Assembly (NCBI GenBank): GCA_965243325.1 | Contig: CBDEUQ010000003.1 | Span: 30,508-94,507 of the forward strand | Direction of reading: 5' to 3' | Source: Alphaproteobacteria bacterium | GTDB taxonomy: Bacteria; Pseudomonadota; Alphaproteobacteria; UBA7887 | Length of the DNA: 64,000 bases | Shown: one piece after another, positions 1-64,000 of the stretch | Layout of the letters: each line of letters begins with the position of its first letter | How positions within the stretch are numbered: the first letter of the stretch is position 1 | Position numbers and translations under genes: made by a program | The notes under the pieces: model-generated | Seen by the model: only the letters and a program-made list of their open reading frames with translations | The model's database searches: none | Told to the model about the DNA's origin: nothing

Positions 1-620
1 CCGGTCTTGCTGTCGGCCAGGTGGAGGTTGCCGTCCCTGTAGAAGCGCCACTCCAGGGTCAGGATCTCCAACTTCCGGCACCCGGTCAGGGCGATGAGAC
101 GGAGCGCCGCCACGTGGAAAGGACGGTCTGCTTCGCGGTTGTCGAGCACCCGGCCGAGGCGGCGGTATTCCTCCGGCGACAGGAAGCGTTCGGAGCGTCC
201 TTGCCGGTAGCGCCGGATGCCCTTGCAGGGGTTGCTGTTCTCGGGACGGTATCCCCACGCCTCCGCCTGCCGCATGATGACCGACAGGATCGGCGCCGAC
301 CGGTTCGCGGCCGCCGGCGTCGCGTGGAGGGAGCGGAACCATCTCTGAACGTCCTCCCGGGTGATCTCCCCGATGGTGCGTCGCTCGAAGAAGGGCAGGA
401 TCTGGCGGCGAAGGTAGTTTCGGTTCACGGCCAGCGTTCGCGGCTTCCATCGCCGGCCGTAACGGGCGAAGACTTCCTCGGCGAAGGTCTCGAAGGGGGT
501 TTCGCCGGACGTGTGTGGACGCCCCTGGTGACGCAAGCATTTTCTTCGGTCGGTTCGGTGCGCGCGGTCAGGTGCTGTCGTGTGTCCGGCCTCTCTATGC
601 GGCACGTCACACGCCGCGGG
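1..620 (-). pseudogene. C-terminal ~200 codons of a P4-type tyrosine integrase (SAM-like plus catalytic domain start), continuing past the window edge; separated from its N-terminal part by an IS insertion
   Basis: Minus-strand frame translates to ...ETFAEEVFARYGRRWKPRTLAVNRNYLRRQILPFF...NPCKGIRRYRQGRSERFLSPEEYRRLGRVLDNREADRPFHVAALRLIALTGCRKLEILTLEWRF..., typical of the core-binding and early catalytic region of phage integrases. There is no ATG upstream and an in-frame stop at 624-626. Confidence 0.6.
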
Positions 621-624
621 CCCT

Positions 625-1860
625 CATGGAGATGCGCGGATCGGGTCCATATCGCTTACGCGAGCTCGAAAGCTCTGCGTCCGGAGACTGGTTTTCCCGA
701 TCCCGTCTCGATCGACCGTTTGCCCTTGCCTTTCCTCAGACCTGCCCGCGTCCCCGACAGCGACCCGCCCGACCGCCCTCTCAGGCGGCGGCGGGAGCCC
801 GGTAGCTCTCCTTCTTCGTCATCAGCGCCCAGACGATGCGCGCCATCCGGTTGGCCAGCGCCACGGCGACGAGCATGCGCGGTTTGCGCGCCAGCATCCT
901 GGCAAGCCATGGGTCGTTCGTCCTGCCGCGCCGAGCCGCCCAGCGAACGACCGCCATGGCGCCCGTGATCAGCAGCCGCCTCAAGTCACGCTGGCCCATC
1001 TTCGATATCTTGCCCAGGCGCGGCTTGCCGCCAGTCGTGTGCTGGCGCGGCACCAGGCCGAGCCAGGCGGCGAAGTCCCGGCCGCGCCGGAAGGTCTCCA
1101 TCGGCGGCGCGAAGGACTGGACCGCCATCGCGGTGATCGGCCCGATCCCCGGCACGGTCATCAGACGGCGCGCCTCCTCGTCCTGCCGGGCCACCGCCCG
1201 GATTTCCTCTTCAAGGCCATCGATCTTCTCGCCAAGCCCGGCAATCTGGTTCAGCAGAAGGCCGGCCAGATCGTGGACCGCGTCCGGCAGATCCAAGTCC
1301 GGGTCTTCAAGCGCCGACGCCAAGCGCCCGACATGGGCCGGACCCTGGGGAGCAACGATGCCGAACTCCGCCAGATGACCGCGCAAGGCGTTGATGGTCT
1401 GGGTGCGCTGGCGTACCAGGAGATCACGCGTGCGGAACAGCATGCCCCGGGCCTGCTGCTCGACGGTCTTCACAGCCACAAAACTCATCGTCGGGCGCGA
1501 TGCTGCCTCGCAGATCGCCTCCGCATCCGCCGCATCGTTCTTCTGTCGCTTGACGTAAGCCTTCACGTAGGCCGGCGGAACCAACTGCACCGCATGGCCC
1601 AGGCGGCTGATCTCGCGGCCCCAATGGTGCGCACCGCCGCAGGCTTCCATCGCGACTGTGCAGGGCTGCTGCGAGACCAGAAACCCCAGCACCTTCGCCC
1701 GGCTCAGCTTCTTCCGGAACGCGACCGATCCATCGGGCCGCGCGCCGTGAAGCTGAAAGCTGTTCTTCGCGAGATCGATCCCGATCATGCTAACCTGTTC
1801 CATGGACGCCCCTTTCCTCTCTTGGCGTTTACGACACCGCCAACTTGGCACATTGCGATG
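625..1860 (-). mobile_element. IS110-family insertion sequence (approximate ends) inserted inside an integrase gene
   Basis: Contains a complete IS110-type transposase ORF; the flanking integrase halves sit immediately on both sides. Confidence 0.6.
781..1803 (-). CDS. IS110 family transposase (DEDD N-terminal domain plus C-terminal HhH domain)
   Basis: MEQVSMIGIDLAKNSFQLHG... N-terminus and ...FAAWLGLVPRQHTTGGKPRLGKISKMGQRDLRRLL... C-terminus are hallmark IS110/IS1111 transposase motifs. Start taken at the internal ATG of ORF 781..1851. Confidence 0.8.
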   Translation of the reverse strand: MEQVSMIGIDLAKNSFQLHGARPDGSVAFRKKLSRAKVLGFLVSQQPCTVAMEACGGAHHWGREISRLGHAVQLVPPAYVKAYVKRQKNDAADAEAICEAASRPTMSFVAVKTVEQQARGMLFRTRDLLVRQRTQTINALRGHLAEFGIVAPQGPAHVGRLASALEDPDLDLPDAVHDLAGLLLNQIAGLGEKIDGLEEEIRAVARQDEEARRLMTVPGIGPITAMAVQSFAPPMETFRRGRDFAAWLGLVPRQHTTGGKPRLGKISKMGQRDLRRLLITGAMAVVRWAARRGRTNDPWLARMLARKPRMLVAVALANRMARIVWALMTKKESYRAPAAA

Positions 1861-2155
1861 CCGTCGGGAGGGGCGTCCACTCCATCGCTTCCGTTTCGGG
1901 CTCGACGCCGTCGCGGAGCGCGGCGAGCATCTCTTTGGCTCGGGCGCGCGCCTCGGCCTCGCTCTGCGTCGCCGCGTCGCCGACGGTCTTCCATACGCGG
2001 CGTCCGCGGTGCTGGGTGTGGATGAAATAGCGCTTCGCGCCCGAGGGCATCACGCGGACGCCGTACCCCGTGAGGTCCATGTCGCGGACATCGCGCGCCT
2101 CGCGGCGGGGCCTTAGGGCGTCGACGCGTCGCTGGGTGAGGCGGATTGCCGGCAT
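1829..2155 (-). pseudogene. N-terminal arm-DNA-binding (DUF4102-like) fragment of the same tyrosine integrase, truncated by the IS insertion
   Basis: MPAIRLTQRRVDALRPRREARDVRDMDLTGYGVRVMPSGAKRYFIHTQHRGRRVWKTVGDA... matches the N-terminal arm domain of P4-type integrases and resembles the N-termini of the integrases at 43.1, 44.3 and 59.0 kb. The ORF tail reads into IS sequence. Confidence 0.6.
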
Positions 2156-2363
2156 CGCGATACGTCTCCGATCTGTTGCAGCGGGGTGCGAAAAGGGCTT
2201 TCCTTTCGCGCCCCACGGCGATAGAAACGGAGAAACATCGCCATTTAATCAGATACTTAGCACCGAAGGTGCGTCGGATCGTGTGCGCGGTCGGTTGCGC
2301 CGGGTGGGCGCCGCCGCCATACTGCCGCCGCGCCGGCGTGCGGGCGCCAGGGGGAGGGGAACG

Positions 2364-2888
2364 ATGGCGGAAGCGTTCACGATCGCCAATTTCAAGCATG
2401 TCGCGGACGGTTTGCAGGCGGGCCAGTTCGGCATCGGCGACCGCAGGCAGGCGACGAGCCTCGCCGACCTCGATCCCATCTACCGCGACCTGCTCGACCG
2501 GCCGGTCGTCGTGGTCCTCGCGGTCATCGGGCCCGACGGGCGGCCCGGCCTCACGCCGATGTGGTTCGATTACGAGGGCAACACGATCCTCGTCAACACG
2601 GCGTCGCACCGGCCGAAATGCCAGTGGATTCGCGACAACCCGCAAATGACGATGATCCTCGTCAACCCCGACAATCCGTACCACTGGATGAGCCTGAAGA
2701 TCACCGTCGTCAACGAGCGCCACGAGGACGGGCCCGACGGCGCGTCCGTGACGGCACAGCTCAACAAGATCTGGCGCAAGTACATCGGCGAGGGCGACGA
2801 GTACCAGCTGCGCGACCCGTCGATCGACGAGAAGCGCGTCCTCTTCGAGTGCCGGATCGACCGCATCGCCACGTTCGGCAAGCCTTAG
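2364..2888 (+). CDS. pyridoxamine 5'-phosphate oxidase (PPOX/FMN-binding split barrel) family protein
   Basis: ATG preceded by GGAGGGG; about 174 aa with PPOX-like composition (…PMWFDYEGNTILVNTASHRPK...). Confidence 0.5.
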   Translation: MAEAFTIANFKHVADGLQAGQFGIGDRRQATSLADLDPIYRDLLDRPVVVVLAVIGPDGRPGLTPMWFDYEGNTILVNTASHRPKCQWIRDNPQMTMILVNPDNPYHWMSLKITVVNERHEDGPDGASVTAQLNKIWRKYIGEGDEYQLRDPSIDEKRVLFECRIDRIATFGKP

Positions 2889-2934
2889 GACTCCGCCGCG
2901 CCCGACCCCCGCGAGTCGTCCGCCAGGTCTTCGC

Positions 2935-4131
2935 GTGGCCGTGGATTTCGGCAACGGGCCGCTCGACGGCATCCGCGTTCTCGACCTCAGCAACGTCATC
3001 ATGGGGCCGTACGCGACCCGCATCCTCGCCGACATGGGCGCGGACGTGATCAAGATCGAGTCGCCCGAGGGCGACCTCGTGCGCCATCTCCACCCGCGGC
3101 GGCGGCCCGGCCACGGCGGTTCGTTCCTGCAGCTCAACCGCAACAAGCGCAGTATCGTCCTCGACCTCAAGAAGGAGGCCGCGCGGGAGGCGCTGCGCCG
3201 CCTGATCCCGGGCGCCGACGTGTTCCTCCACGCGCTGCGCCCGAAGACGATCGCCGGGCTCGGCTTCGACGCCGAATCGGTGATGGCCCTCAACCCCGAC
3301 ATCGTCCACTGCGGCGCCTACGGCTTCGGCGCCGCCGGCCCCTATGCCGACAAGGCGGCGTACGACGACGTGATCCAGGCGGGTTGCGGGCTGGCGGCGC
3401 TGTGCGGCGAGGTCGGCGATGCGCCGTCTTACGTGCCGACGGTCGTCTGCGACAAGCTGGCCGGGCAGGCCATCGCCTATGCCATCCTCGCCGGCCTGTT
3501 GCAGCGCGCGCGCGGCGGCGGCGGCCAGGCGATCGAGGTGCCGATGTTCGAGACGGCGATCGAGTTTCTCACGCCCGAGCACTTCGCCGGCGCCGCCTTC
3601 GACCCGCCGCTCGGCCGCTTCGGCTACAACCGGGTGCTGAGCGCCGGGCGCCGCCCCTGCCGCACCCGCGACGGCCACGCCTGCATCCTCCCCTATTCGG
3701 ACCGCAACTGGCGCGACTTCTTCGATTTCATCGGCCGCCCGGAGATGAAGGAGATCGAGCGCTTCCACACCATCGCCGGGCGCGCGCGGCACGTCGAGGA
3801 ACTGTACGCCCTGGTCGCCGAGGAGGCGCCGAAGCGCACCAACGCCGAGTGGTTGGCGTTTTGCGACGGCGTCAGCATCCCCTGCATGCCGGTGATGCGC
3901 TTCGAGGACCTCTACGACGATCCGCACGTGCGCGCGGTCGGCCTGTTCGACATCGTCGAGCACCCGACCGAGGGCCGCCAGCGGATCGTGCGGCGTCCCG
4001 TCAACTTCGCCGCTCCGTTCCGCCTGCGCCGCCACGCGCCGTCTCTCGGCCAGCACACGCGCGAGGTTCTCGCCGAAGCCGGCCTCGACGAGGGCGCCGT
4101 CGCCGCGCTGGCGCCCGCCAACGACGCCTGA
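2935..4131 (+). CDS. CaiB/BaiF family III CoA-transferase
   Basis: N-terminal GPLDGIRVLDLSNVIMGPYATRILADMGADVIKIE is the family-III CoA-transferase signature; GTG start. Confidence 0.8.
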   Translation: MAVDFGNGPLDGIRVLDLSNVIMGPYATRILADMGADVIKIESPEGDLVRHLHPRRRPGHGGSFLQLNRNKRSIVLDLKKEAAREALRRLIPGADVFLHALRPKTIAGLGFDAESVMALNPDIVHCGAYGFGAAGPYADKAAYDDVIQAGCGLAALCGEVGDAPSYVPTVVCDKLAGQAIAYAILAGLLQRARGGGGQAIEVPMFETAIEFLTPEHFAGAAFDPPLGRFGYNRVLSAGRRPCRTRDGHACILPYSDRNWRDFFDFIGRPEMKEIERFHTIAGRARHVEELYALVAEEAPKRTNAEWLAFCDGVSIPCMPVMRFEDLYDDPHVRAVGLFDIVEHPTEGRQRIVRRPVNFAAPFRLRRHAPSLGQHTREVLAEAGLDEGAVAALAPANDA

Positions 4132-4373
4132 CGCCGGGCCGCGAACGCGCTCGGGAACGGCGCCGCCCGGCCGGCACCGGGGCTCGGCGCGTTCGCTGGC
4201 AACCATGGAGCGGCGGGCGCAATCGGCCGGCGCCCGTCTCGGTTCGCCGTTGACTCGCCTACCGAACCCGGCCAGACTCCGATCCATTCGGCCGGCGTCG
4301 GGGTCCCTGTGGATCGCGGCGCGGCGGAACCAAGCGCGCTTGTGAGCTTCTGTAGGGGAGGTTACCTGTAACC

Positions 4374-6182
4374 ATGCAAGGCAAACTGGCAAGGCGAGCG
4401 ACCGCGGTCGCCGCTGCCGTGGGCGTCGGCCTCTTCGCGTTGGCGGCGTCGTCGGCAGAAATGACGACGAGCGATGATCTGCTCAACGCGGCCGCCGACA
4501 CGGACAACTGGTTGACCAACCATCGGACGTACGACGGCCACCGCTATTCGCCGCTCGATCAGATCAACAAGTCCAACGTCTCGGGCCTCAAGGTCGCCTA
4601 TACCGTGGCCCTCGGCGGCACGGAAGGCGGCGGCTTCTGGCGGTACGGCAACATCGAGGGGACGCCGATCGTCGAGGACGGCGTGATGTACATGCCGAAC
4701 GGCTGGTCCGAGCTGTCGGCGATCGACCTGCGGGCCGCCGGCCAGGGCCCCGACATGATCAAGTGGATCTACGATCCCGCAGTCGACAAGGACTGGGCGG
4801 GCAACGTGGCCTGCTGCGCCATCAACAACCGCGGCGTCGCGTTGTGGAACGATCAGGTGATCATGAGCGTTCTCGACGGTCGCATGATGGCGATCAACAA
4901 GGACACGGGTGAGCAGACCTGGGAGGTCCAGCTCGCCGATCCGGCGATCGCCGAGACGATCACCGTTGCCCCGCTGGTCATCGGCGACCTCGCGATCACG
5001 GGCGTATCGGGCGCCGAGTACGGCATCCGCGGCTGGCTCGCGGCGGTCGACCTCAACACCGGCGTCGAGCGCTGGCGCCGCTACACGGTCCCCGGTCCGG
5101 GCGAGCCCGGCAACGAGACGTGGACCGACGACTACGACGCGTGGCTCACCGGCGGCGGCTCGACGTGGATGACCGGGACCTACGACCCCGAGCTCAACCT
5201 CGTCTACTGGGGCGTCGGCAATCCGGGTCCCGACTGGGATCACGATTACCGCCCGGGGGACAACCTCTATACGTCGGGCATGATCGCGATCAATCCGGAC
5301 AACGGCAAGGTCGTCTTCCACTTCCAGTACACGCCGAACGACCCGTACGACTTCGACGGAATCAACGAGCACATCCTGGTCGACATCAACATCGGCGGGC
5401 AGGATCGCAAGACGTTCATCCACGCCGACCGCAACGGCTTCTTCTACGCGGTCGACCGGGCCGACGGCTCGTTCATCTACGGCCTGCCGTTCGTCAAGGA
5501 CGTGAACTGGACCCGCGGCCTCGACAAGGTCACCGGTGTGCCCCTGGACTACGATCCGAATTCGGACCTGCAGACCTACGTCACGGAGGTCACGCCGAAC
5601 CGGACGATCAAGAGCACGACCTTCTGTCCGAACGTCATCGGCGGCAAGAACTGGATGCCGATGTCGTACAGCCCGAAGACCCAGATCGCCTACGTGCCGA
5701 CGGTCGAGAGCTGCATGCTCGTCAACAACGAGGAAGAGATCCCCGGGCCGGACGGCACCTACGTGCTGCGTGAGTGGTTCTCGGGCGGCATGCCTGACGT
5801 GACCACCGCGAAGTCGCTCAACGGCGACTGGCTGCACGGCAGCCTGACCGCGGTCGACATCGCCACCGGCAGCATCATCAAGAAGGTCGACACCATGTAT
5901 CCGCTGATCGCGGGCGTCCTGTCCACGGCCGGCGGCCTTGTGTTCGTCGCGCAGCACGAAGGCAAGTTCTGCGCCTTCGACGACGAGACGCTCGACGAGC
6001 TGTGGTGCTTCCACATGAACACGTTGATCGACGCGCCGACCATGACCTTCGCGGTCGACGGCAAGCAGTACATCGCGGTCGCTTCCGGCGGCTGGGGGAT
6101 CATCCCCACGTACTTCGCACCGTCGTCGCCGGGTCTCGAAAAGGTCCGCAACGCCAACCTGCTGTGGGTGTTCTCGCTGTAA
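4374..6182 (+). CDS. xoxF: PQQ-dependent methanol/ethanol dehydrogenase, XoxF-like (lanthanide-type)
   Basis: Signal peptide, vicinal Cys-Cys (NVACCAINN), 8-blade PQQ propeller repeats, C-terminal ...LLWVFSL. The motif PNDPYDFDGINEH has Asp at the position where MxaF has Ala (DFAG). Strong RBS AGGGGAGG. Confidence 0.75.
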   Translation: MQGKLARRATAVAAAVGVGLFALAASSAEMTTSDDLLNAAADTDNWLTNHRTYDGHRYSPLDQINKSNVSGLKVAYTVALGGTEGGGFWRYGNIEGTPIVEDGVMYMPNGWSELSAIDLRAAGQGPDMIKWIYDPAVDKDWAGNVACCAINNRGVALWNDQVIMSVLDGRMMAINKDTGEQTWEVQLADPAIAETITVAPLVIGDLAITGVSGAEYGIRGWLAAVDLNTGVERWRRYTVPGPGEPGNETWTDDYDAWLTGGGSTWMTGTYDPELNLVYWGVGNPGPDWDHDYRPGDNLYTSGMIAINPDNGKVVFHFQYTPNDPYDFDGINEHILVDINIGGQDRKTFIHADRNGFFYAVDRADGSFIYGLPFVKDVNWTRGLDKVTGVPLDYDPNSDLQTYVTEVTPNRTIKSTTFCPNVIGGKNWMPMSYSPKTQIAYVPTVESCMLVNNEEEIPGPDGTYVLREWFSGGMPDVTTAKSLNGDWLHGSLTAVDIATGSIIKKVDTMYPLIAGVLSTAGGLVFVAQHEGKFCAFDDETLDELWCFHMNTLIDAPTMTFAVDGKQYIAVASGGWGIIPTYFAPSSPGLEKVRNANLLWVFSL

Positions 6183-6210
6183 GCGAACGAACGCCGACGG
6201 CGAAACGTCG

Positions 6211-6240
6211 AAGCGCCCCTTCGGGGGCGCTTCTTTTTTT
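6211..6240 (+). terminator. Rho-independent terminator after xoxF
   Basis: AAGCGCCCC-TTCG-GGGGCGCTT hairpin followed by CTTTTTTT. Confidence 0.8.
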
Positions 6241-6273
6241 GGCCGGATGCCCTCTACGGTTGCCGGCGGCGGA

Positions 6274-6927
6274 TCACGATTCGGGCGGCGTGCGGCGAAT
6301 CTCGAACGCGGTCTGGCTGACGATCTCTTCGCCGTCGTCGCCGTAGCGGCGGTAGAAACGCGCCGTCATGTCGATCGAGCGGTCGCCGAGGTCCTTCGTG
6401 CAGCGATCCTTGACGAACAGGCCCCCCAGCGCTCCTTCGCCGGCTTCGGCGTCCATCTGGCGGCAGTTCCAGCCCGCCTGGCCGAAACGCGAGCGCACCG
6501 CGGTCGCCAGGATGCGCGCGCGGCGTTTCTGGTAGGGGCGCGCGAACGGATGCGTGAACACGCGGATCCCCTCGACGACGCCGTGGCCGGAAAACAGGAG
6601 CGAAATCAGCACCTCGTGGCCGGCGATCTGGGTTCCCTCGAACTCCTCGTACTCGACCGAGGTGTCGTCGTACTCGAATGCGACCTCGTGCAGCCCCTCG
6701 TCGTCCGCGGGGCACGCGGCGAAGGCCTGCCAGCCGGCGATTTCGCCCTCCGGCCGGCCGCCGTTGGTGCCGCAGGCGAAGCCGACGTAACCCTCGGCCG
6801 GCAGGTCGTCCACGGAGAGCCCGACGGTGAACTCGCGGATGTCGCCGGCGGCGCCGACGGGCGCTGCGCCCAACGCGCACAGCGCTGCCGCGGCGGCGAA
6901 CGAACGGAACGGGAGACTGGGAATCAT
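6274..6927 (-). CDS. secreted hypothetical protein (about 217 aa), convergent with xoxF
   Basis: Internal start MIPSLPFRSFAAAAALCALGAAPVGAAG gives a signal peptide; no family recognised. Confidence 0.45.
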   Translation of the reverse strand: MIPSLPFRSFAAAAALCALGAAPVGAAGDIREFTVGLSVDDLPAEGYVGFACGTNGGRPEGEIAGWQAFAACPADDEGLHEVAFEYDDTSVEYEEFEGTQIAGHEVLISLLFSGHGVVEGIRVFTHPFARPYQKRRARILATAVRSRFGQAGWNCRQMDAEAGEGALGGLFVKDRCTKDLGDRSIDMTARFYRRYGDDGEEIVSQTAFEIRRTPPES

Positions 6928-7156
6928 GGGCCGTTGACCTCGGAATCGCAGGAGTGCGGAGTGGCTTTGCGCGCCGGCAAATCTATTGCTATTCTCGCCC
7001 CGTCTCAAGGAGCCGTGGCGGGACATCCTGTCGCTGCATGTCGATAAGTGCGCGCTTGGGTCGGTAGGCGGACGCGGGCGGGTCACGGTTTGAGCGAACA
7101 CCCGGTGCGCCCGTCGCATGCGCGGGCGCACGTCATTGTCCTAAGGGAGGGACGGG

Positions 7157-7393
7157 ATGAGAACGACTCTGACGATCATCGGCGCCGTCGCGGCGTTCGG
7201 TATCGCCGCCACGGCGTTCGCGGCCGACATTCCGCACGAGGAGCAGACCTCGCCGGAGCAGGTGCAGATGTGCGACGACAACCTCGCCACCTGTTCCGCG
7301 GGAACGGACAGCTGGGCCTGCGTTACCGCGCTCAAGACGTGTGTCGGCGACAAGCGGCAGGAAGCCATGCAGCTCATGGAAGAGCACGGCTGA
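7157..7393 (+). CDS. small secreted cysteine-rich protein (78 aa precursor, 4 Cys in the mature peptide)
   Basis: RBS GGGAGGGACGGG-ATG; signal peptide MRTTLTIIGAVAAFGIAATAFA then ADIPHEEQ...CDDNLATCSAG...WACVTALKTCVGD. Confidence 0.55.
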   Translation: MRTTLTIIGAVAAFGIAATAFAADIPHEEQTSPEQVQMCDDNLATCSAGTDSWACVTALKTCVGDKRQEAMQLMEEHG

Positions 7394-7443
7394 CCAGTAC
7401 GCTCCATCGATTCTCGCACGGCCCGCGCCGGCAGGCGCGGGCC

Positions 7444-7875
7444 GTCGCTCGTCTGGCGCGCCTGCTGCTCGCGCCGTTTCTCTCCGTTACCGTCTGCTGC
7501 ACGGCCCTCGGCGCCGGATTCGAGGCCGGGCGCACCGCCTACGATGACGGCGATTTCACCGGCGCGCATGCCGCCTGGACCGAGGCGGCGGTCGCGGGCG
7601 ACGGCGAGGCCCAGTACGCCCTCGGCATGATGCTCGCGAACGGAACCGGCGTGCCGCGGGACGTGATCTCCGCCTACGCCTGGTTTGCGCTCGCCGACCG
7701 CAACGGCGTCGCCGGCGCGCGCGACCGTTTCGAAACGCTTCTGCGCGACCACATTCCGCGTCACTGCCACTACCATGCCCTGAAGCTGGTGCGCGACTTC
7801 GATCGCGGCCATCCCGAGCGACTGGCTGCGGGGGGCCGGCAGAACTCGCGCTGCTGGCGTGTTCAGCAACGTTGA
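7444..7875 (+). CDS. Sel1-like repeat protein, secreted; start codon unresolved
   Basis: Sel1 motifs (EAQYALGMMLANGTGVPRDVISAYAWFALA). A signal-like segment ARLARLLLAPFLSVTVCCTALGA precedes them, but there is no in-frame ATG/GTG/TTG between the upstream stop and the hydrophobic core. Confidence 0.4.
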   Translation, partial: VARLARLLLAPFLSVTVCCTALGAGFEAGRTAYDDGDFTGAHAAWTEAAVAGDGEAQYALGMMLANGTGVPRDVISAYAWFALADRNGVAGARDRFETLLRDHIPRHCHYHALKLVRDFDRGHPERLAAGGRQNSRCWRVQQR

Positions 7876-7972
7876 TTCGGCGGGCTTTCGGCCTCGCGGC
7901 GCGGGCTTGCGCCGGCGCTTTGACCCGTTACGATGCGCGCACGCGAAGGCCGGCGATGGCGGGAGGACTTTC

Positions 7973-8512
7973 GTGACGATCCATTCGATTCAGGTGCGGC
8001 ACGCGCTGCGGGCCGCTGCGGCAGCCGCTTTCGCGCTGCTTCTCTCCACCGGCGTCGCGGCCCAGGTGACGGCGAGCCATCCGGGCGTGGCGATCTACAA
8101 GAGCGCCGGCTGCATCACCTGTCACAAATGGCACGGCATGGGCGGGTCCGGCTACGGCGGCACGCCGGTGAATTTCCGCGAGATCTGGCTCGATCGCGAT
8201 CAGATCGTGGAGGTCGTCGCCTGCGGCCGCCCGGGAACGGCGATGCCCTACCATCACCGCTCCGCGTACGAAGGGTACGACTGCTACGAAGGCACCCTGC
8301 TCGACGATTTCCTGCCGGAGGATCAGCCGGGGCGGGCGCGCATGGTGCTCGGCACGCGCCAGGTCCGGCAGGTTTCGCAGTTCATCCTCGACCATTTCAA
8401 GGACCGCCCCAACGAGCCGGTCAAGGCGGATTGCGAACTGTTCTTCGGCCAGTCCCGCATGTGCCGCAACCTGGAACGCGCCATGGAAGCCGGCGGCGGC
8501 GAGGGGCACTGA
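7973..8512 (+). CDS. monohaem c-type cytochrome, periplasmic
   Basis: GTG start 6 nt after GGGAGG; signal peptide; single CITCH haem-binding motif. Confidence 0.65.
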   Translation: MTIHSIQVRHALRAAAAAAFALLLSTGVAAQVTASHPGVAIYKSAGCITCHKWHGMGGSGYGGTPVNFREIWLDRDQIVEVVACGRPGTAMPYHHRSAYEGYDCYEGTLLDDFLPEDQPGRARMVLGTRQVRQVSQFILDHFKDRPNEPVKADCELFFGQSRMCRNLERAMEAGGGEGH

Positions 8513-8514
8513 CG

Positions 8515-9003
8515 ATGCGCGGTCCGACCCTGTTCGCGGCGGCGCTGTCGCTCGTGTGGGCGGCGGGCTCTGCGCTCGCCGACCCGATCGCCGACCGCGA
8601 CGCCGGCAACGCGGCGTGGAAGGCGCAGCACTACGACGAGGCCGCGCGCCATTGGCTTGCTGCTGCGGAGGCCGGCAACGCCGCTGCGCAGAACAACCTC
8701 GGCTTCCTCTATCGCAAGGGCTTCGGCGTCGGGAAGGACGAGGACGAGGCGGCGCGGTGGTATCTGCGCGCCGCCAATCAGGGCCTCGTCGACGCGATGA
8801 CCAATCTCGGCATGCTGTACGACGAAGGCTGGGGCGTGCCGCGAGACTTCATCGAGTCCTACAAGTGGTTCCTGCTCGCGGTCCGCGGCGGGCACACCGG
8901 TGCCCAGGCGCATATCGACATTCTCGAGGAAGAGTTCCTGACCCCCGACGAGATCGCCGAGGCGAAGGCCCGCGCCGACGCATGGCGCGCGGTTGCCGAA
9001 TAG
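8515..9003 (+). CDS. Sel1-like repeat protein, secreted
   Basis: ATG 2 nt after the cytochrome c stop; signal peptide MRGPTLFAAALSLVWAAGSALA; Sel1 repeats (NNLGFLYRKGFGVGKDEDEAARWYLRAANQG...). Confidence 0.65.
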   Translation: MRGPTLFAAALSLVWAAGSALADPIADRDAGNAAWKAQHYDEAARHWLAAAEAGNAAAQNNLGFLYRKGFGVGKDEDEAARWYLRAANQGLVDAMTNLGMLYDEGWGVPRDFIESYKWFLLAVRGGHTGAQAHIDILEEEFLTPDEIAEAKARADAWRAVAE

Positions 9004-9012
9004 GGGCCGCTT

Positions 9013-9045
9013 GACGCGGCGCTGCGGCAGACACACATCCGCCGC
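9013..9045 (+). promoter_or_regulatory. possible sigma-32 (RpoH) heat-shock promoter of htpG
   Basis: CTTGAC-N16-CACACATCC resembles the CTTG-N16-17-CCCCATNT / CYTATNT consensus, about 45 nt upstream of the htpG ATG. Confidence 0.3.
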
Positions 9046-9087
9046 CGTCGACTCCGTCACGACCGGCAGCGAGGGAACGCGCGCGAG

Positions 9088-10971
9088 ATGAGCAGCGAAA
9101 CCGGCACCGCGAACGCCGAAACGCACGAGTTCCAGGCCGAGGTCGGCAAGCTCCTCGACCTGATGATCAACTCTCTCTACTCCAACCGGGAGATATTCCT
9201 GCGCGAGTTGATCTCGAACGCCTCCGACGCCTGCGACCGGCTGCGCTACGCCGCCATCGCCGCGCCGGAGCTGCTGGGCGACGATGCGGAGCTCGCCGTC
9301 GTCCTCGCGGTCGACAAGAAGAAGCGGCTCGTCCGCGTGACCGACAACGGCATCGGCATGAACCGCGACGACCTCGTCGACAATCTCGGCACCGTCGCCC
9401 GCTCCGGCACGGAGGCGTTCGTCGCCCGGATGAGCGGCGACGAGGCGGCCGACGCCAGCCTGATCGGCCAGTTCGGCGTCGGCTTCTACTCCGCCTTCAT
9501 GGTCGCCGACCGCGTGACGGTGACGACGGCGAAGGCCGGAGAGGACGCGGCGTGGCGCTGGCGGTCCGACGGCGCGGGCGCCTACACGATCGAGGAGGTC
9601 GCGCGCGAACGCCGGGGCACGGAGGTCGAGCTGCACGTCCGCAAGGGGCTCGACGAGTTTCTCGACGACGCGCGGCTGCGGACGATCGTCCGCACGTACT
9701 CCGATCACATCGCCCTCCCGGTCCGCTTCGGCGACGGCGACGAGGCGGAGACCGTAAACCGTGCCTCGGCGCTCTGGACGCGCCCGAAGAAGGAGATCGA
9801 GGCGGCGCAGTACACCGAGTTCTACCGCCACGTCGGCCACGCCTTCGACGAGCCGTGGCTCACCCTGCACAACAAGGCGGAAGGCCGGATCGAGTACACG
9901 AGCCTCCTCTTCGTGCCGGCCGAGAAGCCGTTCGACCTGTTCCATCCCGAGCGCAAGCACGGGGTGAAGCTGTACGTCAGGCGGGTGTTCATCACCGACG
10001 ACTGCGAGGGGTTGGTGCCGCGCTGGATGCGCTTCGTCCGCGGCGTCGTCGATTCCGAGGATCTGCCGCTGAACATCAGCCGCGAGACGTTGCAGCACAA
10101 TCCGGTGCTCGCGCGGATTCGTACCGCGCTCGTCAAGCGCGTGCTCGGCGCCCTGGAGAAGAAGGCGGAGAAGGACGCGGACGGCTACGCCGCGTTCTGG
10201 GGCAACTTCGGCGCCGTGCTGAAGGAGGGCGTATACGAGGACCACGAGTACCGCGACCGCCTGCTCGGACTGTTGCGCGCCAAATCGACTCGCGGCGACG
10301 GCCTGTCGAGCCTCGCCGAATACGTCGGACGGATGAAGGAAGGGCAGGAGGCGATCTACACCATCACGGGCGAGAGCGCCGACGCCCTGCGGAACAGCCC
10401 CCAGATCGAGGGTTTCGCGGCGCGCGGCGTCGAGGTGTTGCTGCTGGACGATCCGGTGGACGACTTCTGGCTCGGCGCGGCGCCGGAGTTCGACGGCAAG
10501 CCGTTCCGCTCGGTCACCCGCGGCGACATCGACCTGTCGGCGATCGCGCGCGAGGACGGCGGTGAGGCGGCGGACGATACGCCGCCGGCTCCCGAAGGCA
10601 TGGCAACCCTCGTCGCCGCCTTCAAGCAGGCGCTCGAAGGCACCGTCAAGGATGTGCGGGCGTCGGCGCGGCTGACCGACAGCGCGGTCTGTCTCGTCGC
10701 CGACGAGGGCGGCCTCGACATGCATCTGGAGCGCATTCTCAAGCAGCACCGGCGGCTCGACGAGGAGAGCCGGAAGATTCTGGAAATCAACCCCGGCAAC
10801 CCGTTGATCGCCGCCCTCGCGGCGCGCGCCGAAGCGAAGCCGTCCGACCCGGCGCTCGAGGAAGCCGCCGCGCTGCTCCTCGACCAGGCGCGCATCGTCG
10901 AGGGAGAGCCGCTGCCCGACCCGGCGGCGTTCGCCCGCCGCATGACGGAGGCGCTGACCCGCGCGCTTTAG
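9088..10971 (+). CDS. htpG: molecular chaperone HtpG (Hsp90)
   Basis: Full-length collinear HtpG: HEFQAEVGKLLDLMINSLYSNREIFLRELISNASDA..., GHKL ATPase N-domain. Confidence 0.95.
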   Translation: MSSETGTANAETHEFQAEVGKLLDLMINSLYSNREIFLRELISNASDACDRLRYAAIAAPELLGDDAELAVVLAVDKKKRLVRVTDNGIGMNRDDLVDNLGTVARSGTEAFVARMSGDEAADASLIGQFGVGFYSAFMVADRVTVTTAKAGEDAAWRWRSDGAGAYTIEEVARERRGTEVELHVRKGLDEFLDDARLRTIVRTYSDHIALPVRFGDGDEAETVNRASALWTRPKKEIEAAQYTEFYRHVGHAFDEPWLTLHNKAEGRIEYTSLLFVPAEKPFDLFHPERKHGVKLYVRRVFITDDCEGLVPRWMRFVRGVVDSEDLPLNISRETLQHNPVLARIRTALVKRVLGALEKKAEKDADGYAAFWGNFGAVLKEGVYEDHEYRDRLLGLLRAKSTRGDGLSSLAEYVGRMKEGQEAIYTITGESADALRNSPQIEGFAARGVEVLLLDDPVDDFWLGAAPEFDGKPFRSVTRGDIDLSAIAREDGGEAADDTPPAPEGMATLVAAFKQALEGTVKDVRASARLTDSAVCLVADEGGLDMHLERILKQHRRLDEESRKILEINPGNPLIAALAARAEAKPSDPALEEAAALLLDQARIVEGEPLPDPAAFARRMTEALTRAL

Positions 10972-11052
10972 TGGATTGACTCGCAGACGATGCAGTCTGC
11001 GTCACTGTCGCGCATATGACTATCTGACAACCGACATGGCAGGAATCATGCC

Positions 11053-11304
11053 ATGCTAGCGACTGCCCGGACTGCCTTCGATGCCTTCGGCGCGGCTCGC
11101 GCACTCGAAGCGGCCGGCGTCGAACGCGCCCAGGCCGAAGCTATCGCTGGTGCCGTCGCCGCCCGATCGGTCACCCGATCCGATCTCGAGACGCTGGCCA
11201 CCAAGGGCGAGGTTGCCGCGCTGCACTCCGTGGTCCGTTGGATGCTTGGTTTTCACGCGGCGCTCACCCTCGCCATAGCTGCTCGCCTGTTTGGCGTCGT
11301 GTAG
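11053..11304 (+). CDS. DUF1640-like small coiled-coil protein
   Basis: 83-aa ORF; LATARTAFDAFGAARALEAAGVERAQAEAIAGAV pattern typical of DUF1640. Confidence 0.4.
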   Translation: MLATARTAFDAFGAARALEAAGVERAQAEAIAGAVAARSVTRSDLETLATKGEVAALHSVVRWMLGFHAALTLAIAARLFGVV

Positions 11305-11579
11305 AGGCCGGGCCGCAAACACCATCGCGCCCACATGCGGCGCGACCGGCTCAACATCGGGACACCGGTCCGGCGCGACAAAAGAGCGCGACGCGCGCCC
11401 AGAAAATGCCGGCGATGACCCCACCATCGAGAAAATGAGGCGGTCCCGCTCGGCACACGCATCAAGCGCCTGCCGCCAGCGTCATCAATGACCCGGCAGG
11501 CCTCGACCGCCCTGCTGAAGGCCGGGATCCGGCCGCACGATGAATCAGTTCGCCGATCGGGGTGGTTTACTGGGCAGCA

Positions 11580-12590
11580 CTAGCCGCGGCCCATGTAGAG
11601 GTCGCGTCCCGCCGCGAGGGTCGCGATCTTGGCGTCGGCGATGCCGCGGTCGAGCATCCAGAAACCGCAGTCGGGGTGGATGTAGCGGATGCGGTCCGGT
11701 CCAATCGCGCGCGCCGCGCGTTCGATGGCGCGGGCAATCCCGTCGGCGGACTCGATCTCGGTGCGCTTGATGTCGACGACGCCGAGACCCATGCCGATGT
11801 CCGCCCTCAGGTCGGCGAATACGGCGAGTTCGGCCTCGGGCCGGTGGGCGGTCTCCATCACGATGTGGTCCGCGCGCAGGCTGTTCAGGTAGCCGAGCAG
11901 CGCGTCCCAGCCGCCCCGCTGCACCGACTGTCCGCCGTAGTTGCCGAAGCACAGGTGCACCGCCGGCGTCGTCGGCACGGCGTCCAGCACCCGGTTGATC
12001 GCCGCCGCCGCCACCTCGGCTTCCTCCGGATGCCCCGGCAGGTTCGCCTCGTCGATCTGGATCACGTCGGCATCGCAGTGCGCGACCTGCCCGGCAAGCA
12101 CGTCGGCGACGGCGTTGGCGAGCGAGGCGAGGTCGCCGTAGTGACGGTCGATCAGCACCTTCGCCAGCATGTGCGGGCCGGTCAGCGTGAACTTGAGCGG
12201 CCGCGACGTAAGCCGGCGCGCCCGCGCGCACGCCGCCGGCAGGTCGAGCGTGCCGCCGTCCAGCGGTCCCTCGACCACCCCGGGCGGCCGGCGGCGGTAG
12301 CCCGTGCCCGCCTGCTTGCGGTAGGCCTCGGCCTCGGCGAAGCCGATCTCGGTGCGAATGCCCCCCATCGGCGCGAGGAAGTACTCGATCATGCCGTTGG
12401 TCTCGGGGTGGTTCGCGTCGAAGCGGTAGAGCTCTCCGTCGCACACGAGGTCGATGCCGGCGCATTCCTGCGTGTGCAGCACCACGCGCGTCGCGTCGAC
12501 CAGCGTTCGCTCGGTCGGCACCGCCGCGAGCCACGCGGGAACGGGGTACGACCCGACGACCGTGGTCTTGATGTCCGCTTCCCGATCCAT
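11580..12590 (-). CDS. cobalamin-independent methionine synthase II (MetE C-terminal domain-like) family protein
   Basis: …TTVVGSYPVPAWL..., ...HTQECAGIDLVCDGE..., ...YIHPDCGF... are MetE C-domain / UroD-fold motifs. Internal ATG with GAGG RBS chosen as the start. Confidence 0.65.
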   Translation of the reverse strand: MDREADIKTTVVGSYPVPAWLAAVPTERTLVDATRVVLHTQECAGIDLVCDGELYRFDANHPETNGMIEYFLAPMGGIRTEIGFAEAEAYRKQAGTGYRRRPPGVVEGPLDGGTLDLPAACARARRLTSRPLKFTLTGPHMLAKVLIDRHYGDLASLANAVADVLAGQVAHCDADVIQIDEANLPGHPEEAEVAAAAINRVLDAVPTTPAVHLCFGNYGGQSVQRGGWDALLGYLNSLRADHIVMETAHRPEAELAVFADLRADIGMGLGVVDIKRTEIESADGIARAIERAARAIGPDRIRYIHPDCGFWMLDRGIADAKIATLAAGRDLYMGRG

Positions 12591-12820
12591 CGGCAGCCTC
12601 GGCTCCGGCGCGTTTCCGGGAGCGGTCTTGTAGCACATCGACCGCGTGCCGGCCGGAGACGCCGTCGGCGAGGAAGCGATTCGCGCCGATGCGCCGCTCG
12701 AGCCGACCGCCCGCCCCTGTACAGCGGCCCGCACCCCCGGGAGAACGCCGCCGCGCGACGATTGTCTTGGCGCCCGAGGTTGGCTAGGGTGCGCCTCGTT
12801 CGCCAGCCGGAAGCGATCAA

Positions 12821-13468
12821 GTGGCCGATATCTTCAGGGAAATCGACGAAGACGCCCAACGCGACCGTCTGCTCGCGTTCTGGCGGCGCTGGCGCTGGCA
12901 CGTCGTCGGCGCCGCGGCGGTCCTCGTCCTCGGCACGGCGGCCGGGGTCGGCTGGCGCGGCTTGCAGGAGTCTGCTGCCGCCGACCGCGGCGCCCGCTTC
13001 GCGGCGGCCATGCGGCTGGCCGAGGACGCGGCGTACGAGGACTCGGCGCGCGCCTTCGCGCGTTTCGCGGAGGAGGAAAGCGGTGATTACGCCGCGCTCG
13101 CGCGCTTGCGCCAGGGGGCCATGCTCGCCCAGGCGGGCGACGGGCTTGCCGCCGTCGGCGCCTACAACGTCCTGATCGATTCCGGCGCCGACCCGCTGTT
13201 CGTCGAGCTGGCGCAGGTGCTCGCCTCGCGCCATCTGATCGACCGCGGCGAGACGCGGGCCGCGGAAACGCGCCTGCAGGCGATCGCCGAGGGCGCCGGG
13301 CCCTGGCGCTTCCTGGCTCGGGAGATGCTGGCCGCCGCCGCTCTGCAGGACGGCCGCCTGAGCGAAGCGCGCCAGGGTTTCGAAGCGCTCCGCGACGAAG
13401 CGGGAGTGCCCGACGGCGTGCAGACGAGAGCCCGGCAACTGATCGCCGCGCTAGGGGGCGAACCGTGA
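12821..13468 (+). CDS. YfgM-like membrane-anchored TPR protein
   Basis: GTG start, N-terminal TM segment, TPR-like repeats; conserved position immediately upstream of bamB and der. Confidence 0.55.
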   Translation: MADIFREIDEDAQRDRLLAFWRRWRWHVVGAAAVLVLGTAAGVGWRGLQESAAADRGARFAAAMRLAEDAAYEDSARAFARFAEEESGDYAALARLRQGAMLAQAGDGLAAVGAYNVLIDSGADPLFVELAQVLASRHLIDRGETRAAETRLQAIAEGAGPWRFLAREMLAAAALQDGRLSEARQGFEALRDEAGVPDGVQTRARQLIAALGGEP

Positions 13469-14805
13469 CGGCGCGCGCCCTCGCGGCCCTCGCGGCGGGG
13501 CTTCTGGCGGGCGCATGCAGCGATACGTGGCTCGGCGACAGGCTGTTCGGCGACGACGATGCGGCCGATGCGCTGCCCGGCGAGCGCGTCTCGGTTCTGC
13601 TCCTCGAACGCACGCTCGAGGCCGACCCCGCGCTGGCGGGCGAGCCGGTGACGCTGCCGCCGCCGCTCGCCAACGCCGCGTGGCCGGTGCCGTGGGGAAC
13701 GCCGACGCACGCCCCGGGCCACCTCGCGGCCGACGGCGACCTCGCGGTGCTGTGGCGGCAGTCGGCCGGCGCCGGGGAGAGCGGCGAAAACATCGCCCTC
13801 TCGACCCCGGTCGTCGCCGACGGGCGCGCCTACCTGATGGACGCCGACTCCACCGTCGCCGCCTTCGCCCTCGAGTCCGGCCGCCGCGTATGGTCGCGCG
13901 AACTGCTCCCCGATCACGAGGACGGAAGCGCGATTCTCGGCGGCGGCGTCGCCTTCGCCGACGGCGTGCTCTATGCCGCGACCGCGTTCGGAGAGATCGC
14001 CGCCCTCGACGCCGCCGACGGCGCCGTGCTGTGGCGGCGCATCGTGGTCAGCGCCCTGCGCGCCGCGCCGGCGGTTGCCGGCGGCCGGCTTTTCGCCACC
14101 GGATTCGACAACCGCCTGTACGCGTTCGACGCGCGCACCGGCGAGCTGCTGTGGACCCACGAGGGTATCGTCGAGTCGGCCGGACTGGCCGGTGCGGCGG
14201 TGCCCGCGGTCAGCGGCGATCTGGTCATCGCCGCCTATTCGTCGGGCGAGGTGTTCGCGCTCAGGGTCGAGAACGGACGCGTCGCATGGACCGATTCGCT
14301 GATCCTGCAGGGGCGGCTGGGCGCGCGCACGAACCTGTCGGACGTGGACGCGAGCCCCGTGGTCGACGGCGACCTCGCGTTCGCGGTCAGCCAGGGCGGC
14401 AGCCTTGCCGCCATCGAGCTGCGCTCCGGCTTCCGCGTCTGGGACCGGGAGATTCCGAGCGCGCAAACGCCGTGGGTCGCCGGTGACTATCTGTACATCG
14501 TGACCGTCGATGCGGAAGTGGCGTGTCTGCGGCGGGCCGACGGGCGCGTCCGCTGGGTGGCGGCGCTGCCGCGCTACGAGGATCCGGAGGACCGCGAGGG
14601 GCCGATCCAGTGGACGGGGCCGGTCCTCGCCGGCGGGCGGCTCGTCGTCGCCAGCAGCCACGGCGAGATGCGTGAGCTGTCGCCCGCCGACGGCGCGGTG
14701 CTCGCGGTCCGCGCCCTGCCTGCCGGCGTGCGCGCGGCGCCCGTCGTCGCCGACGGGACGCTGTACGTGCAAACCCGGGAGGCCGATCTGGTCGCCCTGC
14801 GCTAG
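13465..14805 (+). CDS. bamB: outer membrane protein assembly factor BamB (PQQ-repeat lipoprotein)
   Basis: Lipobox LLAGC and repeated ...G.V.A.D...G...W beta-propeller motifs; overlaps the yfgM-like stop. Confidence 0.8.
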   Translation: MTARALAALAAGLLAGACSDTWLGDRLFGDDDAADALPGERVSVLLLERTLEADPALAGEPVTLPPPLANAAWPVPWGTPTHAPGHLAADGDLAVLWRQSAGAGESGENIALSTPVVADGRAYLMDADSTVAAFALESGRRVWSRELLPDHEDGSAILGGGVAFADGVLYAATAFGEIAALDAADGAVLWRRIVVSALRAAPAVAGGRLFATGFDNRLYAFDARTGELLWTHEGIVESAGLAGAAVPAVSGDLVIAAYSSGEVFALRVENGRVAWTDSLILQGRLGARTNLSDVDASPVVDGDLAFAVSQGGSLAAIELRSGFRVWDREIPSAQTPWVAGDYLYIVTVDAEVACLRRADGRVRWVAALPRYEDPEDREGPIQWTGPVLAGGRLVVASSHGEMRELSPADGAVLAVRALPAGVRAAPVVADGTLYVQTREADLVALR

Positions 14806-14826
14806 GCGCAGGAACGCCCGCGCGGA

Positions 14827-16170
14827 ATGGTGTGTCGAGTCGCCATCGTCGGGCGGCCGAACGTCGGCAAGTCCACCCTGTTCAACCGCCTCGTCGGTCG
14901 CCGGCTGGCGCTCGTCGGCGACCGGCCGGGGATCACCCGCGACTGGCGCGAGGGCAAAGGGCGCCTCGGGCCGGCGCGCTTCCGCCTGATCGACACGGCC
15001 GGTCTGGAGGACGCCTTCGGCGACAGCCTGGAAGCGCGCATGCTGGAGCGGACCGAGGCGCTTCTCGACGGCGTCGATCTGACCCTGTTCGCGCTCGACG
15101 GGCGGGCCGGCGTGACCCCGCTCGACCGCCATTTCGCGCGCTGGCTGCGCGCGCGCGGCGGCCCGGCGCTCGTTCTCGTCAACAAGGCCGAGGGGGGCGC
15201 CGGCGAGGAGGCGCTCCTCGACGCCTTCGCGCTCGGTCTCGGCGATCCGGTGGCGATCTCGGCTCAGCACGGCGAGGGCCTCGGCGACCTTTACGGCGCC
15301 ATGGTCGCCGCCTGCCCGGGGCTCGATGAAGCCGGGGCGGCGACGGCCGCGGCGGAGGACGTTCTCCGGCTCGCGATCGTCGGCCGTCCGAACGTCGGCA
15401 AGTCGACGCTGGTCAACCGCCTGCTCGGCGAGACGCGGGTGCTGACCGGACCCGAAGCGGGGATCACGCGCGACGCGGTCGCGGTGCGCTGGCGCTGGCG
15501 CGGCCGCGACGTGGAGCTGGTGGACACCGCGGGGCTGCGCCGCCGCGCCCGCGTCGCGGAAGAGGTCGAACGCGCCGCGGCCGCCGACACGCGGCGCGCC
15601 GTCGGCGCCTGCCAGGTGGCGGCCCTCGCGGTCGACGCGACCGCGCCCCTCGACCGGCAGGACGTGGCCATCGCGCGCGGCATCGTCGAGGAGGGGCGGG
15701 CGCTCGTCGTCGCCGCCAACAAGTGGGACCGCGTCGAGTCCCCGGATTCCGTGCGCCGGCGTCTCGACGAGCGGCTGCGAATGTCGCTGTCGCAGGCCCG
15801 CGGCGTCGCGCTCGTCCCCCTTTCGGCGCGCACCGGCGCCGGCGTGGAGCGGCTGATGCAGGCCGCTTTCGACTCTCGCGCGACGTGGAGCCGGCGACTG
15901 CCGACCGCGGAGCTCAACCGCTGGTTGGCGGCCATGCTCGAGCGTCACGCGCCGCCGCTGGACGGCGGGCGCCGCGTGCGCCTTCGCTACATCGCGCAGG
16001 TGTCCGCCCGGCCGCCGACCTTCGCGGTGTTCGTCAACCGTCCGCGCGGCGTGCCGGCGGCCTACGTCCGCTATCTCGTCAACGGCCTGCGCGACGCCTT
16101 CGACCTTCCGGGGACGCCGATTCGCCTTCTCCTTCGTTCCGGCCGCAACCCCTACGCGCCCGGCCGCTGA
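14827..16170 (+). CDS. der: ribosome-associated GTPase Der (EngA), two GTPase domains
   Basis: Two GRPNVGKST P-loops (IVGRPNVGKSTLFNRL and IVGRPNVGKSTLVNRL) plus a KH-like C-terminus. Confidence 0.9.
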   Translation: MVCRVAIVGRPNVGKSTLFNRLVGRRLALVGDRPGITRDWREGKGRLGPARFRLIDTAGLEDAFGDSLEARMLERTEALLDGVDLTLFALDGRAGVTPLDRHFARWLRARGGPALVLVNKAEGGAGEEALLDAFALGLGDPVAISAQHGEGLGDLYGAMVAACPGLDEAGAATAAAEDVLRLAIVGRPNVGKSTLVNRLLGETRVLTGPEAGITRDAVAVRWRWRGRDVELVDTAGLRRRARVAEEVERAAAADTRRAVGACQVAALAVDATAPLDRQDVAIARGIVEEGRALVVAANKWDRVESPDSVRRRLDERLRMSLSQARGVALVPLSARTGAGVERLMQAAFDSRATWSRRLPTAELNRWLAAMLERHAPPLDGGRRVRLRYIAQVSARPPTFAVFVNRPRGVPAAYVRYLVNGLRDAFDLPGTPIRLLLRSGRNPYAPGR

Positions 16171-16252
16171 GCCGGAGGCGGGCGGCGCTTGGTCCCGTAC
16201 CGCGGCACGCGCTATCGTGTCGCCGCTCGCAGCGAAGAGCCTCACGCCGTCC

Positions 16253-17542
16253 ATGCGAACCGGTTTCAGTCTCGCCCAGCTCGCCGATCCGGACACCGCC
16301 CGCGCCAATGAGATCCTGCGCGCGTGCGTGCACTGCGGCTTCTGCACGGCGACGTGTCCGACCTACGTCCTCGACGGCGACGAACGCGACAGCCCGCGCG
16401 GCCGCATCTACATGATCAAGGACATGCTCGAGAACGCCCGGCCGGCGCCGGACCGGGTTGTAACGCATGTCGACCGCTGCCTGTCGTGCCTTTCGTGCAT
16501 GACGACCTGCCCGTCCGGCGTTCACTACATGCACCTCGTGGACCATGCGCGCGCCTACATCGAGGAGACTCACCGCCGGCCCGTGGCCGAGCGGCTGTTG
16601 CGTGCGCTGCTCGCTCTCGTGCTGCCGCGCCCGCGCCTGTTCCGCCTGAGCCTGCGCGCGGCCGCCCTGGCGCGGCCCTTCGCCGCGCTCGCGCCGGGAC
16701 GGCTCAAGACGTTGCTGGCCCTGGCGCCGCGGCGCCTGCCCGCACGGCGTCCCGCGGACCGGCCCGGAACGTTCGCCGCCCGGGGGCCGCGCCGCGCCCG
16801 CGTCGCGTTGCTCGCCGGCTGCGTCCAGCAGGTGCTGGCGCCGGAGATCGACCGCGCGGCCATTCGCTTGCTCACCCGCCACGGATGCGAGGTCGTCGTC
16901 GCGCCGGGCGCCGGCTGCTGCGGCGCGCTCACGCATCACATGGGGCGCCGCCGGCCGGCGATGGTCGCCGCCGCGCGCAACGTCGCCGCGTGGAATCGCG
17001 AGATCGCGCGCGGCGGTCTCGACGCCGTCGTCGTCACCGCGTCCGGATGCGGCACGACGGTCAAGGACTACGGCCACATGCTGCGCAACGATCCGCGCCG
17101 GGCCGAAGACGCCGCCGCGGTCTCCGAGCGCACGCGCGACGTCAGCGAATGGATCGGGGAGCTCGGGCTGCGCGTCGCCGAGGGGCGGGCGGGAGGCCGG
17201 GTGGCCTATCAGTCCGCGTGCTCGCTGCAGCACGGGCAGAAGGTGACCGCGGCGCCGCAGGCGCTGTTGCGCCGGGCGGGTTTCGAGGTGGTCGAGCCGG
17301 CGGAAGGGCATCTGTGCTGCGGGTCGGCGGGAACCTACAGCCTGCTGCAGCCGCGAATCGCGGATTCGCTGCGCCGGCGCAAGCTCGCCGCCCTCGCCGC
17401 CTGCGCCCCCGACATGATCGCAAGCGGCAACATCGGGTGCATGACCCAGCTGTCGGACGCCGCGGTTCCGATCCTGCACACCGTGCAGTTGCTGGACTGG
17501 GCCACCGGCGGCCCCGATCCGCGCCCCGCGGCAACGGCGTGA
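16253..17542 (+). CDS. glcF: glycolate oxidase iron-sulfur subunit GlcF
   Basis: Two ferredoxin-like Cys clusters (CVHCGFCTATCP, CLSCLSCMTTCP) and C-terminal CCG domains (CCGSAGTY, CMTQL). Confidence 0.8.
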   Translation: MRTGFSLAQLADPDTARANEILRACVHCGFCTATCPTYVLDGDERDSPRGRIYMIKDMLENARPAPDRVVTHVDRCLSCLSCMTTCPSGVHYMHLVDHARAYIEETHRRPVAERLLRALLALVLPRPRLFRLSLRAAALARPFAALAPGRLKTLLALAPRRLPARRPADRPGTFAARGPRRARVALLAGCVQQVLAPEIDRAAIRLLTRHGCEVVVAPGAGCCGALTHHMGRRRPAMVAAARNVAAWNREIARGGLDAVVVTASGCGTTVKDYGHMLRNDPRRAEDAAAVSERTRDVSEWIGELGLRVAEGRAGGRVAYQSACSLQHGQKVTAAPQALLRRAGFEVVEPAEGHLCCGSAGTYSLLQPRIADSLRRRKLAALAACAPDMIASGNIGCMTQLSDAAVPILHTVQLLDWATGGPDPRPAATA

Positions 17543-17552
17543 ACGCGGCGGC

Positions 17553-18872
17553 ATGACGGCGGTCGGCGGCCGCCACCGCCTCGTCTGGCGGCTCGCGGTG
17601 CCCAACATTCTCGCCAATCTCACCATTCCGCTGCTCGGCGCCGTGGATACCGCCGTCGTCGGGCGGCTCGGCGCGGCGGAGATCGGCGCGGTGGCGGTGG
17701 GGGCGACCGTCTTCGCCTTTCTCTACTGGGGCTTTTCGTTCCTGCGCATGGGAACCGCCGGCTTCGCCGCGCAGGCGCACGGCGCCGGAGACGGCGAAAC
17801 CCTGCTCGCGGTCCTCCTGCGCGCCGCCGCCATCGCCGTCTGCGTCGGCCTAGCGTTGATCGCGCTGCGGGGGCCGATCGTCATGGGGGCGCTTGCGCTC
17901 ATCGCACCGAGCGAAACGGTGACGCCGCTCGCCGAGCGCTATCTGGACATACGTATCTGGGGCGCACCGGCGGCGGTCTGCAACATGGTGCTGCTCGGCT
18001 GGCTGCTCGGGCGCCAGCGCATGGTGCTCGGCCTCGTCCTGCAGCTCGTCATCAACGGCGCCAACATGTTCCTCGACGTCGTCCTCGCGGTGTGGCTCGA
18101 GATGGCAGTGGACGGCGTCGCCCTGGCGACCGTGATCGCGCAGTATCTCGGCTTCGTCGCCGGGCTGTGGGTGGTGCGCCGCGAAAGCCGTCGGATACGC
18201 GCCGCGTGGCCGTGGCGCACCGCGTGGCGCCGGTCGGCGCTCGCGGCGATGATGCGCCTCAACCGCGACATCTTCCTGCGCACCGTGTGCGTCGTCGCCG
18301 CGAGCTCGATGCTGACCGCGATCGGCGCGCGCTTCGGCGACCTCATTCTCGCCGCCAACGGCATCCTGATGCTGTTTCAGGCGTTCATGTCCTACGGCCT
18401 CGACGGCTTCGCGCACGCCGCCGAGGCGCTCGTCGGCGCCGCCGTGGGCAAGCGCGACCGCGCCGACTTCGCCACCGTCGTGCGGGTGTCCACAGTCTGG
18501 GCGGCGGTGACCGCGGCCGTTTACACCGTGGTCTTCGCCGTCGCCGGCATCGCCATCGTGGGCCTCGTCACGACCCTCCCCGAGGTGCGTGCGACGGCGG
18601 CGGAATATCTGCCGTGGGCCGTGCTCTCGCCGCTGGTGTCCGTCTGGGCGTTCCAGCTCGACGGCGTCTTCATCGGCGCCACGCGCGGCCGCGTCATGCG
18701 CAACGCCATGCTGGCGGCCTTTGCCGGCTATCTGGCGGCGCTGGCGGTGTTCGTCCCGATGTGGGGGAACCACGGGCTGTGGTTCAGCTTCATGATCCTT
18801 ATGGCGTTGCGCGGCGTGACGCTCGGCGCCGCCTATCCGAGTCTTGCGCGCAGCCTGGGCCGGGCAGATTGA
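17553..18872 (+). CDS. MATE family efflux transporter
   Basis: 439 aa, 12 predicted TM helices with MATE-like duplicated halves. Confidence 0.7.
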   Translation: MTAVGGRHRLVWRLAVPNILANLTIPLLGAVDTAVVGRLGAAEIGAVAVGATVFAFLYWGFSFLRMGTAGFAAQAHGAGDGETLLAVLLRAAAIAVCVGLALIALRGPIVMGALALIAPSETVTPLAERYLDIRIWGAPAAVCNMVLLGWLLGRQRMVLGLVLQLVINGANMFLDVVLAVWLEMAVDGVALATVIAQYLGFVAGLWVVRRESRRIRAAWPWRTAWRRSALAAMMRLNRDIFLRTVCVVAASSMLTAIGARFGDLILAANGILMLFQAFMSYGLDGFAHAAEALVGAAVGKRDRADFATVVRVSTVWAAVTAAVYTVVFAVAGIAIVGLVTTLPEVRATAAEYLPWAVLSPLVSVWAFQLDGVFIGATRGRVMRNAMLAAFAGYLAALAVFVPMWGNHGLWFSFMILMALRGVTLGAAYPSLARSLGRAD

Positions 18873-18942
18873 GGGTGAAATTCACGCTCCGCCCGGCTAT
18901 GAAGGAGCCCGTTTTTCGCAATCCCGAGCGCAGGACCGTGGC

Positions 18943-20100
18943 ATGAAGATCGCGATTCCGAAGGAACGTCGCGGCGGCGAACGACGCGTGGCCGCCTCGC
19001 CGCAGACGGTGAAGAAATTCGCCGAGTTCGGTGCCGAGGTGGCGGTCGAGGCGGGGGCGGGCGCGGCTTCGGCGATCGACGATTCGGCCTTTGCCGAAGC
19101 GGGCGCGACCATCGCCGGCACCGCCGACGAGGCGTGGGACGGCGCCGACATGGTGCTCAAGGTCCAGCGCCCCATGACGGCCGACGAGGGAGAAGACGAG
19201 ATGGCGCGGCTGGCTGGCGGGTCGCTGCTCGTGGCCCTGCTCGCGCCGCTTCAGCACCGCGATCAGATCGAGGGCTACGCGAGCCGGAACGTCACCGCCT
19301 TCGCCATGGAGCTGGTGCCCCGCATCAGCCGGGCGCAGAGCATGGACGCGCTGTCGTCGCAGAGCAATCTCGCCGGCTACAGGGCGGTGCTCGACGCCGC
19401 GGCGGAGTTCGGCAAGGTCATCCCGATGATGATGACCGCGGCCGGCACCGTTGCCCCGGCCAAGATTCTCGTGCTCGGAGCCGGCGTCGCCGGTTTGCAG
19501 GCGGTCGCCACCGGCCGCCGACTCGGCGGCGTGGTATCCGCGTTCGACGTGCGCCCGGCGGTCAAGGAGCAGGTCGAGAGCCTCGGCGCGAAGTTCATCG
19601 AGGTCGCCGACGACGAAGCCGGGAGCGCGGAGACGGCGGGCGGGTACGCGCGCGAGATGGGAGAGGACTACCGCCGCCGCCAGGGCGAGCTGATCCGCGA
19701 GACCATCGGCGGCCAGGACATCGTCATCTGCACCGCGCTGATTCCCGGTCGGCCGGCGCCGACGCTGATCACCGCCGACATGGTCGCCGGGATGAAGCCG
19801 GGCTCGGTGATCGTCGATCTGGCCACCGAAACGGGTGGCAACTGCGAGCTGTCCGTCCACGGCGAGGTCGTGCGCGTCCATGGCGTGGCGATCGTCGGAC
19901 ACGCCAACGTGCCGAGCCGCGTCGCCGTGGACGCCAGCGCGCTCTACGCCCGCAACCTGCTCAACTTCGTCGCTCCGATGATCGACCGCGAGACCCGGTC
20001 GCTCAAGATCGACTGGGAAGACGAGGTCATCGCCGGCGCGTGCGTGACGCGCGACGCCGCCGTGGTGCATCCGATGCTGACCGATGGAGGCGGCGCATGA
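18943..20100 (+). CDS. pntAA: NAD(P) transhydrogenase subunit alpha part 1 (dI)
   Basis: [26 protein letters not shown]...; Rossmann motif [11 protein letters not shown]; AGGA RBS. Confidence 0.9.
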
Positions 20101-20420
20101 TCGACCCGTTCATCCAGGATTTCACGATTTTCGTCCTCGCGGTGTTCGTCGGCTACTACGTCGTCTGGAGCGTCACCCCGGCGCTCCACACGCCGCTGAT
20201 GTCGGTGACCAACGCCATATCCGGCATCATCGTGGTTGGCGCGCTGATCGCCGTCGGCGCCGGATTCGCCGACGCCCCGCCGGCCGGGGATGACGCGGGC
20301 GGCGGGCTGTCGTTCTCCAAGGCCATGGGCTTTGTCGCCGTGGCGCTCGCGTCGGTGAACATATTCGGCGGCTTCATCGTCACGCAGCGCATGCTGCAAA
20401 TGTTCCGCAAGAAGCGCTAG
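20097..20420 (+). CDS. pntAB: NAD(P) transhydrogenase subunit alpha part 2 (membrane part)
   Basis: ATGA start/stop overlap with pntAA; 107-aa membrane protein [24 protein letters not shown]... Confidence 0.85.
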
Positions 20421-20429
20421 GGGGCGGTC

Positions 20430-21815
20430 GTGTCAGCCAATCTGTCCGCCTTCGCCTATCTCGCCGCCGCCGTCTGCTTCATTCTCGCCCTCAAGGGCTT
20501 GAGCTCGCCGACCTCGGCGCGCGCCGGCAACGTCTACGGCATCGCCGGCATGGCCATCGCCGTGCTGGTGACCCTCGCGCAGCCCGACGTCGGCTCCTAC
20601 GGCTGGGTCGCCGTCGCCATGGCGGCGGGCGGCGCCGTCGGCGCCGCCATCGCGCTGCGCATCGAGATGACGGCCATGCCGCAGCTCGTGGCCGCGTTCC
20701 ACAGCCTCGTCGGTATCGCCGCGGTCCTGGTGGCGGCGGCGGCGCTGTACGCGCCGGAGGCCTATGGCATCGGCACCGTCGGCGCCATCAAGACGGCAAG
20801 CCGCATCGAGATGTCCCTGGGAACGGTCATTGGCGCCATCACCTTCACCGGTTCGGTGGTCGCCTTCGCGAAGTTGCAGGCGCTGGTCTCGGGCGCGCCG
20901 GTCACCTTCCCGATGCAGCATTGGCTGAACCTTGCGCTCGGGCTCGTCATCGTCGCCGCGATCGTCTGGTTCTGCGCCACCGAGAGCCCGGCGGCGTTCT
21001 GGGCGATGACGGTGCTTGCGCTCGCCATCGGCGTGATGATCATCATTCCCATCGGCGGCGCCGACATGCCGGTCGTCATTTCGATGCTCAACTCCTATTC
21101 GGGCTGGGCCGCCGCCGGCATCGGCTTCACGCTGCAGAACACGGCGCTGATCATCGTCGGCGCGCTCGTCGGCTCGTCGGGCGCCATCCTCTCCTACATC
21201 ATGTGCAAGGGGATGAACCGCTCGTTCGTCAACGTCATCCTCGGCGGCTTCGGCGCCGAGGACGGCGCCGCCGCGCATACCCGCACCGACAAGGCCGTGA
21301 CGTCGGGCAGCGCCGAAGATGCCGCCTTCATCATGCAGAACGCCGAATCGGTCATCATCGTGCCCGGCTACGGCATGGCGGTGGCGCAGGCGCAGCACGC
21401 CCTGCGCGAGATGGCCGACGGGCTGAAGGAGGCCGGCGTCAAGGTCTCCTACGCCATCCATCCCGTCGCCGGGCGCATGCCCGGGCACATGAACGTGCTG
21501 CTGGCGGAGGCCAGCGTGCCCTACGAAGAGGTGTTCGAGCTGGAGGAGGTCAACTCCGACTTCGCCACCGCCGACGTGGCATTCGTCATCGGCGCCAACG
21601 ACGTGACCAACCCGGCGGCGCGCACCGACCCCTCGAGTCCGATCGCCGGCATGCCGATCCTCGAGGTCGACAAGGCGAAGACCGTGCTGTTCGTCAAGCG
21701 GTCGCTTTCGCCCGGCTACGCCGGCATCGACAACGACCTCTTCTACGGCGACACCACGATGATGCTGTTCTCCGACGCCAAGAAGATGGTGGAGAACATC
21801 GTCAAGGCGCTGTAG
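20430..21815 (+). CDS. pntB: NAD(P) transhydrogenase subunit beta
   Basis: GTG start; membrane domain plus C-terminal NADP(H)-binding dIII (…IVPGYGMAVAQAQHALREMADGL...). Confidence 0.9.
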   Translation: MSANLSAFAYLAAAVCFILALKGLSSPTSARAGNVYGIAGMAIAVLVTLAQPDVGSYGWVAVAMAAGGAVGAAIALRIEMTAMPQLVAAFHSLVGIAAVLVAAAALYAPEAYGIGTVGAIKTASRIEMSLGTVIGAITFTGSVVAFAKLQALVSGAPVTFPMQHWLNLALGLVIVAAIVWFCATESPAAFWAMTVLALAIGVMIIIPIGGADMPVVISMLNSYSGWAAAGIGFTLQNTALIIVGALVGSSGAILSYIMCKGMNRSFVNVILGGFGAEDGAAAHTRTDKAVTSGSAEDAAFIMQNAESVIIVPGYGMAVAQAQHALREMADGLKEAGVKVSYAIHPVAGRMPGHMNVLLAEASVPYEEVFELEEVNSDFATADVAFVIGANDVTNPAARTDPSSPIAGMPILEVDKAKTVLFVKRSLSPGYAGIDNDLFYGDTTMMLFSDAKKMVENIVKAL

Positions 21816-21843
21816 GCGCCCCGCCGGCTTCGCGCGGTCTCCC

Positions 21844-22731
21844 GTGGCGGTGCTGTCGATCCAGTCGACGGTCGCGCACGGTCATGTCGGGAACGCCGCG
21901 GCGGTCTTCGCGCTGCAGCGTCTCGGAGTCGACGTGTGGCCCGTGCACACGGTCCAGTTGTCCAACCACACGGCGCATGCCGCCTGGGGCGGCGGCGCCC
22001 TCGGCGCCGGCCATGTCCGGGACGTGCTGCGCGGGATCGAGGAGACCACCGGCTTCGCCGGCCTCGATGCGGTGTTGACGGGCTACGTCGGCTCCGCCGG
22101 TCTCGCCGCCGTCATCGCCGAAACCGTCGACCGCGTGCGCGCCCTCCGGCCCGCCGCGCTCTACTGCTGCGACCCGGTGATGGGCAACGCGGCGCGCGGC
22201 CTCTACGTCGCCGAAGACACGGCCGCGGCGATCGCGAGCGAACTCGTGCCCCGCGCCGACATGGCAACTCCCAACGCGTTCGAGCTCTCGCGGCTCGCCG
22301 ACCGGCCCGTCGCCGACGCGGCGGAGGCGCTTGCCGCTGCCGACGCGCTCGCCGAACGCGGCCCGCCGACCGTCGTCGTCACCTCGCTCGCCGCCGGCGT
22401 CGGCCTTGGCGTGCTCGCGCGCGGCGAAGGCGGCGCGTGGCTCGTCGAGACGCCGCGCCTCGCCGCCGCCGCGCACGGCGCCGGCGATACGCTGACCGCC
22501 CTTCTGCTGGGCCGCACGCTACGGGGCGCCGCGCTCCCCGACGCCCTGTCCGACGCCGTATCGTCGACCTTCGCGTTGCTTCGGGCCGGCGCGCCCGGCG
22601 AGCCGGCGCTGATCGACGCGCAGGACGCGATCGCCGCTCCGCCCCGCCGTTTCCCCGCCCGGCGGCTGGAAACGCCCGGCCGCACCGGGTTACACTCCGG
22701 CCGCGCCGGCGGCGGGGGAGAAGGGGAATGA
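21844..22731 (+). CDS. pdxY: pyridoxal/pyridoxamine kinase (PdxY/PdxK family)
   Basis: LSIQSTVAHGHVGNAAAVFALQRLGVDVWPVHTVQLSNHT is near-canonical PdxY N-terminus. Confidence 0.8.
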   Translation: MAVLSIQSTVAHGHVGNAAAVFALQRLGVDVWPVHTVQLSNHTAHAAWGGGALGAGHVRDVLRGIEETTGFAGLDAVLTGYVGSAGLAAVIAETVDRVRALRPAALYCCDPVMGNAARGLYVAEDTAAAIASELVPRADMATPNAFELSRLADRPVADAAEALAAADALAERGPPTVVVTSLAAGVGLGVLARGEGGAWLVETPRLAAAAHGAGDTLTALLLGRTLRGAALPDALSDAVSSTFALLRAGAPGEPALIDAQDAIAAPPRRFPARRLETPGRTGLHSGRAGGGGEGE

Positions 22732-23525
22732 TCGAACTGAAAGGCGCGGTGGTCGTCGTCACCGGGTCGACGCGCGGCGTCGGCGCGGCGACCGCGCGGC
22801 TTCTCGCCGAACGCGGGGCGCGGGTCGTGGTCAACGGCTCGCGGTCGGTCGACCAGGCGGCGGCGGTTGCCGACGAGTGCCGCGCGCTCGGCGGCGAGGC
22901 GCTCGTCGTTCAGGGAAATGTCTCCGAGGACGCCGATTGCCGCCGCATCGCCAGCGAGGCGGTCGATCGCTGGGGCGGGATCGACGGGCTGGTCAACAAC
23001 GCCGGGACGACGGTATTCCGCGCACACGGCGACCTCGAAGGTCTGGACGCAGCGGATTTCCAGCGCGTCTACGCGGTCAATACCGTCGGCCCGTTCCAGA
23101 TGATCCGGGCCTGCGCGCCGCACATGAAGGCGCGCGGCCGCGGCGTGGTCGTCAACGTCTCGTCGGTCGCCGGTTCCTACGGCGTCGGCTCGTCGCTCGC
23201 CTACGTCGGCTCCAAGGCGGCGCTGAACATGCTTACCGTCTCGCTGGCGCGCGTGCTGGGGCCCGAGATCGCGGTGAACGCGGTCAACCCCGGCTTTATC
23301 GCGGGGGACTGGCTGCGCGACGGCATGGGCGAAGAGAACTACGACGCCGTCAAGGAGACGCTGGAGAAGACGACCCCGCTGCGCGCGGTCAACCGGCCGG
23401 AGGACATCGCCCGCAACATCGTCTGGCTGCTTGAGGGCGCGCCCAACATCACCGGCCACCTGTTTCACGTCGACGCCGGCATGGGCCTGATCCGCGGCGC
23501 CCTGCCGGCGATGGTGAAACGGTGA
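22728..23525 (+). CDS. SDR family oxidoreductase
   Basis: ATGA overlap with pdxY; TGSTRGVGAA Rossmann motif, NNAG, and catalytic S...YVGSK. Confidence 0.85.
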   Translation: MIELKGAVVVVTGSTRGVGAATARLLAERGARVVVNGSRSVDQAAAVADECRALGGEALVVQGNVSEDADCRRIASEAVDRWGGIDGLVNNAGTTVFRAHGDLEGLDAADFQRVYAVNTVGPFQMIRACAPHMKARGRGVVVNVSSVAGSYGVGSSLAYVGSKAALNMLTVSLARVLGPEIAVNAVNPGFIAGDWLRDGMGEENYDAVKETLEKTTPLRAVNRPEDIARNIVWLLEGAPNITGHLFHVDAGMGLIRGALPAMVKR

Positions 23526-24340
23526 GCCGCCCGGTGAACGCGGCGGCGGAAGCCGGGCGCGGCCGGGTCGTCGCGCGCCGGGAGGGGCACGTCGGCTGGA
23601 TCGTCTTCGACAACCAGGCGCGGCGCAACGCGCTCTCGCTCGACATGTGGCGCGGGCTTGCCGAAGTCGTCGCCGACTACGCGCGCGACGACGAGGTGCG
23701 CGTCGCGGTCATGGCCGGCGCCGGCGACAAGGCGTTCGTTTCCGGCGCCGACATATCGGAGTTCGAAAAGCACCGCGCCACGGCCGAGGCCGAGGAGGCG
23801 TACAACCGCATTTCCGCCGACGCGCAGGCCGCGCTCGCGCAATTCGAGAAACCGCTGCTGGCGATGATCCGCGGCTACTGCATCGGCGGCGGCCTCGCCG
23901 TCGCGCTCAACGCCGACATCCGCATCGCCGCCGACGATGCGCGCTTCGGGATCCCCGCCGCCCGCCTCGGCCTCGGCTACGGATTCGGCGGAATGCGGAC
24001 GCTCGTCGCGCTCGCGGGCCCCGCGGCGGCCAAGGAGATCATGTTCACCGCGAGCCGGTTCGACGCCGCGGAGGCGCTGCGCATTGGCCTCGTCAACCGC
24101 GTCGTCTCCGCCGACCGTCTGGAAGCGACGGTCCGCGAGGTTGCCGGGACCATCGCCGGCAATGCGCCGCTTACCGTGCGCGCCGCCAAGGCGGCCATCG
24201 GCGAGACGCTCAAGGACGCCGGCGAACGCGATATGGCGCGTCTCGAGGGCCTCGTCCGCGCCTGCTTCGACAGCGCCGACTACGTCGAGGGCCGCCGCGC
24301 CTTCATGGAGAAACGCCCGCCGCGCTTCGCCGGCCGGTAG
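23522..24340 (+). CDS. enoyl-CoA hydratase/isomerase (crotonase) family protein
   Basis: GTGA overlap; crotonase fold motifs (AGAGDKAFVSGADISEF, GYCIGGGLAVALNADIRIA). Confidence 0.85.
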   Translation: MSRPVNAAAEAGRGRVVARREGHVGWIVFDNQARRNALSLDMWRGLAEVVADYARDDEVRVAVMAGAGDKAFVSGADISEFEKHRATAEAEEAYNRISADAQAALAQFEKPLLAMIRGYCIGGGLAVALNADIRIAADDARFGIPAARLGLGYGFGGMRTLVALAGPAAAKEIMFTASRFDAAEALRIGLVNRVVSADRLEATVREVAGTIAGNAPLTVRAAKAAIGETLKDAGERDMARLEGLVRACFDSADYVEGRRAFMEKRPPRFAGR

Positions 24341-24390
24341 ACCGCGCGCGACCGCACCCCCGCCGCCGCTTCACGAGGACCGAACCGCCG

Positions 24391-25686
24391 ATGGCCGAAC
24401 CGCGCCGATTTGACTTCGACACCCTCGCGCTGCACGCGGGGCAGCGTCCGGATCCCGAGTTCGGCGCCCGGGCGGCGCCGATCTACCAGACGACGTCCTA
24501 TGTCTTTCCCGATGTCGATACCGCCGCCTCGATGTTCAATCTCGAACGCCCGGGGCACCTCTATTCGCGCATCAGCAACCCGACGGTGGCGGTGCTCGAG
24601 GAACGGCTGGCGGCGCTCGAAGGCGGCGTCGGCGCGGTTTGCACCGCCAGCGGCCAGTCGGCGCTGCATCTCGCCGTTGCCACGCTGATGGGCGCCGGCG
24701 GCCACATTGTCGCGTCCAAGGCGCTGTACGGCGGCAGCTACAACATGATGTGCCACACGCTGCCGCGCTTCGGCATCTCCGCCACCTTCGTCGATCCGCG
24801 CAGCCCGGCGGCGTTCGAGGCCGCGATCCGCCCCGAGACCCGCCTCGTGTTCGGCGAGACTCTCGGCAATCCCGGTCTCGAGGTGCTCGACATTCCCGCC
24901 GTCGCCGACGTGGCGCACCGCGCCGGCTTGCCGTTGATGGTCGACAACACGTTCGCCACCCCCCGCCTGTGCCGGCCGATCGAGCTCGGCGCCGACATCG
25001 TGATGCACTCGGCGACCAAGTTCCTCGGCGGCCACGGTGTCGCGATCGGCGGGGCGCTCGTGGACGGCGGCCGCTTCGACTGGCGCGCGAGCGGCCGCTT
25101 TCCCACCCTCACCGAGCCCTACGCCGGCTACCACGGCCTCGACTTCACCGAGGAATACGGCCCCGCGGCGATGGTCATGCGCGCCCGCGCCGAGGGCCTG
25201 CGCGACTTCGGCTGCGCGATGAGCCCGCAGACCGCGTTCTACATTCTGATGGGCGTCGAGACGCTCGGTGTGCGCATGGCGCGGCACGTCGCCAACGCGC
25301 GCCGCGTCGTCGAGTTCCTCGGCGGCCACGACGCGGTGGCGTGGGTGGCGTGGCCCGAGCGCGACGACCATCCGGACCGCGCGCTTGCCGCCCGGCTGCT
25401 GCCCGATGGCTGCGGCGCGGTGTTCTCGTTCGGAATCAGGGGCGGGCGGGCTGCCGGCCGGGCCTTCATCGAGCGGCTGAGCCTGTTCTCGCACCTCGCC
25501 AACGTCGGCGACGCCAAGTCGCTGGTGATCCATCCGGCGAGCACCACGCACCAGCAGATGAGCGCAGAAGAGCTTGCCGCGGCCGGCGTCGGCGAGGATC
25601 TCGTCCGCCTGTCGGTCGGTCTCGAGGACCCCGGAGACCTCGTCGACGATCTCGCCCAGGCCCTGCGCGCCGCGGTGCGGAAATGA
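24391..25686 (+). CDS. metY: O-acetylhomoserine aminocarboxypropyltransferase/sulfhydrylase (PLP, Cys/Met metabolism family)
   Basis: FDTLALHAGQ..., PIYQTTSY..., SATKFLGGHG (PLP lysine) are diagnostic. Confidence 0.85.
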   Translation: MAEPRRFDFDTLALHAGQRPDPEFGARAAPIYQTTSYVFPDVDTAASMFNLERPGHLYSRISNPTVAVLEERLAALEGGVGAVCTASGQSALHLAVATLMGAGGHIVASKALYGGSYNMMCHTLPRFGISATFVDPRSPAAFEAAIRPETRLVFGETLGNPGLEVLDIPAVADVAHRAGLPLMVDNTFATPRLCRPIELGADIVMHSATKFLGGHGVAIGGALVDGGRFDWRASGRFPTLTEPYAGYHGLDFTEEYGPAAMVMRARAEGLRDFGCAMSPQTAFYILMGVETLGVRMARHVANARRVVEFLGGHDAVAWVAWPERDDHPDRALAARLLPDGCGAVFSFGIRGGRAAGRAFIERLSLFSHLANVGDAKSLVIHPASTTHQQMSAEELAAAGVGEDLVRLSVGLEDPGDLVDDLAQALRAAVRK

Positions 25687-26474
25687 CGACGGCGTTCCGC
25701 GTCGCCGGGCGTGAAGTCGCCGCGGCCACCGGCGGCGTCGCGTTCGACGCGTCGAAGCCGCTTGTCGTGTTCCTGCACGGCGCCGGCATGGACCGCACTG
25801 TCTGGGCGACGCAGACGCGCTACTTCGCCTGGCGCGAACGTGCCGTTCTGGCCGTCGACTGGCCCGGGCACGGTGCCTCGGAAGGTCCGCCGCTCGCCAG
25901 CATCGAGGCCATGGCAGCGTGGGTCTGGGACCTCGTCGACGCCGCGGGCGGGCGCGAGGCGGCGCTGGTCGGCCACAGCATGGGCTCACTTGCGGCGCTC
26001 GCCGCCGCGGGGCTGGCACCCGGGCGCTGCCGCAAGCTGGCGCTGATCGGCACCGCCGCGGCGATGCCGGTGAACGACGCGCTGCTCGCCGCGACGCGCG
26101 ACGACCCGGCGGCGGCGGCGCGGATCATCGTCTCGTGGGGCTTCGGCGCCCGTGGCCACTTCGGCGGCGCGCGCACGCCGGGCCTGTGGAACATGGGCGG
26201 CGGCCTTGCGCTGCTCGCACGCGGGGCGGCGGCGCTCGGCGTCGATTTCGCCGCCAGCAACGCCTACCGCGGCGGCCCGGAGGCGGCGGCGGAAATCTCC
26301 TGTCCGACGCTGATCGTCTCGGGACGCGACGACCGCATGACGCCGCCCGCGGCCGCCGCGCCGCTCCTCGCCGCGCTGCGTGACGTGCGCGAGGTGATGA
26401 TCGCCGATTGCGGCCACATGCATATGGCTGAGCAGCCAGACCGCACGCTCGACGCCCTCGCCGACTTCCTGTAG
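25683..26474 (+). CDS. alpha/beta hydrolase
   Basis: ATGA overlap with metY; HGAGMD..., nucleophile elbow GHSMGS, C-terminal His. Confidence 0.75.
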   Translation: MTTAFRVAGREVAAATGGVAFDASKPLVVFLHGAGMDRTVWATQTRYFAWRERAVLAVDWPGHGASEGPPLASIEAMAAWVWDLVDAAGGREAALVGHSMGSLAALAAAGLAPGRCRKLALIGTAAAMPVNDALLAATRDDPAAAARIIVSWGFGARGHFGGARTPGLWNMGGGLALLARGAAALGVDFAASNAYRGGPEAAAEISCPTLIVSGRDDRMTPPAAAAPLLAALRDVREVMIADCGHMHMAEQPDRTLDALADFL

Positions 26475-26564
26475 GGCGTCCCGCTGCCGGCTCGGGCTAC
26501 GGCCGGATACCCCGTTCGTATATGCGGGATCGTTCCCGCAAGCGCGGCGCCGCCGCCGCTCCGC

Positions 26565-26798
26565 TCAGCTCCGCTGGCCGAGTCCGAACGAGCCGAAGCG
26601 CTTGTTGAAGCGCGCCACCTGGCCTTCGGTGTCGATGATGCGCTGGCCGCCGCCGGTCCATGCCGGGTGCGTCTTGGGGTCGACGTCGAGCTTCAGCGTG
26701 CCGCCCTTCTCGCCCCACGTCGTGCGCGTCGAGAACTCGGTCCCGTCGGTCATCACCACGGTGACCTCGTGATAGTCGGGATGGATTTCCTTTTTCAT
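26565..26798 (-). CDS. rpmE: 50S ribosomal protein L31
   Basis: [29 protein letters not shown]...FNKRFG is canonical L31. Confidence 0.9.
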
Positions 26799-26858
26799 GG
26801 CGCGCTGTATAGCCGCCCGGCCGTTGCGGGACAAGCGCCCCGGCGGTATAGGAGGAAC

Positions 26859-27185
26859 ATGGACGATACCGGTTTCGAAGCCCGCGCGACGGCGGCGCTC
26901 GAACGCGTCGCGGAGCGCCTCGAAAGCGCCGCCGCTGACGATCTCGACATCGACCTCGAAGACGGCGTGCTCACCGTCGAGCTCGCCTCAGGGGCGCAGT
27001 ACGTCCTCAACCGCCATGCGCCCAGCGGCCAGCTCTGGCTGTCCTCGCCCGCGAGCGGCGCCGGCCGCTTCGCTCCAGACCCGGAATCGGACGCCTGGCG
27101 CGACGTGCGCGGCGGTAGCGATCTTGTCGAACGCCTCGAGGGCGAACTGTCGCGGGCCCTCGGTCGGCCGCTCGCGCTCTCCTGA
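26859..27185 (+). CDS. cyaY: frataxin-like iron-sulfur cluster assembly protein CyaY
   Basis: GGAGGA RBS; acidic N-terminal helix and ...[15 protein letters not shown]... frataxin core. Confidence 0.7.
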
Positions 27186-27192
27186 TCGCGTC

Positions 27193-29022
27193 GTGAACGT
27201 CGCCGAGGCGCGCGCGAGCGACCGCGTCGCGACCCGCGAGCTGCGCCATCTGAAGCGGCTCGGACGCTATCTCTCGCCGTATCGCTGGCGCATCGCCGCT
27301 GCGCTCTGTGCGCTCACCGTGTCCGCCGGAACCGTGCTGTCGATCGGCGTCGGTCTGCGGGCGCTGATCGACAGCGGCTTCGCCGCCGGCGACGTCGCCG
27401 CGCTTGACCGCGCCCTTGTCGGCCTGCTCGTCCTGGTAAGCGTGGTCGCCGCGGCGACGTATGCCCGGTTCTATCTCGTCTCGTGGCTCGGCGAGCGCGT
27501 CATCGGCGACATTCGCCGCGACGTCTACGACCACGTCATCGGCCTCTCGCCGCGCTTTCTCGAGACCGTGCGCACCGGCGAGGTGTTGTCGCGGCTGACC
27601 GTCGACACCACGCTGCTGCAGGTCGTCGTCGGGTCGACCGCCTCGGCCGCGCTGCGCAACCTGCTGCTGCTCGTCGGCGGTTCGGTGATGCTCGCCGTGA
27701 CCAACCTGAAGCTCACCGCGCTCGTCGTCGTGCTCGTCCCCGTCGCCGTGCTGCCGATCGTCGCCTTCGGCCGCCGTGTTCGCCGGCTGTCGCGGGCGGC
27801 GCAGGATCGCGTCGCCGACGTCGGCGCGCACGGCGAGGAATCGCTCAACGCCGTGCGCACGGTGCAGGCGTTCAATCACGAGCCGATCGACCGGCGCGTC
27901 TTTGCCGGCCGCGTCGAGGCCGCGTTCGCCGCGGCGGTGGAGCGGGTGCGTGCCCGCGCCTGGCTGACCGCGGTGGTGATGGTCGGGGTTTTCGCCGCCG
28001 TCGCCTTCGTGCTCTGGGTGGGCGGACGCGACGTGCTTTCGGGCAGCCTGAGCGGCGGCGCACTGGCGCAGTTCGTCTTCCTCGCCGTCGTTGTCGCCGG
28101 CGCCGTCGGCGCCCTCAGCGAGGTGTACGGCGACCTGCAGCGCGCCGCCGGCGCCACCGAGCGGCTGCTCGACCTGCTCGACGCCGTTCCCGATGTCGCG
28201 GCGCCGCCCGCCCCGGTCGCGCTGCCGCGTCCGGCCCGCGGCGCCGTCGCCTTCGAGAACGTCACGTTCCACTACCCGTCGCGCCCGAATTCGCCGGCGC
28301 TCCACGGCATCGACCTCTCCGTGGTGCCCGGCGAGCGCGTCGCCCTCGTCGGTCCCTCCGGCGCCGGCAAGACGACCCTGTTTCAGCTCTTGCTCCGTTT
28401 CTGGGACCCCGAGAGCGGGCGCGTTCTCATCGACGGCGTGCCGCTCGCCCGCGCCGACCCGCGCGACGTGCGCGCCCGCATCGCCGTCGTGCCGCAGGAG
28501 CCCGTGGTCTTCGCCGCCGACGCCTGGGAGAACATCCGATACGGCCGCCCGGACGCCGACGACGAAGCGGTGCGCGCGGCGGCGCGCGCGGCGGCGGCCG
28601 AGGAATTTCTCGACGCCCTGCCGCGGGGCTTCGACACCTTCCTCGGCGAGAAGGGCGTACGCCTCTCCGGCGGCCAGCGTCAGCGCATCGCCATCGCCCG
28701 GGCGCTGCTCCGCGACCCGGCGATCCTGCTGTTCGACGAGGCGACCAACGCGCTCGATTCCGAGAACGAGCGTCTCGTTCAGGCGGCGCTCGACCGGCTG
28801 ATGGCGGGGCGGACGACTCTGATGATCGCCCATCGCCTCGCCACCGTTCGCGGCGCCGACCGCATCGTCGTGCTCGACTCCGGGCGCGTCGCCGCGGTCG
28901 GAGACCACGAGGGGCTGATGGCCGCCGGCGGCCTCTACGCCCGGCTCGCGGCGCCGCAGTTCGCCGCGCCGGAGCCGTCTCCCGCCGTCCGGCCGCGCCT
29001 CGCCGGCGGCGGCAGTCGCTAG
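27193..29022 (+). CDS. ABC transporter, fused permease/ATP-binding type I exporter (MsbA-like)
   Basis: 6-TM domain then Walker A GPSGAGKTT, ABC signature LSGGQRQRIAIARAL, Walker B ILLFDEATNALD. GTG start assumed. Confidence 0.85.
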   Translation: MNVAEARASDRVATRELRHLKRLGRYLSPYRWRIAAALCALTVSAGTVLSIGVGLRALIDSGFAAGDVAALDRALVGLLVLVSVVAAATYARFYLVSWLGERVIGDIRRDVYDHVIGLSPRFLETVRTGEVLSRLTVDTTLLQVVVGSTASAALRNLLLLVGGSVMLAVTNLKLTALVVVLVPVAVLPIVAFGRRVRRLSRAAQDRVADVGAHGEESLNAVRTVQAFNHEPIDRRVFAGRVEAAFAAAVERVRARAWLTAVVMVGVFAAVAFVLWVGGRDVLSGSLSGGALAQFVFLAVVVAGAVGALSEVYGDLQRAAGATERLLDLLDAVPDVAAPPAPVALPRPARGAVAFENVTFHYPSRPNSPALHGIDLSVVPGERVALVGPSGAGKTTLFQLLLRFWDPESGRVLIDGVPLARADPRDVRARIAVVPQEPVVFAADAWENIRYGRPDADDEAVRAAARAAAAEEFLDALPRGFDTFLGEKGVRLSGGQRQRIAIARALLRDPAILLFDEATNALDSENERLVQAALDRLMAGRTTLMIAHRLATVRGADRIVVLDSGRVAAVGDHEGLMAAGGLYARLAAPQFAAPEPSPAVRPRLAGGGSR

Positions 29023-29027
29023 CCGCC

Positions 29028-30044
29028 GTGCCAACGGCCGACCTGCCGCTCCATCCGCCCGTCGAACCGTTCGACCGCCGCCGGCTGCGGGTCGATTCGC
29101 GCCATGTCCTCTGGCTCGAGCAGTACGGCCGGGAAGACGGCGTGCCGGCGGTGTTTCTGCACGGCGGGCCGGGCAGCGGTTGCCAGCGCATGCACGCGCG
29201 CCAGTTCGACCCGGCGGTCTTCCGCGCCGTGCTCTTCGACCAGCGCGGCGCCGGCCTGAGCGAACCGCGCCTGTCGCTCGTCGACAACACGACGCCCCAC
29301 CTCGTCGAGGACATGGAGCGCATCCGCCGCGCGCTCGCCATCGACCGTTGGCTCGTCGTCGGCGGTTCGTGGGGCGCGACGCTGGCGCTCGCCTACGCCG
29401 GACGCTATCCGGAGCGGGTGAGCGGACTCGTGCTGCGCGCCGTGTTCCTGGGCACGCAAGAGGAAGCCCGCTGGGCGTTCGAGGGCGCGGCGCGGACGTT
29501 CCGCCCGGACCTGTGGCGGCGTTTCGCCGGGCTGCTGCCCGAAGCCGAGCGCGCCGACGTCATAGCCGCCTACGGGCGACGGCTCGAGAACCCCGACCCG
29601 GCGGTGCACGTTCCCGCGGCGCGCGCCTGGGGCGCTTACGAGCAGGCGCTGTCGGAGCTTCGTCCGGCGGCTGCGGCCCTGCCGGTGTCCCTGGACGACC
29701 CGGGCCGGGGCGCCGCCGCGCCGCGCACGCCCTACGTCGAGTGGCACTACATCAAGAACGCCTGCTTCCTCGAACCCGGCGAGCTGATGGCCGGCGCCGC
29801 GCGCTTGCGCGCGGTGCCGGGCGTCATCGTGCAGGGCCGCTACGACCTGTTGTGCCCGCCGCGCGCGGCGGCGGCGGTCGCCGGCGCCTGGGGCAACGCC
29901 GACCTTCGCATCGTCGCCGAGGCCGGCCACGCGGCGTCGGAGGCGCCGCTGCGCGCGGCGCTCGTCGGCGCCATCGCCGAGATGGGCGCCCGCCTTGCGG
30001 CCGCGCCGGCGGGCGGGAGGAACGGAGAAAGAGTCGGCGCCTGA
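29028..30044 (+). CDS. pip: prolyl aminopeptidase (proline iminopeptidase, S33 family)
   Basis: …LWLEQYGREDGVPAVFLHGGPGSGC..., nucleophile elbow GGSWGATLA; GTG start assumed. Confidence 0.8.
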   Translation: MPTADLPLHPPVEPFDRRRLRVDSRHVLWLEQYGREDGVPAVFLHGGPGSGCQRMHARQFDPAVFRAVLFDQRGAGLSEPRLSLVDNTTPHLVEDMERIRRALAIDRWLVVGGSWGATLALAYAGRYPERVSGLVLRAVFLGTQEEARWAFEGAARTFRPDLWRRFAGLLPEAERADVIAAYGRRLENPDPAVHVPAARAWGAYEQALSELRPAAAALPVSLDDPGRGAAAPRTPYVEWHYIKNACFLEPGELMAGAARLRAVPGVIVQGRYDLLCPPRAAAAVAGAWGNADLRIVAEAGHAASEAPLRAALVGAIAEMGARLAAAPAGGRNGERVGA

Positions 30045-30049
30045 CCTGC

Positions 30050-31760
30050 TGTCGAGCCGCCGACCCGGCGGCGCGCGCCGCCGTGCCGTCCCGGACGGCT
30101 CTCTCTTGAGTAACTGACTCACGCCATCGCCAATTCGGCATTTGGCTTTCTCTGGTCACCGGCGGGCTGGATCAATTGGTAGCCGAGGGTCCGAGCCTTG
30201 CGCCGCAGGTTGGCGAGGGTGCGGTCGACGCGCCGTTTCTCGTAGGCCTCCATCCCCTTTTCGACATAGGCCTCGCCCCGCGTCACCATTGTAAAGATCA
30301 GGCAAGCCAGTTCGCGGGCGGTCGCGGTGATCGCGACGGGCGCGTCCTTTCGCGCGAGACGGGCGCGGTGTCTGGCGCCGATGAAGGTCTGGCTCCTTCG
30401 TGCCGACATGGCCGCCATGCGCAGCGCCTGCCCGACGGGGTTGACCGCCTTGTGCGCCCGGCCCGGCAAGGGCTTGCCGCCGCTGATCCGCGTGCCCGGC
30501 GCCACCCCCAGCCAGGAGCAGAAGTGCTGGACGGAGGGGAAGGCGGAGAAGTCCGGGCCGATCTCGGAAGCGATCGTCAGGGCCGTTGCGGGACCGATGG
30601 TCGGGATCGCGGTCAGGTCGACGCCCATCATGTTGGTCAGGGCCACGGTCAACGCCTTGCCGGTCATGGGGTCGCCCACGCCCGGGCGGGGCGTTTCGAG
30701 AGATGCGTCGTCGTCGGCAGGCCCGTCCGGCGGCGTCAGATCGTCGATCTGCGCCGCGATCCGCGCCTCGCAGTCCTCGATCTGCCGGTCGAGGAAGTCG
30801 TAGCGCTGCATGGCCTGCTCCAGGGCGAAGAGATGCTCCTCACGCTAGGTGCCTTCCAGACTGGCCGCGATCCTCTCTTCGCTGGCCTTGATCCGCCGGT
30901 GTCGGAACGATGCCAGACGCTCCGGGTCGCGTTCGCCGTCGACGATCGCCCGCAGGATCTTCATCCCGGTCTGCCCCGTGATGTCGGCGATCACCGAGTC
31001 CAGCCGGACATTCATCTCGGTCAGCGCCTTCTGCATGTGCTGCACGCAGCGCGAGCGGTCTTCGGTCAGGCGCTTCATCTGGCGCACGTAGGAGCGTAGC
31101 GGGCAGACCGCATCGCCGGGACGGAAGGCGCCCCGCAGCAGCCCGTAGGACAGCAACTGCCAGATCCACTGGCAGTCGAGCACGTCGCTCTTGCGCCCGG
31201 CGATCTGCTTCGTCATCCGCGGCGGAACCAGGAGCACCTCGAAGCCGGCGCGCTCCAGCACTTCGTAGACCGGGATCCAGTAGACCGAGGTCGATTCCAT
31301 CGCCACCGTCTTCACCCCGCACGACGATAGCCACTCCGCCATCGCCTGCAGGTCGCGGGTGAAGCCGTCGAACGCCCGCACCGGTTCCGAAGAGCGGGCC
31401 GGATCGACAGCCACGAAGTGGCGGTCCTTGCCGATGTCGATCCCGGCGCAATCCGGGTTCACCACCTTCAGGCGCTGCCGCTTCCTGTTCTTGCGGGCCA
31501 TGCAGGACCCTCCCTCGAACTGCGTTGCGCTGCGGCCGGGGAAGAACCGCACGGCAATTCCCAATCTCTCGAACGAGGTCGCGGCAAGCCGCGCCATCAG
31601 TGACACAAGCCGATCGCGGTCCGGGCCAAGCTCAGAAACGGGTGCCCAAAGAGCACGCCAGTGACGCGACGGCCTCGATTCCCCGGCCGTCGCCACTTCA
31701 CGGAACCGCCGCCGAAGGCACAAGCCCCAGTTACTTTCGCGACTAAGCCGCCGCGACACG
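30050..31760 (-). mobile_element. second IS110-family insertion sequence, unrelated in sequence to the one at 0.6-1.9 kb (approximate ends)
   Basis: Contains an IS110/IS1111-type transposase reading frame in the pip - DUF560 intergenic region. Confidence 0.55.
30119..31501 (-). pseudogene. IS110 family transposase interrupted by a single in-frame TAG at a conserved Trp position
   Basis: The two ORFs 30845..31759 and 30119..30811 are in the same frame. The junction reads ...ASLEGT*REEHLFALEQAMQRYDF...; IS110 transposases have ...LEGxWREEHLF... there. N-part GIDIGKDRHFVAV (DEDD), C-part HFCSWLGVAPGTRISGGKPLPGRAHKA. Confidence 0.7.
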
Positions 31761-31771
31761 GGGGTGGGGGC

Positions 31772-33142
31772 TCAGAACTGCCTGACGAAACTCAGTTCGC
31801 CGCCGGTGCGCTTGTAGTCGTAGAGCTGGGCGTTGGTGTCCCGCTTCTCGTGCACCAGCGCCAGTTGCGGGCTGAAGCCCCGCACCGTGAAGGCGCGGTT
31901 GAGCACCGAGAGCCGCAGCGAGCGCGTGCGGTCCGCGCGTGCCTCCCCTTCGGGGGTGAACGGCGCCCAGTTTCCCTTGTAGTCGGTTCGGCGCAGTTCG
32001 CCGCTGCCGCCGACGGTGAAGCCCCACGGCAGCGCCACCGCGACGCCTGCGCGCACCCACCGGCGCTCGTGTCGCCAGCGCTCCGACTCCGGCCGTTCGC
32101 GGCCCCAGCCGGCGTTGGCGTCCAGGCGCACGGTCGGCGCCGCGATCCAGGCACCGCCGAACGATGCGTCCACGACCGGGCCGTCGAGGTAGGTCCGATC
32201 GCGGTAGCGACGGTCGTGCCACGACGCTCGCGCATGTGCCGTCACACGCCGCCCGAAGCGCCCCGCCGTCTGCAGCCGCACGCCGGCCTCCCGATGGTCG
32301 GGAACGCCGCCCAGCCAGCGCTGGCGGACGCTCGCGAGGACGCTCGCTTCGGCGTTCTCGCCCACGAGCACCCGCGGCCCCGTGTGCAGCGACAGCGACG
32401 TCTGGTCGAAGACGCTGCCGGCGTACTCGCGCCGCGAGGCGTCGGCGCCGGCGCGCAGCCGCGTGCGCTCGCCCAGCGGGTGCTGGTATTCGCCGCCGCC
32501 CCACACCGAGACGCCGATGCCCGAGGTCGTGAGGTCCTCGGCGTCGCGCTGGAACGGCAGGCCCTGAATGTAGATCGTGCGTTCGGACGACGCGGCGCCG
32601 ATGTTGGTGTCGGGCGCCAGCGCCGCGCCGACGTACAGGCTCCAGCGCCGCCGCGCGCGGATTTCGCCGAGGAAACGACGCACGTTGGCGGTCACCGCCG
32701 GTGGCGGGTCGCCGGCCAGCACGCGTTCGAAATGCCGCCGCGCGAGGCGGTCCTCGCCCTTGAGGAAGAACGCGCGGGCGAGCTCCAGGCGCACGCGCAC
32801 GAGTTCCGGCCGATTCACCAGCATGGCGCGAAACGCCTCGATGGCCTCGTCCAACAGCGCTTCGCGCTCAGCGTCGTCGCCGGTCGTCCGCCTCGACATC
32901 TCGACCGCCGACAGGCCGAAGAAGAACAGCGCGTCCGCCGCAACGGCCTCGCCCTCCAGCAGCGGCCGCAGCACGGCGAGCGCCTCGTCGAAACGCCCCT
33001 CCTCGATCAGCGCCCGCGCTTCCGCGATGCCGGAAGCGGACGCCTCGGGAGGCGGCGGGGCGTGCTCGTCGCCCGCCGCCGGGACGGCGAGCGCGAGCAA
33101 AACGAAAGCCGCGAAAACGCGGCCTGGGATATTCGAGAACAT
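31772..33142 (-). CDS. DUF560 / Slam-like outer-membrane beta-barrel protein with N-terminal TPR region
   Basis: Signal peptide, TPR-like helical region, then a beta-rich C-terminal half ending in ...YDYKRTGGELSFVRQF (C-terminal Phe typical of OM barrels). This architecture matches surface-lipoprotein assembly modulator (DUF560) proteins. Confidence 0.5.
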   Translation of the reverse strand: MFSNIPGRVFAAFVLLALAVPAAGDEHAPPPPEASASGIAEARALIEEGRFDEALAVLRPLLEGEAVAADALFFFGLSAVEMSRRTTGDDAEREALLDEAIEAFRAMLVNRPELVRVRLELARAFFLKGEDRLARRHFERVLAGDPPPAVTANVRRFLGEIRARRRWSLYVGAALAPDTNIGAASSERTIYIQGLPFQRDAEDLTTSGIGVSVWGGGEYQHPLGERTRLRAGADASRREYAGSVFDQTSLSLHTGPRVLVGENAEASVLASVRQRWLGGVPDHREAGVRLQTAGRFGRRVTAHARASWHDRRYRDRTYLDGPVVDASFGGAWIAAPTVRLDANAGWGRERPESERWRHERRWVRAGVAVALPWGFTVGGSGELRRTDYKGNWAPFTPEGEARADRTRSLRLSVLNRAFTVRGFSPQLALVHEKRDTNAQLYDYKRTGGELSFVRQF

Positions 33143-33261
33143 GCTTCACACTCGCACACGTCGCGCGGCCGGACAAAGAAAAAAGACCGGTGGAAGACAC
33201 GGCCCGCAGGCTGGATTTCGCGCCGTCCGGCGGTGTATGGAGCGCGGCGAACGGGGGGAGC

Positions 33262-34623
33262 ATGTTCGACAGCGTGCTGATCGCCAACCGCGGCGAAATC
33301 GCCTGCCGCATCGCCCGCGCGTGCCGGGAGCTGGGCCTGCGCAGCGTCGCGGTCCACTCCGACGTCGACGCCGGCGCGCTCCACGTCGCCGTGGCCGACG
33401 CCGCGGAGCCGATCGGACCGGCGGACCCGCGCCGGAGCTATCTCGACGCCGACGCGCTGCTCGCCGCCGCCGAGCGCTCGGGCGCCGGCGCCGTCCACCC
33501 CGGATACGGGTTTCTCGCCGAGAACGCCGCGTTCGCACAGTGCGTCGAGGAGGCGGGCCTGGCGTGGGTCGGGCCCGCTCCCGAGACCATCGCCGACATG
33601 GGCGACAAGGCCCGCGCCCGCAGCATCGCCGCGGCCGCCGGCGTGCCCGTGCTGCCGGGGAGCGCGCGCCTGCCCGCCGGTGCGCCCGCCGATGCGGGCG
33701 CGGCGGCCGCCGCCGTCGGCTACCCGCTGCTGGTCAAGGCCGCCGGCGGCGGCGGCGGCATCGGCATGCGCCGGGTCGACGAGGCGGCCGCGCTCGACGC
33801 CGCGACGGCCGCCACGCAGGCGCTGGCCGCGCGCGCGTTCGGCGACGGCACGGTCTATCTCGAACGCCTGGTCGCGCCGGCGCGCCACGTCGAGATCCAG
33901 GTGTTCGGGTTCGGCGACGGCCGTGCGGCGCACGTGTTCGAGCGCGACTGCTCGATCCAGCGCCGCTTCCAGAAGATCGTCGAGGAGGCGCCGGCGCCGG
34001 CGCTGGACGCCGGCGTGCGCCGGGCGATGGCCGATGCGGCGCTCGCGCTCGCCCGCGCCGTGCGCTACCGCGGCGCCGGCACCGTGGAGTTCGTCGTCGG
34101 CGAGGACGGCGGCTTCTTCTTCCTCGAGATGAACACGCGCATACAGGTCGAGCACCCGGTGAGCGAGATGCTGACCGGCATCGATCTCGTCGGCTGCCAG
34201 CTCCGGCTCGCCCGCGGCGACGCGCTCGACGATCTCGATGGCGGCGCCGTCCGCGTCTCGGGCCATGCGATCGAATGCCGCCTCTACGCCGAGCGTCCGG
34301 CGAAACGCTTTCTGCCGTCGCCGGGGCGCATCGACGCTTTGTGCTGGCCGGAGGCGCACGCCGATCTCCGCATCGACACCGGCGTGCGCGCGGGCGACGC
34401 GGTGACGCCGCACTACGACCCGCTGCTCGCCAAGCTGGTCGCCCGCGGGCCGTCGCGCGCCGCCGCGCTCGCGCGCATGGCGCGGGCGCTCGACGACACG
34501 CGCATCGAAGGCCTCTCGACCAACCGCGACTTTCTCCGGCGGCTCGTGGCGCACCCGCGCTTCCGCGCCGGCCGGATTTCAACCGGCTTCGTCGACGCGC
34601 ACCTCGCCGAACTTGTCGGATAG
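33262..34623 (+). CDS. biotin carboxylase (ATP-grasp) domain protein, stand-alone
   Basis: MFDSVLIANRGEIACRIARAC..., ...GGGGIGMRRV..., ...FLEMNTRIQVEHPVSE... are AccC-type motifs. No BCCP or carboxyltransferase neighbour. Confidence 0.8.
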   Translation: MFDSVLIANRGEIACRIARACRELGLRSVAVHSDVDAGALHVAVADAAEPIGPADPRRSYLDADALLAAAERSGAGAVHPGYGFLAENAAFAQCVEEAGLAWVGPAPETIADMGDKARARSIAAAAGVPVLPGSARLPAGAPADAGAAAAAVGYPLLVKAAGGGGGIGMRRVDEAAALDAATAATQALAARAFGDGTVYLERLVAPARHVEIQVFGFGDGRAAHVFERDCSIQRRFQKIVEEAPAPALDAGVRRAMADAALALARAVRYRGAGTVEFVVGEDGGFFFLEMNTRIQVEHPVSEMLTGIDLVGCQLRLARGDALDDLDGGAVRVSGHAIECRLYAERPAKRFLPSPGRIDALCWPEAHADLRIDTGVRAGDAVTPHYDPLLAKLVARGPSRAAALARMARALDDTRIEGLSTNRDFLRRLVAHPRFRAGRISTGFVDAHLAELVG

Positions 34624-35367
34624 GCGCCCGGCGTCGAGCCAGGCGGCCGCCGCCGCCGTGTCGGCGGCGTGCGGCGGGCCGGGCGGCGGCGGCCGGTCGA
34701 TCATCAGCACCGGCAGGCCGAGCGCCCGCGCCGCCGCGATCTTGGCGTAGCCGGCGCGGCCGCCGGCGTTCTTCGAAACCACCAGATCGATGCCTTCGCG
34801 GCGCAGCAGCGCCGTCTCCCCGGCCTCGTCGAACGGGCCGCGGTCGACGACGACCCTGGCCCTCGGCAGCACCGTCTCGGCCGGCGGCTCGAAGACGCGC
34901 ACCACCGCGCTGCCGCGCAGCCGGCCGGCGAACGGCGCCAGGCTCTGGCGGCCGACCGCGAGCAGCGGCCGCTCGCCGAGCGCGGCGACGCGCCCGGCCG
35001 CCGCCTCGACATCGGCGACGACGGTCCAGCGGTCGCCGGCGACCGGCCGCCACGGCGGGCGCACCAGCGCCAGGCGCGGGACGCCGAGCCGCTCGCACGC
35101 GGCCCCGGCGTTGGCCGAGATCGCCGCCGCGAACGGGTGCGTGGCGTCGATCACGGCGTCGACCGCGTGGTCGGCGAGCCAGCGCGCCAGCCCGTCGACG
35201 CCGCCGAAGCCGCCGACGCGCAAGCCCCCGGCGGGCCGCGCCGGCCGCCGCGTGCGCCCGGCCAGCGAGGTGACGACCTCGAGGCCGGGGCGTGCGGCCA
35301 GCGCCGCGGCGAGGGCGCGCGCCTCGGCCGTGCCGCCGAGAATGAGCAGTCGGAACCGCGGGCGCAC
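34579..35367 (-). CDS. cobK: precorrin-6A / cobalt-precorrin-6A reductase
   Basis: LILGGTAEARALAAALA...VVTSLAGRT...GGFGG...DAVIDATHPFA are CobK/CbiJ motifs. The 3' end overlaps the convergent biotin-carboxylase gene by about 45 nt. Confidence 0.75.
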   Translation of the reverse strand: MRPRFRLLILGGTAEARALAAALAARPGLEVVTSLAGRTRRPARPAGGLRVGGFGGVDGLARWLADHAVDAVIDATHPFAAAISANAGAACERLGVPRLALVRPPWRPVAGDRWTVVADVEAAAGRVAALGERPLLAVGRQSLAPFAGRLRGSAVVRVFEPPAETVLPRARVVVDRGPFDEAGETALLRREGIDLVVSKNAGGRAGYAKIAAARALGLPVLMIDRPPPPGPPHAADTAAAAAWLDAGRLSDKFGEVRVDEAG

Positions 35368-35380
35368 GGCGCGCCGTCCC

Positions 35381-36589
35381 TCAGACGCCGGCGACCATGC
35401 GGCCGGGGTTGAGCACCCCCTTGGGGTCGAACTGGCGCTTGACCCGCGCCGACAGCGCCGCCAGCGGCTCCGGCTGCGGCTCGAACACGGGCACCCGGGC
35501 GCGCACCGCGTCGGGCGCGCGCACCAGCGTGGCGTGGCCGCGGCCGGCGACGGCGCCGCGAATCGCCGCCGCGCCGGCGTCGCCGTCCGCCGGCACCGAG
35601 AGCCAGATCAGGCCGCCCGCCCAGTCGAAGTAGCAGCGCCCGCCGCACGCCCGGGCCACCGCCGCCGCCGCTGCCGGCGCCGTCGACAGGCGCCAGACCG
35701 CGCGGTCGCGCGGTTCCGCGAGCAGCGCCGCGTCGCCGATCTCCCGCCACAGGACGGCGGAGTTGCGGCGGTGCAGCTCGTCGACGTCGCCGCGCCGCCC
35801 GAGCATGTCGCGGAGGCGCGCGCAGCGCGCGAGCACCGAGGACTCCGGGCCCTCGAGGCGCGCCGCGGTCACCGCAGCCGCGGCGTCGCCGACGCGCTCG
35901 ACGGCGGAGCGCGCCGCAACCTCCGCCGGCAGGTGCGCGAGGCCCGTGGCTTCGAGCGACGAGCGCGCCACCTCGCCGAGCGCGGCGAGGCCGTCTTCCG
36001 GCCCAAGTCCGAAGACCAGGACGGTGCGCGTCTTCTCCGGCGCCGGCAGCACCTTGAGCGTCACGTCGGTGAGCACGCCGAGGGTCCCGTACGAGCCGGC
36101 GAGCAGCTTGCACAGGTCGTAGCCCGACACGTTCTTGACCACCTTGCCGCCGGTCTTGAACGACTCGCCGCGGCCGTTGACCGCGCGCGCGCCGAGCAGG
36201 TGGTCGCGCGCCGCTCCGGCCTTGAAGCGCCGCGGTCCGGACAGGTTGCAGGCGAGCGTGCCGCCGATCGTCGCCGCGCCCGCCGGGGCGCCGAACAGCG
36301 GCCCGAGGTCGGGGGGCTCGAAGGCGAGATGCTGGTCTTCCGCCGCCAGCGCCGCGGCGATGTCGGCGACGCGCGTGCCGGCCCGGGCGCTGAGCGCGAG
36401 CTCCGCCGGTTCGTATTCGGCGATGCCGGCGAGGCCGTCGAGCGCCAGCTGCGCCGGCAGGTTGCCCGGCCGGCCGAGACCCCGCTTGCTCGCCGCGCCG
36501 GCGACTTCGAGCGGAGTCCCCTCCGTCGCCGCCCACGCCACGATGTCGCGGACATGGTCGTCCTCGGTGGGCCGGAAGCGCGACGCCAT
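35381..36589 (-). CDS. glcE: glycolate oxidase FAD-binding subunit GlcE
   Basis: FAD-binding PCMH-type domain (…GGKVVKNVSGYDLCKLLAGSYGTLGV...); ATGA overlap with glcD. Confidence 0.8.
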   Translation of the reverse strand: MASRFRPTEDDHVRDIVAWAATEGTPLEVAGAASKRGLGRPGNLPAQLALDGLAGIAEYEPAELALSARAGTRVADIAAALAAEDQHLAFEPPDLGPLFGAPAGAATIGGTLACNLSGPRRFKAGAARDHLLGARAVNGRGESFKTGGKVVKNVSGYDLCKLLAGSYGTLGVLTDVTLKVLPAPEKTRTVLVFGLGPEDGLAALGEVARSSLEATGLAHLPAEVAARSAVERVGDAAAAVTAARLEGPESSVLARCARLRDMLGRRGDVDELHRRNSAVLWREIGDAALLAEPRDRAVWRLSTAPAAAAAVARACGGRCYFDWAGGLIWLSVPADGDAGAAAIRGAVAGRGHATLVRAPDAVRARVPVFEPQPEPLAALSARVKRQFDPKGVLNPGRMVAGV

Positions 36590-38076
36590 CAGAACCGCGG
36601 CAGGTCGGGGAACCGCACCTTTCCGCGGTGCACGTGCACGCGCCCGAGCTCGGCGCAGCGGTGCAGTTCGGGAAACAGCTTGCCGGGGTTGAGCAGTCCG
36701 CCCGGATCGAAGGCGCACTTGAGGCGCTGCTGCTGGTTGAGATCGACGTCGTTGAACATCGCTCCCATCAGGTCGCGCTTCTCGACGCCGATTCCGTGCT
36801 CCCCCGACAGCACGCCGCCGACCTCGACGCAGAGCCTGAGGATGTCGGCGCCGAACGCCTCCGCCGTCTCCAGCTCGCCCGGGACGTTGGCGTCGTAGAG
36901 GATCAGCGGGTGCAGGTTGCCGTCGCCGGCGTGGAACACGTTGGCGACGGCGAGGCCGTGGCGGTCCGAAAGCTCGCTCATCCGCCGCAGCACCTCGGGC
37001 AGCCGCGCCCGCGGGATCGTGCCGTCCATGCAGTAGTAGTCGGGAGAGATGCGCCCCACCGCCGGGAACGCCGACTTGCGCCCCAGCCAGAAGCGCAGCC
37101 GCTCCTCCTCGCTCTCGCTGGCCCGCGCCGAGACGGCGCCGCAGCCCTGCGCGATTTCGTCCACCCGCGCCAGCAGTTCGTCGACCTCCACCGCCGGGCC
37201 GTCGAGCTCGACGATCAGGAGCGATTCCACGTCGAGCGGATAGCCGGCGCCGCAGAACGCCTCCGCCGCGTGAATCGCCGCCCGGTCCATCATCTCCATG
37301 CCGGCGGGAATGATGCCGGCGGCGATGACCCGGGCCACGCAGTCGCCGCCCGCCTCGACGGTGGGGAAGCCGATCAGCAGCGCCCGCGCCGTCTCCGGCT
37401 TCGGCAGGATGCGGACGGTGACTTCGGTGATCACCCCGAGCAGCCCCTCGGAGCCGGTCAGCACGCCCATCAGGTCGTAGCCTTCCGAGTCCATGTGCCG
37501 GCCGCCGACGCGGACCACCGAGCCGTCGATCAGCACGATCTCCAGGCCGAGGATGTTGTTCGTGGTGACGCCGTACTTCAGGCAGTGCACGCCGCCGGAG
37601 TTCTCCGCCACGTTGCCGCCGATCGAGCAGGCGATCTGGCTCGACGGATCCGGCGCGTAGTAGAAGCCCTCGGCCGCCACCGCCTCGCTGATCGCGAGGT
37701 TCGTCACCCCCGGCTGCACCACGGCGCAGCGGTTCGCATAGTCGATGTCGAGCACGCGGTTGAGCTTGGTGAGCGCGAGGCTCACCCCGTCGGCGAGCGG
37801 CAGGGCGCCGCCGGACAGGCCGGTGCCGGCGCCGCGCGGCACCACCTTGACGCCCATCTCGGCGCACGCGGCCATCACCTCCGACACCTGCGCCGTCGAC
37901 TCCGGCAGGGCGACGACCAGCGGCATGGCGCTGTACGCCGTCAGCCCGTCGGTGTCGAACGCCCGCAGCCCGTCCGTGTCGTCGACCACGTTCTCGGCCG
38001 GCAGGATCGCGCGCAGCCGCGCGACGAGACGCGCGCGGTCCGCGATCACCGCCGCGTCGGGTTCGGGCATGCGCAT
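36589..38076 (-). CDS. glcD: glycolate oxidase subunit GlcD (FAD-linked oxidase)
   Basis: 495 aa; VVPRGAGTGLSGGALP FAD-binding motif and FAD-linked oxidase C-terminal domain. Confidence 0.85.
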   Translation of the reverse strand: MRMPEPDAAVIADRARLVARLRAILPAENVVDDTDGLRAFDTDGLTAYSAMPLVVALPESTAQVSEVMAACAEMGVKVVPRGAGTGLSGGALPLADGVSLALTKLNRVLDIDYANRCAVVQPGVTNLAISEAVAAEGFYYAPDPSSQIACSIGGNVAENSGGVHCLKYGVTTNNILGLEIVLIDGSVVRVGGRHMDSEGYDLMGVLTGSEGLLGVITEVTVRILPKPETARALLIGFPTVEAGGDCVARVIAAGIIPAGMEMMDRAAIHAAEAFCGAGYPLDVESLLIVELDGPAVEVDELLARVDEIAQGCGAVSARASESEEERLRFWLGRKSAFPAVGRISPDYYCMDGTIPRARLPEVLRRMSELSDRHGLAVANVFHAGDGNLHPLILYDANVPGELETAEAFGADILRLCVEVGGVLSGEHGIGVEKRDLMGAMFNDVDLNQQQRLKCAFDPGGLLNPGKLFPELHRCAELGRVHVHRGKVRFPDLPRF

Positions 38077-38147
38077 GGCGTCACCTCCCGCCGCGCAGTG
38101 TGCGGCGGCGGCGCGGCGGGGTCAAACCCCCGGTCGGCTCCCGGGTG

Positions 38148-38273
38148 TCAGCTCTGGCGCGCCTTGAAGCGCGGATTGGTCTTGTTGATGACGTAGAGCC
38201 GGCCCTTGCGCCGCACGATGCGGCAGTCCCGATGCCGGCCCTTGGCCGACTTGAGCGATTTCAGCACTTTCAT
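38148..38273 (-). CDS. rpmJ: 50S ribosomal protein L36
   Basis: [41 protein letters not shown]; 41-aa single-Cys L36 type. Not in the ORF track because it is under 60 aa. Confidence 0.85.
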
Positions 38274-38336
38274 GGCGCGGTTCCGCGTCTCGGAGGGCGA
38301 ACGTGGGCGGACGCATACGCGGGCCGGCGGCGCGTG

Positions 38337-38696
38337 TCAATCCGCCGGGCCGACCAGGGCGTTCGGCTCGCAGTACTCCAGCGACGTGAGCGCCAGGGCG
38401 AGGATCTCCTCGCACAGCGCCGCCGCCTGTTCCGCGTCGCGCCAGCCCGGCCAGTCGAAGACCCGGACGCGGAAGCGCTCGAACTCCTCGCCCGGTTCCA
38501 GGCCCGCGCCCGCCAGCGTTTCGAGAAGGACGGCCTCCTCCTGCACGTCGGGCCAGCGGTGAAAGCCGAGGATCACCCCCTTCGCCGGGGGGTTGTTCGC
38601 GTCGAAGTCGGGAAGCGGTTCCGCGGCGACGTTCGGCCGCTCGCCGCACGACGAGAGGGCGAGGACGGCGGCGACGGCGAGGCTTCTTGCGATCAT
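38337..38696 (-). CDS. small lipoprotein, hypothetical
   Basis: MIARSLAVAAVLALSSCG lipobox; start overlaps the cobD stop (ATGA). Confidence 0.5.
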   Translation of the reverse strand: MIARSLAVAAVLALSSCGERPNVAAEPLPDFDANNPPAKGVILGFHRWPDVQEEAVLLETLAGAGLEPGEEFERFRVRVFDWPGWRDAEQAAALCEEILALALTSLEYCEPNALVGPAD

Positions 38697-39676
38697 GGCG
38701 CCCCCCCGGCGCATGCGGCGAGGCGCGCCTCGTCCGCGCCGGGAAGGCCGAAGCGCAGCAGCGCCGGGCGGTCGGCGAAGCGGCGGACGTAGATGCCGCG
38801 CCCGCCGAGGCGCTCGAACAGGCCGCCCGGCGCGCGGACGAGTCGGAACAGCGGCGTGCCGCCGGCCGGCGCGCAGCCGAGCGCGGCGAGAATGCCGTCC
38901 AGCCGCCGCGCCGCCTCCCGTAGCCGCACCCGCGCCGCCTTGCGCCACGCCAGGTCGGCGAGCGCCGCCGTGCCCGCCGCCAGCGCCGGGCCGCTCACCG
39001 GCCACGGGCCGAGCGCGCGGCACAGGCGCGCCGCCGTCTCGGGCGCCGCCAGCGCGAAGCCGAGCCTGAGCCCCGGCAGGCCGTAGAACTTGCCGAACGA
39101 GCGAAGAACGACGACGCCGGCGGGGAGGGGGCGCAGGCATGCCTCCGGCACCGCGTCGGCGAACGATTCGTCGATCACCAGCCGGCCGCCGGCGGGCACC
39201 CATTCGCGCAGCCGCTCGGGCGGCACGACGCGCCCGTCCGGGTTGTTCGGATTGGTCACGACGACCACGGCGGCGTCGCTGCGCGGGGCGTCCGTCGTCT
39301 CCGCCACCTCGTGCCCGGCGTCGCGCCAGGCGGCGGCGTGGCCGCCGTACGTCGGGCCGACGATGGCGACACGCCCCGGCGGCTGCAGGCGCGCGAGCAG
39401 GTGGATCGCCGCCTGCGCCCCCGGTGCGGCGGCGACCTGCTCCGGCCCTTCGACGCCGTAGGCGGCGGCGGCGGCGGCGCGGAGCGCGTCGAGGTCCGCC
39501 GCCGACGGCAGGCGGCGAAGCGATGCCGCGGCGACCGGCGGCGCCGGCCACGGATAGGGGCTCACCCCCGTCGACAGGTCCAGCCACTTGCCGGCGAAGC
39601 CGGGGAAGCGCGCCCGCGCCCAGTCGAGGTCGCCGCCGTGCTCCGGCGCCTCCGCCTGCGGCGGCCGGCGGCTCAT
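38693..39676 (-). CDS. cobD: threonine-phosphate decarboxylase / CobC-type class I/II aminotransferase (cobalamin biosynthesis)
   Basis: …HGGDL..., ...VVVTNPNNPDGR..., PLP-lysine region SFGKFYGLPGLRLG; start overlaps the dctM stop (ATGA). Confidence 0.7.
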   Translation of the reverse strand: MSRRPPQAEAPEHGGDLDWARARFPGFAGKWLDLSTGVSPYPWPAPPVAAASLRRLPSAADLDALRAAAAAAYGVEGPEQVAAAPGAQAAIHLLARLQPPGRVAIVGPTYGGHAAAWRDAGHEVAETTDAPRSDAAVVVVTNPNNPDGRVVPPERLREWVPAGGRLVIDESFADAVPEACLRPLPAGVVVLRSFGKFYGLPGLRLGFALAAPETAARLCRALGPWPVSGPALAAGTAALADLAWRKAARVRLREAARRLDGILAALGCAPAGGTPLFRLVRAPGGLFERLGGRGIYVRRFADRPALLRFGLPGADEARLAACAGGAP

Positions 39677-41010
39677 TCGGCCAGGCCCGGCAGCCACAGC
39701 GCGACCTCGGGGACGGCGACCAGCAGCGCCACCGTGAGCATCGCGCAGCCGATGTAGGGCAGCGCCGCGGCGTAGATCTCGCGCATCGACGTGCCCGGCG
39801 GCGCGACGCCCTTCATGACGAACAGGAGCAGGCCGAACGGCGGCGTCGTGAAGCCGATTTCGAGCGCCAGCAGCACCACCGCCGCGAACCACACGAGGTC
39901 GAAGCCGCTCGCCGCCGCCAGCGGGAAGAACACCGGCACCGTGAGCAGCATCATCGAGAGCTGGTCCATGAACATGCCGAGGAGCAGCAGGACGGCGAAC
40001 ATGATCGCCAGCATCATGAGCGGCGCCAGCGCGAAGCCCGTGGCCCAGTCGATCAGCCCGCCGCTGGCGCCGGAGAAGGCGAGCAGCTTGCTGAACGTCG
40101 CCGAGCCGAAAATGATGAGCAGCGCCATGGCGGTGACGCGCAGGGCGCCGAACAGCGCCCGCTCGAGCACGCGGCGGTCGAGCGTGCGGCGCGCCGCCGC
40201 CAGCGCCGCCACGCCGAGGCAGCCGAACGCCGCCGACTCCGACGGCGTCGCCCAGCCGCGCAGGATCAGGAGGACGACTCCGGCGACGATCGCCAGCGCC
40301 GGCGCGATGTCGACGACGACGGCGCGCGCGCGGGCGCGCCACGCCGCCGGTTCGGCGTCGTAGGCCGGCGCGGCGTCCGGGTCGAGGCGGCACTGGATGG
40401 CGATGGTCGCGGCGTAGAGCGCCGCCAGCACGAGGCCGGGGCCGATCCCGGCGATCAGCAGCGCCCCCACGTCGACGTGGGCGAGGGTGGCCAGTAGCAC
40501 CGCCAGCGCCGACGGCGGAATCAGCATCGCCAGGCCGCCGGTGCCGAGGATGGGCCCGATCGACATGTGCTTCTTGTAGCCGCGCCGCGTCATCTCCGGC
40601 ACCATCAGCGAGCCGAGCAGCGCGGTGCTGCCCATCGACGACCCCGACAGCGCCGCGAACGCCGTCCCGCCGGCGACGGTGACGTACGACAGTCGCCCGG
40701 GCACCCGGCCCATCAGCAGGTCGACGGCGCCGAACATGCGCCCGGCGAGGCCGGTGCGGAAGAACAGCTCGCCCATCAGCAGGAACATCGGCACCGGCAC
40801 CAGGTTGAAGGTGGCCACCGCCGGCACCGCGTTGTTCGCGAGCTGGCCGATGCCGCGCGACGCCCGCGCCGCGAGGTCGCCGCCGCCGCCCATGAAGACC
40901 ACCGCGCCGACGACGCTCGCGGCTAGGAAGGCGAGCGCCACCGGCACGCCGACGAACATGAAGAAGAGGACGAGGCCAAGCAGCAGCGCCAGCGCGGCGA
41001 ACCAGTCCAT
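39673..41010 (-). CDS. dctM: TRAP transporter large permease subunit
   Basis: About 445-aa polytopic membrane protein with DctM-like repeats; gene order P-Q-M. Confidence 0.8.
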   Translation of the reverse strand: MDWFAALALLLGLVLFFMFVGVPVALAFLAASVVGAVVFMGGGGDLAARASRGIGQLANNAVPAVATFNLVPVPMFLLMGELFFRTGLAGRMFGAVDLLMGRVPGRLSYVTVAGGTAFAALSGSSMGSTALLGSLMVPEMTRRGYKKHMSIGPILGTGGLAMLIPPSALAVLLATLAHVDVGALLIAGIGPGLVLAALYAATIAIQCRLDPDAAPAYDAEPAAWRARARAVVVDIAPALAIVAGVVLLILRGWATPSESAAFGCLGVAALAAARRTLDRRVLERALFGALRVTAMALLIIFGSATFSKLLAFSGASGGLIDWATGFALAPLMMLAIMFAVLLLLGMFMDQLSMMLLTVPVFFPLAAASGFDLVWFAAVVLLALEIGFTTPPFGLLLFVMKGVAPPGTSMREIYAAALPYIGCAMLTVALLVAVPEVALWLPGLAE

Positions 41011-41015
41011 GGCGT

Positions 41016-41537
41016 CTACGGCAGCGCGCGCGTCCCGGCCGCCGCCGCGCCCGTCGGCGCCTGCATCGTCGCCGGGCCGACGGCGAAGCGGACGAACTGC
41101 GCCGCCATCAGCCCGAAGCACAGCGGCATGGCGCCGAGCAGCAGCCACCGCGGCATGTCGAGCGAGCGCATGACCGTGTCGCCGAGCGCCCACGCCCGCA
41201 CCGTCGCCTCGCCCGTGTACCACGCGAGCACGGCGCAGATGACGACGCAGAGCCCGGCGACCCCGCGCCACAGCGCGCCCCGCGCCCGCGCCGGCACCGC
41301 GGCGGCGAGGAGCTCGATGAACACGTGGCCGCGCTCGGCCACCAGCCACGGCGAGGCGAACATGGCGATGTAGAGGAGGCCGAACTCGGTGAAGGTGAAG
41401 ACGTGCGACGAGCCGGAGAAGCCGAGCGACCGCGCGCTCGCCTGGAACACGATCCCGGCGGCGATGGCGGCGAGGCCGGCGGCGGCGAGCGCCGCGAGGC
41501 CGCCGCACACCCGGTCGAGCGCCCGCGCCGCCGTCAC
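41016..41537 (-). CDS. dctQ: TRAP transporter small permease subunit
   Basis: 173 aa, 4 TM helices; GTG start lies inside the tandem repeat. Confidence 0.7.
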   Translation of the reverse strand: MTAARALDRVCGGLAALAAAGLAAIAAGIVFQASARSLGFSGSSHVFTFTEFGLLYIAMFASPWLVAERGHVFIELLAAAVPARARGALWRGVAGLCVVICAVLAWYTGEATVRAWALGDTVMRSLDMPRWLLLGAMPLCFGLMAAQFVRFAVGPATMQAPTGAAAAGTRALP

Positions 41538-41580
41538 TGCGCCCGCGCCGCCGTCACTGCGCCCGCGCCGCCGTCACTGC
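41521..41580. repeat. perfect 20-bp x3 tandem direct repeat (GCCCGCGCCGCCGTCACTGC) at the dctP-dctQ junction
   Basis: Three identical head-to-tail copies read directly from the sequence. The copy nearest dctP supplies its TGA stop and the copy nearest dctQ supplies its GTG start. Confidence 0.9.
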
Positions 41581-42581
41581 GCCGGCTCGGGCGCGTAGAG
41601 CGCGCGCAGCCGGGCGACCACCGCGCCGTCCTCGCCCAGGCGCTCGATGCGCCGCGCCATGCGGTCCCACGCCGCCTCCGCCGCGGTCCGCAGGTAGGTC
41701 TCGCGCGCCGCGCCCTCCATGGCGACGATCTCCATGCCGCCCGCGGTCAGCGCCGCCACTTCCGCCTCGCGGTCGGCGGCGCGCTCGGCGAACGACCGCG
41801 CCTCCCATTCGACGGCGACGGCGCCGAGCAGCGCCCGCGCCTCGTCGCCGAGCGCCTGCCAGCGGTCGAGGTTGACCACCACCGCGAGGTCGGTGCGGTA
41901 GAACCGAGGGTCGATGCGGTATTTCAGGAACTTGTCCCACTTCTGGTCGCGGATGCCGATCGAGGTGAACGCCGCCGCGTCGACCACGCCCTTCTCCAGC
42001 GCCGAATAGACTTCCGTGGACTTGAGCGACGCCGTGGTCGCCCCGAGGGCGACGAAGAAGGCGTGGTAGATGGGGTTGTCGCGCACCACGAGGCCCGAGA
42101 GGTCGACCATGCCGTCGGCGCCGAGCTCCGGCCGCGCCGCGGTGTAGATGTGAAAGCCGATGCCGCCGTCGGGCCAGGCCAGCAGCACCGCGTTCAGGCG
42201 CCGCCGGTGGATCGAGTCCATGAGCGCGTGCCCGCCGTTTTCGCGCACCGCCATCGGCGTCAGCGTCGAGGCGACCATGGCGTCGCTCTCGGGCACCGCG
42301 GCGCCGTAGAAGCTCGCCGGGATCGACGCCATGTCGACCACGCCGTCGCGCACCGCGCCCGCCTGCTCGAACATGCCGATGGCCTCCGGGCCGCCGCGCA
42401 CGTCGATCCGCACCGTGCCGGCGCCGCGCCGGTTCACCTCCTCGACGAAGCCGAGGAAGCTCTTGGTGTAGACGAGGAACTCGGGGAAGGCGTGCACCGC
42501 GGTCAGGCGCTCTTCCGCCGCCGCCGCGCCGGCGAGCATCGGGGCTGCGAGTGCGAGAAGCGCAACGCGGATCGCTTTCAT
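41574..42581 (-). CDS. dctP: TRAP transporter substrate-binding protein
   Basis: Signal peptide MKAIRVALLALAAPMLAGAAAA; DctP-family periplasmic binding protein; RBS GGGAGGG. Confidence 0.8.
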   Translation of the reverse strand: MKAIRVALLALAAPMLAGAAAAEERLTAVHAFPEFLVYTKSFLGFVEEVNRRGAGTVRIDVRGGPEAIGMFEQAGAVRDGVVDMASIPASFYGAAVPESDAMVASTLTPMAVRENGGHALMDSIHRRRLNAVLLAWPDGGIGFHIYTAARPELGADGMVDLSGLVVRDNPIYHAFFVALGATTASLKSTEVYSALEKGVVDAAAFTSIGIRDQKWDKFLKYRIDPRFYRTDLAVVVNLDRWQALGDEARALLGAVAVEWEARSFAERAADREAEVAALTAGGMEIVAMEGAARETYLRTAAEAAWDRMARRIERLGEDGAVVARLRALYAPEPAQ

Positions 42582-43131
42582 GGCCTTACCCTCCCTGGCG
42601 GCGCCCCCGGACCTTGCCGCCAAAGCCGCCGCGCCGCAAGACGCCGCCGCGGGAGCCCCCTGGACCCCGGATCGTCGCTCCGCTCCGTCCGGGGTGACAG
42701 GTGGGGGCGGGGTAGGCGCCGTTCATCCTCAACTGTCACCCCGGGCTTGACCCGGGGTCGCATCATACTGTAGCCAACTCCCGCCACCATCCGCCGTTCG
42801 GCGTCGAATGTATGATACAGCATTGTAATAGTTGACGATTTTCTGTCCTCCCCGGTTTCGCGGCCCTTGACTTGCCGCCAGATATCGCCTTCAATCGCCC
42901 CCGACTTGATGCCGCTCGCATACGGTTTGATGACTGGAATTCGCGGCAATTTTCGAGAGGGCGCGGCGAGCGCGCGAATCCCGGAAAACGCCCGTTCGGT
43001 CCCGCGGTGACGGAAGAGGAGGAAGAGGCCGGCGGCGGTTGGGGTGGATAGGCGGAGGCGGAGCCCGGAGTTGCCATCGACTTCCTCATCCTCGCCGTCC
43101 TTCGCACCAACGCCTTCGGGGAGAGAACACC

Positions 43132-44316
43132 ATGCCGAAACGGAGCACCCTCAGGCTGACCAAGCGGAGTGTGGACGCGCTCAGGCACGGCGGCAAGGAT
43201 GCGATCTTCTGGGACCGCGATTTGGCCGGCTTCGGTGTGCGCGTCCACGCCACCGGGCGCAGGCTCTGCATCGTCCAGTCGCGGGGGCCGACAGGCCTGA
43301 AGCGGGCCACCCTGGGGCCGGTCGGCGACAGGACCGTCGAGGAGTATCGCCGCGAGGCGGCGGCGGCCATCGACCGCATCAAGCGGGGCGAGGACCCGAG
43401 GCCGCCGGAGCCGGCGCCCGAGCCCACCGTCGCCGATCTGGCGGCGCTCTGCCTGAAGGACCATGTCGCCGCGCGCTGCAAGCCGGCGACGGCGGAGAAC
43501 TACCGGAAGTCCATCGACTGCCACATCCTGCCGGCGCTGGGGCGCAGGGCGTTGAAGGATGTGATGCCCGATGATGTGGCCAAGCTCCATCACCGGCTGC
43601 GCGGCACGCCGGCGGCGGCCAACCAGGCGATCTGGGTGCTCTCGAAGATGTTCTCGCTCGCCGAGAGCTGGGAGATGGTCCCGCCCGGGCGCAACCCGTG
43701 CCGGCATGTCCGCCACTACCGCGCCACACCCCGCGAGCGCTTCCTGACGCCGGACGAGTTCCGGCGCATCGGCGATGCGCTGAAGACCTTCGAGGACAAT
43801 GGCAAGATGCAGCCGTCGGCCATCGCGGCGATCCGCCTCTTGATGCTGACCGGCTGCCGCTCGGACGAGATCCTCACCCTGCAATGGGACGACATCGACC
43901 GCGCGGCGCGGGTCATCCGGCTCCGCGATTCGAAAACGGGGCCGCGCATGGTGCCGCTGACCGCGCCGGTGCTCACGGTGCTGGACCGCATCGAGCGGCA
44001 GGACGGCGTGCCCTGGGTCTTGCGGGGATCGAAGCCGAAGTCCCGTCTCACCTGCCTCTCCTGGCACTGGCGGAAGGTCAGGACGGCGACCGGGCTCAAC
44101 GACGTGCGGCTTCACGACTGCCGGCACAGCTACGCCAGCAGGGCGCTGGCGCTGGGCGAGGGTCTGCCGGTCATCGGGCGCCTGCTCGGCCATGCCAGGG
44201 TCGGCACCACCGCAAAATACGCCCACCTGGTGCGCGACGCCGAGAAGGCGGCCGCCGCCAGGACCGGCGGCAGCATCGCCGCCTGGATCATGCCCGGCGA
44301 CGCCGAGGCGGCGTGA
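43132..44316 (+). CDS. P4-type tyrosine integrase (DUF4102 arm domain plus catalytic domain), first of a tandem pair
   Basis: N-terminal ...LTKRSVDALRHGGKDAIFWDRDLAGFGVRVHATGRRLCIVQ... arm domain; catalytic HDCRHSYASRA...TAKYAHL (R-H-R-Y present). Confidence 0.85.
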   Translation: MPKRSTLRLTKRSVDALRHGGKDAIFWDRDLAGFGVRVHATGRRLCIVQSRGPTGLKRATLGPVGDRTVEEYRREAAAAIDRIKRGEDPRPPEPAPEPTVADLAALCLKDHVAARCKPATAENYRKSIDCHILPALGRRALKDVMPDDVAKLHHRLRGTPAAANQAIWVLSKMFSLAESWEMVPPGRNPCRHVRHYRATPRERFLTPDEFRRIGDALKTFEDNGKMQPSAIAAIRLLMLTGCRSDEILTLQWDDIDRAARVIRLRDSKTGPRMVPLTAPVLTVLDRIERQDGVPWVLRGSKPKSRLTCLSWHWRKVRTATGLNDVRLHDCRHSYASRALALGEGLPVIGRLLGHARVGTTAKYAHLVRDAEKAAAARTGGSIAAWIMPGDAEAA

Positions 44317-44327
44317 GGGGAAGAGCA

Positions 44328-45503
44328 ATGCAGCAGAGGACGATCTCCAACCGCTCCGTGGCCGCCATGACGGTCGAGCGCGACACGGTGTTCTGGGACC
44401 GGACCGTGACCGGCTTCGGGGTCCGGGTCTATCCGACCGGCGGCAAGGTCTACATCGCCCAGGCCAGGGGGCCGGAAGGGCCGAAGCGTGTGACGGTGGG
44501 CCGGCACGGCGTGCTGAATGCCGACGAGGCGCGCCAGAGGGCGGCGCTGATCGTGACGCGCATCAAGGCGGGCGAGGACCCGGTGCCGCTGCCGCTCGCG
44601 GCCCGGGCGAGGGCCAATGGGAGTCCGACCGTGGCCGACCTCGCGGCGCGCTATCTGGCGGATCATGTCGAGGTGCGGCTCAAGCCGCAGACGCGGGCCA
44701 AGACCCGCGGCGTGCTCCGCCGCCACATCCTGCCGGCCCTCGGCAAGCTGCCGGTGGAGACGGTGGAGCGCCGGCACGCGGTCGATCTGCACCGAGGGCT
44801 GAGCGACCGCCCGGTGACGGCGAACCGGGCGGTCAAGACGCTGGCGCACATGTACCGTCTGGGCGAAGGCTGGGGCCTGGTGCCGGCGGGCTGCAACCCG
44901 TGCCGGTCGATCGAGAAGTATCCCGAGCGCGGCCGCGAGCGCTTCCTGACCGACGCCGAGTTCGCCCGGCTCGGGCAAGTGCTGGACGACGCCGTGGACG
45001 CCGGCGCCGTCCCGCCCGTGGCCGCGGCGGCGATCCGCCTGCTGATGCTGACCGGCTGCCGCAAGGGCGAGGTGCTGGCGCTGCGCTGGACGGACGTCGA
45101 TCTCGACGCCGGCGAGCTCCGCCTGCCCGACGCGAAGTCCGGTCCCCGCGCGGTGCAGCTGCCGCCGCCGGCAGTGCGGCTGCTGGACACGCTGCCGCGC
45201 CGGGCGGGCAGCCCGTGGGTGTTTCCGGGCAGGGACCGGGCCGGGCGCTACAGCGCGGGCGGCCTCGACCACGCCTGGCACGCCGTGCGCGAGGCCGCGA
45301 AGCTGGAGGACGTGCGGATCCACGACCTCCGGCACAGCTTCGCTTCGAGAGCGCTGGCGCTCGGCGAGACCCTGCCGGTGATCGGCAAGCTGCTGGGTCA
45401 CAACGACATCGAGACGACCGCGAGATACGCCCATCTGGCGCAGGATTCCGTCCACGAGGCGGCGGAGAGAATCGCTGCCAGCATCGCGGCCGAGATATTG
45501 TGA
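44328..45503 (+). CDS. P4-type tyrosine integrase, second of a tandem pair
   Basis: Starts 11 nt after int1. FWDRTVTGFGVRVYPTGGKVYIAQ arm domain; HDLRHSFASRA...TARYAHL catalytic motif. Confidence 0.85.
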   Translation: MQQRTISNRSVAAMTVERDTVFWDRTVTGFGVRVYPTGGKVYIAQARGPEGPKRVTVGRHGVLNADEARQRAALIVTRIKAGEDPVPLPLAARARANGSPTVADLAARYLADHVEVRLKPQTRAKTRGVLRRHILPALGKLPVETVERRHAVDLHRGLSDRPVTANRAVKTLAHMYRLGEGWGLVPAGCNPCRSIEKYPERGRERFLTDAEFARLGQVLDDAVDAGAVPPVAAAAIRLLMLTGCRKGEVLALRWTDVDLDAGELRLPDAKSGPRAVQLPPPAVRLLDTLPRRAGSPWVFPGRDRAGRYSAGGLDHAWHAVREAAKLEDVRIHDLRHSFASRALALGETLPVIGKLLGHNDIETTARYAHLAQDSVHEAAERIAASIAAEIL

Positions 45504-45628
45504 TCCGCGCCCGCGAACAACCCCGTCGGCGGGGCGGCATCGCGGTCTGCGCCGAGGTCTTGACGCCGGGCGGGGCAAGGGACTACCTTCCCTTTCGAGA
45601 CGCAGTCCAGTACTGCCCTCCTTCCGAG

Positions 45629-45657
45629 GCCCGCGCTCCGGTGCGGGCTTTCGTGTT
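45629..45657 (+). terminator. probable terminator after the integrase pair
   Basis: GCCCGC-gctccggt-GCGGGC hairpin followed by TTTCGTGTTTCC. Confidence 0.45.
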
Positions 45658-45672
45658 TCCGGAGGGCCGTGG

Positions 45673-46416
45673 ATGACGTATTTCGCCTATCTCGACGAGT
45701 TCGGCCATGTCGGCCCCTATGTGGCCCGGACCGACCCCAAATTCCGGGAGAGCCCGGTATTCGGCCTCGCCGGCTTCGTCCTGCCGGCCGACGAGGTGCG
45801 CGGCTTCGGGACCTGGTTCTACCAGCGCAAGTGCGAGCTTCTCGCCTTCGAGATCGGGCGGTCGGAAAAACACCCGGCCGAGTGGGAGAAGAAGGGGTCC
45901 AGCCTCTACACGGCGACCAACGTCACCCGCTATCCCGAGCTGCGCCGGTTCACCAACCGGCTGCTGAACAGGATCGAGGCGCTCGGCGGGTTCGTCCTCC
46001 ATGTCGGGATACGCAAGACGGGCTCTCCGGAGAGGCACGATCCCAACCGCCTCTATGCGCGGGTGTTTCTGGAGGCGATCAAGCGGATCGACCAGTTCTG
46101 CGCCGTCGACTGCGATCCGCCGGAGGAGTTCGTGCTGATCCTCGACGAGCACAACCAGCGCCCGGCGCTGGTCGCGCAGGCCGCGCAGAGCATGTACGCG
46201 CGCACCGAACGGCGACGGCACCTTATCGAGCCGCCGTTCCATGTCGAGAGCCACCGCTACCAGACGCTTCAGGCCGCCGACTGGATCGCGGGTCTGGTCG
46301 GACGCCTGGGCGCGGTCCGGGCCGAACCGGCGGTCTGGCCGGAGAACGAGGTCTTCCGCCGGTATTTCGAGCACCGCATCAACCGCGTCAGCCGCCGCAG
46401 CGGTATCCGCCGCTGA
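45673..46416 (+). CDS. DUF3800 domain-containing protein
   Basis: N-terminal MTYFAYLDEFGH (YxDESG-like) and C-terminal HVESHRYQTLQAADWIAG are the two DUF3800 signature blocks. Confidence 0.6.
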   Translation: MTYFAYLDEFGHVGPYVARTDPKFRESPVFGLAGFVLPADEVRGFGTWFYQRKCELLAFEIGRSEKHPAEWEKKGSSLYTATNVTRYPELRRFTNRLLNRIEALGGFVLHVGIRKTGSPERHDPNRLYARVFLEAIKRIDQFCAVDCDPPEEFVLILDEHNQRPALVAQAAQSMYARTERRRHLIEPPFHVESHRYQTLQAADWIAGLVGRLGAVRAEPAVWPENEVFRRYFEHRINRVSRRSGIRR

Positions 46417-46499
46417 CATCGGCTCCGGGGCCTCCGATCCAACACGAGCGAGCGGCGATGACGCGCTGCATCCGGCGCGCGATCGCGTGAGCTTCCCGT

Positions 46500-46850
46500 T
46501 CAGCGGCGGCCGTGCCCGGCGCCGGCCAGCACGCCGTCGACCTGGGCGCGCGACAGGCGGAACTCCCGGGCGATCGCCGCCGGCTTGAGGCCGGCCTCGA
46601 AGGCGGCGAGGATCAGCTTTTCCTGTCCCGCCGTCACCGGCGCGGGCTTGCCGCGCCCCTTCCCTCCAGACGTCTTGCCGGCCTGCCGCCCGCGCCGGCG
46701 GGCTTCGGCGGTTGCCGCGTCGACCAGCCGGTCCAGCTCCGCGTCATCGAGATGGCGCAGTGAATGCTCCAGATCGGCGGGCAGCATCGGCGTGCCCTCG
46801 TTCCGCCCGCGCCCGCCGGGATTCCTGCCCCCGTCCCTGCCTTGCGCCAT
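46500..46850 (-). CDS. small HTH DNA-binding protein (possible regulator or excisionase-like)
   Basis: C-terminal ...GQEKLILAAFEAGLKPAAIAREFRLSRAQVDGVL... helix-turn-helix. Start ambiguous (46850 or 46787). Confidence 0.4.
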   Translation of the reverse strand: MAQGRDGGRNPGGRGRNEGTPMLPADLEHSLRHLDDAELDRLVDAATAEARRRGRQAGKTSGGKGRGKPAPVTAGQEKLILAAFEAGLKPAAIAREFRLSRAQVDGVLAGAGHGRR

Positions 46851-47094
46851 CGCGTCTTCCGTCCACTGCCCCGGAAACCCTCGCGGCCGATTACAGCCCG
46901 ACAGGCCCGCTGCTGGCCATAGCGCCGATCCCCGCCCGTGTCGCCGTCCCGCCGTCCGCCCACACCCCGGTTCGGTCGCCACCGTCCTGGATCGCGCCGC
47001 CGGGAGGGGAGTTCCGGCCGTGAGCGGGCGCGGTCGGGTGTCCGGGGAGGGCGTCCCGGCCGCGTTCCACCACCGGCACGATGGAGACGGCATC

Positions 47095-47439
47095 ATGAGC
47101 GCGGCATTCGCGATTCCCCGCAACACGGCCTCGACGTTCCTCACCCATTTCTTCGGCAGCGGCCTCTCCGACGACACCTATGTCGTGGAGCGGTTCAAGG
47201 CGATGGTGGACGGCGACATCCGCCGTTGCGCCGACCGGCAGCCCGCGGCGAAGACGGGTACGACGAAGACGGGCCGGCGCAAGACGAAGGACGCCACCGT
47301 CACCCGCAAGGCGGTGCAGGATCTGCGTCCGGCCCGCACCGAGATCATCGTCTGCACCGGGCTCAAGACCCGGGGCGGGGTGCAGATCTGGGGCGACATC
47401 GCCTGCGGACTTTTCCACGACCGCAAGCAGAAGGGCTGA
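47095..47439 (+). CDS. hypothetical protein (114 aa)
   Basis: In-frame ATG inside longer ORF 46585..47439; no recognised domain. Confidence 0.35.
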   Translation: MSAAFAIPRNTASTFLTHFFGSGLSDDTYVVERFKAMVDGDIRRCADRQPAAKTGTTKTGRRKTKDATVTRKAVQDLRPARTEIIVCTGLKTRGGVQIWGDIACGLFHDRKQKG

Positions 47440-47548
47440 CGGCTCCCTTCCCGGACGTCCTGCCGGCCCGGCGTCCCCGCCTCGGGGGCCGGGGCAAGCG
47501 GCAGGGCGTCCTTCCCTCCGTTTCGGTATCGGCAGGAAGGGGGTCGCC

Positions 47549-48154
47549 ATGGCTCGACGCGACATCGACGAGCGGCTGGACAGGCGGCGGCGGCGCAACC
47601 TGGACCGCTACCATCGGCGCGTTGCCGAACGCCGGGAGCGCGGCCTGTGCATCAAGTGCGGCCAGCGCCCGCCCGCGCCGGAGCGCAGCATCTGCGCACC
47701 CTGCGGCGAGAAGGCCAGGGCCTCCGAGCGTGCCCGCGCCGCTCGGCTCCGGGCCGAGGGCAAGCCGGTGCGCGATCCCGAAGCCAGACGCTGGGCCGAC
47801 CGCGAGCGCGACCGCCGCCAGCACGCCGAGCGCCGGGCCGCCGGCATTTGCGTCAAGTGCGGCCGGGTCCCGGCGCTCCCGGAGCGGACCCAGTGCGGGC
47901 CTTGCGCCGAACGGCGTCTGGCCGCCGACCGCGCCCGTCACGCCAGAGCGAGAGCCGAGGGCAGGCCGCCGCGCAATTCGGAAGCCAGTCGACTGGCCGA
48001 CCGCGAGCGCTGCCGCCGCCGTCGGGTCGAACGCCGGGCGGCCGGGCTGTGCATCCGCTGCGGGACCCTCTCGCCCGAAGCGGGTCGGTCGATGTGCGAG
48101 CCCTGCCGCGACGACCGGGATTACACGGTCAACTGCACGCTCAAGATGCGTTGA
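47549..48154 (+). CDS. Arg-rich protein with 3 tandem Cys4 zinc-ribbon modules (family member 1)
   Basis: RBS GGAAGGGGG. Three repeats of ...ERRxxGLCxKCGxxPxxPERxxCxPC...: CIKCG...CAPCGEK, CVKCG...CGPCAER, CIRCG...CEPCRDD. Lacks the C-terminal domain of members 2 and 3. Confidence 0.6.
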   Translation: MARRDIDERLDRRRRRNLDRYHRRVAERRERGLCIKCGQRPPAPERSICAPCGEKARASERARAARLRAEGKPVRDPEARRWADRERDRRQHAERRAAGICVKCGRVPALPERTQCGPCAERRLAADRARHARARAEGRPPRNSEASRLADRERCRRRRVERRAAGLCIRCGTLSPEAGRSMCEPCRDDRDYTVNCTLKMR

Positions 48155-48170
48155 GGGTCGGCGGTTTCGG

Positions 48171-48476
48171 GTGACGCACCCGTTTCATCCTCTTCACGGG
48201 CGCGAGTTCGAGCTGATTGAGAACTGGACGATCATGGGAGTGGCGTGGCTTCGATACCCAAGTGACGACGGGACGCTGCGCAGCATCCGACAGGCTTGGA
48301 CCAGCGTAGCGGACGAGGATCCGTTTGTGCGCGTGTCGGCGGGCCGGTCGGCGTTCCGCCTCTCGGACCTGTTTGCGCTGGCGGCATTGCTGGACAGCCT
48401 GGATGGGGACGACCGCACCGTGCGGGAGAACGATAACGGGGCGGAGACTGTCAAGGAGATTTTGCCGAATGTGTAA
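48171..48476 (+). CDS. hypothetical protein (101 aa)
   Basis: GTG start just after the stop of the preceding gene; no recognised domain. Confidence 0.35.
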   Translation: MTHPFHPLHGREFELIENWTIMGVAWLRYPSDDGTLRSIRQAWTSVADEDPFVRVSAGRSAFRLSDLFALAALLDSLDGDDRTVRENDNGAETVKEILPNV

Positions 48477-48583
48477 GAATGTTTTTGCACATAAACGGGG
48501 AATACAGGGCATCTTGACGGCCAGGAAGACGGCGTCTTCTGGCTATTATGTGAAGTATAGCATGGAGTTTCCGATCATAAAGA

Positions 48584-48620
48584 GGAAGAAAGGGGTTGAT
48601 ACGGCGTTGGGAATGTGCAT
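48584..48620 (+). promoter_or_regulatory. sigma-70-like promoter in an AT-rich patch upstream of the HTH - ORF - serine recombinase operon
   Basis: TTGATA-N17/18-ATAAAT/TAAATA inside a locally AT-rich about 180-bp segment that also holds the palindrome GAAGACggcGTCTTC (48519-48533). Confidence 0.4.
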
Positions 48621-48658
48621 AAATATACTTACATTCCTTTTCCGACGGAGCCCGCGCC

Positions 48659-49117
48659 ATGGCCAGACGCCCCGCCGACGCCAAGACCCGCGCCCTCAAG
48701 GAGCATGGCTGCCTGAACCCGAACGCGGAGGCGGTGCGCGACGAGCTGTTCGTGTCCAATGCGTTCTTCGACCCGCGCGATCTGCTCCAGGTCAAGTACG
48801 AGATGCTGCGCCGGGTGCGCGAAGACGGCGTGCCAGTGAGCCACGCCGCCGCCAGCTTCGGCGTCTCGCGGCCGACCTGGTATCAGGCGCAGCGCGCATG
48901 GGAGGCCGGCGGCCTGCCGGGCCTGCTGCCGGACCGGCCGGGACCGCGCCGGCCCCACAAGCTCAGCGACGAGGTGGTCGAGGCGCTGCGGGCGGCGAAG
49001 AGCGAACGGCCGGAGCTGACCGCCGCCGAGATGGTCGAGCTGGTGCGCGACCGCTTCGGCGTCTCGGTCCATCGCAGCAGCATCGACCGCGCCCTGGCGC
49101 GGGGAAAAAAACGATGA
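48659..49117 (+). CDS. helix-turn-helix protein with IS630/IS481-type winged-HTH N-terminal domain (no DDE domain)
   Basis: …AASFGVSRPTWYQAQRAWEAGGLPGLLPDRPGPRRPHKLSDEVVEALRAA...ELTAAEMVELVRDRFGVSVHRSSIDRAL... follows the HTH-tnp pattern; only 152 aa. Confidence 0.55.
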   Translation: MARRPADAKTRALKEHGCLNPNAEAVRDELFVSNAFFDPRDLLQVKYEMLRRVREDGVPVSHAAASFGVSRPTWYQAQRAWEAGGLPGLLPDRPGPRRPHKLSDEVVEALRAAKSERPELTAAEMVELVRDRFGVSVHRSSIDRALARGKKR

Positions 49118-49419
49118 CGATGCACAACCCACCCTGCACCGCGCTCCCGGCGGCGGAGCCTTCGGCCTACGGACAGGGGTACGAACGGATGCGCCGTCAT
49201 GCCGTCGAGCCCGGCGCCGTCCACGACCGCCACGGAAGCGGCGTGGTGGCGTTGCGCGGCGTCGCGGCCTGGCTGCATGCCTTCGCCGCGCTGCCCGCCC
49301 CGCCGGCGGCCGCGTGCGCGGGGGCCGCGCCCGGGCCGTTGCCCACCGGGGTCGAGACGTCGGCGATCGACATTCTGATCGCCATGCTCAACGGCCATAT
49401 GGAAGGAAAGCCGGCATGA
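49114..49419 (+). CDS. hypothetical protein (101 aa), translationally coupled between the HTH gene and the serine recombinase
   Basis: ATGA overlap at both ends (49114-49117 and 49416-49419). Confidence 0.45.
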   Translation: MTMHNPPCTALPAAEPSAYGQGYERMRRHAVEPGAVHDRHGSGVVALRGVAAWLHAFAALPAPPAAACAGAAPGPLPTGVETSAIDILIAMLNGHMEGKPA

Positions 49420-51437
49420 GCAGCGCCCATCAGAAGGTGGATACGGGCCATCTGAGCCGCGATGCCTACTTGTACGTGCGCCAGTCAAGCCTGCAGCAGG
49501 TGTTCGACCATGGCGAGAGCACGCGCCGCCAGTACGCGCTGCGGGAGCGCGCCGTGGCGCTGGGCTGGCCGACCGAGAACATCGTCGTGATCGACCGCGA
49601 TCTCGGCCTCTCTGGCGCCGACAGCGACCGCGAGGGGTTCCAGCACCTGGTCGCCGAGGTCGGCATGGGCCGGGCCGGCATCGTGCTCGGGCTCGAGGTC
49701 AGCCGTCTCGCGCGCAACTCCACCGACTGGCATCGGCTGATCGAGCTCTGCGCGCTGAGCGAGACACTGATCCTCGACGAGGACGGCGTCTACGATCCCG
49801 TCGACTTCAATGACCGGCTCCTGCTGGGGCTTAAAGGCACGATGAGCGAGGCAGAGCTGCACATGATGCGCGCCCGGCTGCGCGGCGGGACGCTCAACGC
49901 GGCCAAGCGCGGGGAGTTGAAGCTTCCTCTGCCGGTGGGGCTGGTCTACGACCCGCTCGACCAGGTGGTGCTCGACCCCGACGAACAAGTGCAGCACGGC
50001 CTGCGCCTGCTGTTCGACACCTTCACCCGGACCGGCTCCGCGCAGGCCACGGTGAAGCACTTCAACAGAGAGAAGCTGCTGTTCCCCCACCGTCCTCTCA
50101 GCGGACCGCAAAAGGGCGAGCTGCATTGGAAGCGGCTGAAGTTCTCGCAGGTGATCAACACGCTGCACAACCCGCGATACGCCGGTGCCTTCGCGTACGG
50201 CCGCACCCGGCGCCGCCGGCGGCCCGGCGGCGGTGTCGAGCACAGGCGCCTGGCGCGCGAGGAATGGACGGTGCTGTTGCGCGACGCGCACCCGGGCTAC
50301 ATCACCTGGGAGCGGTTCGAGGAGAACGAACTGCAACTCCGGAACAATGCGCAATCCTACGAAGCGAAGCGCCGCAGCCCCCCGCGCGAGGGACCGGCAC
50401 TGCTGCAGGGCCTGGCCATCTGCGGCGTCTGCGGCCGGAGCATGACGGTCCGCTACCGCACCCGTAAAGGACGGCAATATCCCGATTATGTGTGCCAGAG
50501 AGAAGGGATCGAGACAGCGAGCGGCAGCGTGTGTCAGGGCGTATCGGGCGGCGCCATCGATCGCGCGGTCGGCGAGCTGCTGGTGGAACTGGTGACACCG
50601 CTCACGCTGGACGTCGCGCTCCAAGTGCAGAACGAGCTCACGGCCCGCGCCGAGGAGGCCGATTTATGGCGTTCCCAACAGGTGCAGCGCGCCCGCGAGG
50701 AAGCGGACTTGGCGAGGCAACGGTTCATGCAGACCCATCCCGACAACCGGATGGTCGCCGACGTGCTGGAGGCGGAATGGAACGCGAAACTCCGGGCCCT
50801 GGACGAGGCGCAGCACGAGCTCGATCGCAGCCGCGCCGAGCCTGACCGGGGGTTGGACGATGAGCAACGAAAGCGAGTGCTTGAGCTGGCCAGAGACTTC
50901 CCCCGCCTGTGGAACGATCCGGCGACGCCGCACCGCGAGCGCAAGCGGATGGCGCGGCTGCTGATCGAGGACGTGACGCTGACCAAGGCCACGCGGAGCC
51001 TGGGAGTGCGCCTGCGCGGCGGCGCGACCAGAGAGCTCATCTGGACGCCGGATCCACGCGTGTATGAAATCCGCAGGACCAGCGATGAGATCGTTGCCGA
51101 GATCGACAGGCTGTTGGATGACCACACGGATGGCGAGATTGCGTCGATCCTCAATACGCGCGGATCCCGAACCGGGCATGGCCATGCCTTTACCCCGAAG
51201 CTGGTGACAGCAACCCGCCACAATCGGTCTCTCAGGTCACGCTACGAGCGGCTTCGCGATCGTGGGCTGTTGACGATCCATGAGGCCGCCGACCGGCTCA
51301 CCGTCTCGATCCGCACCATCAAAAAATGGCGCAGGGCCGGGCGTCTGCGCGGTTATGCCTACAACGACAGACCGGAATACCTGTTCGAGGTTCCCGATCT
51401 CCCGCCGACCAGGCAGGCAAGTCGATGCGGCCCGTGA
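49416..51437 (+). CDS. large serine recombinase (resolvase/invertase N-domain, recombinase domain, zinc ribbon, coiled coil)
   Basis: N-terminal YLYVRQSSLQQ...S...Q (catalytic Ser), ...GLKGTMSEAELHMMRARLRGG..., zinc ribbon LAICGVCGRSMTVRYR...YVCQ..., long C-terminal coiled coil; 673 aa. Confidence 0.85.
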   Translation: MSSAHQKVDTGHLSRDAYLYVRQSSLQQVFDHGESTRRQYALRERAVALGWPTENIVVIDRDLGLSGADSDREGFQHLVAEVGMGRAGIVLGLEVSRLARNSTDWHRLIELCALSETLILDEDGVYDPVDFNDRLLLGLKGTMSEAELHMMRARLRGGTLNAAKRGELKLPLPVGLVYDPLDQVVLDPDEQVQHGLRLLFDTFTRTGSAQATVKHFNREKLLFPHRPLSGPQKGELHWKRLKFSQVINTLHNPRYAGAFAYGRTRRRRRPGGGVEHRRLAREEWTVLLRDAHPGYITWERFEENELQLRNNAQSYEAKRRSPPREGPALLQGLAICGVCGRSMTVRYRTRKGRQYPDYVCQREGIETASGSVCQGVSGGAIDRAVGELLVELVTPLTLDVALQVQNELTARAEEADLWRSQQVQRAREEADLARQRFMQTHPDNRMVADVLEAEWNAKLRALDEAQHELDRSRAEPDRGLDDEQRKRVLELARDFPRLWNDPATPHRERKRMARLLIEDVTLTKATRSLGVRLRGGATRELIWTPDPRVYEIRRTSDEIVAEIDRLLDDHTDGEIASILNTRGSRTGHGHAFTPKLVTATRHNRSLRSRYERLRDRGLLTIHEAADRLTVSIRTIKKWRRAGRLRGYAYNDRPEYLFEVPDLPPTRQASRCGP

Positions 51438-51473
51438 CGAAAGCCGAAATCTGCCCCGGTGTTCGACGGAATA

Positions 51474-52355
51474 ATGGAGGTGCAGTATGCAGCATGCTTC
51501 CGGCGGGCCGCGAAACGCCTGCGCCGCGCCGAGCGCCGGGCCGCCGGCCTCTGCGAAACCTGCGCGGCGCCCGTGACCGGCAGGGCGGCCTATTGCGACT
51601 CCTGCGCCGCCGCCCGGAACGAACGGCGGCAGCGCAATCCGGAGCCGGCGCGCGAGGCCGACCGCCGACGCTATGCCGAGCGGCGCAAACGGGGCGACTG
51701 CACGAGCTGCGGCAAGCCGGTCCAGGGGACGGCCGAGTGCCGGACGTGCCGCGACGCTCACCGGGCACGCTACGACTCCCGCCGGGCCGCCGGGGTCTGC
51801 GTCAAGTGCCGGACCCCCACCGACGGCGGCGCGGCCTACTGCGATCCCTGCGCCGCCGCCAAGGCCGCGAGCCGCGACCGCGACCGCGCGGCGGAATACG
51901 CGGCCAGGCGCCGGCGGTATGCCGAACGGCGGGCGAAGGGGCGCTGCGTCGCGTGCAACGCGCCATCGCCGGACGCGGCGCGCTGCAAACCTTGTGCGGC
52001 CGTCAACGCCGGGCAGCGTGATCGTGAGGCGGAGAAAGCCGCCCGGCGCCGGCGGTATGCCGAGCGGCGGGCGAAGGGACGCTGTGTCGAGTGCGACGCG
52101 CCGTCGCCCGGGGCGGCGCGGTGCGAGCCCTGTTCCCTCCGGCACCGCGAGCGCTCGGGAGCGTTCCGCGGCATCCCGCTATGGGACCCGAGCTGGACGG
52201 TGATCGAGATCGCCACCGGGGTCTGTCACGGCACCTATGACAGCGAGATGGAGGTCGCGGCCTGTCTCGCCTTCGCCAGGCTCTCGCGCGACGAGGTCGA
52301 GGTGATCGCCGACGCCAGCCCGATGGCGGGTTTCATTGCGCCCGGTTGGCAGTGA
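51474..52355 (+). CDS. Arg-rich protein with 5 tandem Cys4 zinc-ribbon modules plus a conserved C-terminal domain (family member 2)
   Basis: Repeats RRRYAERRAKGRCVACNAPSP.AARCKPC... (the last two nearly identical at DNA level), then C-terminal ...FRGIPLWDPSWTVIEIATGVCHGTYDSEMEVAACLAFARLSRDEVEVIADASPMA... Confidence 0.6.
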   Translation: MEVQYAACFRRAAKRLRRAERRAAGLCETCAAPVTGRAAYCDSCAAARNERRQRNPEPAREADRRRYAERRKRGDCTSCGKPVQGTAECRTCRDAHRARYDSRRAAGVCVKCRTPTDGGAAYCDPCAAAKAASRDRDRAAEYAARRRRYAERRAKGRCVACNAPSPDAARCKPCAAVNAGQRDREAEKAARRRRYAERRAKGRCVECDAPSPGAARCEPCSLRHRERSGAFRGIPLWDPSWTVIEIATGVCHGTYDSEMEVAACLAFARLSRDEVEVIADASPMAGFIAPGWQ

Positions 52356-52425
52356 TGAGCGGGGAGATCCCTGCTGCGTCGCCGGCCCGCCGCCCGCAAT
52401 TCAGCACGACAGGAAGGACACCGCG

Positions 52426-53574
52426 ATGACCGCGAAGGACATCGACACGCTGCGCGCCGAATATCGCGAACGCTACCACCGCCGCACCGCCGAGCGCCGT
52501 TCGAAGGGCCTCTGCGTGCATTGCGGCGAGCGTCCGCCCAAACCCGGCCGCAGCCGGTGCGAGCCGTGCGCGGCCAAGAAGCGGCCGGCCCACCGCGCCC
52601 GCTACCATCGCCGCACCGCCGAGCGCGTCGCGCGGGGGCTCTGCCCGAAATGCGGCAAGCGCCCGCCCGCGCCGGAGCGCAGCCAGTGCGCGCCCTGCCT
52701 GGAGAAGGACGCCGCCGCCGGCCGGGCCCGGGACGCGAGGCTCAGGGCCGCCGGCATCCCGCGCCGCGATCCGGCCAAGGCCGCCGAGTACGAGCGCGGG
52801 CGCAACCGCCGCCGGGCCGAGTACCGCCGCGCCAGGGGGCTGTGCGCCGCCTGCGGCAAGTCCCCGCCGGCGCCTGGCCGCGTGTCCTGCGAGCCGTGCC
52901 TGGAGACGCGCCGCGCGCAGGACCGCGCGAAATACGCGGCCGGCAAGGCGGCGGGCAAGCTCTACGGCGGGGCCGATCCCGAGGCTTGCCGCAAGGCCGC
53001 CCGCGCCCGCAGCCGGCGGCGGAGGAAAGCCTGGATCGAGGCCGGGCTCTGCGTCCGCTGCGGCGCGACACCGGAGGTCGAGGGCAGCACGAACTGCGAG
53101 GCCTGCAAGCAGAAAAGCCGGGCCAGGGGCCGCCGCAAATACGCCGAACGGCGCGCCGCCGGGCTCTGCACCAAGTGCGGAAGCCCCGCTTTCGACGGCC
53201 TGGCCTATTGCGGCGCCTGCGCCGCCATCCGCGAGGTCCAGCGGCCGCCGGAGGTCAAGAACGCCCAGTCCCGGCGGCGATACGCCGAACGGCGCGCCCG
53301 CGACCGGTGCACCGACTGCGGCGCGCCGTCCCAGGGCGCCTCGCGCTGCGTGCCGTGCGCGGAACGCTCGCACCACCGCTCGACATACTTCAAGGGCATC
53401 CCGATCTGGGACCCGAGCTGGACCGTGATCGAGATCGCCACCGGCGAGGCGCTCGGCACCTTCGACAGCGAGGCCGACGTGGCGCTCTGCCTCGCCTTCG
53501 AGAAGCTGGCGCGCGACCAGGTCGAGGTAATCGCCGACATCAGCCCGATGGCGATGCACACGAGCTGGACCTGA
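52426..53574 (+). CDS. Arg-rich protein with 7 tandem Cys4 zinc-ribbon modules plus the same C-terminal domain (family member 3)
   Basis: RBS AGGAAGGA; repeats ...RRTAERxxxGLCxxCGxRPPxPxRSxCxPC...; C-terminal ...FKGIPIWDPSWTVIEIATGEALGTFDSEADVALCLAFEKLARDQVEVIADISPMA... shared with member 2. Confidence 0.65.
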   Translation: MTAKDIDTLRAEYRERYHRRTAERRSKGLCVHCGERPPKPGRSRCEPCAAKKRPAHRARYHRRTAERVARGLCPKCGKRPPAPERSQCAPCLEKDAAAGRARDARLRAAGIPRRDPAKAAEYERGRNRRRAEYRRARGLCAACGKSPPAPGRVSCEPCLETRRAQDRAKYAAGKAAGKLYGGADPEACRKAARARSRRRRKAWIEAGLCVRCGATPEVEGSTNCEACKQKSRARGRRKYAERRAAGLCTKCGSPAFDGLAYCGACAAIREVQRPPEVKNAQSRRRYAERRARDRCTDCGAPSQGASRCVPCAERSHHRSTYFKGIPIWDPSWTVIEIATGEALGTFDSEADVALCLAFEKLARDQVEVIADISPMAMHTSWT

Positions 53575-53739
53575 CCGGATCGCCGGCCCCGGCCGCCTAG
53601 CCGGGGAACGGGCGCGGCGGGGTCTCCCCGCTGCGCTGCCGGCCCGCCGTCCGCCGGTAATCGACGCGCCGGCCTTCTCGACATGCGTATAGCCGGCCGG
53701 GCGCCCGCCGGCCCGACCCCAACCGAAGGAGCTTTCACT

Positions 53740-54006
53740 ATGACCGCCTGCATCCCCGACGATCCCGCCTATTGCTTCTGTCCGATTGCGGAAGAGGACG
53801 GCGAACCGCCGCAGATTCGCATTTTGGTGGAAGGTCTCATCTTCGCCATCCCCACCGCGCTGGTCGCCCTCGACCGCGAGCAGGGGCTCGACGTGTGCGA
53901 CCGGTTGAACCGGGCGCTCGGTCTCGATCGCGCCTCCTGGACCGCGCTGGCCGCGCGCTGCCTGCGCGCCGGCGCCGGCGGCATGAACGGCAGCACCGTG
54001 CACTGA
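53740..54006 (+). CDS. hypothetical protein (88 aa)
   Basis: RBS GAAGGAG upstream of the ATG; no recognised domain. Confidence 0.35.
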   Translation: MTACIPDDPAYCFCPIAEEDGEPPQIRILVEGLIFAIPTALVALDREQGLDVCDRLNRALGLDRASWTALAARCLRAGAGGMNGSTVH

Positions 54007-54211
54007 AACCGCCCGGAATCGCCGCCGCGCTTTCCGGCTCGCCAACCGCCGCGCCAGTTACCGCGGGCGCGGGGCGTGACGGCGCCGGCGTCGGCACGGG
54101 GTTCGCCCGGGAGTTGGAGGGGAGCTTTCGCGGGGGCGTGTCCGGCAGGGCGGCGGGAGGGAGTCCGGTCGCCTCGATGCCTGGCGCGGCAACGCGAAGG
54201 AGGTTTTCGCC

Positions 54212-54457
54212 ATGTTCCTGTCCGACCATTCCCCCGACCTTCCCGCCGGCAGCCTGCTGCTGGCCGAGCTGGGGATCGACCCGGCCGCCGTCCGCGAGGC
54301 GATCGAGGACGAGCGCGCGATGCGGTGCCCCGAGCGACCGGCGATCTATCCCGAGCACGGTTTCGCCGGCCTCTTCCCGGAACCGGCGGTGGGCGGTTTC
54401 GGCGAGGCGGTGCCGGACGAGCCCTGGGACCCGGCGTCGTCGCTCCCTCCGGCGTGA
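54212..54457 (+). CDS. hypothetical protein (81 aa)
   Basis: Strong RBS GAAGGAGG; acidic small protein. Confidence 0.4.
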   Translation: MFLSDHSPDLPAGSLLLAELGIDPAAVREAIEDERAMRCPERPAIYPEHGFAGLFPEPAVGGFGEAVPDEPWDPASSLPPA

Positions 54458-54573
54458 TGGAGGTGGAGGAGGGCTTGGAGAAGGTGAGCGGCGGGGGGCC
54501 GGGGGGAGAGATCGTCCCGGCTTCCCGTCGTTCGCAAACCATCGTCAGAATCCTGAGCCACAAGGAGATAGCA

Positions 54574-55041
54574 ATGGCTTTCGGAAAGAACTACGCGGAA
54601 ATCGTCGGACACCTCGGCGGCGATGTCGTCATCAACCATCTCGCCTCGGGCGGGCGCGTCGCGAACTTGAGCGTGGCGACCGACGAGTCCTATTTCGACC
54701 GCGCCGGCCAGAAGGTCGACCAGACCGAGTGGCATCGCGTCGTCACCTTCCAGGACGGGCTGATCGACATGCTGGAGCGGCACGCCAGGAAGGGCCGGCT
54801 TATCAGCGTCGAGGGCAAGCTGCGGACGCGGCGCTGGAAGAAGGACGGCGACGACTCCTGGCGCTACTCGACCGAGATCCTCGTCGTGCCGGGCGATCGG
54901 GTCCAGTTCTACGACAAGCCGAACCGCGCCAACGGCAACGGCGCCCAGGCCGAGCCCGCTCCGGCGAACGGCGAGGCGATGCCGGCCGGCGGTGACCCTG
55001 CACAGGCCGACGACCTCGGATCGGATCGTATCCCCTTCTGA
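54574..55041 (+). CDS. ssb: single-stranded DNA-binding protein
   Basis: OB-fold N-domain (…WHRVVTFQDGLIDMLERHARKGRLISVEGKLRTRRWKKDG...), Gly/Pro/Ala-rich linker and acidic tail ending DDLGSDRIPF. Confidence 0.8.
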   Translation: MAFGKNYAEIVGHLGGDVVINHLASGGRVANLSVATDESYFDRAGQKVDQTEWHRVVTFQDGLIDMLERHARKGRLISVEGKLRTRRWKKDGDDSWRYSTEILVVPGDRVQFYDKPNRANGNGAQAEPAPANGEAMPAGGDPAQADDLGSDRIPF

Positions 55042-55074
55042 GCCGGTTCCCCTCCCTCCCAACTCGGGCGGCCG

Positions 55075-55100
55075 TTTCGGCGGTCGTCCTTTTTTTCTGC
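55075..55100 (+). terminator. weak terminator-like hairpin plus T7 run after ssb
   Basis: GCCGtttCGGC followed by CCTTTTTTTC. Confidence 0.3.
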
Positions 55101-55184
55101 CGTGGGTCCGGTGTCCGCCGCCGCGCCGGGAGTGGAGAAAAGCGGAGGGTCGGGCAAGCCGACTGAAGAGAGAGGGAGGAGGCC

Positions 55185-55622
55185 ATGGCCATCCGCTACG
55201 TCATCCGCACCGTCGACGAGGACTGGATCGATCTTGTCGACGAACCCGTCCGCATCGACGACCGCCGCGCCGCCTGGGCCGAGGTCCGGCGCCGCATCGC
55301 CGCCGATCCCGATCTGAAGACCGTCGTCATCAATCGCGACAACGGCGCGATCCTCTGGCAGAGCGATCCCGACGTTCCGCCGCGCTACCGCGTCGCCACC
55401 GCCGACCGGACGTACGTCTACGCCATCGACGATGTCGACTTCCCCATTGAGGTCCTCTCCGAGCACAAGGAGAAGGACGACGCCTGGACCGCCTTCTACG
55501 ACGCGGTTGCGGCCTCCGGCGACGAGCTGGTGTTCATCTTCGACATCTCCGGGCCGCAGCGCCGCATCGTCGCCAACTCCGACGATTTCGATCATCTCAA
55601 GCCCGTCCGGGACGTGGCGTGA
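55185..55622 (+). CDS. hypothetical protein (145 aa)
   Basis: Strong RBS GAGGGAGGAGG; no recognised domain. Confidence 0.45.
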   Translation: MAIRYVIRTVDEDWIDLVDEPVRIDDRRAAWAEVRRRIAADPDLKTVVINRDNGAILWQSDPDVPPRYRVATADRTYVYAIDDVDFPIEVLSEHKEKDDAWTAFYDAVAASGDELVFIFDISGPQRRIVANSDDFDHLKPVRDVA

Positions 55623-55942
55623 TGCCGGGCCGGTCGCGTAGGCGGACGGGAGGGTTGGGCGACCCCCTTCGGGGCCGGGCTCTCCGCTCATATCGTCACT
55701 CGCTGGCGCTCGCGCCGAAACCGCTGCGATCCCTGTCGCCTCCGCCCGCTGGCGCGGGCTGCGCGCTCCGCTTGCCAATGCGCCCGGCAGGTCCGGGGAT
55801 CGTTTCCAGGGCCGTGCAGGCCGAGAGGCCGATGGGGTCCGTGCAGGTGGAGAGGGAGGGGCTGGCCGCTGTGCTGTCTCATTGTCCCACACGTGCTCGG
55901 GCCAGCAACCCCTGCGGGGTCCTCCGCTCCGCTCCGGCCTGG

Positions 55943-56055
55943 CCCAAGAAGCTCTAGGGCGGACCGTGAAAGTTGCCGACCGTGAAGATCGCTGGCGCGA
56001 TCTTCCGCACCACTCGCCGACTTTCCGCACCACTCCGCCCAAGAGCTTCTAAGGC
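55943..56055. repeat. repeat-rich intergenic segment (candidate cis-acting site such as oriT, iteron or recombination site)
   Basis: Bounded by CCCAAGAAGCTCTAGGGC (55943-55960) and CCCAAGAGCTTCTAAGGC (56038-56055). Inside are GACCGTGAA x2, the palindrome GATCGCtggcGCGATC and TTCCGCACCACTC x2. Confidence 0.6.
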
Positions 56056-56138
56056 CAGGTGCTCGCCCTGTGCGCGCGTGAGCCAAAGAGACATCACATC
56101 GGCGCACAACGCTCCGGTGCATCCAACAGGAGACCGTC

Positions 56139-57068
56139 ATGAACATCATCGAGAACATCGACACCATCGAAGCCGGCGGGCAGTCCGCCACCGCGACCGC
56201 CTGCGAGCACGCTGCCCTCTTCGGCGCGACCCCCGAGCGGGACGAGTTCGACACCCGGGACGTCTGGGACGCCGACGAAGCGATCTGCGCCATGCAGGAA
56301 GCCTTCGGGCTCCTCGCCGACGCCGTCGCACCGGACGGGTTCCAGCTCGCCGACGAACGCGAGAGCCTGCTGTGGGGCTTCGTCAACATGCTCGACGCCC
56401 AGACCAACCGCCTCGACCGCGCCGCCGACAAGCTGATGCCCGAGCTGCGCGATCTCCAGCGCGAGCAGGACGGCACCGAGATCAAGTCGTTCGAGCTGGA
56501 ACTGAAGACCGACCGCGCGCAGAACCTCACCGCGCGCCGCGATGCCTTCGAGACCCTGCGCGACGCAGCCGCCGAGAGCTACCGCGACGCCACCGGCACC
56601 ACCTGGCGGCCCCGGCGCGGATCGCACGTCTCGCAGACCGGCACGCTCACCTCCGCCGCCATCGACGCCCGCGACTTCGCCCGCGCGAGGCAGGACCGCA
56701 AGACCGCCGCGCACCTGCCGCAGGGCACCCTGGTCGCCATCGCGGGCGGCAAGGACGTGACCGACCCCGGCGCGGTGATCGACATGCTCGACAGGACCCG
56801 CGCCAAGCACGCCGACATGGTGCTCGTCCACGGCGGCGGCCCCGGCGTCGAGAAGATCGCCGCGCGCTGGGCCGAGCGCAACGGCGTCCACCAGGTCGTC
56901 TGCAAGCCGGACTGGGACCGCCACGGACGCGCCGCCCCGTTCCGCCGCAACGAGGAACTGCTCAACCTCCTGCCGAAGGGCGTCATCGCGTTCCCCGGCA
57001 GCGGCATCACCGAGAACCTCGTGGACCGCGCGCGGCAGCTCGGCATCCCAGTCTGCCGCGCGAGCTGA
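56139..57068 (+). CDS. DUF2493 (SLOG / DprA-LOG-like Rossmann) domain protein with an uncharacterised N-terminal region
   Basis: C-terminal ...LVAIAGGKDVTDPGAVIDMLDRTRAKHADMVLVHGGGPGVEKIAARWAERNGVHQVVCKPDWDRHGRAAPFRRNEELLN...VIAFPGSGITENLVDRARQLGIPV matches DUF2493. Confidence 0.55.
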   Translation: MNIIENIDTIEAGGQSATATACEHAALFGATPERDEFDTRDVWDADEAICAMQEAFGLLADAVAPDGFQLADERESLLWGFVNMLDAQTNRLDRAADKLMPELRDLQREQDGTEIKSFELELKTDRAQNLTARRDAFETLRDAAAESYRDATGTTWRPRRGSHVSQTGTLTSAAIDARDFARARQDRKTAAHLPQGTLVAIAGGKDVTDPGAVIDMLDRTRAKHADMVLVHGGGPGVEKIAARWAERNGVHQVVCKPDWDRHGRAAPFRRNEELLNLLPKGVIAFPGSGITENLVDRARQLGIPVCRAS

Positions 57069-57857
57069 CCGCAGCGTCTCGCGGGCCGCGTCGTCATCCC
57101 CGGCAACGGACGATGGCGGCGCGGCCCGTTTTCGCGTGCGCACATCGGGGCTGCGGCCACGCTCCCCCTCGCGCGCGCTTTGCGCGACGCTCGTGCTCCG
57201 GCTCGCCGCGCTCGCCGATCGCCGGTGCGTTCGCTGCCGCTCGCACCGATGCGCTCGCGCTGCGCCTCCCGCCGTCGGCTCCGCCGACCCGCCGGTCGGC
57301 AATCGCGTCGTCCGCCTTCGCACCACGCTTCGCATGAGTGCTTCGGCTACTGCGCCGATCATCGTGCACGACACGATGCACGGCGTCGGCGCTGGTGACC
57401 ATGATTGCGATCATCGCGCGCGTCGCCATTGCCGGCTTCGCCGTCATCAGCCTCCGCAGTCGCGGGCGTGCTCGTGCAGCGCCCGCCGCCGATGCCGCCG
57501 TCACCGCGCTCGACACTTCGTCCCTCCGTCGTGTCGCCGACGATGCCCACTCAAGCGCCGTGGCGGCTCCGATCCGCCGCTCTCGCCGGCTCCGATTCCC
57601 CATCGAAAATACTGCCCCGTTCGGCTCTGTCTCTACGGCGGAGCCGGCGATTTCTCACACCTGCCGCAGACTTCTGCATTGAGCGAGCCCTGACCGGCCT
57701 TCCCGATAGAACGATTTCCGTCGTTGTTTCAGACCGTTAGGCGCAATCCCGCCTGACCCGCGATCCCGCGCGCGGTCCCCGTCTCCTTCCTCAAAACGCC
57801 GTCCTTGTTCCCTGCGAACGGGGCTGCATCCGAGGGAACAGACCGGGAGACCGCGCC

Positions 57858-59009
57858 ATGCGCATCTACGCCACCGTCAACGACCGGACCGCGCGCCGAA
57901 GTTTCAGGGAACAGAAACACCGCAAGCGCCCGCTGACCGTGCTGGACCATACGCTGCCCGCCTTCGGCTTCAACATCGCCGCCGACGATACGCGGACGTA
58001 TTTCGTCCGTGTCGTCCGCAAGCTGGGCGCGGACAACATCGCCCTCGGCAAGACCACGGAAACGACCGCCAACGAGGCGCGGGCGAAGGCCGTCACCGAG
58101 ATCGAGGCGGCGCAGGTCGAGCGCAAGGCCGGGCCGCTGATGCGCGACTTCGCCGACGAGTTCATCCGCCGCCGCGCCCATCGCTGGAAGCCGTCCACCC
58201 GGAAGAGCAATCTTTACCTGCTGGGGCGATACATCCTTCCCCCGCTTGGCGGACTGCGGGTCGCGGCGATAACCCGCGCCGACGTGCGGCGCTGGTTCGA
58301 TTCCATGAGCGGCACCCCCGGCGTCGCCAACCGCACCCTGCCGGTGTTGTCGTCGATGATGACCGCCGCCGAGCTTTGGGATATCCGGCCCCAGGGCTCC
58401 AATCCCTGTCGCAACATGCGCCGCTACAGGACCGCCCCGCGCGAGCGCTTCCTGTCGGCGGACGAGTTGAAGCGCCTCGGCTTCGTGCTCGACCACGCCG
58501 AGGACCGGCAGGCCGCCGCCGCGATCCGGCTGCTGCTGTTCACCGGGGCGCGGTCGTCGGAGATCGCCGGGCTCAGGTGGGACTGGATACGCGAGACCCG
58601 CGCGGTGCTGCCGGACTCGAAAACGGGGCCGAAGACGATCCAGCTTCCCGCGCCCGCGCGGGCCGTGCTCGCGAGCCTGCCGCGCGATGGCGCGTTCGTA
58701 TTTCCCAGCCGGAAGGGCGACGGGCCGATGGCCGACCTTGCCAAGCGCTGGCTCAAGCTCCGCGCGCTCGCCGGGCTGGAGGACGTGCGCATCCATGATA
58801 CCCGCCACACATACGCCTCCCATGCGGTGATGGGCGGCCTCGACCTCTACACCGTGGGCCGGTTGCTGGGCCATGCCGATACCGGCTCGACCGAGCGCTA
58901 CGCCCATCTTGCCGACGGGCATTTCCGCGAGGCGGCGGGACGGATTTCCGGGATCGTCGGTGGTGCGCTGGCCGGTGGCCGGAAGCGGGAGGCGGATCAT
59001 GGCGAATAG
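57858..59009 (+). CDS. tyrosine integrase with a divergent N-terminal arm region, first of the second tandem pair
   Basis: Catalytic domain with HDTRHTYASHA...TERYAHL; the N-terminus (MRIYATVNDRTARRSFREQKHRK...) is atypical or shortened. Confidence 0.75.
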   Translation: MRIYATVNDRTARRSFREQKHRKRPLTVLDHTLPAFGFNIAADDTRTYFVRVVRKLGADNIALGKTTETTANEARAKAVTEIEAAQVERKAGPLMRDFADEFIRRRAHRWKPSTRKSNLYLLGRYILPPLGGLRVAAITRADVRRWFDSMSGTPGVANRTLPVLSSMMTAAELWDIRPQGSNPCRNMRRYRTAPRERFLSADELKRLGFVLDHAEDRQAAAAIRLLLFTGARSSEIAGLRWDWIRETRAVLPDSKTGPKTIQLPAPARAVLASLPRDGAFVFPSRKGDGPMADLAKRWLKLRALAGLEDVRIHDTRHTYASHAVMGGLDLYTVGRLLGHADTGSTERYAHLADGHFREAAGRISGIVGGALAGGRKREADHGE

Positions 59010-60183
59010 GACCGGGAAGACACGGCTCAAGGTCGCGGCCATCGCCGCCGCGAGGCCGAAGGCGCGCGAATACACGCTCTGGGACGGAACGCTCAGGAGC
59101 TTCGGGCTGCGGGTCCAACCCTCCGGCGCGAAGTCGTTCATCGTCCAGACCCGCGCGCGGGGCCGGATGCGCAAGATCACGCTCGGGCGATTCCCGGACA
59201 TGAGCCTCGCCGACGCGCGCACGGAGGCCGCCGCTGTCCTCGCCCGTATCTGGGCGGGCGAGGACTTGGCCCCGCCGCGCAAGGTCAAGGCCCCCGTGTT
59301 CCGCGACTTCGCCGCGCGCTACCGGGAGCGGCGCAAGGACGTGTGGAAGCCGTCCTCGCTGGAGACCTTCGACATCTACATGCGAGGTCGGCTCCTGCCC
59401 GCCTTCGGACGGTTCAAACTCGACACCATCGACCATGCGCGGGTCTCGGCGTGGTTCGATGCGGCGAGCGAGGAGCGCCCCGGCGCGGCCAACCGGGCGT
59501 TCGACATCCTGCGCGCCATGCTCAAGACCGCGCGGCAGTGGGGCGAACTCGGCGAGCATGTCCCCGACGCCTGCGCCAATATCACGGTGAACCCGAAGAA
59601 GCCCGTCGCCCGCTATCTCGACAAGGACGAGATCGCCCGACTCGGCGCGGCGCTGGACCGGCACGCCGGGGACCGCCCCTGGCACGTGGCGGCGCTGCGC
59701 TTGCTGGCGCTGACCGGGGCGCGGCTCTCCGAAGCGGTCAACCTGCGGTGGGACGAGATCGCCGCCCTGTCCGAAGACGGCGCGAGCGCGCGCATCGAGG
59801 ACTCCAAGACCGGCCCGCGCACGATCTGGCTCGGGCCGGAAGCGGCGAAGCTGGTGGCGGCGCTGCCGCGCACGGGAGGGGCGGAGCGCGTGTTTCCCGA
59901 AAACCTTACCACGTCGAGGCTCTACGACTTCTGGTGCCGTGTCCGGGAGGAGGCGGGGCTGTCCGGTCTCCGCATCCATGACTGCCGCCACACATGGGCC
60001 TCGCAGGGCATCATGAACGGCGTGGGTCTCCCCACCGTCGGGCGGTTGCTCGGACACAGGCGGCTGGCCACCACCGCGATCTACGCCCATCTCGACGACA
60101 ACGCCTTGCAGGCTGCCGCCGAGAAGGCGGCGAGCCGAATCGCGAAGGCAATGGGGTTCGAAGCCGAGCCGTCACCGCTATAA
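58999..60183 (+). CDS. P4-type tyrosine integrase, second of the second tandem pair (overlaps the previous gene by 11 nt)
   Basis: …LKVAAIAAARPKAREYTLWDGTLRSFGLRVQPSGAKSFIVQ... arm domain; HDCRHTWASQG...TAIYAHL catalytic motif. Confidence 0.85.
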   Translation: MANRTGKTRLKVAAIAAARPKAREYTLWDGTLRSFGLRVQPSGAKSFIVQTRARGRMRKITLGRFPDMSLADARTEAAAVLARIWAGEDLAPPRKVKAPVFRDFAARYRERRKDVWKPSSLETFDIYMRGRLLPAFGRFKLDTIDHARVSAWFDAASEERPGAANRAFDILRAMLKTARQWGELGEHVPDACANITVNPKKPVARYLDKDEIARLGAALDRHAGDRPWHVAALRLLALTGARLSEAVNLRWDEIAALSEDGASARIEDSKTGPRTIWLGPEAAKLVAALPRTGGAERVFPENLTTSRLYDFWCRVREEAGLSGLRIHDCRHTWASQGIMNGVGLPTVGRLLGHRRLATTAIYAHLDDNALQAAAEKAASRIAKAMGFEAEPSPL

Positions 60184-60209
60184 CGGAGATACGCGAGACG
60201 GGCATCACT

Positions 60210-60554
60210 TCAGGCCCATCCGCCATCGTTCAGGCCCCAGCGCTTGATCCAGTCCCAAGCTTTCCGTTCGCCCAATAGCGCCTCCAGCGCCGCCATTTCG
60301 GCGCTGCAACCCAGCGAGCGGCTGTTTTCCTCGTTGTGGCCCTCGCCAGCGGCGCGGGTGCGCTCGGCCTTGCCGACAGCACGCGCATGGTCCTGCGCCC
60401 TCTTGAGCACGTCCATTGCGCCTGCCATGACAGCGTGGCGGATTTCTCCGGCTTGCGAGCGGGCAGGCGGTTTCTCCCGGTCAAGAAGCGCCTCGATGCG
60501 GGTGATCTCCCGCGCCAGGCCGCAGGTGCGGTCGTCGAGCGTCGGTTTCGGCAT
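60210..60554 (-). CDS. hypothetical protein (114 aa)
   Basis: Strong RBS GGAGGGGG upstream of the ATG; promoter region contains two palindromes. Confidence 0.45.
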   Translation of the reverse strand: MPKPTLDDRTCGLAREITRIEALLDREKPPARSQAGEIRHAVMAGAMDVLKRAQDHARAVGKAERTRAAGEGHNEENSRSLGCSAEMAALEALLGERKAWDWIKRWGLNDGGWA

Positions 60555-60569
60555 TATGCGCCCCCTCCA

Positions 60570-60616
60570 TTGGAGCATTTACTCCAAATAGAGTAATCTC
60601 AAATCCAATGCATTGG
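60570..60616. promoter_or_regulatory. pair of palindromic operator-like sites
   Basis: TTGGAGcatttaCTCCAA (60570-60587) and the perfect palindrome CCAATGCATTGG (60605-60616), directly upstream of the minus-strand gene 60210..60554. Confidence 0.4.
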
Positions 60617-60941
60617 CAAGCCGTTCAGCGAATTCGGCGCGGTTCATGGTACCCACGGGGGAAGAGACAAGAACTGGGTCGATTTTCGCCGTCTTCGCGG
60701 GCCGGTTCTGCGCTTCGCGCCTCCGGCATATGGACTTCCGAGCCGCTGTGCGCTAGTCGTCGCTTTACCACTGTCTTTCGGGTTCCCCGCTCTGTCGGGT
60801 CGCCCGCTGAATACAACAGCCTGACCCGGCAAGGGGTAGCTCCCCGCGCTTGGCGAATAGGCGGGAATCGTCTTTCCGAAAGATGGTGGTAACGGCCCGG
60901 CTCCCAGCCGTATCGGGAGCGATGATTGCGAGGGAAACACC

Positions 60942-62336
60942 ATGCGCATCGATTTTGTCCTTGCCTCTGCCGTGTTCATGGTTACCGCCTGCGGAGGTGG
61001 CGGAAGCGGAGGCAAGCTCGCCCAGATGACGCAACAGCCGGACGAGACTCCGGCTATGGTCGCTCCCACCAAAATCGCATTTGCTCCTTCCTCCAGCGGA
61101 CACTACAGGACGGACGGTCTGCCTGGACCGGCAATTTCCGACGCGAAATACATGCCAATCTATCGGGATGATGACCGTATTCTTGTCGGGGTCGAACAAA
61201 CTGCCAATTTTTTACGCAGCCTTCCAGTTATCGCCAAGACCGCGAGTGGCGCAGATATTCGATATGGAATTGTTGATGATGGCGCGGGCGGAAATATCGT
61301 CCGAGAATATCTCAATCAAGTAACCGATGTTCTATTTTCGCATATCGTTGGATTTGAATGGGACGGAAGACCGCAAGTAACTTATGGAGGACATGCATCT
61401 CCTGACGATGTGGAGCGTCTAATCCGTTCCATCCAGCTTGTGAACGTCGCTCTACCGGAATCGCGGAAAATGGAACTCCCTTCCGCGTCTCCCTATCCTT
61501 TGCCGCAAGGTCCCAACTCCGGCATTCATGTCTTTTTTCTCGATCCCGAAAATGATCCTGATTATTGGGGAATAACTTTCAACACGAGAAATGGAGATAC
61601 GCTAAAATCCAACATTTCCATCAGCGCGCATTACACCGATGCTGGTGATCGGCGAGCAACTATTCTACTGGCTCATGAGATTCTACATGCGTTGGGTCTT
61701 GGCGATCATGTTGCGGAATCCCACGATAGCATTTTGGAAGCGGGCAGGGGAATTTATGAGAGGCAACAGAACTCGCCGCAGCCATTGTCCTTGCTCTATA
61801 ACGAAGACCGCGAAGCGCTCCGGGGATTATACGATCCGTCACGATTGGGATCTTGGGCGAATACAGGTTTGCATATCGCCGGACACGGACAGCACACGGC
61901 CTTCGGCGTTGCGCTGCGCAACGGTTATGCCGAGCCATGGGCTTACGGCTATACGCCGAACAGCGACCTTGCCGATAATCGTAGCCTGTCCGGTTCGGTG
62001 AAATGGAGCGGCGAATTGCTCGGGTTGACCCCGGACGCGGCGGCTGTCGCGGGCGATGCTGCGATCAACGTCAATCTGCCATCCATGACGGGCCGGGCGG
62101 ACTTCACCAATCTTGAGACATGGGGCGGGAACACCGCGCCCGGCGCTGCCGGGAGCGGCGCGACATGGCTCGATGGCGATCTCGGCTATGGCATCGCCGT
62201 TCGCGGTAACACCTTCCGGGAGACCGGCGGCGATGACGGGCGCTTGACGGGCATATTCACCGGGCGCTCGCATGAAGGCGCGGCGGGTACGCTTGATCGC
62301 ACCGACCTTACGGCGTCGTTCGGAGCGTCGCGGTAG
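60942..62336 (+). CDS. lipoprotein with a zincin (HExxH) metalloprotease-like motif; lower GC than the backbone
   Basis: Lipobox MRIDFVLASAVFMVTAC; HEILHALGLGDH motif; Gly-rich beta-type C-terminal region ending ...TASFGASR. Confidence 0.5.
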   Translation: MRIDFVLASAVFMVTACGGGGSGGKLAQMTQQPDETPAMVAPTKIAFAPSSSGHYRTDGLPGPAISDAKYMPIYRDDDRILVGVEQTANFLRSLPVIAKTASGADIRYGIVDDGAGGNIVREYLNQVTDVLFSHIVGFEWDGRPQVTYGGHASPDDVERLIRSIQLVNVALPESRKMELPSASPYPLPQGPNSGIHVFFLDPENDPDYWGITFNTRNGDTLKSNISISAHYTDAGDRRATILLAHEILHALGLGDHVAESHDSILEAGRGIYERQQNSPQPLSLLYNEDREALRGLYDPSRLGSWANTGLHIAGHGQHTAFGVALRNGYAEPWAYGYTPNSDLADNRSLSGSVKWSGELLGLTPDAAAVAGDAAINVNLPSMTGRADFTNLETWGGNTAPGAAGSGATWLDGDLGYGIAVRGNTFRETGGDDGRLTGIFTGRSHEGAAGTLDRTDLTASFGASR

Positions 62337-62544
62337 CACATGATTTGTTTTGCCAGTCGTCCTGGCGCGTCGCAAGGGCGGCGGATGGCGTGGGCGCAGA
62401 AAGCCGCATTCGCCGCTCCCTGCTGAGCGCAACATGTAGACCGAAATCGAACGACACCGCTAAACGCCCTTCGCACGGGCTGGTCACGATCTACAAATCC
62501 TCTCGGCAACGGCCCGTGTTGCGCTGGACAGGTGCCATTAACAC

Positions 62545-63429
62545 CTACTCAATTGGAACAACGTTGAAATTTCCATCAAATCCCAGTTTTACCGCTGGCT
62601 CCTTCATGATCTTCAGGAAATTCTCCATTTCGTCACATTCGGCCAAGAGGTCATCTAGAATTTTCATGTAGTACTTCGACTTCTGACTCGCCACTTCGTC
62701 AGAAGCTGGTGCCTGAGAATTGATCTTTTCCTTGTACGAATTTATCCACGTGCGAACTATATCCAGATTACGCTTACACTTCTCGGGTTCAGAGATGTTT
62801 GCCCCGGCAACATTCGTCAATTGCTGAAAAGGAAACAGTACAGTTACTTCGCAGGTGGAATCTACCCTGGCCATTCTATCAAACATCTCTCCGACACATG
62901 AATCTGTTTCTTCTCGTATGTATCGCACAACCTTCGGATCGACTTCAACAAACGGCGTGGCTCCATCGTTCTCAGACATGCGGAACGCTCGAACTGACTT
63001 TTCTCCCGTTAGCGCATTCTGATAACCAGCGCCTATAAACTGTTCATCGCTGTGAAAAATGCTACCTCTTGTAATATAGCCTCGAACCATGACGCCGAAT
63101 TCCAATAAACCGATAATGGACTGCGATATGTGTTCAATCAGATTGATTATCCCCGCTGGGGAAATCTCCGTAGAGATGATGGCGCAGTCTGATATCTGTG
63201 TGACCCTGTAGTCCAAGTCGCGGCTTTCGTGCCGACTCTCGGGACAAATGATTGGTCCATAAGCAGCAATAGATTGAACATGTGACTTGGATTCCAGCTC
63301 TGCACAGATTGCAAGCAGATCGGTCAGGCGGTCGCCACTACCACCTTCGGCGGCTTCTACCTTGGATTTGAATCCAAGTATGTCCACAAAGGCCACGAAT
63401 TTATCGCGAAATTGCGGTTCGAACGTCAC
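62545..63429 (-). CDS. class III nucleotidyl cyclase-like (adenylate/guanylate cyclase fold) protein, low GC
   Basis: FVAFVDILGFKSKV (cf. hhFxDIVGFT), QISDCAIIST (cf. IGDxhhh), MVRGYITRGSIFH...FIGAGYQNALTGEKS (cf. RIGIHTGPV...GDTVNLASRLE). GC falls to roughly 45% by eye. Confidence 0.45.
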   Translation of the reverse strand: MTFEPQFRDKFVAFVDILGFKSKVEAAEGGSGDRLTDLLAICAELESKSHVQSIAAYGPIICPESRHESRDLDYRVTQISDCAIISTEISPAGIINLIEHISQSIIGLLEFGVMVRGYITRGSIFHSDEQFIGAGYQNALTGEKSVRAFRMSENDGATPFVEVDPKVVRYIREETDSCVGEMFDRMARVDSTCEVTVLFPFQQLTNVAGANISEPEKCKRNLDIVRTWINSYKEKINSQAPASDEVASQKSKYYMKILDDLLAECDEMENFLKIMKEPAVKLGFDGNFNVVPIE

Positions 63430-63442
63430 GGCGTTATTGTTC

Positions 63443-64000
63443 CTATCGTTTCAGTGGTACGGCGCTCTCGCTCATGGCCAGCAGCGTAGCGAGAGCTTCA
63501 TCCTCGGAAATCCCCGCTTCCCATCCATAGGCCGCAGCAACGGCGCCGTCCAGCGTAGCGTGCGCATCCGAGAGCCATTGCGGGCGGGTATTGTAGAGGT
63601 TCGTGAGCGTCCGGGCCTTGAGTTCCTTCGCCGCCGCCTCATCGCGCGCGACCGGGCGCTTCGGATAGCCTGGCGCCGGCTCGTCCACCCACTCGACCCA
63701 CTCCGGCGGGTTGAGCCAGCGGTCGCGGAGTTCCACCAGTCGCCGAGCGGCATCGGCTATGGCGACGGCGCGCGGCTCATCCGCGTAGTCGGCGGCGGGG
63801 ATGTTCGGCGAGAGACCGTCCGGGAAGGGGAAGGTCTCGAAGGTGGTGGTCGGCGTGTAGCGCGGCCGATCCTCAAGGCTGGTGCCGAGCCGAAGCGACC
63901 ATGCCTCGTGGAACCGGCTGTGCAGGATGCCGAAGGTCACATCGTCGTCGCGGGCGATGACGATCACTTGGCTGTCGGGCAGGACGCCCGCGTCGAGCCA
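63443..64000 (-). CDS. C-terminal part of a large SAM-dependent DNA methyltransferase (type IIG / PglX-like family); N-terminus beyond the window
   Basis: …ILHSRFHEAWSLRLGTSLEDRPRYTPTTTFETFPFP..., ...TLTNLYNTRPQWL...LDGAVAAAYGW... are blocks I associate with the C-terminal region of MmeI/PglX-type methyltransferases. The ORF is open to the window edge. Confidence 0.45.
   Translation of the reverse strand, partial: WLDAGVLPDSQVIVIARDDDVTFGILHSRFHEAWSLRLGTSLEDRPRYTPTTTFETFPFPDGLSPNIPAADYADEPRAVAIADAARRLVELRDRWLNPPEWVEWVDEPAPGYPKRPVARDEAAAKELKARTLTNLYNTRPQWLSDAHATLDGAVAAAYGWEAGISEDEALATLLAMSESAVPLKR

Follow-up and report, generated by a model that had tools for sequence, protein, structure and literature searches.

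A long hairpin on the template strand upstream of a DUF2493 gene in an alphaproteobacterial ICE: a candidate single-stranded-DNA promoter or priming signal

Introduction

The Frpo and ssi hairpins of IncF and IncI plasmids are read by host RNA polymerase while single-stranded and are inactive as duplex DNA, and non-homologous classes of such single-strand promoters have been documented (PMC9849209, PMC11541004, PMC12672017). According to a preprint, a hairpin of this kind is also a roadblock to complementary-strand synthesis. Single-stranded-DNA (ssDNA) promoters have been proposed to act as a switch, by which protective genes are expressed before the element becomes double-stranded. To our knowledge, they have been shown experimentally only in enterobacterial IncF and IncI plasmids, other candidates resting on a fold and a consensus. 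Our literature search returned no paper linking single-strand promoters to Alphaproteobacteria or to ICEs, nor any linking DUF2493 to conjugation. The ssoA origins of rolling-circle plasmids are likewise long, orientation-specific hairpins that are active only when single-stranded and are recognised by host RNA polymerase, with short invariant motifs inside a variable stem.

Here we analyse a hairpin that precedes a DUF2493 gene in a 64,000-nt stretch of alphaproteobacterial DNA (contig CBDEUQ010000003.1), which we call the window. Compared with Frpo1 and Frpo2 of F, ssi1–3 of ColIb-P9 and classes 1–3 of pESBL (IncF, IncI1), it is similarly a long imperfect hairpin (240–315 nt across these systems), more stable when formed by the template strand, the one that is transferred (here, by prediction); it precedes a leading-region gene by some tens of nucleotides, has ssb and an oriT (here a predicted one) in its vicinity, and in some elements occurs in several copies in one orientation. 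It differs from them in its weak −35/−10 hexamers, in having no A+T-rich UP element and no sequence similarity to them, in its G+C-rich Alphaproteobacteria hosts and ICE carrier, in an invariant GTGGTG module, and in its association with DUF2493, where theirs is with ssb, psiB or ardA. With the ssoA origins it has in common the long single-stranded form and the short invariant motifs, but those belong to another type of replicon, and the hairpin described here has no RS_B or CS-6 motif and is placed as a gene promoter would be.

Results

The repeats at 55943–56055 are the tip of one hairpin

A preliminary description of the window had picked out a 113-bp segment bracketed by two near-identical words and dense in direct and inverted repeats. 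All of these repeats are present where it placed them, and they occur nowhere else in the window (Table 1). It had read them as protein-binding cis sites (a candidate oriT, iteron or recombination site), which our analysis does not support: the repeats are the two arms of a single structure, and the segment is the upper part of one hairpin of ~240 nt centred near 55995. Four nested inverted repeats share this centre and jointly form one imperfect hairpin. The bracketing 18-bp words are better taken as an inverted than as a direct repeat, since as inverted arms they extend to 26 nt (55938–55963 with 56034–56059) at 88% complementarity, against 79% identity as direct copies. The two copies of GACCGTGAA lie 7 nt apart rather than the 8 nt first given, while the 7 nt between the copies of TTCCGCACCACTC stands, and the palindrome GATCGC tggc GCGATC extends to a perfect 9-bp GAAGATCGC/GCGATCTTC at 55984–56005. 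That such repeats would not arise by chance is borne out by the 13-mer TTCCGCACCACTC, which is present twice in the window against 0.08 expected (0 of 100 shuffles reached two); for the 9-mer GACCGTGAA, both occurrences in the 64-kb window are here, with 0.43 expected.

The segment is non-coding, as described, but it belongs to a larger gap of 516 nt (55623–56138), and the 'hypothetical gene' said to flank it is probably not a real gene. This ORF (55619–55957) has no Pfam match and fails a GC3-based coding filter, and homologous sequences differ within it by indels whose lengths are not divisible by three. Pfam confirmed both the ssb gene and the serine recombinase noted in the neighbourhood.

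DNA folding of 55860–56110 gave −70.2 kcal/mol for the plus strand (z −6.8) and −83.5 kcal/mol for the minus strand (z −8.3), and the RNA fold of the hairpin region has a z-score of −8.6; G+C is ~0.69–0.70. No inverted repeat in 14.7 kb of the element is stronger than the hairpin. Elsewhere in the gene block, the intergenic gaps, including that upstream of ssb, gave no fold better than shuffles, so that in this element such a hairpin precedes DUF2493 only. Nothing like it was found in Rfam or in the searchable literature: the whole window gave 0 Rfam matches at gathering score, and the region itself, searched at E up to 10, gave only chance-level matches, the best (E 0.99) being to a generic miRNA-hairpin model. 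A tRNA scan found no tRNA, and blastn of the intergenic region against plasmids returned a single 54-nt match, which comes from the left module and lies outside the hairpin.

Table 1. Features of the hairpin, its flanks and the predicted nick region (coordinates in the window; the slash in the nick-region sequence marks the predicted nick)
Feature	Position	Strand	Remarks
Gene on the left flank of the gap	55185–55622		145 aa
Whole imperfect hairpin, ~240 nt	55865–56103	minus strand folds	DNA/RNA folding, 28-sequence alignment
Outer arms	55865–55901 with 56067–56103		
−10-like GACAAT (CACAAT in most relatives)	55881–55886	−	putative; second base A and last base T unpaired in consensus fold
−35-like TTGCTG, minus-strand 3′ arm	55903–55908	−	putative, weak
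Side branch on left arm: small hairpin CCCCTGCGGGG and variable insert	55909–55937	−	helices 8–10
Bracket stem, left arm	55938–55963		inverted repeat I2, 26 nt, 88%; compensatory changes at several pairs (helix 4)
Distal, loop-proximal part of hairpin (segment first described)	55943–56055	−	
Near-repeat word CCCAAGAAGCTCTAGGGC	55943–55960		
9-mer GACCGTGAA	55962–55970 and 55978–55986		
Outer module, 3′-arm half	55962–55970		tandem duplicate of inner
Inner nested inverted repeat	55968–55979 with 56014–56025		
Inner module, 3′-arm half on minus, TTCACGGTC	55978–55986		
Terminal stem-loop GAAGATCGC tggc GCGATCTTC	55984–55992 with 55997–56005		I16, 9 bp, 100% complementary
13-mer TTCCGCACCACTC	56003–56015 and 56023–56035		
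Inner module, 5′-arm half on minus, GAGTGGTGCGGAA	56003–56015		GTGGTG exposed in asymmetric internal loop
Outer module, 5′-arm half	56023–56035		
Bracket stem, right arm	56034–56059		pairs with 55938–55963
Near-repeat word CCCAAGAGCTTCTAAGGC	56038–56055		
Predicted DUF2493 mRNA start, if a single-strand promoter	56093–56098	+	predicted from hairpin register; ~45 nt before ATG
Shine–Dalgarno AGGAGA (56128–56133) and ATG of DUF2493	56128–56141	+	~35 nt past hairpin base
DUF2493 / YAcAr SLOG-domain gene	56139–57068	+	Pfam PF10686, E 6.5e-24
Truncated remnant of the predicted nick region, GGTGT/GAGAAATC	57649–57661	−	predicted nick 57656/57657
Predicted nick-region oligonucleotide sequence, GCACCATCGGTGCGTGGGGTGTGAGAAATC			

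The fold is conserved and covaries

Conservation across the element family, the check proposed in the preliminary description, is what we find: the segment is retained, and it is a real, non-chance cis element of a conjugative element. A scan with the DUF2493 protein, taking one genome per species, yielded 434 relatives, from which the best 80 loci were fetched. These best 80 of 434 were all from alphaproteobacterial metagenome-assembled genomes (Thalassobaculaceae, Defluviicoccus, Rhodospirillales, Paracoccaceae), and within one such genome the element loci are often multi-copy. The intergenic region could be aligned in most of the fetched loci. Among 67 unique sequences, 45 have a central hairpin part of the window's type; in the remainder this part differs in sequence, yet a long hairpin is still formed and the module described below is kept.

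The consensus fold of a 28-sequence minus-strand alignment contains 78 pairs, 16 of them with compensatory changes. Paired bases fill 98.7% of cells, compared with 38–41% when the partners are slid by 1–3 columns, and 0 of 500 shuffles reached the observed covariation values. Variation is unevenly spread along the structure: the pairs of the terminal stem-loop are invariant in the alignment while its loop is variable, and the side branch differs among loci in both loop and stem length.

The hairpin is selected on the minus strand

Of the 67 unique loci, 66 fold more stably as the minus strand, and the mean difference is 9.7 kcal/mol. The consensus fold has −97.8 kcal/mol on the minus strand against −66.3 kcal/mol and 65 pairs on the plus. 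The pattern of substitution points the same way. Sporadic departures from Watson–Crick pairing by one transition leave 36 G·T wobbles on the minus strand and a single one on the plus, the sequences counted being mutually related; an even split would be expected otherwise, so this bias indicates strand-specific selection. Conserved G·U columns number two on the plus strand and three on the minus. Because stability, consensus fold and wobbles all favour the minus strand, we conclude that the hairpin is selected as single-stranded minus strand, which is the template strand of the flanking genes.

The same calculation on the F plasmid (NC_002483) gave a hairpin of ~315 nt for Frpo2, upstream of ssb, with its base ~46 nt from the ssb start; its template strand folds at −89.1 kcal/mol (z −5.9) and the other strand at −83.3 kcal/mol (z −3.7). 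Local alignment of our hairpin with Frpo2 of F and with the ygeA upstream region gave scores no better than shuffles.

An internal-loop module is the most conserved feature

In the stem, GACCGTGAA on the left arm and TTCCGCACCACTC on the right arm oppose each other; they are the two halves of one internal-loop module, duplicated in tandem. The duplication is carried by the window, since the relatives L058, L073 and L076 have a single module. On the minus strand the module reads 5′-GA GTGGTG CGG...C(A)CG G TC-3′, with GTGGTG exposed, and it is the most conserved feature of the hairpin family. All hairpin types share three invariant parts on this strand: a stem, then the unpaired GTGGTG, then CGG, whose pairing partner C(A)CG lies beyond a variable inner hairpin.

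In 70 of 73 loci, drawn from the best 80 of the 434 DUF2493 relatives, CCGCACCA is found at most 260 nt upstream of DUF2493 (median 122 nt), with two copies in 46. Outside the DUF2493 leader, the fetched loci carry 68 further occurrences on the gene strand and 16 on the other, and for the extra gene-strand copies it is the complementary strand that folds better in 48 of 57. A Sphingobium plasmid has the module upstream of DUF2493 and again upstream of ssb; this plasmid is typed MOBP, not MOBF, which argues against a site specific to one relaxase. Judged by eye, the module is a poor fit to a Chi-like site, a sigma-54 promoter or a CRP site, and we rejected these.

Weak promoter-like hexamers are oriented towards DUF2493

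The hairpin and the DUF2493 start are 35–45 nt apart in all loci. On its 3′ arm, the minus-strand fold carries TTGCTG, 16 nt and GACAAT in the direction from loop to base, at only 7 of 12 positions in agreement with the promoter consensus. The pattern TTGnnG, 16 nt, nAnAAT recurs in 43 of the 67 unique loci, and several of the others were clipped at extraction or have a recombined left arm. With the hexamers in this orientation, transcripts would run out of the base of the hairpin and on towards DUF2493. Neither the window hairpin nor any of three related hairpins gave a site in a sigma-70 consensus scan of both strands. Loci of Paracoccaceae carry two near-identical hairpins, each ~55 nt upstream of one of two consecutive genes, and one arm bears both CTTGAC and CATGAT. 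A PDB sequence search and NCBIfam gave no match for DUF2493 or its neighbours.

The element is an ICE whose predicted transferred strand is the folded strand

An exact look-up of the DUF2493 protein led to a second contig, L083, which is 99.7–99.9% identical to window positions 53597–57661 (99.7% over 55262–57661) and encodes an identical DUF2493 protein. Its plus strand carries two tyrosine integrases, DUF3800, Cys-rich genes, ssb, a hypothetical gene and DUF2493, followed by a 940-nt non-coding gap; beyond the gap, on the minus strand, are a PIN toxin and antitoxin, a 1042-aa TrwC-family relaxase, a TrwB coupling protein and TraG_N. This gene order identifies element A as an ICE, its relaxase being of the TrwC family. 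A sliding window of raw folding energy along L083 was uninformative at its 70–80% G+C, because Cys-rich coding regions score as low as the hairpin.

On its minus strand, the gap of L083 contains GCACC-ATC-GGTGC GTGGGGTGT/GAGAAATC, the slash marking the predicted nick. In the transferred strand of F, GCAAAAACTTGTTTTTGC GTGGGGTGT/GGTGC, nicking occurs after GTGGGGTGT (oligonucleotide table, PMC3074121). The two nick regions are identical over 12 of 12 nt (TGCGTGGGGTGT), and in both a small hairpin abuts. The likeness to F extends to the strand relative to the leading genes and to a relaxase of the TrwC/TraI family; what resembles the F oriT, however, is a separate site ~1.6 kb to the right of the hairpin and not the hairpin itself, and the window copy retains only the 3′ side and 5 nt. 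The nick motif is present in 24 loci with enough flank, 27 times on this strand and 0 times on the other, and lies 350–690 nt past DUF2493 in most and ~1.1 kb past it in Paracoccaceae. The arms of the small nick hairpin covary among loci (GCATC/GATGC, GCAGC/GCTGC, GCACC/GGTGC, GCACT/AGTGC).

This F-type nick signature predicts transfer of the minus strand, with DUF2493 as the first gene to enter. The predicted nick lies ~590 nt downstream of DUF2493 and ~1.55–1.6 kb from the hairpin, and DUF2493 is the only gene between them. Identity of the window to the intact ICE ends at 57661; as the nick hairpin is lost from the window copy, the element in the window may be a relic.

The relaxase operon enters last in F, R388 and RP4. 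In L083 this operon converges on DUF2493, unlike the same-direction downstream layout of F and R388. Two cultured Roseobacter plasmids agree with the predicted polarity: in these, DUF2493 is upstream of, and co-oriented with, an HTH–relaxase–T4CP operon. If the relaxase operon enters last in these plasmids too, DUF2493 is on the leading side and points at oriT.

Similar structures precede DUF2493 in cultured plasmids

A tblastn search places DUF2493 homologues in 665 plasmid records, the majority of them conjugative plasmids from Rhizobium, Sinorhizobium, Agrobacterium, the Roseobacter group and sphingomonads. We examined five cultured alphaproteobacterial plasmids, and all five have long stem-loop structures immediately upstream of DUF2493, with the template strand the more stable in 5 of 5, although by only 0.3 kcal/mol in Rhizobium leguminosarum. 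Three of the five folds are clearly better than shuffles, namely those from Pseudosulfitobacter (L085), Agrobacterium (pAt, L086) and Phaeobacter (L089). The Pseudosulfitobacter hairpin is 285 nt long, with z −11 on the minus strand and −9.3 on the plus; that of Phaeobacter has −86.2 kcal/mol (z −5.5) against −71.1 (z −1.7). The Sphingobium fold (L088) beats shuffles weakly (z about −3), and that of R. leguminosarum (L087) is not better than shuffles (z −0.4).

Discussion

Most likely, the hairpin is a new, non-homologous member of the single-stranded-DNA promoter/initiation class. More specifically, we hold with about even confidence that it is an Frpo-like ssDNA promoter, a priming signal, or both; function as a primer site, or a mixed function, accounts for this anatomy just as naturally. 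The hairpin would form on the minus strand while that strand is single-stranded. Entering the recipient 5′ end first from the nick (57656/57657 in the intact element), the strand would bring in the DUF2493 gene next, with the hairpin ~1.55 kb behind the nick. There the hairpin would mimic duplex DNA, so that host RNA polymerase could start on it, the 3′ arm of the minus-strand hairpin acting as the non-template strand. Transcription back towards the nick would then yield DUF2493 mRNA before a complementary strand exists, as with Frpo and ssi in plasmids of the IncF and IncI groups. This RNA could also serve as the primer for the complementary strand, and the stable stem could delay conversion to duplex. 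In this scheme we infer polymerase recruitment, the start of transcription, the actual nicking and any role for the module from the anatomy of the locus. Several observations weigh against it. Its weakest point is the promoter-like hexamers; in addition, similarity to Frpo2 and to the ygeA upstream region is absent, DUF2493 alone has such a hairpin in this element, the relaxase operon of L083 converges on DUF2493, the plus strand has two conserved G·U columns of its own, and the window copy, lacking the nick hairpin, may be a relic.

We are doubtful that the exposed module is itself a dedicated ssDNA landing site, for the DUF2493 SLOG (DprA-like) protein, a conjugative primase or a piloting relaxase. 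Were it so, the hairpin would nucleate an undescribed establishment complex common to alphaproteobacterial ICEs and plasmids.

The structural, strand and nick evidence would also serve for a site of single-strand initiation only (ssi- or sso-like), which recruits primase or RNA polymerase without giving rise to any DUF2493 mRNA. For a primer site the weakness of the −35/−10 hexamers would matter less; the GTGGTG exposed beside a stem resembles a recognition element, a toprim-domain gene lies directly upstream of the hairpin in two plasmids, and Frpo itself has been described as a primer site (PMC12672017). However, a fixed distance of 35–45 nt to the DUF2493 start is needed by a promoter and not by a primer site, and a primer made here would copy just the 1.5 kb from hairpin to nick. 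We regard initiation without transcription of DUF2493 as unlikely.

Rather less probable is that the sequence acts as RNA, either as a minus-strand antisense or as a plus-strand 5′ leader controlling DUF2493, in the manner of FinP/traJ or of the conAn antiterminator. The RNA fold has a z-score of −8.6, covariation does not separate RNA from DNA, and there is a precedent in pLS20, in which an RNA leader reportedly regulates plasmid establishment genes. A plus-strand leader is nevertheless disfavoured by the wobble asymmetry. As for an antisense RNA, visual inspection showed no conserved minus-strand promoter on the right side of the hairpin, where a consensus scan also found none, and such an RNA would miss the ribosome-binding site, because the conserved part ends ~35 nt before it. 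There is also no terminator-like site to the left of the hairpin, by eye, and no Rfam match.

The two tandem direct repeats on each side of the palindrome might suggest a cluster of double-stranded operators bound by HTH proteins or by the DUF2493 protein, and as duplex the minus-strand promoter-like motif would fire leftwards. The left and right words differ, so that one duplex-binding protein cannot read both; moreover, compensatory changes up to 240 nt apart and a 36:1 wobble bias are unexpected for duplex sites, and the other hairpin types swap sequence but retain the fold. On these grounds we think operators very unlikely.

An oriT, a secondary nick site or a relaxase-binding site is more improbable still. 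The element does have a TrwC relaxase, the plus strand shows a terminal inverted repeat followed by CGCACCAC, a geometry like that of MOBF oriTs, and the module GAGTGGTGCGG and the nick region GCGTGGGGTGT, aligned by eye, agree at 7 of 11 positions. Yet a far better nick candidate, with its 12 nt identical to F and its abutting hairpin, lies 1.6 kb away, and the module is also found in the MOBP-typed Sphingobium plasmid and, as two copies, upstream of consecutive genes in Paracoccaceae.

We give the least credence to an attC-like hairpin recombination site or a mobile palindromic repeat. Like an integron attC, the hairpin folds as a single strand with one strand used, has extrahelical bases and stands between co-oriented cassettes; the gene cassettes on either side vary among loci, and tyrosine and serine recombinases are nearby. 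An attC is much shorter, however, 240 nt exceeding any attC, and here there are no RYYYAAC or GTTRRRY core sites (by eye) and no integron integrase. The breakpoints are not site-specific but scattered (window positions 55789, 55866, 55888, 55918 and 56052), and the motifs are not dispersed as those of a mobile repeat would be, occurring only here in 64 kb.

Two further candidates were rejected. A res or att site of the serine recombinase does not fit, as L083 keeps the hairpin without a recombinase gene and the junctions are not at a fixed site. Replication iterons are at least three identical direct repeats of 17–22 bp beside a rep gene and an A+T-rich or DnaA-box region; here each word has two copies, the words differ between the arms, and there is no rep gene among the Pfam-scanned neighbours.

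What the hairpin contributes is an unrelated family, from G+C-rich Alphaproteobacteria, with comparative support for folding on the predicted transferred strand, in the form of compensatory changes, strand-specific wobbles and a predicted nick site that fixes the polarity. It thus offers a test case for the generality of the ssDNA-promoter mechanism. In the loci that have a predicted nick, moreover, DUF2493 emerges as the candidate for earliest expression on entry; this may hold more broadly, homologues being present in 665 plasmid records.

Truncation of the ICE close to the predicted nick

Comparing the nick region of the window with that of L083, a contig carrying an intact copy of the same ICE, we find that identity between the two copies ends 5 nt past the predicted nick, and that in the window two tyrosine integrases come after this breakpoint. 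That the breakpoint lies so near the predicted nick suggests that it arose either through relaxase action or by termination at a pseudo-nick. Since the match to the intact copy stops at this point, we infer from the sequence that the window's copy of the ICE would lack a functional oriT.

Over window 60000–64000, G+C falls from ∼0.70 to 0.53–0.63 past the two integrases.

Coordinates of features in the window and in L083; a slash marks the predicted nick
Feature	Sequence or size	Position	Strand
Nick region, window copy	GATTTCTC/ACACC, then TGCCGCAG	window 57649–57661	
Nick region, intact copy	GATTTCTC/ACACCCCACGCACCGATGGTGC	L083 11511–11545	
Cys-rich protein	298 aa	window 51459–52355	
Cys-rich protein, paralogue of the preceding	412 aa	window 52336–53574	
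MmeI-type restriction-modification protein	fragment	window 63443–63967	minus

Non-coding DNA around the predicted nick

Along the predicted transferred strand, the predicted nick is followed directly on its 3' side by an inverted repeat of 12 bp, TCGCCGGCTCCG / CGGAGCCGGCGA, whose arms match perfectly and enclose a loop of 44 nt (window 57583–57650). The non-coding DNA at 57069–57661 is kept over its whole length in many loci, and a third copy of CGCACCAC is present at window 57319–57326. In L083, GAGCATAC/GTATGCTC occurs at least eight times, facing both ways, in the lower-G+C region between the predicted nick and a PIN toxin gene (11620–11830). This array is absent from the window; a relaxosome accessory protein or a partition protein could bind to it.

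The gap upstream of DUF2493

The left part of the intergenic gap upstream of DUF2493 is a separable module (window 55655–55777), found at other positions in related loci, for which the predicted fold is no better than that of shuffled sequences. Within it, 54 nt (window 55723–55776) are 85% identical to plasmid DNA of Ralstonia insidiosa (one plasmid) and Xanthomonas albilineans (two plasmids), and these matches fall in unannotated intergenic DNA; the X. albilineans locus examined, on plasmII, has ssb and DUF932 genes within ∼3 kb as well. Further right, the hairpin of one relative (L004) is interrupted by an A+T-richer insert of ∼1.95 kb (L004 3960–5912), the insertion point corresponding to window ∼56052, the right edge of the repeat-dense segment.

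Proteins of the leading block

In loci with a predicted nick, DUF2493 is the first gene behind it. The SLOG domain of its product (gene at window 56139–57068) is limited to residues 199–262, and the N-terminal 190 residues matched nothing in Pfam, in NCBIfam or among PDB sequences. The SLOG superfamily includes DprA.

The leading block also contains the genes of two paralogous proteins that consist of repeated, Arg- and Ala-rich CxxC units, share a C-terminal FKGIPIWDPSWTVIEIATG domain and matched no family. Similar repeats are found again at window 47.6–48.1 kb.

Copies of the element

Some assembled genomes carry many copies of the element. Of the best 80 loci, drawn from 434 relatives of the DUF2493 protein, at least seven are carried by CBDDOM010000002.1, a single 5.3-Mb contig, and several more of these 80 lie on contigs of isolate fc402c75. 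Compared with L083, the window has, at 48118–51500, additional genes for an HTH protein and for a large serine recombinase of 707 aa; L083 instead carries a DDE transposase insertion that separates the Cys-rich genes from ssb. The window and L083 thus carry one element in two differently rearranged copies.

Follow-up and report, generated by a model that had tools for sequence, protein, structure and literature searches.

A conserved pair of coupled tyrosine integrase genes beside a predicted asymmetric core site in bacterial integrative elements

Two tyrosine integrase genes, IntA and IntB, lie in tandem in the window (the whole 64,000-nucleotide stretch of DNA that was analysed), and sequence comparison indicates that they are a conserved, co-evolving functional unit that is inherited as a block. 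On balance, IntA-IntB probably serves as the recombination module of an integrative element and marks its left end, with the two integrases acting jointly on one core site. The positions of the genes, of the predicted core and of the neighbouring features are listed in Table 1.

Table 1. Features of the integrase pair and of its surroundings in the window
Feature	Position	Strand	Description
Right-end arm ('P arm', type 2) of the preceding element	57069..57655	+	Downstream of the preceding element's SLOG gene
Core recombination site (predicted)	57656..57687	+	32 nt, asymmetric: CACACCTGCCGCA / GACTTC / TGCATTGAGCGAG
Core sequence expected in a right-end copy			TCACACCnnnCGCA
Integrase operon leader (P' arm)	57688..57857	+	170 nt, conserved in an alignment of 31 loci
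IntA	57858..59009	+	A-type tyrosine integrase, 383 aa; diverged DUF4102 arm, SAM-like core-binding and catalytic domains
IntA/IntB coupling junction	58987..59009	+	GGGAGG Shine-Dalgarno (SD) sequence for IntB (58987-58992) inside IntA
IntB	58999..60183	+	B-type tyrosine integrase, 394 aa; Arm-DNA-bind_3, SAM-like and catalytic domains (canonical P4-type set)
Start of variable cargo	60184..64000	.	Low GC, 0.53-0.63
MmeI-type restriction-modification fragment	63443-64000	-	MmeI_TRD and MmeI_C domains

The two integrases and their conservation as a pair

As predicted, the two genes overlap by 11 nt (ATGGCGAATAG, 58999-59009); the open reading frames and the SD sequence agree on this, and the IntA stop codon is the TAG at 59007-59009. 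The mechanical open reading frame of IntB opens at 58873, but the ATG at 58999 was chosen as the start because of the SD sequence that precedes it and because the same start is used in orthologues. Both proteins were matched by the Pfam family Phage_integrase (PF00589), with E-values of 2.2e-18 for IntA and 1.6e-20 for IntB. The residues R232, K255, H313, R316, H339 and Y348 of IntA are invariant in 12 orthologues and its catalytic residues align with those of P2 integrase, while the IntB motifs ..GAR.SE, RIHD.RH, LGHR and YAH are invariant in 25 orthologues. By these domain matches and residues, IntA and IntB are assigned to the tyrosine recombinase superfamily, with the full R-K-H-R-H-Y set in each. 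No inactivating substitutions were found in IntA, concordant with the original prediction that the upstream member is catalytically intact.

The Arm-DNA-bind_3 domain (PF13356, DUF4102) was detected in IntB with an E-value of 4.1e-16 (59 bits, cut-off 27), and with the SAM-like and catalytic domains it makes up the standard P4-type set expected of the downstream member. The N-terminus of IntA had been described as an atypical sequence in place of the DUF4102 arm domain. It is indeed atypical, as the PF13356 score was sub-threshold (15.7 bits, E 0.017) and there was no Pfam arm match at E<=0.01, but it is a diverged homologue of the domain and not a replacement for it. In a profile-profile comparison (hhalign) it matched the IntB arm with a probability of 96.9% (E 1.4e-10), some IntA orthologues scored PF13356 outright, in the AF2 model the N-domain (residues 1-91, pLDDT ~77-95) is a confident beta-sheet plus helix, and the best structural match was full-length lambda integrase. 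Together with the sub-threshold Pfam score, these results led us to regard IntA as a diverged P4-type/IntSXT-subgroup member with a diverged DUF4102 arm domain.

In 36 of the 37 related loci, the IntA orthologue (60-88% identical) was immediately followed by an IntB orthologue (59-76% identical) with the same orientation. The junction was coupled in all 25 intact pairs, with spacings of -11 nt (n = 11), -4 nt (ATGA; n = 11) and +3 nt (n = 3), and every one of these junctions had a GGAG-type SD sequence. The distance matrices of IntA and IntB were tightly correlated (Mantel r = 0.95; 0 of 5000 permutations as high), the mean divergence was the same for both (0.265), and dN/dS was 0.29 for IntA and 0.27 for IntB. 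The claim that the pair is a functional unit and not a chance juxtaposition is thereby upheld, as is the expectation that such pairs co-occur elsewhere. In the tree, the A-type and B-type clades each hold the matching member of three remote pairs (L048, L054 and L060; ~40% identity), from which it follows that the pairing is old; the left half of the core is kept at the same place in these remote pairs.

The unit of core, leader, IntA and IntB was found in Alpha- and Gammaproteobacteria, Binatota, Acidobacteriota and Verrucomicrobiota, frequently as multiple copies in one genome, with the relatives coming mostly from metagenome-assembled genomes. The IntA relatives comprise more than 120 protein clusters at least 68% identical and are mostly 378-386 aa long, and the IntB orthologues range from 376 to 485 aa, with variable tails. 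Homology between copies stops at the conserved IntB C-terminus, and no conserved gene or site was found beyond it. A frameshift or insertion in one of the two genes was observed in about a third of the related copies, some of which may be assembly errors. A metagenome scan started from IntB yielded two short loci; whether an IntA always precedes an IntB was judged from the loci found through IntA, in which every B-type gene was paired.

The original prediction also held that the first integrase pair of the window, IntC and IntD, mirrors the second as an arm-divergent plus a canonical member, in a unit repeated in two elements. This part did not stand, as IntC and IntD both passed the PF13356 cut-off. 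They are 48% identical to each other and only 35-38% identical to IntA or IntB, and the tree places them in a clade of their own among single-copy P4-like integrases. Since IntC and IntD are closest to each other and fall in a separate clade, the two pairs arose independently: tree and identities reject descent of both from one ancestral pair, and the supposed mirroring is not orthology.

The core site, its arms and the element boundaries

The predicted core begins 202 nt upstream of IntA, and in all related loci it lies at the same distance of about 200 nt. Its inner parts are palindromic (GCAGA/TCTGC) and covary, whereas its outer parts, CACACC and GAGCGAG, are unlike each other and each conserved. 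Homology between copies within one genome begins at the core, the shared unit being 2.5 kb, and two copies (L007 and L009) that lie at different sites are 99.9% identical across 2994 nt. The centre of the palindrome is 2 to 4 nt long, varying between lineages, which fits a hairpin as well as two protein half-sites. Within single elements, the 6-8 nt centres of the left and right core copies do not match, contrary to what a recent clean exchange would lead one to expect.

Upstream of the core, the right-end arm of the preceding element aligned with the core-upstream DNA of eight other loci (L002, L004, L008, L010, L014, L015, L021 and L028). CGGCTC and CGGAGC are enriched in this arm, which also has, 106 nt ahead of the core, a conserved box at 57550-57566 (CTCAAGCGCCGTGGCGG). 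In 22 of 34 loci the box lies 104-112 nt ahead of the core, and it also precedes the right-end core of single-copy elements; in the box-less loci, the upstream DNA turns unrelated exactly at CACACC. There are at least three sequence types of right-end arm. Downstream of the core, the leader contains a palindrome (57797-57830), the inverted motifs GTTCCC (57807) and GGGAAC (57834), and a GGGAG SD sequence before the IntA ATG. Compensatory changes in the palindrome were observed across 23 loci, at pair 46/68 (CG in 8, UA in 8, UG in 4) and at pair 47/67 (CG in 9, UG in 6, UA in 5). A search of 56.9-61 kb against Rfam gave nothing above threshold, and a promoter and terminator scan gave nothing useful.

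Single-copy relatives are about 4.3-11 kb long, with the core at the left end and a partial second core at the right end (L009, 11.1 kb; L012, 4.3 kb; L025, 10 kb; L011, 11.3 kb; L083, 8.3 kb). In these five loci the element is bounded by direct repeats of the core, with the pair at one end and the cargo between IntB and the right-end module. The right-end core is preceded by an arm with GGTAAC arrays, with 4-6 copies of the repeat in four of the five right arms examined and two in L083. The right-end core of L011 is followed by another leader, and L083 lies between housekeeping genes. The minimal element, L012, carries one HNH-repeat protein gene as the sole gene besides the pair, and no recognisable Xis/AlpA-type excisionase was found in it.

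The copy in the window is one of the 22 of 34 copies that lie directly behind the right end of another element. To the right of IntB the GC content falls from ~0.70 to 0.63, 0.53, 0.56 and 0.59 from 60 kb onward; this agrees with the predicted low-GC cargo and fits the single-copy relatives, whose left end is formed by the pair. No second core copy was detected in the window, including 60.2-64 kb up to position 64000, by regular expression or nhmmer. The left end of the element (57656-57687) is present, and a right end would lie beyond the window. A second copy of the palindrome, sought upstream of IntC to delimit the left neighbour, was not found there.

A scan for tRNA genes gave none, either in the window or in 12 related loci. 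Comparison of flanks identified no conserved chromosomal target, as the flanks of box-less junctions are mutually unrelated. A search of plasmid DNA gave no match, and a prophage or plasmid origin was rejected on best identities of 43% (PLSDB), 32% (INPHARED) and 39% (IMG/VR) and on the lack of PHROG structural matches nearby.

Proposed joint action of IntA and IntB and rival explanations

In the proposed mechanism, the element in the window would have integrated at the right-end attachment site of a neighbour that carries Zn-ribbon, SSB and SLOG genes, and the low-GC DNA to the right of IntB would be its cargo. IntA and IntB would act together on one core, like XerC and XerD at dif: CACACC would be the half-site recognised by one integrase and GAGCGAG that recognised by the other, and each enzyme would carry out one pair of strand exchanges. 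The arm domains may bind the repeats in the flanking arms to give the recombination complex. We infer joint action from gene linkage and site asymmetry only; a coupled pair beside an asymmetric core suggests that the asymmetry of the site, and possibly directionality, comes from two paralogous recombinases, as at dif. A more specific form of this reading is a tentative suggestion, plausible without being probable: IntA-IntB might be an obligate heteromeric arm-binding (lambda/P4) recombinase, in which each protein serves one half of a dif-like core and one pair of strand exchanges, in the absence of a separate excisionase, and the elements might lack a fixed chromosomal target and prefer the attachment sites of resident relatives, giving tandem arrays. 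If true, this would make IntA-IntB the first heteromeric integrase system of the arm type and would define a distinct class of two-recombinase integrative element.

It is rather unlikely that the labour is divided, with one protein performing strand exchange at the core and the other being accessory (as an architectural component, a directionality factor, an enzyme dedicated to excision as against integration, or a regulator of the operon). The arm of IntA is strongly diverged from the Pfam model, so that IntA and IntB probably recognise different sequences in the arms; the minimal element has no recognisable excisionase, which means that directionality must come from elsewhere; and the conserved leader palindrome could be an operator. 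However, all catalytic residues are kept by both proteins across intact orthologues, whereas loss of these residues would be expected in a paralogue with a purely architectural role. IntA and IntB also have the same evolutionary rate and constraint, and the core has two unlike, conserved outer blocks.

A separate attachment site or target for each integrase, allowing alternative insertion sites or a two-step movement, is improbable. Insertions in unrelated genomic contexts, the many copies behind other elements and the variety of right-end arm types are in keeping with this, but a single conserved non-coding site accompanies the pair, with none after IntB, where homology ends inside the 3' end, and the same type of core is present at both ends of single-copy elements.

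Still less probable is a reading in which Zn-ribbon, SSB, SLOG, core, IntA and IntB make up one contiguous element, the core serves inside it for resolution or regulation, and the pair belongs to the DNA on its left. SLOG, arm, core, IntA and IntB are contiguous in the window and in 22 of 34 loci, but L009, L012, L025 and L083 start at the core with unrelated DNA to the left, and have the arm and second core on the right, followed again by unrelated DNA. Under this reading, each of these four loci must have been truncated twice, independently and exactly at the core, and in L011 the SLOG module is downstream of the pair, within one core-to-core unit. The single-copy elements therefore reject a contiguous SLOG-core-IntA element. 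Chance juxtaposition of two unrelated islands that decayed to their integrase genes at one hot spot has a negligible probability, for although tandem island arrays are common and the window holds several integrases, it is refuted by the presence of the same two lineages side by side, in a constant order, in 36 of 37 loci that come from several phyla, by the coupled junctions and by the distance correlation.

Comparison with known recombinase systems

Integrases of the lambda/P4 class are single-enzyme systems, with the direction of recombination set by a small excisionase. IntA and IntB share the three-domain build (arm-binding, SAM-like core-binding and catalytic R-K-H-R-H-Y domains) of P4-type (IntSXT-subgroup) integrases, and the elements resemble P4-type islands and ICEs in having the integrase genes at one end beside the attachment site, a core directly repeated at both ends and short repeated motifs in the arms. 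Known P4-type islands rely on a single integrase, generally accompanied by a small excisionase, and insert at a conserved gene, such as a tRNA, tmRNA or housekeeping gene (subgroup as described in PMC8138268). In contrast, the elements described here have two co-evolving linked integrases, no tRNA or other conserved target gene and, in the minimal element, no recognisable excisionase.

The inner parts of dif are palindromic and its outer parts differ, which tells XerC from XerD. The likeness of the IntA-IntB system to XerC/XerD-dif is a functional analogy: two paralogous tyrosine recombinases and a site of ~30 bp with palindromic inner and distinct, conserved outer parts. Identity with XerC or XerD was rejected, as the NCBIfam models TIGR02224 and TIGR02225 scored 42-58 bits against cut-offs of 330-335 and an arm domain is present. 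Unlike the Xer proteins, IntA and IntB have arm-binding domains and are encoded on a mobile element beside the site, and nothing suggests control by FtsK.

Among mobile elements that need more than one recombinase (RIT, GInt, SE and Tn554; PMC10214605, PMC3414803), the pair is similar in having several recombinase genes in an operon, with short overlaps that suggest coupling, and in being mobile and often multi-copy. RIT elements consist of three adjacent overlapping recombinase genes, ritA, ritB and ritC (PMC3414803); here two genes are conserved, not three, and homology between copies ends at IntB. The SE/GInt elements have a four-gene core (intA-tfp-intB-srap / ginABCD) and imperfect terminal inverted repeats (PMC10214605). 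Judged by these definitions, the pair is not a member: there is no gene between IntA and IntB, because IntB starts inside IntA, none is conserved after them, and the ends are direct repeats. The gene layout has no counterpart of Tfp, Srap, GinC or GinD, so that the pair is set apart from SE/GInt by their descriptions. SE has been reported in Gammaproteobacteria only (PMC10214605), whereas the IntA-IntB family spans several phyla. The Tn554 family has TnpA and a long TnpB (>600 aa), with or without TnpC (PMC3414803); membership by this definition was rejected, as both proteins here are ~390 aa with the same domain build and there is no long TnpB-like protein. BIM membership was also considered and rejected.

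The IntA-IntB islands are a variant of multi-recombinase mobile elements, and no description of a two-integrase design of this kind was found in the literature. For annotation, an A-type and a B-type integrase gene lying side by side should be treated as a single module and not as two separate islands. The minimal 4.3-kb relative, with two integrases, one other gene and two ends, is small enough for direct testing. Long-read genomes of uncultured marine bacteria contain the family in abundance, often in multiple copies stacked in arrays, so that it probably adds to the plasticity of these genomes and helps to spread defence cargo among them.

The IntA-IntB gene pair and its conservation

The two tyrosine integrase genes, referred to here as IntA and IntB, were confirmed as an overlapping pair at the predicted place, with 11 nt in common (ATGGCGAATAG) and both catalytic sets kept. 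IntA was taken from the ORF listing, which placed IntB in a different frame with a stop at 60183 and a mechanical start at 58873. The start of IntB was set at the ATG at 58999, because it is preceded by a Shine-Dalgarno (SD) sequence (GGGAGG, 58987-58992) and the IntB orthologues begin at the equivalent position. Pfam detected a catalytic domain and a SAM-like core-binding domain in both proteins, and their scores against the NCBIfam models for XerC, XerD and integron integrases were far under the cut-offs. Residues R232, K255, H313, R316, H339 and Y348 of IntA were unchanged across 12 orthologues and align to the active-site residues in the structure of the phage P2 integrase; the counterpart motifs of IntB were unchanged across 25 orthologues.

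The DUF4102 arm domain (PF13356) was called by Pfam in IntB only, and the original prediction was that it had been replaced in IntA. The N-terminus of IntA is instead a diverged DUF4102. Residues 22-95 already aligned to the IntB arm by tblastn, and when profiles of 25 N-termini each were compared, that of IntA matched that of IntB over residues 18-84 and 17-83, respectively (probability 96.9%, E 1.4e-10). PF13356 gave a sub-threshold match in IntA (15.7 bits), and several orthologues score with it in precomputed annotation. In the AlphaFold2 model of IntA (mean pLDDT 85.6), the confidently modelled N-terminal domain had beta strands and then a long helix, and the top structural matches were full-length lambda integrase chains, with approximately 370 aligned columns. 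IntA is thus an arm-type integrase of three domains; its arm domain, strongly conserved inside the IntA family, has drifted off the Pfam model.

More than 120 protein clusters matched IntA at 68% identity or higher, with lengths mostly of 378-386 aa. A locus scan limited to a single genome for each species gave 80 loci. An IntB orthologue (59-76% identity) directly followed the IntA orthologue (60-88%) on the same strand at 36 of 37 loci, the sole exception being one where IntA itself was cut. The hosts were metagenome-assembled genomes labelled Alphaproteobacteria (many Rhodospirillales), Gammaproteobacteria, Binatia, Bryobacterales and Pedosphaera, several of which carried three to five copies of the pair. 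Among pairs in which neither ORF was broken, all 25 had the SD sequence for IntB within the 3' end of IntA; their junctions fell into three classes, of -11 nt (11 pairs), -4 nt (ATGA; 11 pairs) and +3 nt (3 pairs). Pairwise distances between IntA orthologues tracked those between IntB orthologues (matrix correlation r=0.95; none of 5000 permutations was as high), mean divergence was equal for the two sets of orthologues (0.265), and median dN/dS was 0.29 for IntA and 0.27 for IntB. Frameshifts or insertions in one gene were present in about a third of related copies, some of which may be assembly errors. This linkage, coupling and co-evolution across related loci strongly support the proposal that the pair is a functional unit. 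No close relative was found among PLSDB plasmids (≤43% identity), INPHARED phages (≤32%) or IMG/VR (≤39%).

Copies within a genome had in common a unit of approximately 2.5 kb, from about 200 nt upstream of IntA to the conserved part of the IntB C-terminus; homology stops inside the 3' end of the ORF, so that IntB orthologues have variable C-terminal tails. Two copies at different sites of one genome (L007 and L009) were 99.9% identical over 2994 nt. This high identity of the integrase module, against 91-96% in the remaining parts of these two elements, suggests that the module alone was recently exchanged or converted.

Core site and element ends

The left edge of the unit was at every locus a motif of 32-34 nt, termed the core, consisting of CACACCnnACGCA, 6-8 nt and TGCnnnGAGCGAG. 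Its outer blocks, CACACC and GAGCGAG, were unlike each other and each conserved, while its inner parts were palindromic, with sides changing together by lineage (GCACC/GGTGC, GCATC/GATGC; GCAGA/TCTGC in the window). In remote A/B pairs the left core block and the palindrome were kept at an unchanged distance, but the right block was different. To the left of CACACC, unrelated host DNA was present at 12 of 34 loci; at the other 22, including the window, there was a conserved arm whose box (CTCAnnCGCC..GG) preceded the core by 104-112 nt.

Both ends were visible in five relatives (see table). The right-end copy of the core retained the left block, and in most cases the palindrome as well, but lacked GAGCGAG and was followed by unrelated DNA. 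These right ends carried the same box as the arm upstream of the core, and GGTAAC repeats (4-6 within approximately 400 nt in four of the five, two in L083). These comparisons show that the core is an element end. Many relatives had a zinc-ribbon-repeat protein, an SSB and a SLOG protein (PF10686) immediately inside their right end; the retention of the SSB-SLOG module there hints at single-stranded DNA handling. A single contiguous element running from SLOG through the arm and core to IntA-IntB was rejected, because in each single-copy locus two truncations falling exactly at the core would have to be assumed.

The leader, between the core and IntA, holds an inverted GTTCCC/GGGAAC pair. A palindrome in it showed compensatory changes on both sides (23 loci), and the GGGAAC that follows could pair with its GTTCCC. 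This palindrome might form a hairpin in the RNA, serve as an operator or provide arm-type binding sites.

Coordinates of features in the window and of element ends in relatives
Feature	Position	Strand	Details
Fifth integrase	2155 down to 1	-	N-terminus 2155-1829, C-terminal part ~530-1; split by IS110-family insertion
IS110-family transposase	781-1851		interrupts fifth integrase
Remote-subfamily core	~2258-2290		CACACGATCCGACGCACCTTCGGTGCTAAG; upstream of fifth integrase
Palindrome upstream of IntC	42734-42757		TGTCACCCCGGGCTTGACCCGGGG; unique
IntC	43129-44316		PF13356 above cut-off
IntD	44328-45503		PF13356 above cut-off
Zinc-ribbon-repeat (CxxC) paralogues, three	47180-48154, 51459-52355, 52336-53574		129- and 201-nt DNA repeats
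Helix-turn-helix protein and 707-aa large serine recombinase	48659-51437		between zinc-ribbon paralogues, next to GC dip (48-49 kb)
SSB	54562-55041
SLOG/YspA-family protein	56139-57068		PF10686
Right-end arm of neighbour	57069-57655
Core, window copy	57656-57687
Leader palindrome	57797-57830
IntA	57858-59009	+	383 aa
IntB	58999-60183	+	394 aa
sRNA-Xcc1 match	60794-60909		start of low-GC cargo
Cargo genes	62545-64000	-	294-aa protein; C-terminal part of MmeI-type restriction-modification enzyme
L009 ends	9798, 20869		11.1 kb
L012 ends	9798, 14084		4.3 kb; IntA, IntB and one 290-aa HNH-repeat protein
L025 ends	9801, 19860		10 kb
L011 ends	9800, 21091		11.3 kb; another leader next (tandem neighbour)
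L083 ends	9803, 18086		8.3 kb; flanked by PBP5-type carboxypeptidase and amidohydrolase genes; three IS copies inside

Possible joint action and known systems

Sequence comparison established that the two genes are linked, coupled and co-evolving under equal constraint, that their active sites are intact and that a conserved, asymmetric core marks the boundary of the element. The favoured proposal is that IntA and IntB act together on the one core in a heteromeric mechanism; this would account for the preservation of both genes and for their stoichiometric coupling. The dif site tells XerC from XerD by symmetric inner parts and differing outer parts, and the IntA-IntB core is likewise symmetric inside and unlike outside. 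The main alternative is a division of labour, for example with directionality supplied by one protein; in its favour, the minimal element (L012) has no recognisable excisionase. The centre of the core differed between the left and right copies of one element. Its length differed among lineages; such variation in length would be tolerable for a hairpin in single-stranded DNA, and the elements do carry an SSB. Flank comparison and a tRNA scan of related loci found no conserved chromosomal target. The excess of copies behind other elements (22/34) points to resident attachment sites as preferred targets.

By their domains IntA and IntB are P4/IntSXT-type integrases, but that class has a single integrase and a conserved target, neither of which was found for these elements (PMC8138268). 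Known multi-recombinase elements include RIT, GInt, SE and the Tn554 family, while BIM has one recombinase and an unrelated protein (PMC10214605; PMC3414803); by their descriptions, none combines just two arm-domain integrase genes with ends that are direct repeats. No description of such a paired arrangement was found in the full-text literature searched, which was incomplete, so that an earlier description is possible. The elements are best filed within the tyrosine-recombinase integrative elements.

Neighbouring elements and other integrases in the window

The 45.6-57.65 kb block reads as the right-hand portion of a neighbouring element, with the core at 57656 as the junction. Within it are DUF3800 and zinc-ribbon paralogues, the nested serine recombinase, SSB and SLOG, and the box-bearing arm. 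At least two of the three paralogues (51459-52355 and 52336-53574) had a common C-terminal domain, and homologues were present beside SSB and SLOG where related elements end on the right. The serine recombinase segment looks like a separate element nested in this left neighbour. The neighbour's arm lacked the GGTAAC repeats of arms closing IntA-IntB elements and was rich in CGGCTC (6 copies, 0.9 expected) and CGGAGC (5 copies, 0.7 expected); it is therefore of a different type, and at least two arm types exist.

IntC and IntD, the first integrase pair of the window, were found by tblastn and are separated by 11 nt. Identities among the four integrases were 35-38%, except between IntC and IntD (48%). 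In a neighbour-joining tree, without support values, IntA orthologues grouped in an A-type clade with the upstream members of the remote pairs L048, L054 and L060 and the second L003 pair, and IntB orthologues in a B-type clade with the partners downstream in L048, L054 and L060. The IntC-IntD pairs (window, L072 and L074) formed a separate clade amid single-copy P4-like integrases. From these clades, the A/B pairing is ancient and that of IntC/IntD separate in origin, so that pairs of integrases originated at least twice. The idea that the first pair mirrors the second did not hold, as both IntC and IntD pass PF13356 and belong to this separate clade. No second copy of the palindrome preceding IntC was found when looked for.

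The fifth integrase was A-type, of the subfamily of the remote pairs, its N-terminus being 54-58% identical to L048, L054 and L060; its partner, if any, would lie left of the window edge. The window contained no tRNA gene, and no right end of the IntA-IntB element was found within it.

On this reading the next element begins with IntA and IntB, and the low-GC DNA, with its MmeI-type fragment, would be the cargo; GC fell from approximately 0.70 to 0.53-0.63 from 60 kb onward. The sRNA-Xcc1 match was weak and sub-threshold (26.8 bits, gathering score 53; E 0.14). The 294-aa cargo protein had PHROG matches only, none with a known function, and the MmeI-type gene continues past the window edge.

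Follow-up and report, generated by a model that had tools for sequence, protein, structure and literature searches.

A predicted cyclase-fold protein encoded behind an MmeI-family restriction-modification gene represents a large, undescribed family of candidate defence genes of a new type

Enzymes that generate nucleotide signals or deplete nucleotides are central to bacterial immunity, as in CBASS, Pycsar, type III CRISPR, and Thoeris, and eukaryotic counterparts exist. Among the closest known systems to the 294-aa protein described here are the class III CHD (PF00211; e.g., Rv1900c, CyaB, CyaC, and soluble guanylate cyclase) and the Pycsar pyrimidine cyclase PycC (8jsz, 7r65, 8jsf). In genetic architecture its locus resembles that of PrrC, an ABC-ATPase-like anticodon nuclease and abortive-infection enzyme, which is embedded in the EcoprrI type I restriction-modification (R-M) operon, is kept silent by the R-M enzyme until a phage anti-restriction protein blocks the latter, and then fires as a second line of defence. 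The likeness is not one of homology and lies in a non-R-M enzyme that is apparently co-transcribed with an R-M system on a mobile island; the fold, however, is unrelated to that of PrrC, the present R-M partner belongs to the single-chain type IIG enzymes, and most members of the family have no R-M partner. MmeI-family enzymes are single-chain and do not require a partner. Pycsar, by definition, consists of a cyclase together with a cyclic-nucleotide-binding receptor/effector (PMC11224242).

The window, i.e., the whole stretch of DNA that was analysed, comprises 64,000 nucleotides of an alphaproteobacterial contig and contains the following features relevant to the 294-aa gene, the counterparts of which in homologous loci are called focal genes below.

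57858..59009 and 58873..60183, plus strand: two tandem paralogous tyrosine integrase genes, which mark the island (context only)
60942..62336, plus strand: convergent 464-aa open reading frame (ORF call), N-terminus lipobox-like, zinc-protease motif HExxHxxGxxH (context only)
62545..63429, minus strand: 294-aa gene of the putative cyclase-fold family (ORF call, stop codon included)
62602..62826, minus strand: predicted C-terminal helical region, residues ~202-276 of the 294-aa protein
62830..63429, minus strand: predicted class III cyclase-like palm domain, residues ~1-200
63082..63084, minus strand: codon of R116, near-universal in the family
63187..63189, minus strand: codon of D81 (S80-D81), near-universal in the family
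63382..63384, minus strand: codon of D16, near-universal in the family
63430..63442, minus strand: junction gaacaataacgcc, 13 nt from the MmeI stop codon TAG to the GTG start of the 294-aa gene, read from the sequence
63443..64000, minus strand: 3' end (last 185 codons) of a putative MmeI-family type IIG R-M gene, covering the end of the TRD and the C-terminal domain and running off the window

The 294-aa gene starts with GTG (63429..63427), and the junction in front of it holds a weak AGGA that overlaps the MmeI stop codon. Scanning the junction on the minus strand revealed no promoter-like site, and a search of the vicinity of the gene for tRNAs, Rfam families, terminators, and meaningful repeats found none. 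Purifying selection with a dN/dS of 0.10-0.21 establishes that it is a functional gene; an exact look-up in the contig collection returned no record identical to the window's 294-aa protein. The low GC content that the original prediction had pointed out is real and the composition of the focal genes is persistently atypical. Low GC as a simple mark of recent acquisition was nevertheless rejected because the GC3 contrast still holds at dS ~1. The integrase-bearing island was likewise recovered, both tandem tyrosine integrases having Pfam matches (Phage_integrase, 2.2e-18 and 2e-20; Arm-DNA-bind_3, 3.1e-16). The homologous locus L001 is syntenic with the window, a convergent lipoprotein gene lying downstream of the focal gene and being followed by integrases in unchanged order. 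The 464-aa ORF, for which no match was found in Pfam, NCBIfam, PADLOC or PHROGs, has homologues in L001 and L002 only and lies outside the conserved cassette.

The gene upstream of the 294-aa gene had been described as MmeI/PglX-type, a description of which the first half stands and the second, which implied BREX, falls. Judged from its last 185 residues and from its homologue in L001, the neighbour can be assigned to the MmeI-family type IIG R-M enzymes. The fragment in the window matches MmeI_TRD (Pfam, 2.2e-8, 34.2 bits, cut-off 27), MmeI_C (Pfam, 3.5e-7, 30.8 bits, cut-off 27), and the PADLOC model REase_MTase_IIG (7.7e-46), and leaves the PglX model unmatched. Its closest full-length homologue, the enzyme of L001, agrees with it at 91% of the 184 aa that both have, contains the domains MmeI_N (nuclease), MmeI_hel, MmeI_Mtase, and MmeI_TRD, and matches REase_MTase_IIG at 1.8e-304 vs PglX at 2.8e-6 (PADLOC). 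PglZ and BrxC are absent from the flanks (up to 10 kb) of the homologous loci L003, L105, L106, and L107. An identity as BREX PglX was rejected on account of the far better type IIG model, the MmeI_N nuclease of the L001 homologue, and the lack of PglZ/BrxC. The MmeI gene and the 294-aa gene form a conserved two-gene cassette, which occurs on the same strand and in the same order in five intact loci, with gaps of 13 nt in the window and 16, 16, 16, and 27 nt in L001, L003, L107, and L106, respectively, and which is kept in differing flanks and at focal-protein identities of 55-92%. The 294-aa gene is probably co-transcribed behind the MmeI gene. A literature search found no description of a conserved downstream cyclase-fold partner of MmeI-family enzymes.

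A confident structural model of the 294-aa protein was predicted, and structure comparison puts the protein in the class III cyclase fold. The palm core of the CHD fold (beta-alpha-alpha-beta-beta-alpha-beta) is present in the model, by which the protein has a class III nucleotidyl cyclase-like fold, as originally proposed. Identity to class III cyclases in the structural alignments amounts to 8-20%, and the only matches in the viral structure library were giant-virus cyclase-domain proteins. While structure bears out the fold, sequence profiles place the protein nowhere, and the profile searches, from which a placement outside the cyclase fold had been named beforehand as refutation, gave no such placement. 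Homology to cyclases at the sequence level appears marginal, with hhalign against five real CHDs yielding E values of 0.013 and 2.3e-4 at a probability of no more than 44%, in register but weak. The best match of a PDB profile search with the family was only Rv1625c (E 1.3-2.2), and one single-sequence and two profile searches of the PDB returned no significant match. PF00211 (Guanylate_cyc) did not appear in a Pfam-A hmmscan even at E<=1, and neither the 294-aa protein nor ten distant relatives matched any Pfam, NCBIfam or PADLOC family. Assignment to the GGDEF or Cas10-mCpol palm synthases was rejected, these providing neither a GGDEF/GGDD hairpin motif in the protein nor its best structural match. 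In comparison with the class III CHD, the core family carries an extra Cys-containing loop, the protein lacks a sensor or regulatory domain, and a C-terminal helical hairpin of ~90 residues with a universally conserved Lys is added, mostly two long helices (residues 215-239 and 245-276) in the model.

Conservation is concentrated on few positions, the near-universal residues of the palm domain being D16, S80, D81, R116, G122, H126, and E143. D16 is kept in 221 of 227 core and 27 of 27 distant members, D81 in 224 of 227 and 27 of 27, and R116, the beta4 Arg, in 222 of 227 and 26 of 27; of the 254 members, no fewer than 97% retain each of the two Asp residues, and the conservation of D16, S80, D81, R116, H126, and E143 spans ~20% sequence identity. 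D16 is aligned by hhalign to the first metal Asp of CHDs at the end of beta1, and D81 lies at the beta2-beta3 turn of the predicted model, where its match to the second metal Asp is deduced from topology. The metal-binding Asp pair of class III cyclases is predicted to be present on these grounds. In contrast to class III CHDs, the transition-state Asn and Arg (NxxxR, helix alpha4) are not retained, nor is the base-specifying Lys (adenylyl cyclases) or Glu (guanylyl cyclases) four residues before the second Asp. In the hhalign register, which sets GAGYQNALTGE of the family against GPSVNIAARLQ of the cyclases (the alpha4 NxxxR block), the Asn position is occupied by Q, H or L (Q138/H33/L13/N8 in the 227 core members) and the Arg position by E, S or K (E60/S31/K28 and others), and the base-specifying position, T77 as mapped from the motif offset, is Thr in 202 of the 227. 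The family instead has a conserved set of its own, comprising K/R10, S80, S86, H126, E143, and K250, of which K250 resides in the C-terminal hairpin and is superfamily-wide; C265 is conserved in the core family. H126, E143, and K250 may converge on the Asp pair as a candidate arrangement, and an active-site role of K250 as well as a Cys3(His) zinc site in the family are only ideas.

Given the loss of the transition-state Asn/Arg and of the base-specifying Lys, the 294-aa protein may or may not be catalytic and could be a ligand-binding module. It might then be a catalytically dead nucleotide or metal binder with a sensing or regulatory role, comparable to 6yii, a class III cyclase-like ATP-binding protein, and could, e.g., tune the expression or activity of neighbouring genes. 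The near-absolute conservation of D16, D81, S80, R116, H126, and E143, however, is a pattern more usual in catalytic than in merely binding domains, the protein comes without a DNA-binding or output domain and without a fusion partner, and a specific regulator would hardly have such diverse partners, all of which makes this explanation improbable.

The family to which the 294-aa protein belongs is large and undescribed. The protein has 405 homologues, and an exhaustive HMM search recovered 3,559 representatives of 50%-identity clusters at E<=1e-3, the best 150 of which contain no domain fusions; members are stand-alone proteins of ~240-320 aa composed of the palm domain and the C-terminal helical hairpin. 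No description of the family was found in the literature by concept or by accession. It is distributed over many phyla in a patchy manner, with prophage-end locations and apparently fragmentary copies, and also occurs on prophage and viral contigs, where its PHROG matches are families of unknown function only. Matches are absent from INPHARED phages and from E. coli, and a plasmid collection holds four distant ones.

To describe the genomic surroundings of the family, 865 neighbours from 84 loci were clustered by blastp, and 266 neighbours (136 and 130) were scanned with Pfam and PADLOC. Beyond the MmeI clade there is no conserved partner, as every neighbour cluster is limited to five or fewer of the 84 loci and the scanned genes are assigned to 124 (136 neighbours) and 114 (130 neighbours) Pfam families. 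Among the neighbours that can be identified, those for R-M are seen most often: type IIG enzymes account for 4 of the 136 immediate neighbours, HsdM follows the focal gene after 8 nt in L040 (PADLOC MTase_I, 2.1e-161), and the focal genes adjoin Eco57I/PLD in the IS-flanked L110 and an N6_N4 MTase/HNH/ResIII cluster in L111. In another clade the focal gene overlaps a downstream HEPN_AbiU2 gene by 4 nt, a pAgo-associated nuclease (2.5e-80), also downstream, is joined to it by an overlap of equal length, and an OLD-TOPRIM/GajA-like protein and PDC-S31 are, in other clades, tightly coupled upstream of it. Some clades stand alone and a fair share of loci have housekeeping neighbours only (e.g., L004/L005). 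The defence-island setting that had been proposed in general terms is upheld by this variety of tightly coupled defence genes.

We give about an even chance to the explanation that the 294-aa family consists of autonomous, NTP-using cyclase-fold enzymes of the defence repertoire, forming a single-gene defence or abortive-infection module. The 294-aa gene is the second gene of a cassette behind an MmeI type IIG gene on an integrase-bearing island, and its protein keeps the predicted two-metal Asp pair and the beta4 phosphate-binding Arg under very strong constraint, with the base and transition-state residues swapped for the set of the family. Riding in defence operons of many kinds, the family would act by its own catalysis, either through nucleotide conversion or depletion or through a small-molecule product, and would need no dedicated co-encoded effector. 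The protein presumably binds metal and NTP, and any chemistry is likewise presumed. The defence role is proposed from the neighbours through guilt by association, and the loci with housekeeping neighbours only weigh against it. Autonomy is suggested by the diverse neighbours, the lack of fusions, and locus L105, where an intact focal gene under purifying selection stands beside a 136-aa MmeI remnant. Mobility is suggested by the occurrence in many phyla and on prophage and viral contigs, by the IS flanks of L110, and by L106, in which the focal allele is 56% identical and the MmeI partner 88% identical.

The 294-aa protein could alternatively be an accessory or guard of the R-M system which, in the manner of PrrC, the R-M enzyme keeps silent until a phage anti-restriction protein blocks that enzyme. 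The persistence of the MmeI operon over the range of focal-protein identity given above and the prevalence of R-M genes among the identifiable neighbours speak for such a guard, but the majority of the family lacks an R-M gene in its vicinity, tight partners such as AbiU2, the pAgo-associated nuclease, the OLD-like protein, and PDC-S31 lie outside R-M, the focal gene of L105 has outlasted its MmeI partner, and the single-chain MmeI-family enzymes have no necessity for one; we consider a guard function to have a small likelihood. That the gene is a passenger or selfish gene, acting in addiction or element maintenance and merely sharing variable islands with defence genes, would suit its patchy spread across phyla, IS flanks, prophage-end positions, apparently fragmentary copies, persistently atypical composition, and many unremarkable housekeeping neighbours, but is very unlikely given the 4-nt overlaps and 8-16 nt gaps that separate it from genuine defence genes in several clades independently, which imply operon membership, the strong purifying selection, and the lack of a recurrent antitoxin-like cognate partner. 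Equally unlikely is a Pycsar-like signalling cyclase that makes a cyclic nucleotide on infection and acts on an effector encoded elsewhere or on a host protein, as the PycC models of PADLOC-DB 2.0.0 match neither the 294-aa protein at E<=1 nor its ten distant relatives, Guanylate_cyc is unmatched, the definition of Pycsar demands a receptor/effector (PMC11224242), and an effector in trans is poorly compatible with solitary transfer of the gene from phylum to phylum. An adjacent cNMP-binding effector is absent from the window and from the syntenic L001, and effectors of the cNMP-binding, TIR or TM kind do not recur (>=2) among the 266 first- and second-tier neighbours of ~80 loci. Without a PycC match and an effector, the Pycsar-like assignment of the original prediction was rejected for this locus, and its view that the system is incomplete in the window is not upheld because full-length homologous loci are equally devoid of effectors.

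A bolder version of the autonomous-enzyme explanation, which we regard as doubtful, is that its members make up a new class of immune enzymes, each working as a single protein. The hairpin would supply in cis the residues otherwise contributed by a second subunit, with K250 as candidate, and the enzyme would perform a non-cyclase NTP chemistry, for instance depleting nucleotides or making a novel nucleotide product. As a portable second layer, it would plug into defence systems of unrelated mechanism (R-M of types I and IIG, AbiU2, pAgo nuclease, and OLD/Gabija-like), and selection would maintain the AT richness of its coding sequence, e.g., for silencing or for low basal expression of a toxic enzyme.

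With regard to annotation, the 294-aa locus should carry neither a Pycsar nor a BREX label. The family is large, spans many phyla, and has a constrained, predicted two-metal site, yet no Pfam, NCBIfam or PADLOC model covers it, and its members sit in operons that represent five or more unrelated types of defence, making the 294-aa gene a good candidate for a defence gene of a new type. Whether the module backs up restriction could be asked in a simple way with the MmeI-linked cassette, a construct of two genes. If the gene is a true defence gene, it would represent a cyclase-fold system without a dedicated effector that is overlooked by current defence finders.

At its right-hand end, the window carries a type IIG restriction-modification gene of the MmeI kind, followed on the same strand by a member of a cyclase-fold family of which no description was found in the literature searched. 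The features of this region are:

54562..57068, plus strand: SSB gene and YAcAr/SLOG-domain gene, upstream of the integrases
57858..60183, plus strand: two paralogous tyrosine integrase genes in tandem, called as overlapping ORFs
60942..62336, plus strand: convergent ORF of 464 aa, ~0.5 GC, whose N-terminus (..VTAC) is lipobox-like
62545..63429, minus strand: cyclase-fold gene of 294 aa (ORF call, GTG start)
63443..64000, minus strand: 3' fragment of the MmeI gene (Pfam MmeI_TRD and MmeI_C above cut-offs; PADLOC REase_MTase_IIG, 7.7e-46)

The 294-aa ORF of the original prediction is genuine. It is a working gene and not a chance ORF because its protein has 405 homologues at E<=1e-3, almost all of 280-300 aa, an exhaustive profile search yields 3,559 cluster representatives at 50% identity, and five close copies, compared in pairs, have dN/dS values of 0.10-0.21. 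Its low GC was likewise borne out: it lies in a sharp trough (GC 0.47, GC3 0.50) compared with ~0.69 in the surrounding 24 kb, and the abutting upstream MmeI gene has a GC of 0.68 and a GC3 of 0.81.

The predicted kinship of the protein with cyclases rests on structure and not on sequence. Pfam, NCBIfam and PADLOC gave no match at E<=1, the matches to PHROG are two families of unknown function, and the PDB, searched by sequence and by profile, returned nothing significant. The AlphaFold2 model, built from a 53-sequence alignment, is confident (mean pLDDT 87.9, pTM 0.85), and each of the 50 PDB matches listed by Foldseek is a class III cyclase-type domain (best E 3.4e-5), with no GGDEF or Cas10 structure among them. 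Helices make up residues ~202-276, chiefly a hairpin of two long ones, and this part has generic helical matches only. Profile-profile comparison with five real class III catalytic domains, taken from the PDB and aligned together, gave two weak local matches that keep the right order and register: VAFVDILGF, the beta1 motif, aligned with ILFSDIVGF (E 0.013), and beta4 to alpha5 matched when a more diverse superfamily profile was used (E 2.3e-4, probability 44%). The three cyclase motif blocks reported from the sequence were thus placed genuinely.

Conservation was counted over 254 family members, comprising 227 core members and 27 distant relatives at 18-25% identity:

D16: 221/227 core, 27/27 distant
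S80: 219/227 core, 27/27 distant
D81: 224/227 core, 27/27 distant
R116: 222/227 core, 26/27 distant
H126: 225/227 core, 24/27 distant
E143: 220/227 core, 26/27 distant
K250: 213/227 core, 25/27 distant

Nearly all members also share G117, G122, P159 and, at position 10, a basic residue. D16 and D81 are the two metal-binding positions of cyclases, and R116..G122 matches the canonical RxGxxxG spacing. Three other canonical positions are lost: in the hhalign register the transition-state Asn is replaced by Q137 (Q/H/L/N across the family) and the transition-state Arg by T141 (E/S/K and others), and the Lys/Glu that specifies the base, four residues ahead of D81, has given way to Thr. Because the metal-binding Asp residues and the RxGxxxG spacing are retained and these three positions are not, the protein retains that half of the cyclase site which binds the two metals and phosphate, the remainder being replaced by a conserved set of its own. 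Judged from these residues, cyclase chemistry becomes less likely, yet would be compatible with the site. PycC clades have only these two Asp in common and their specificity residues vary, according to the Pycsar structure paper (PMC11224242). Three cysteines, C62 (63244..63246), C178 (62896..62898) and C265 (62635..62637), do not vary within the core family. The loop holding C62 is clade-specific, and two of the three are mostly missing from distant relatives. They may be likened, as a putative analogy, to the Cys3His zinc site in the C-terminal extension of clade D Pycsar cyclases (PMC11224242).

The neighbouring gene had been described as an MmeI/PglX-type methyltransferase, of which the MmeI part holds. 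In the syntenic metagenomic locus L001 (88.7% DNA identity over 2.1 kb), the enzyme is full-length with MmeI_N nuclease, helicase-spacer, methyltransferase and TRD domains, and it scores 1.8e-304 against the type IIG model versus only 2.8e-6 against PglX. Given these scores and domains, and since four homologous loci show no PglZ or BrxC gene in up to 10 kb of flanking sequence, the neighbour is predicted to be a stand-alone type IIG enzyme and no BREX component, which removes the BREX-type reading of the locus.

The two genes recur as a same-strand cassette with MmeI in front, and its flanks differ among the five loci (intergenic gap; identity of the cyclase-fold protein to that of the window):

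Window: 13 nt; 100%
L001: 16 nt; 92%
L003: 16 nt; 81%
L107 (=L006): 16 nt; 83%
L106 (=L008): 27 nt; 55%

The window junction, from MmeI stop to downstream start, reads TAG-gaacaataacgcc-GTG and contains a weak AGGA; because it is tight and has no promoter-like site on the cassette strand, the genes are likely co-transcribed. Strict dependence on MmeI is argued against, since an IS21 element splits the MmeI gene in L003, the cyclase-fold gene is intact beside an MmeI 3' remnant of 136 aa in L105, and between the cassettes of L001 (550..4336) and L106 (7115..10882) the MmeI proteins are 88% identical compared with 56% for their partners. This last mismatch suggests that the second gene was exchanged for another allele or has evolved much faster. 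In L105, a separate island (12277..20276) ~7 kb from the cyclase-fold gene and MmeI remnant (9574..10885) lies next to an integrase; it combines a complete MmeI gene with genes for an AAA_15/AAA_21 ATPase, a DEAD helicase and T5orf172.

The two co-travelling neighbours retain opposite base composition: GC3 is 0.47-0.50 in the cyclase-fold gene versus 0.75-0.86 in MmeI at all five cassette loci. Synonymous divergence from the window is ~1.0 for the former (L003, L105 or L107); at the 3' end of MmeI it is 0.75-0.89 (L003 and L107). Simple recent acquisition was rejected as the cause of the low GC, as the contrast persists despite this divergence. Selection for AT-rich or rare-codon sequence, e.g., to keep a toxic protein silenced or weakly expressed, is possible; alternatively, the downstream allele may have been replaced several times from a pool richer in AT.

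Elsewhere on the island, the 464-aa ORF bears a HEILHALGLGDH motif (HExxHxxGxxH, metzincin-type), has no Pfam, PADLOC or PHROG match, and has homologues only in L001/L002, called there as 571 aa. The tandem integrase pair is also present in L001, and repeat pairs spaced ~1,160-1,190 nt in a repeat scan reflect integrase paralogy alone. SSB and YAcAr/SLOG families are paired likewise near the L105 locus (391..2108), which suggests an integrative-element backbone in common.

The family occurs in many phyla. Among 865 ORFs clustered within +/-6 kb, no neighbour cluster is found in more than 5 of 84 loci; the Pfam families matched number 124 among the 136 immediate neighbours and 114 among the 130 of the second tier, with no recurrent family of effector type. 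Identifiable, tightly coupled same-strand partners are strikingly often defence genes, of varied kinds:

Type I HsdM: 8-nt gap (PADLOC 2.1e-161)
HEPN AbiU2: 4-nt overlap
pAgo-associated nuclease: 4-nt overlap (2.5e-80)
OLD-TOPRIM/GajA-like: 15-nt gap (weak; Pfam 1.1e-4, just under the gathering cut-off, PADLOC GajA 1.3e-5)
PDC-S31, a PADLOC candidate: 1-nt overlap

One sampled copy lies between IS6-family copies near an Eco57I-type methyltransferase and a PLD nuclease; another follows an integrase and adjoins an N6_N4 methyltransferase/HNH/ResIII cluster. In Bordetella bronchiseptica MO211 (L108, 9048..10912) the gene lies on the margin of an island that carries RadC, DprA-like, HNH and FRG genes, and a 318-aa gene without family match, which overlaps its start by 4 nt, may be a clade-specific partner. 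Other copies lie amid plain housekeeping genes. Distant relatives are present on prophage and viral contigs, 8 of the 19 on viral contigs being no more than ~2.2 kb from the end of a contig or predicted prophage (L087, L089-L091, L093, L096, L102, L103); such ends are the usual site of cargo and defence genes. Five copies (L021, L051, L058, L065, L071) seem truncated or frameshifted, with ORFs of 117-212 aa and longer tblastn matches; assembly error is possible.

The findings fit a defence-island gene that is mobile and stands alone, its product being a putative nucleotide-using palm enzyme; in one clade it has come to sit second in a probable MmeI operon. For the clades partnered by MmeI or HsdM, a PrrC-like function in guarding restriction enzymes would be an appealing reading, yet it leaves the other partners and the stand-alone copies unexplained. 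A non-catalytic sensor or a mere passenger is also possible. The Pycsar-like reading is rejected because PycC models are unmatched and no effector is found among the neighbours. What stands of the proposed defence locus is its defence-island setting, the cyclase fold and the restriction-modification neighbour, with Pycsar and BREX set aside. The links of the family to defence are strong though circumstantial, and the locus is a worthwhile experimental lead for a defence role of this family.
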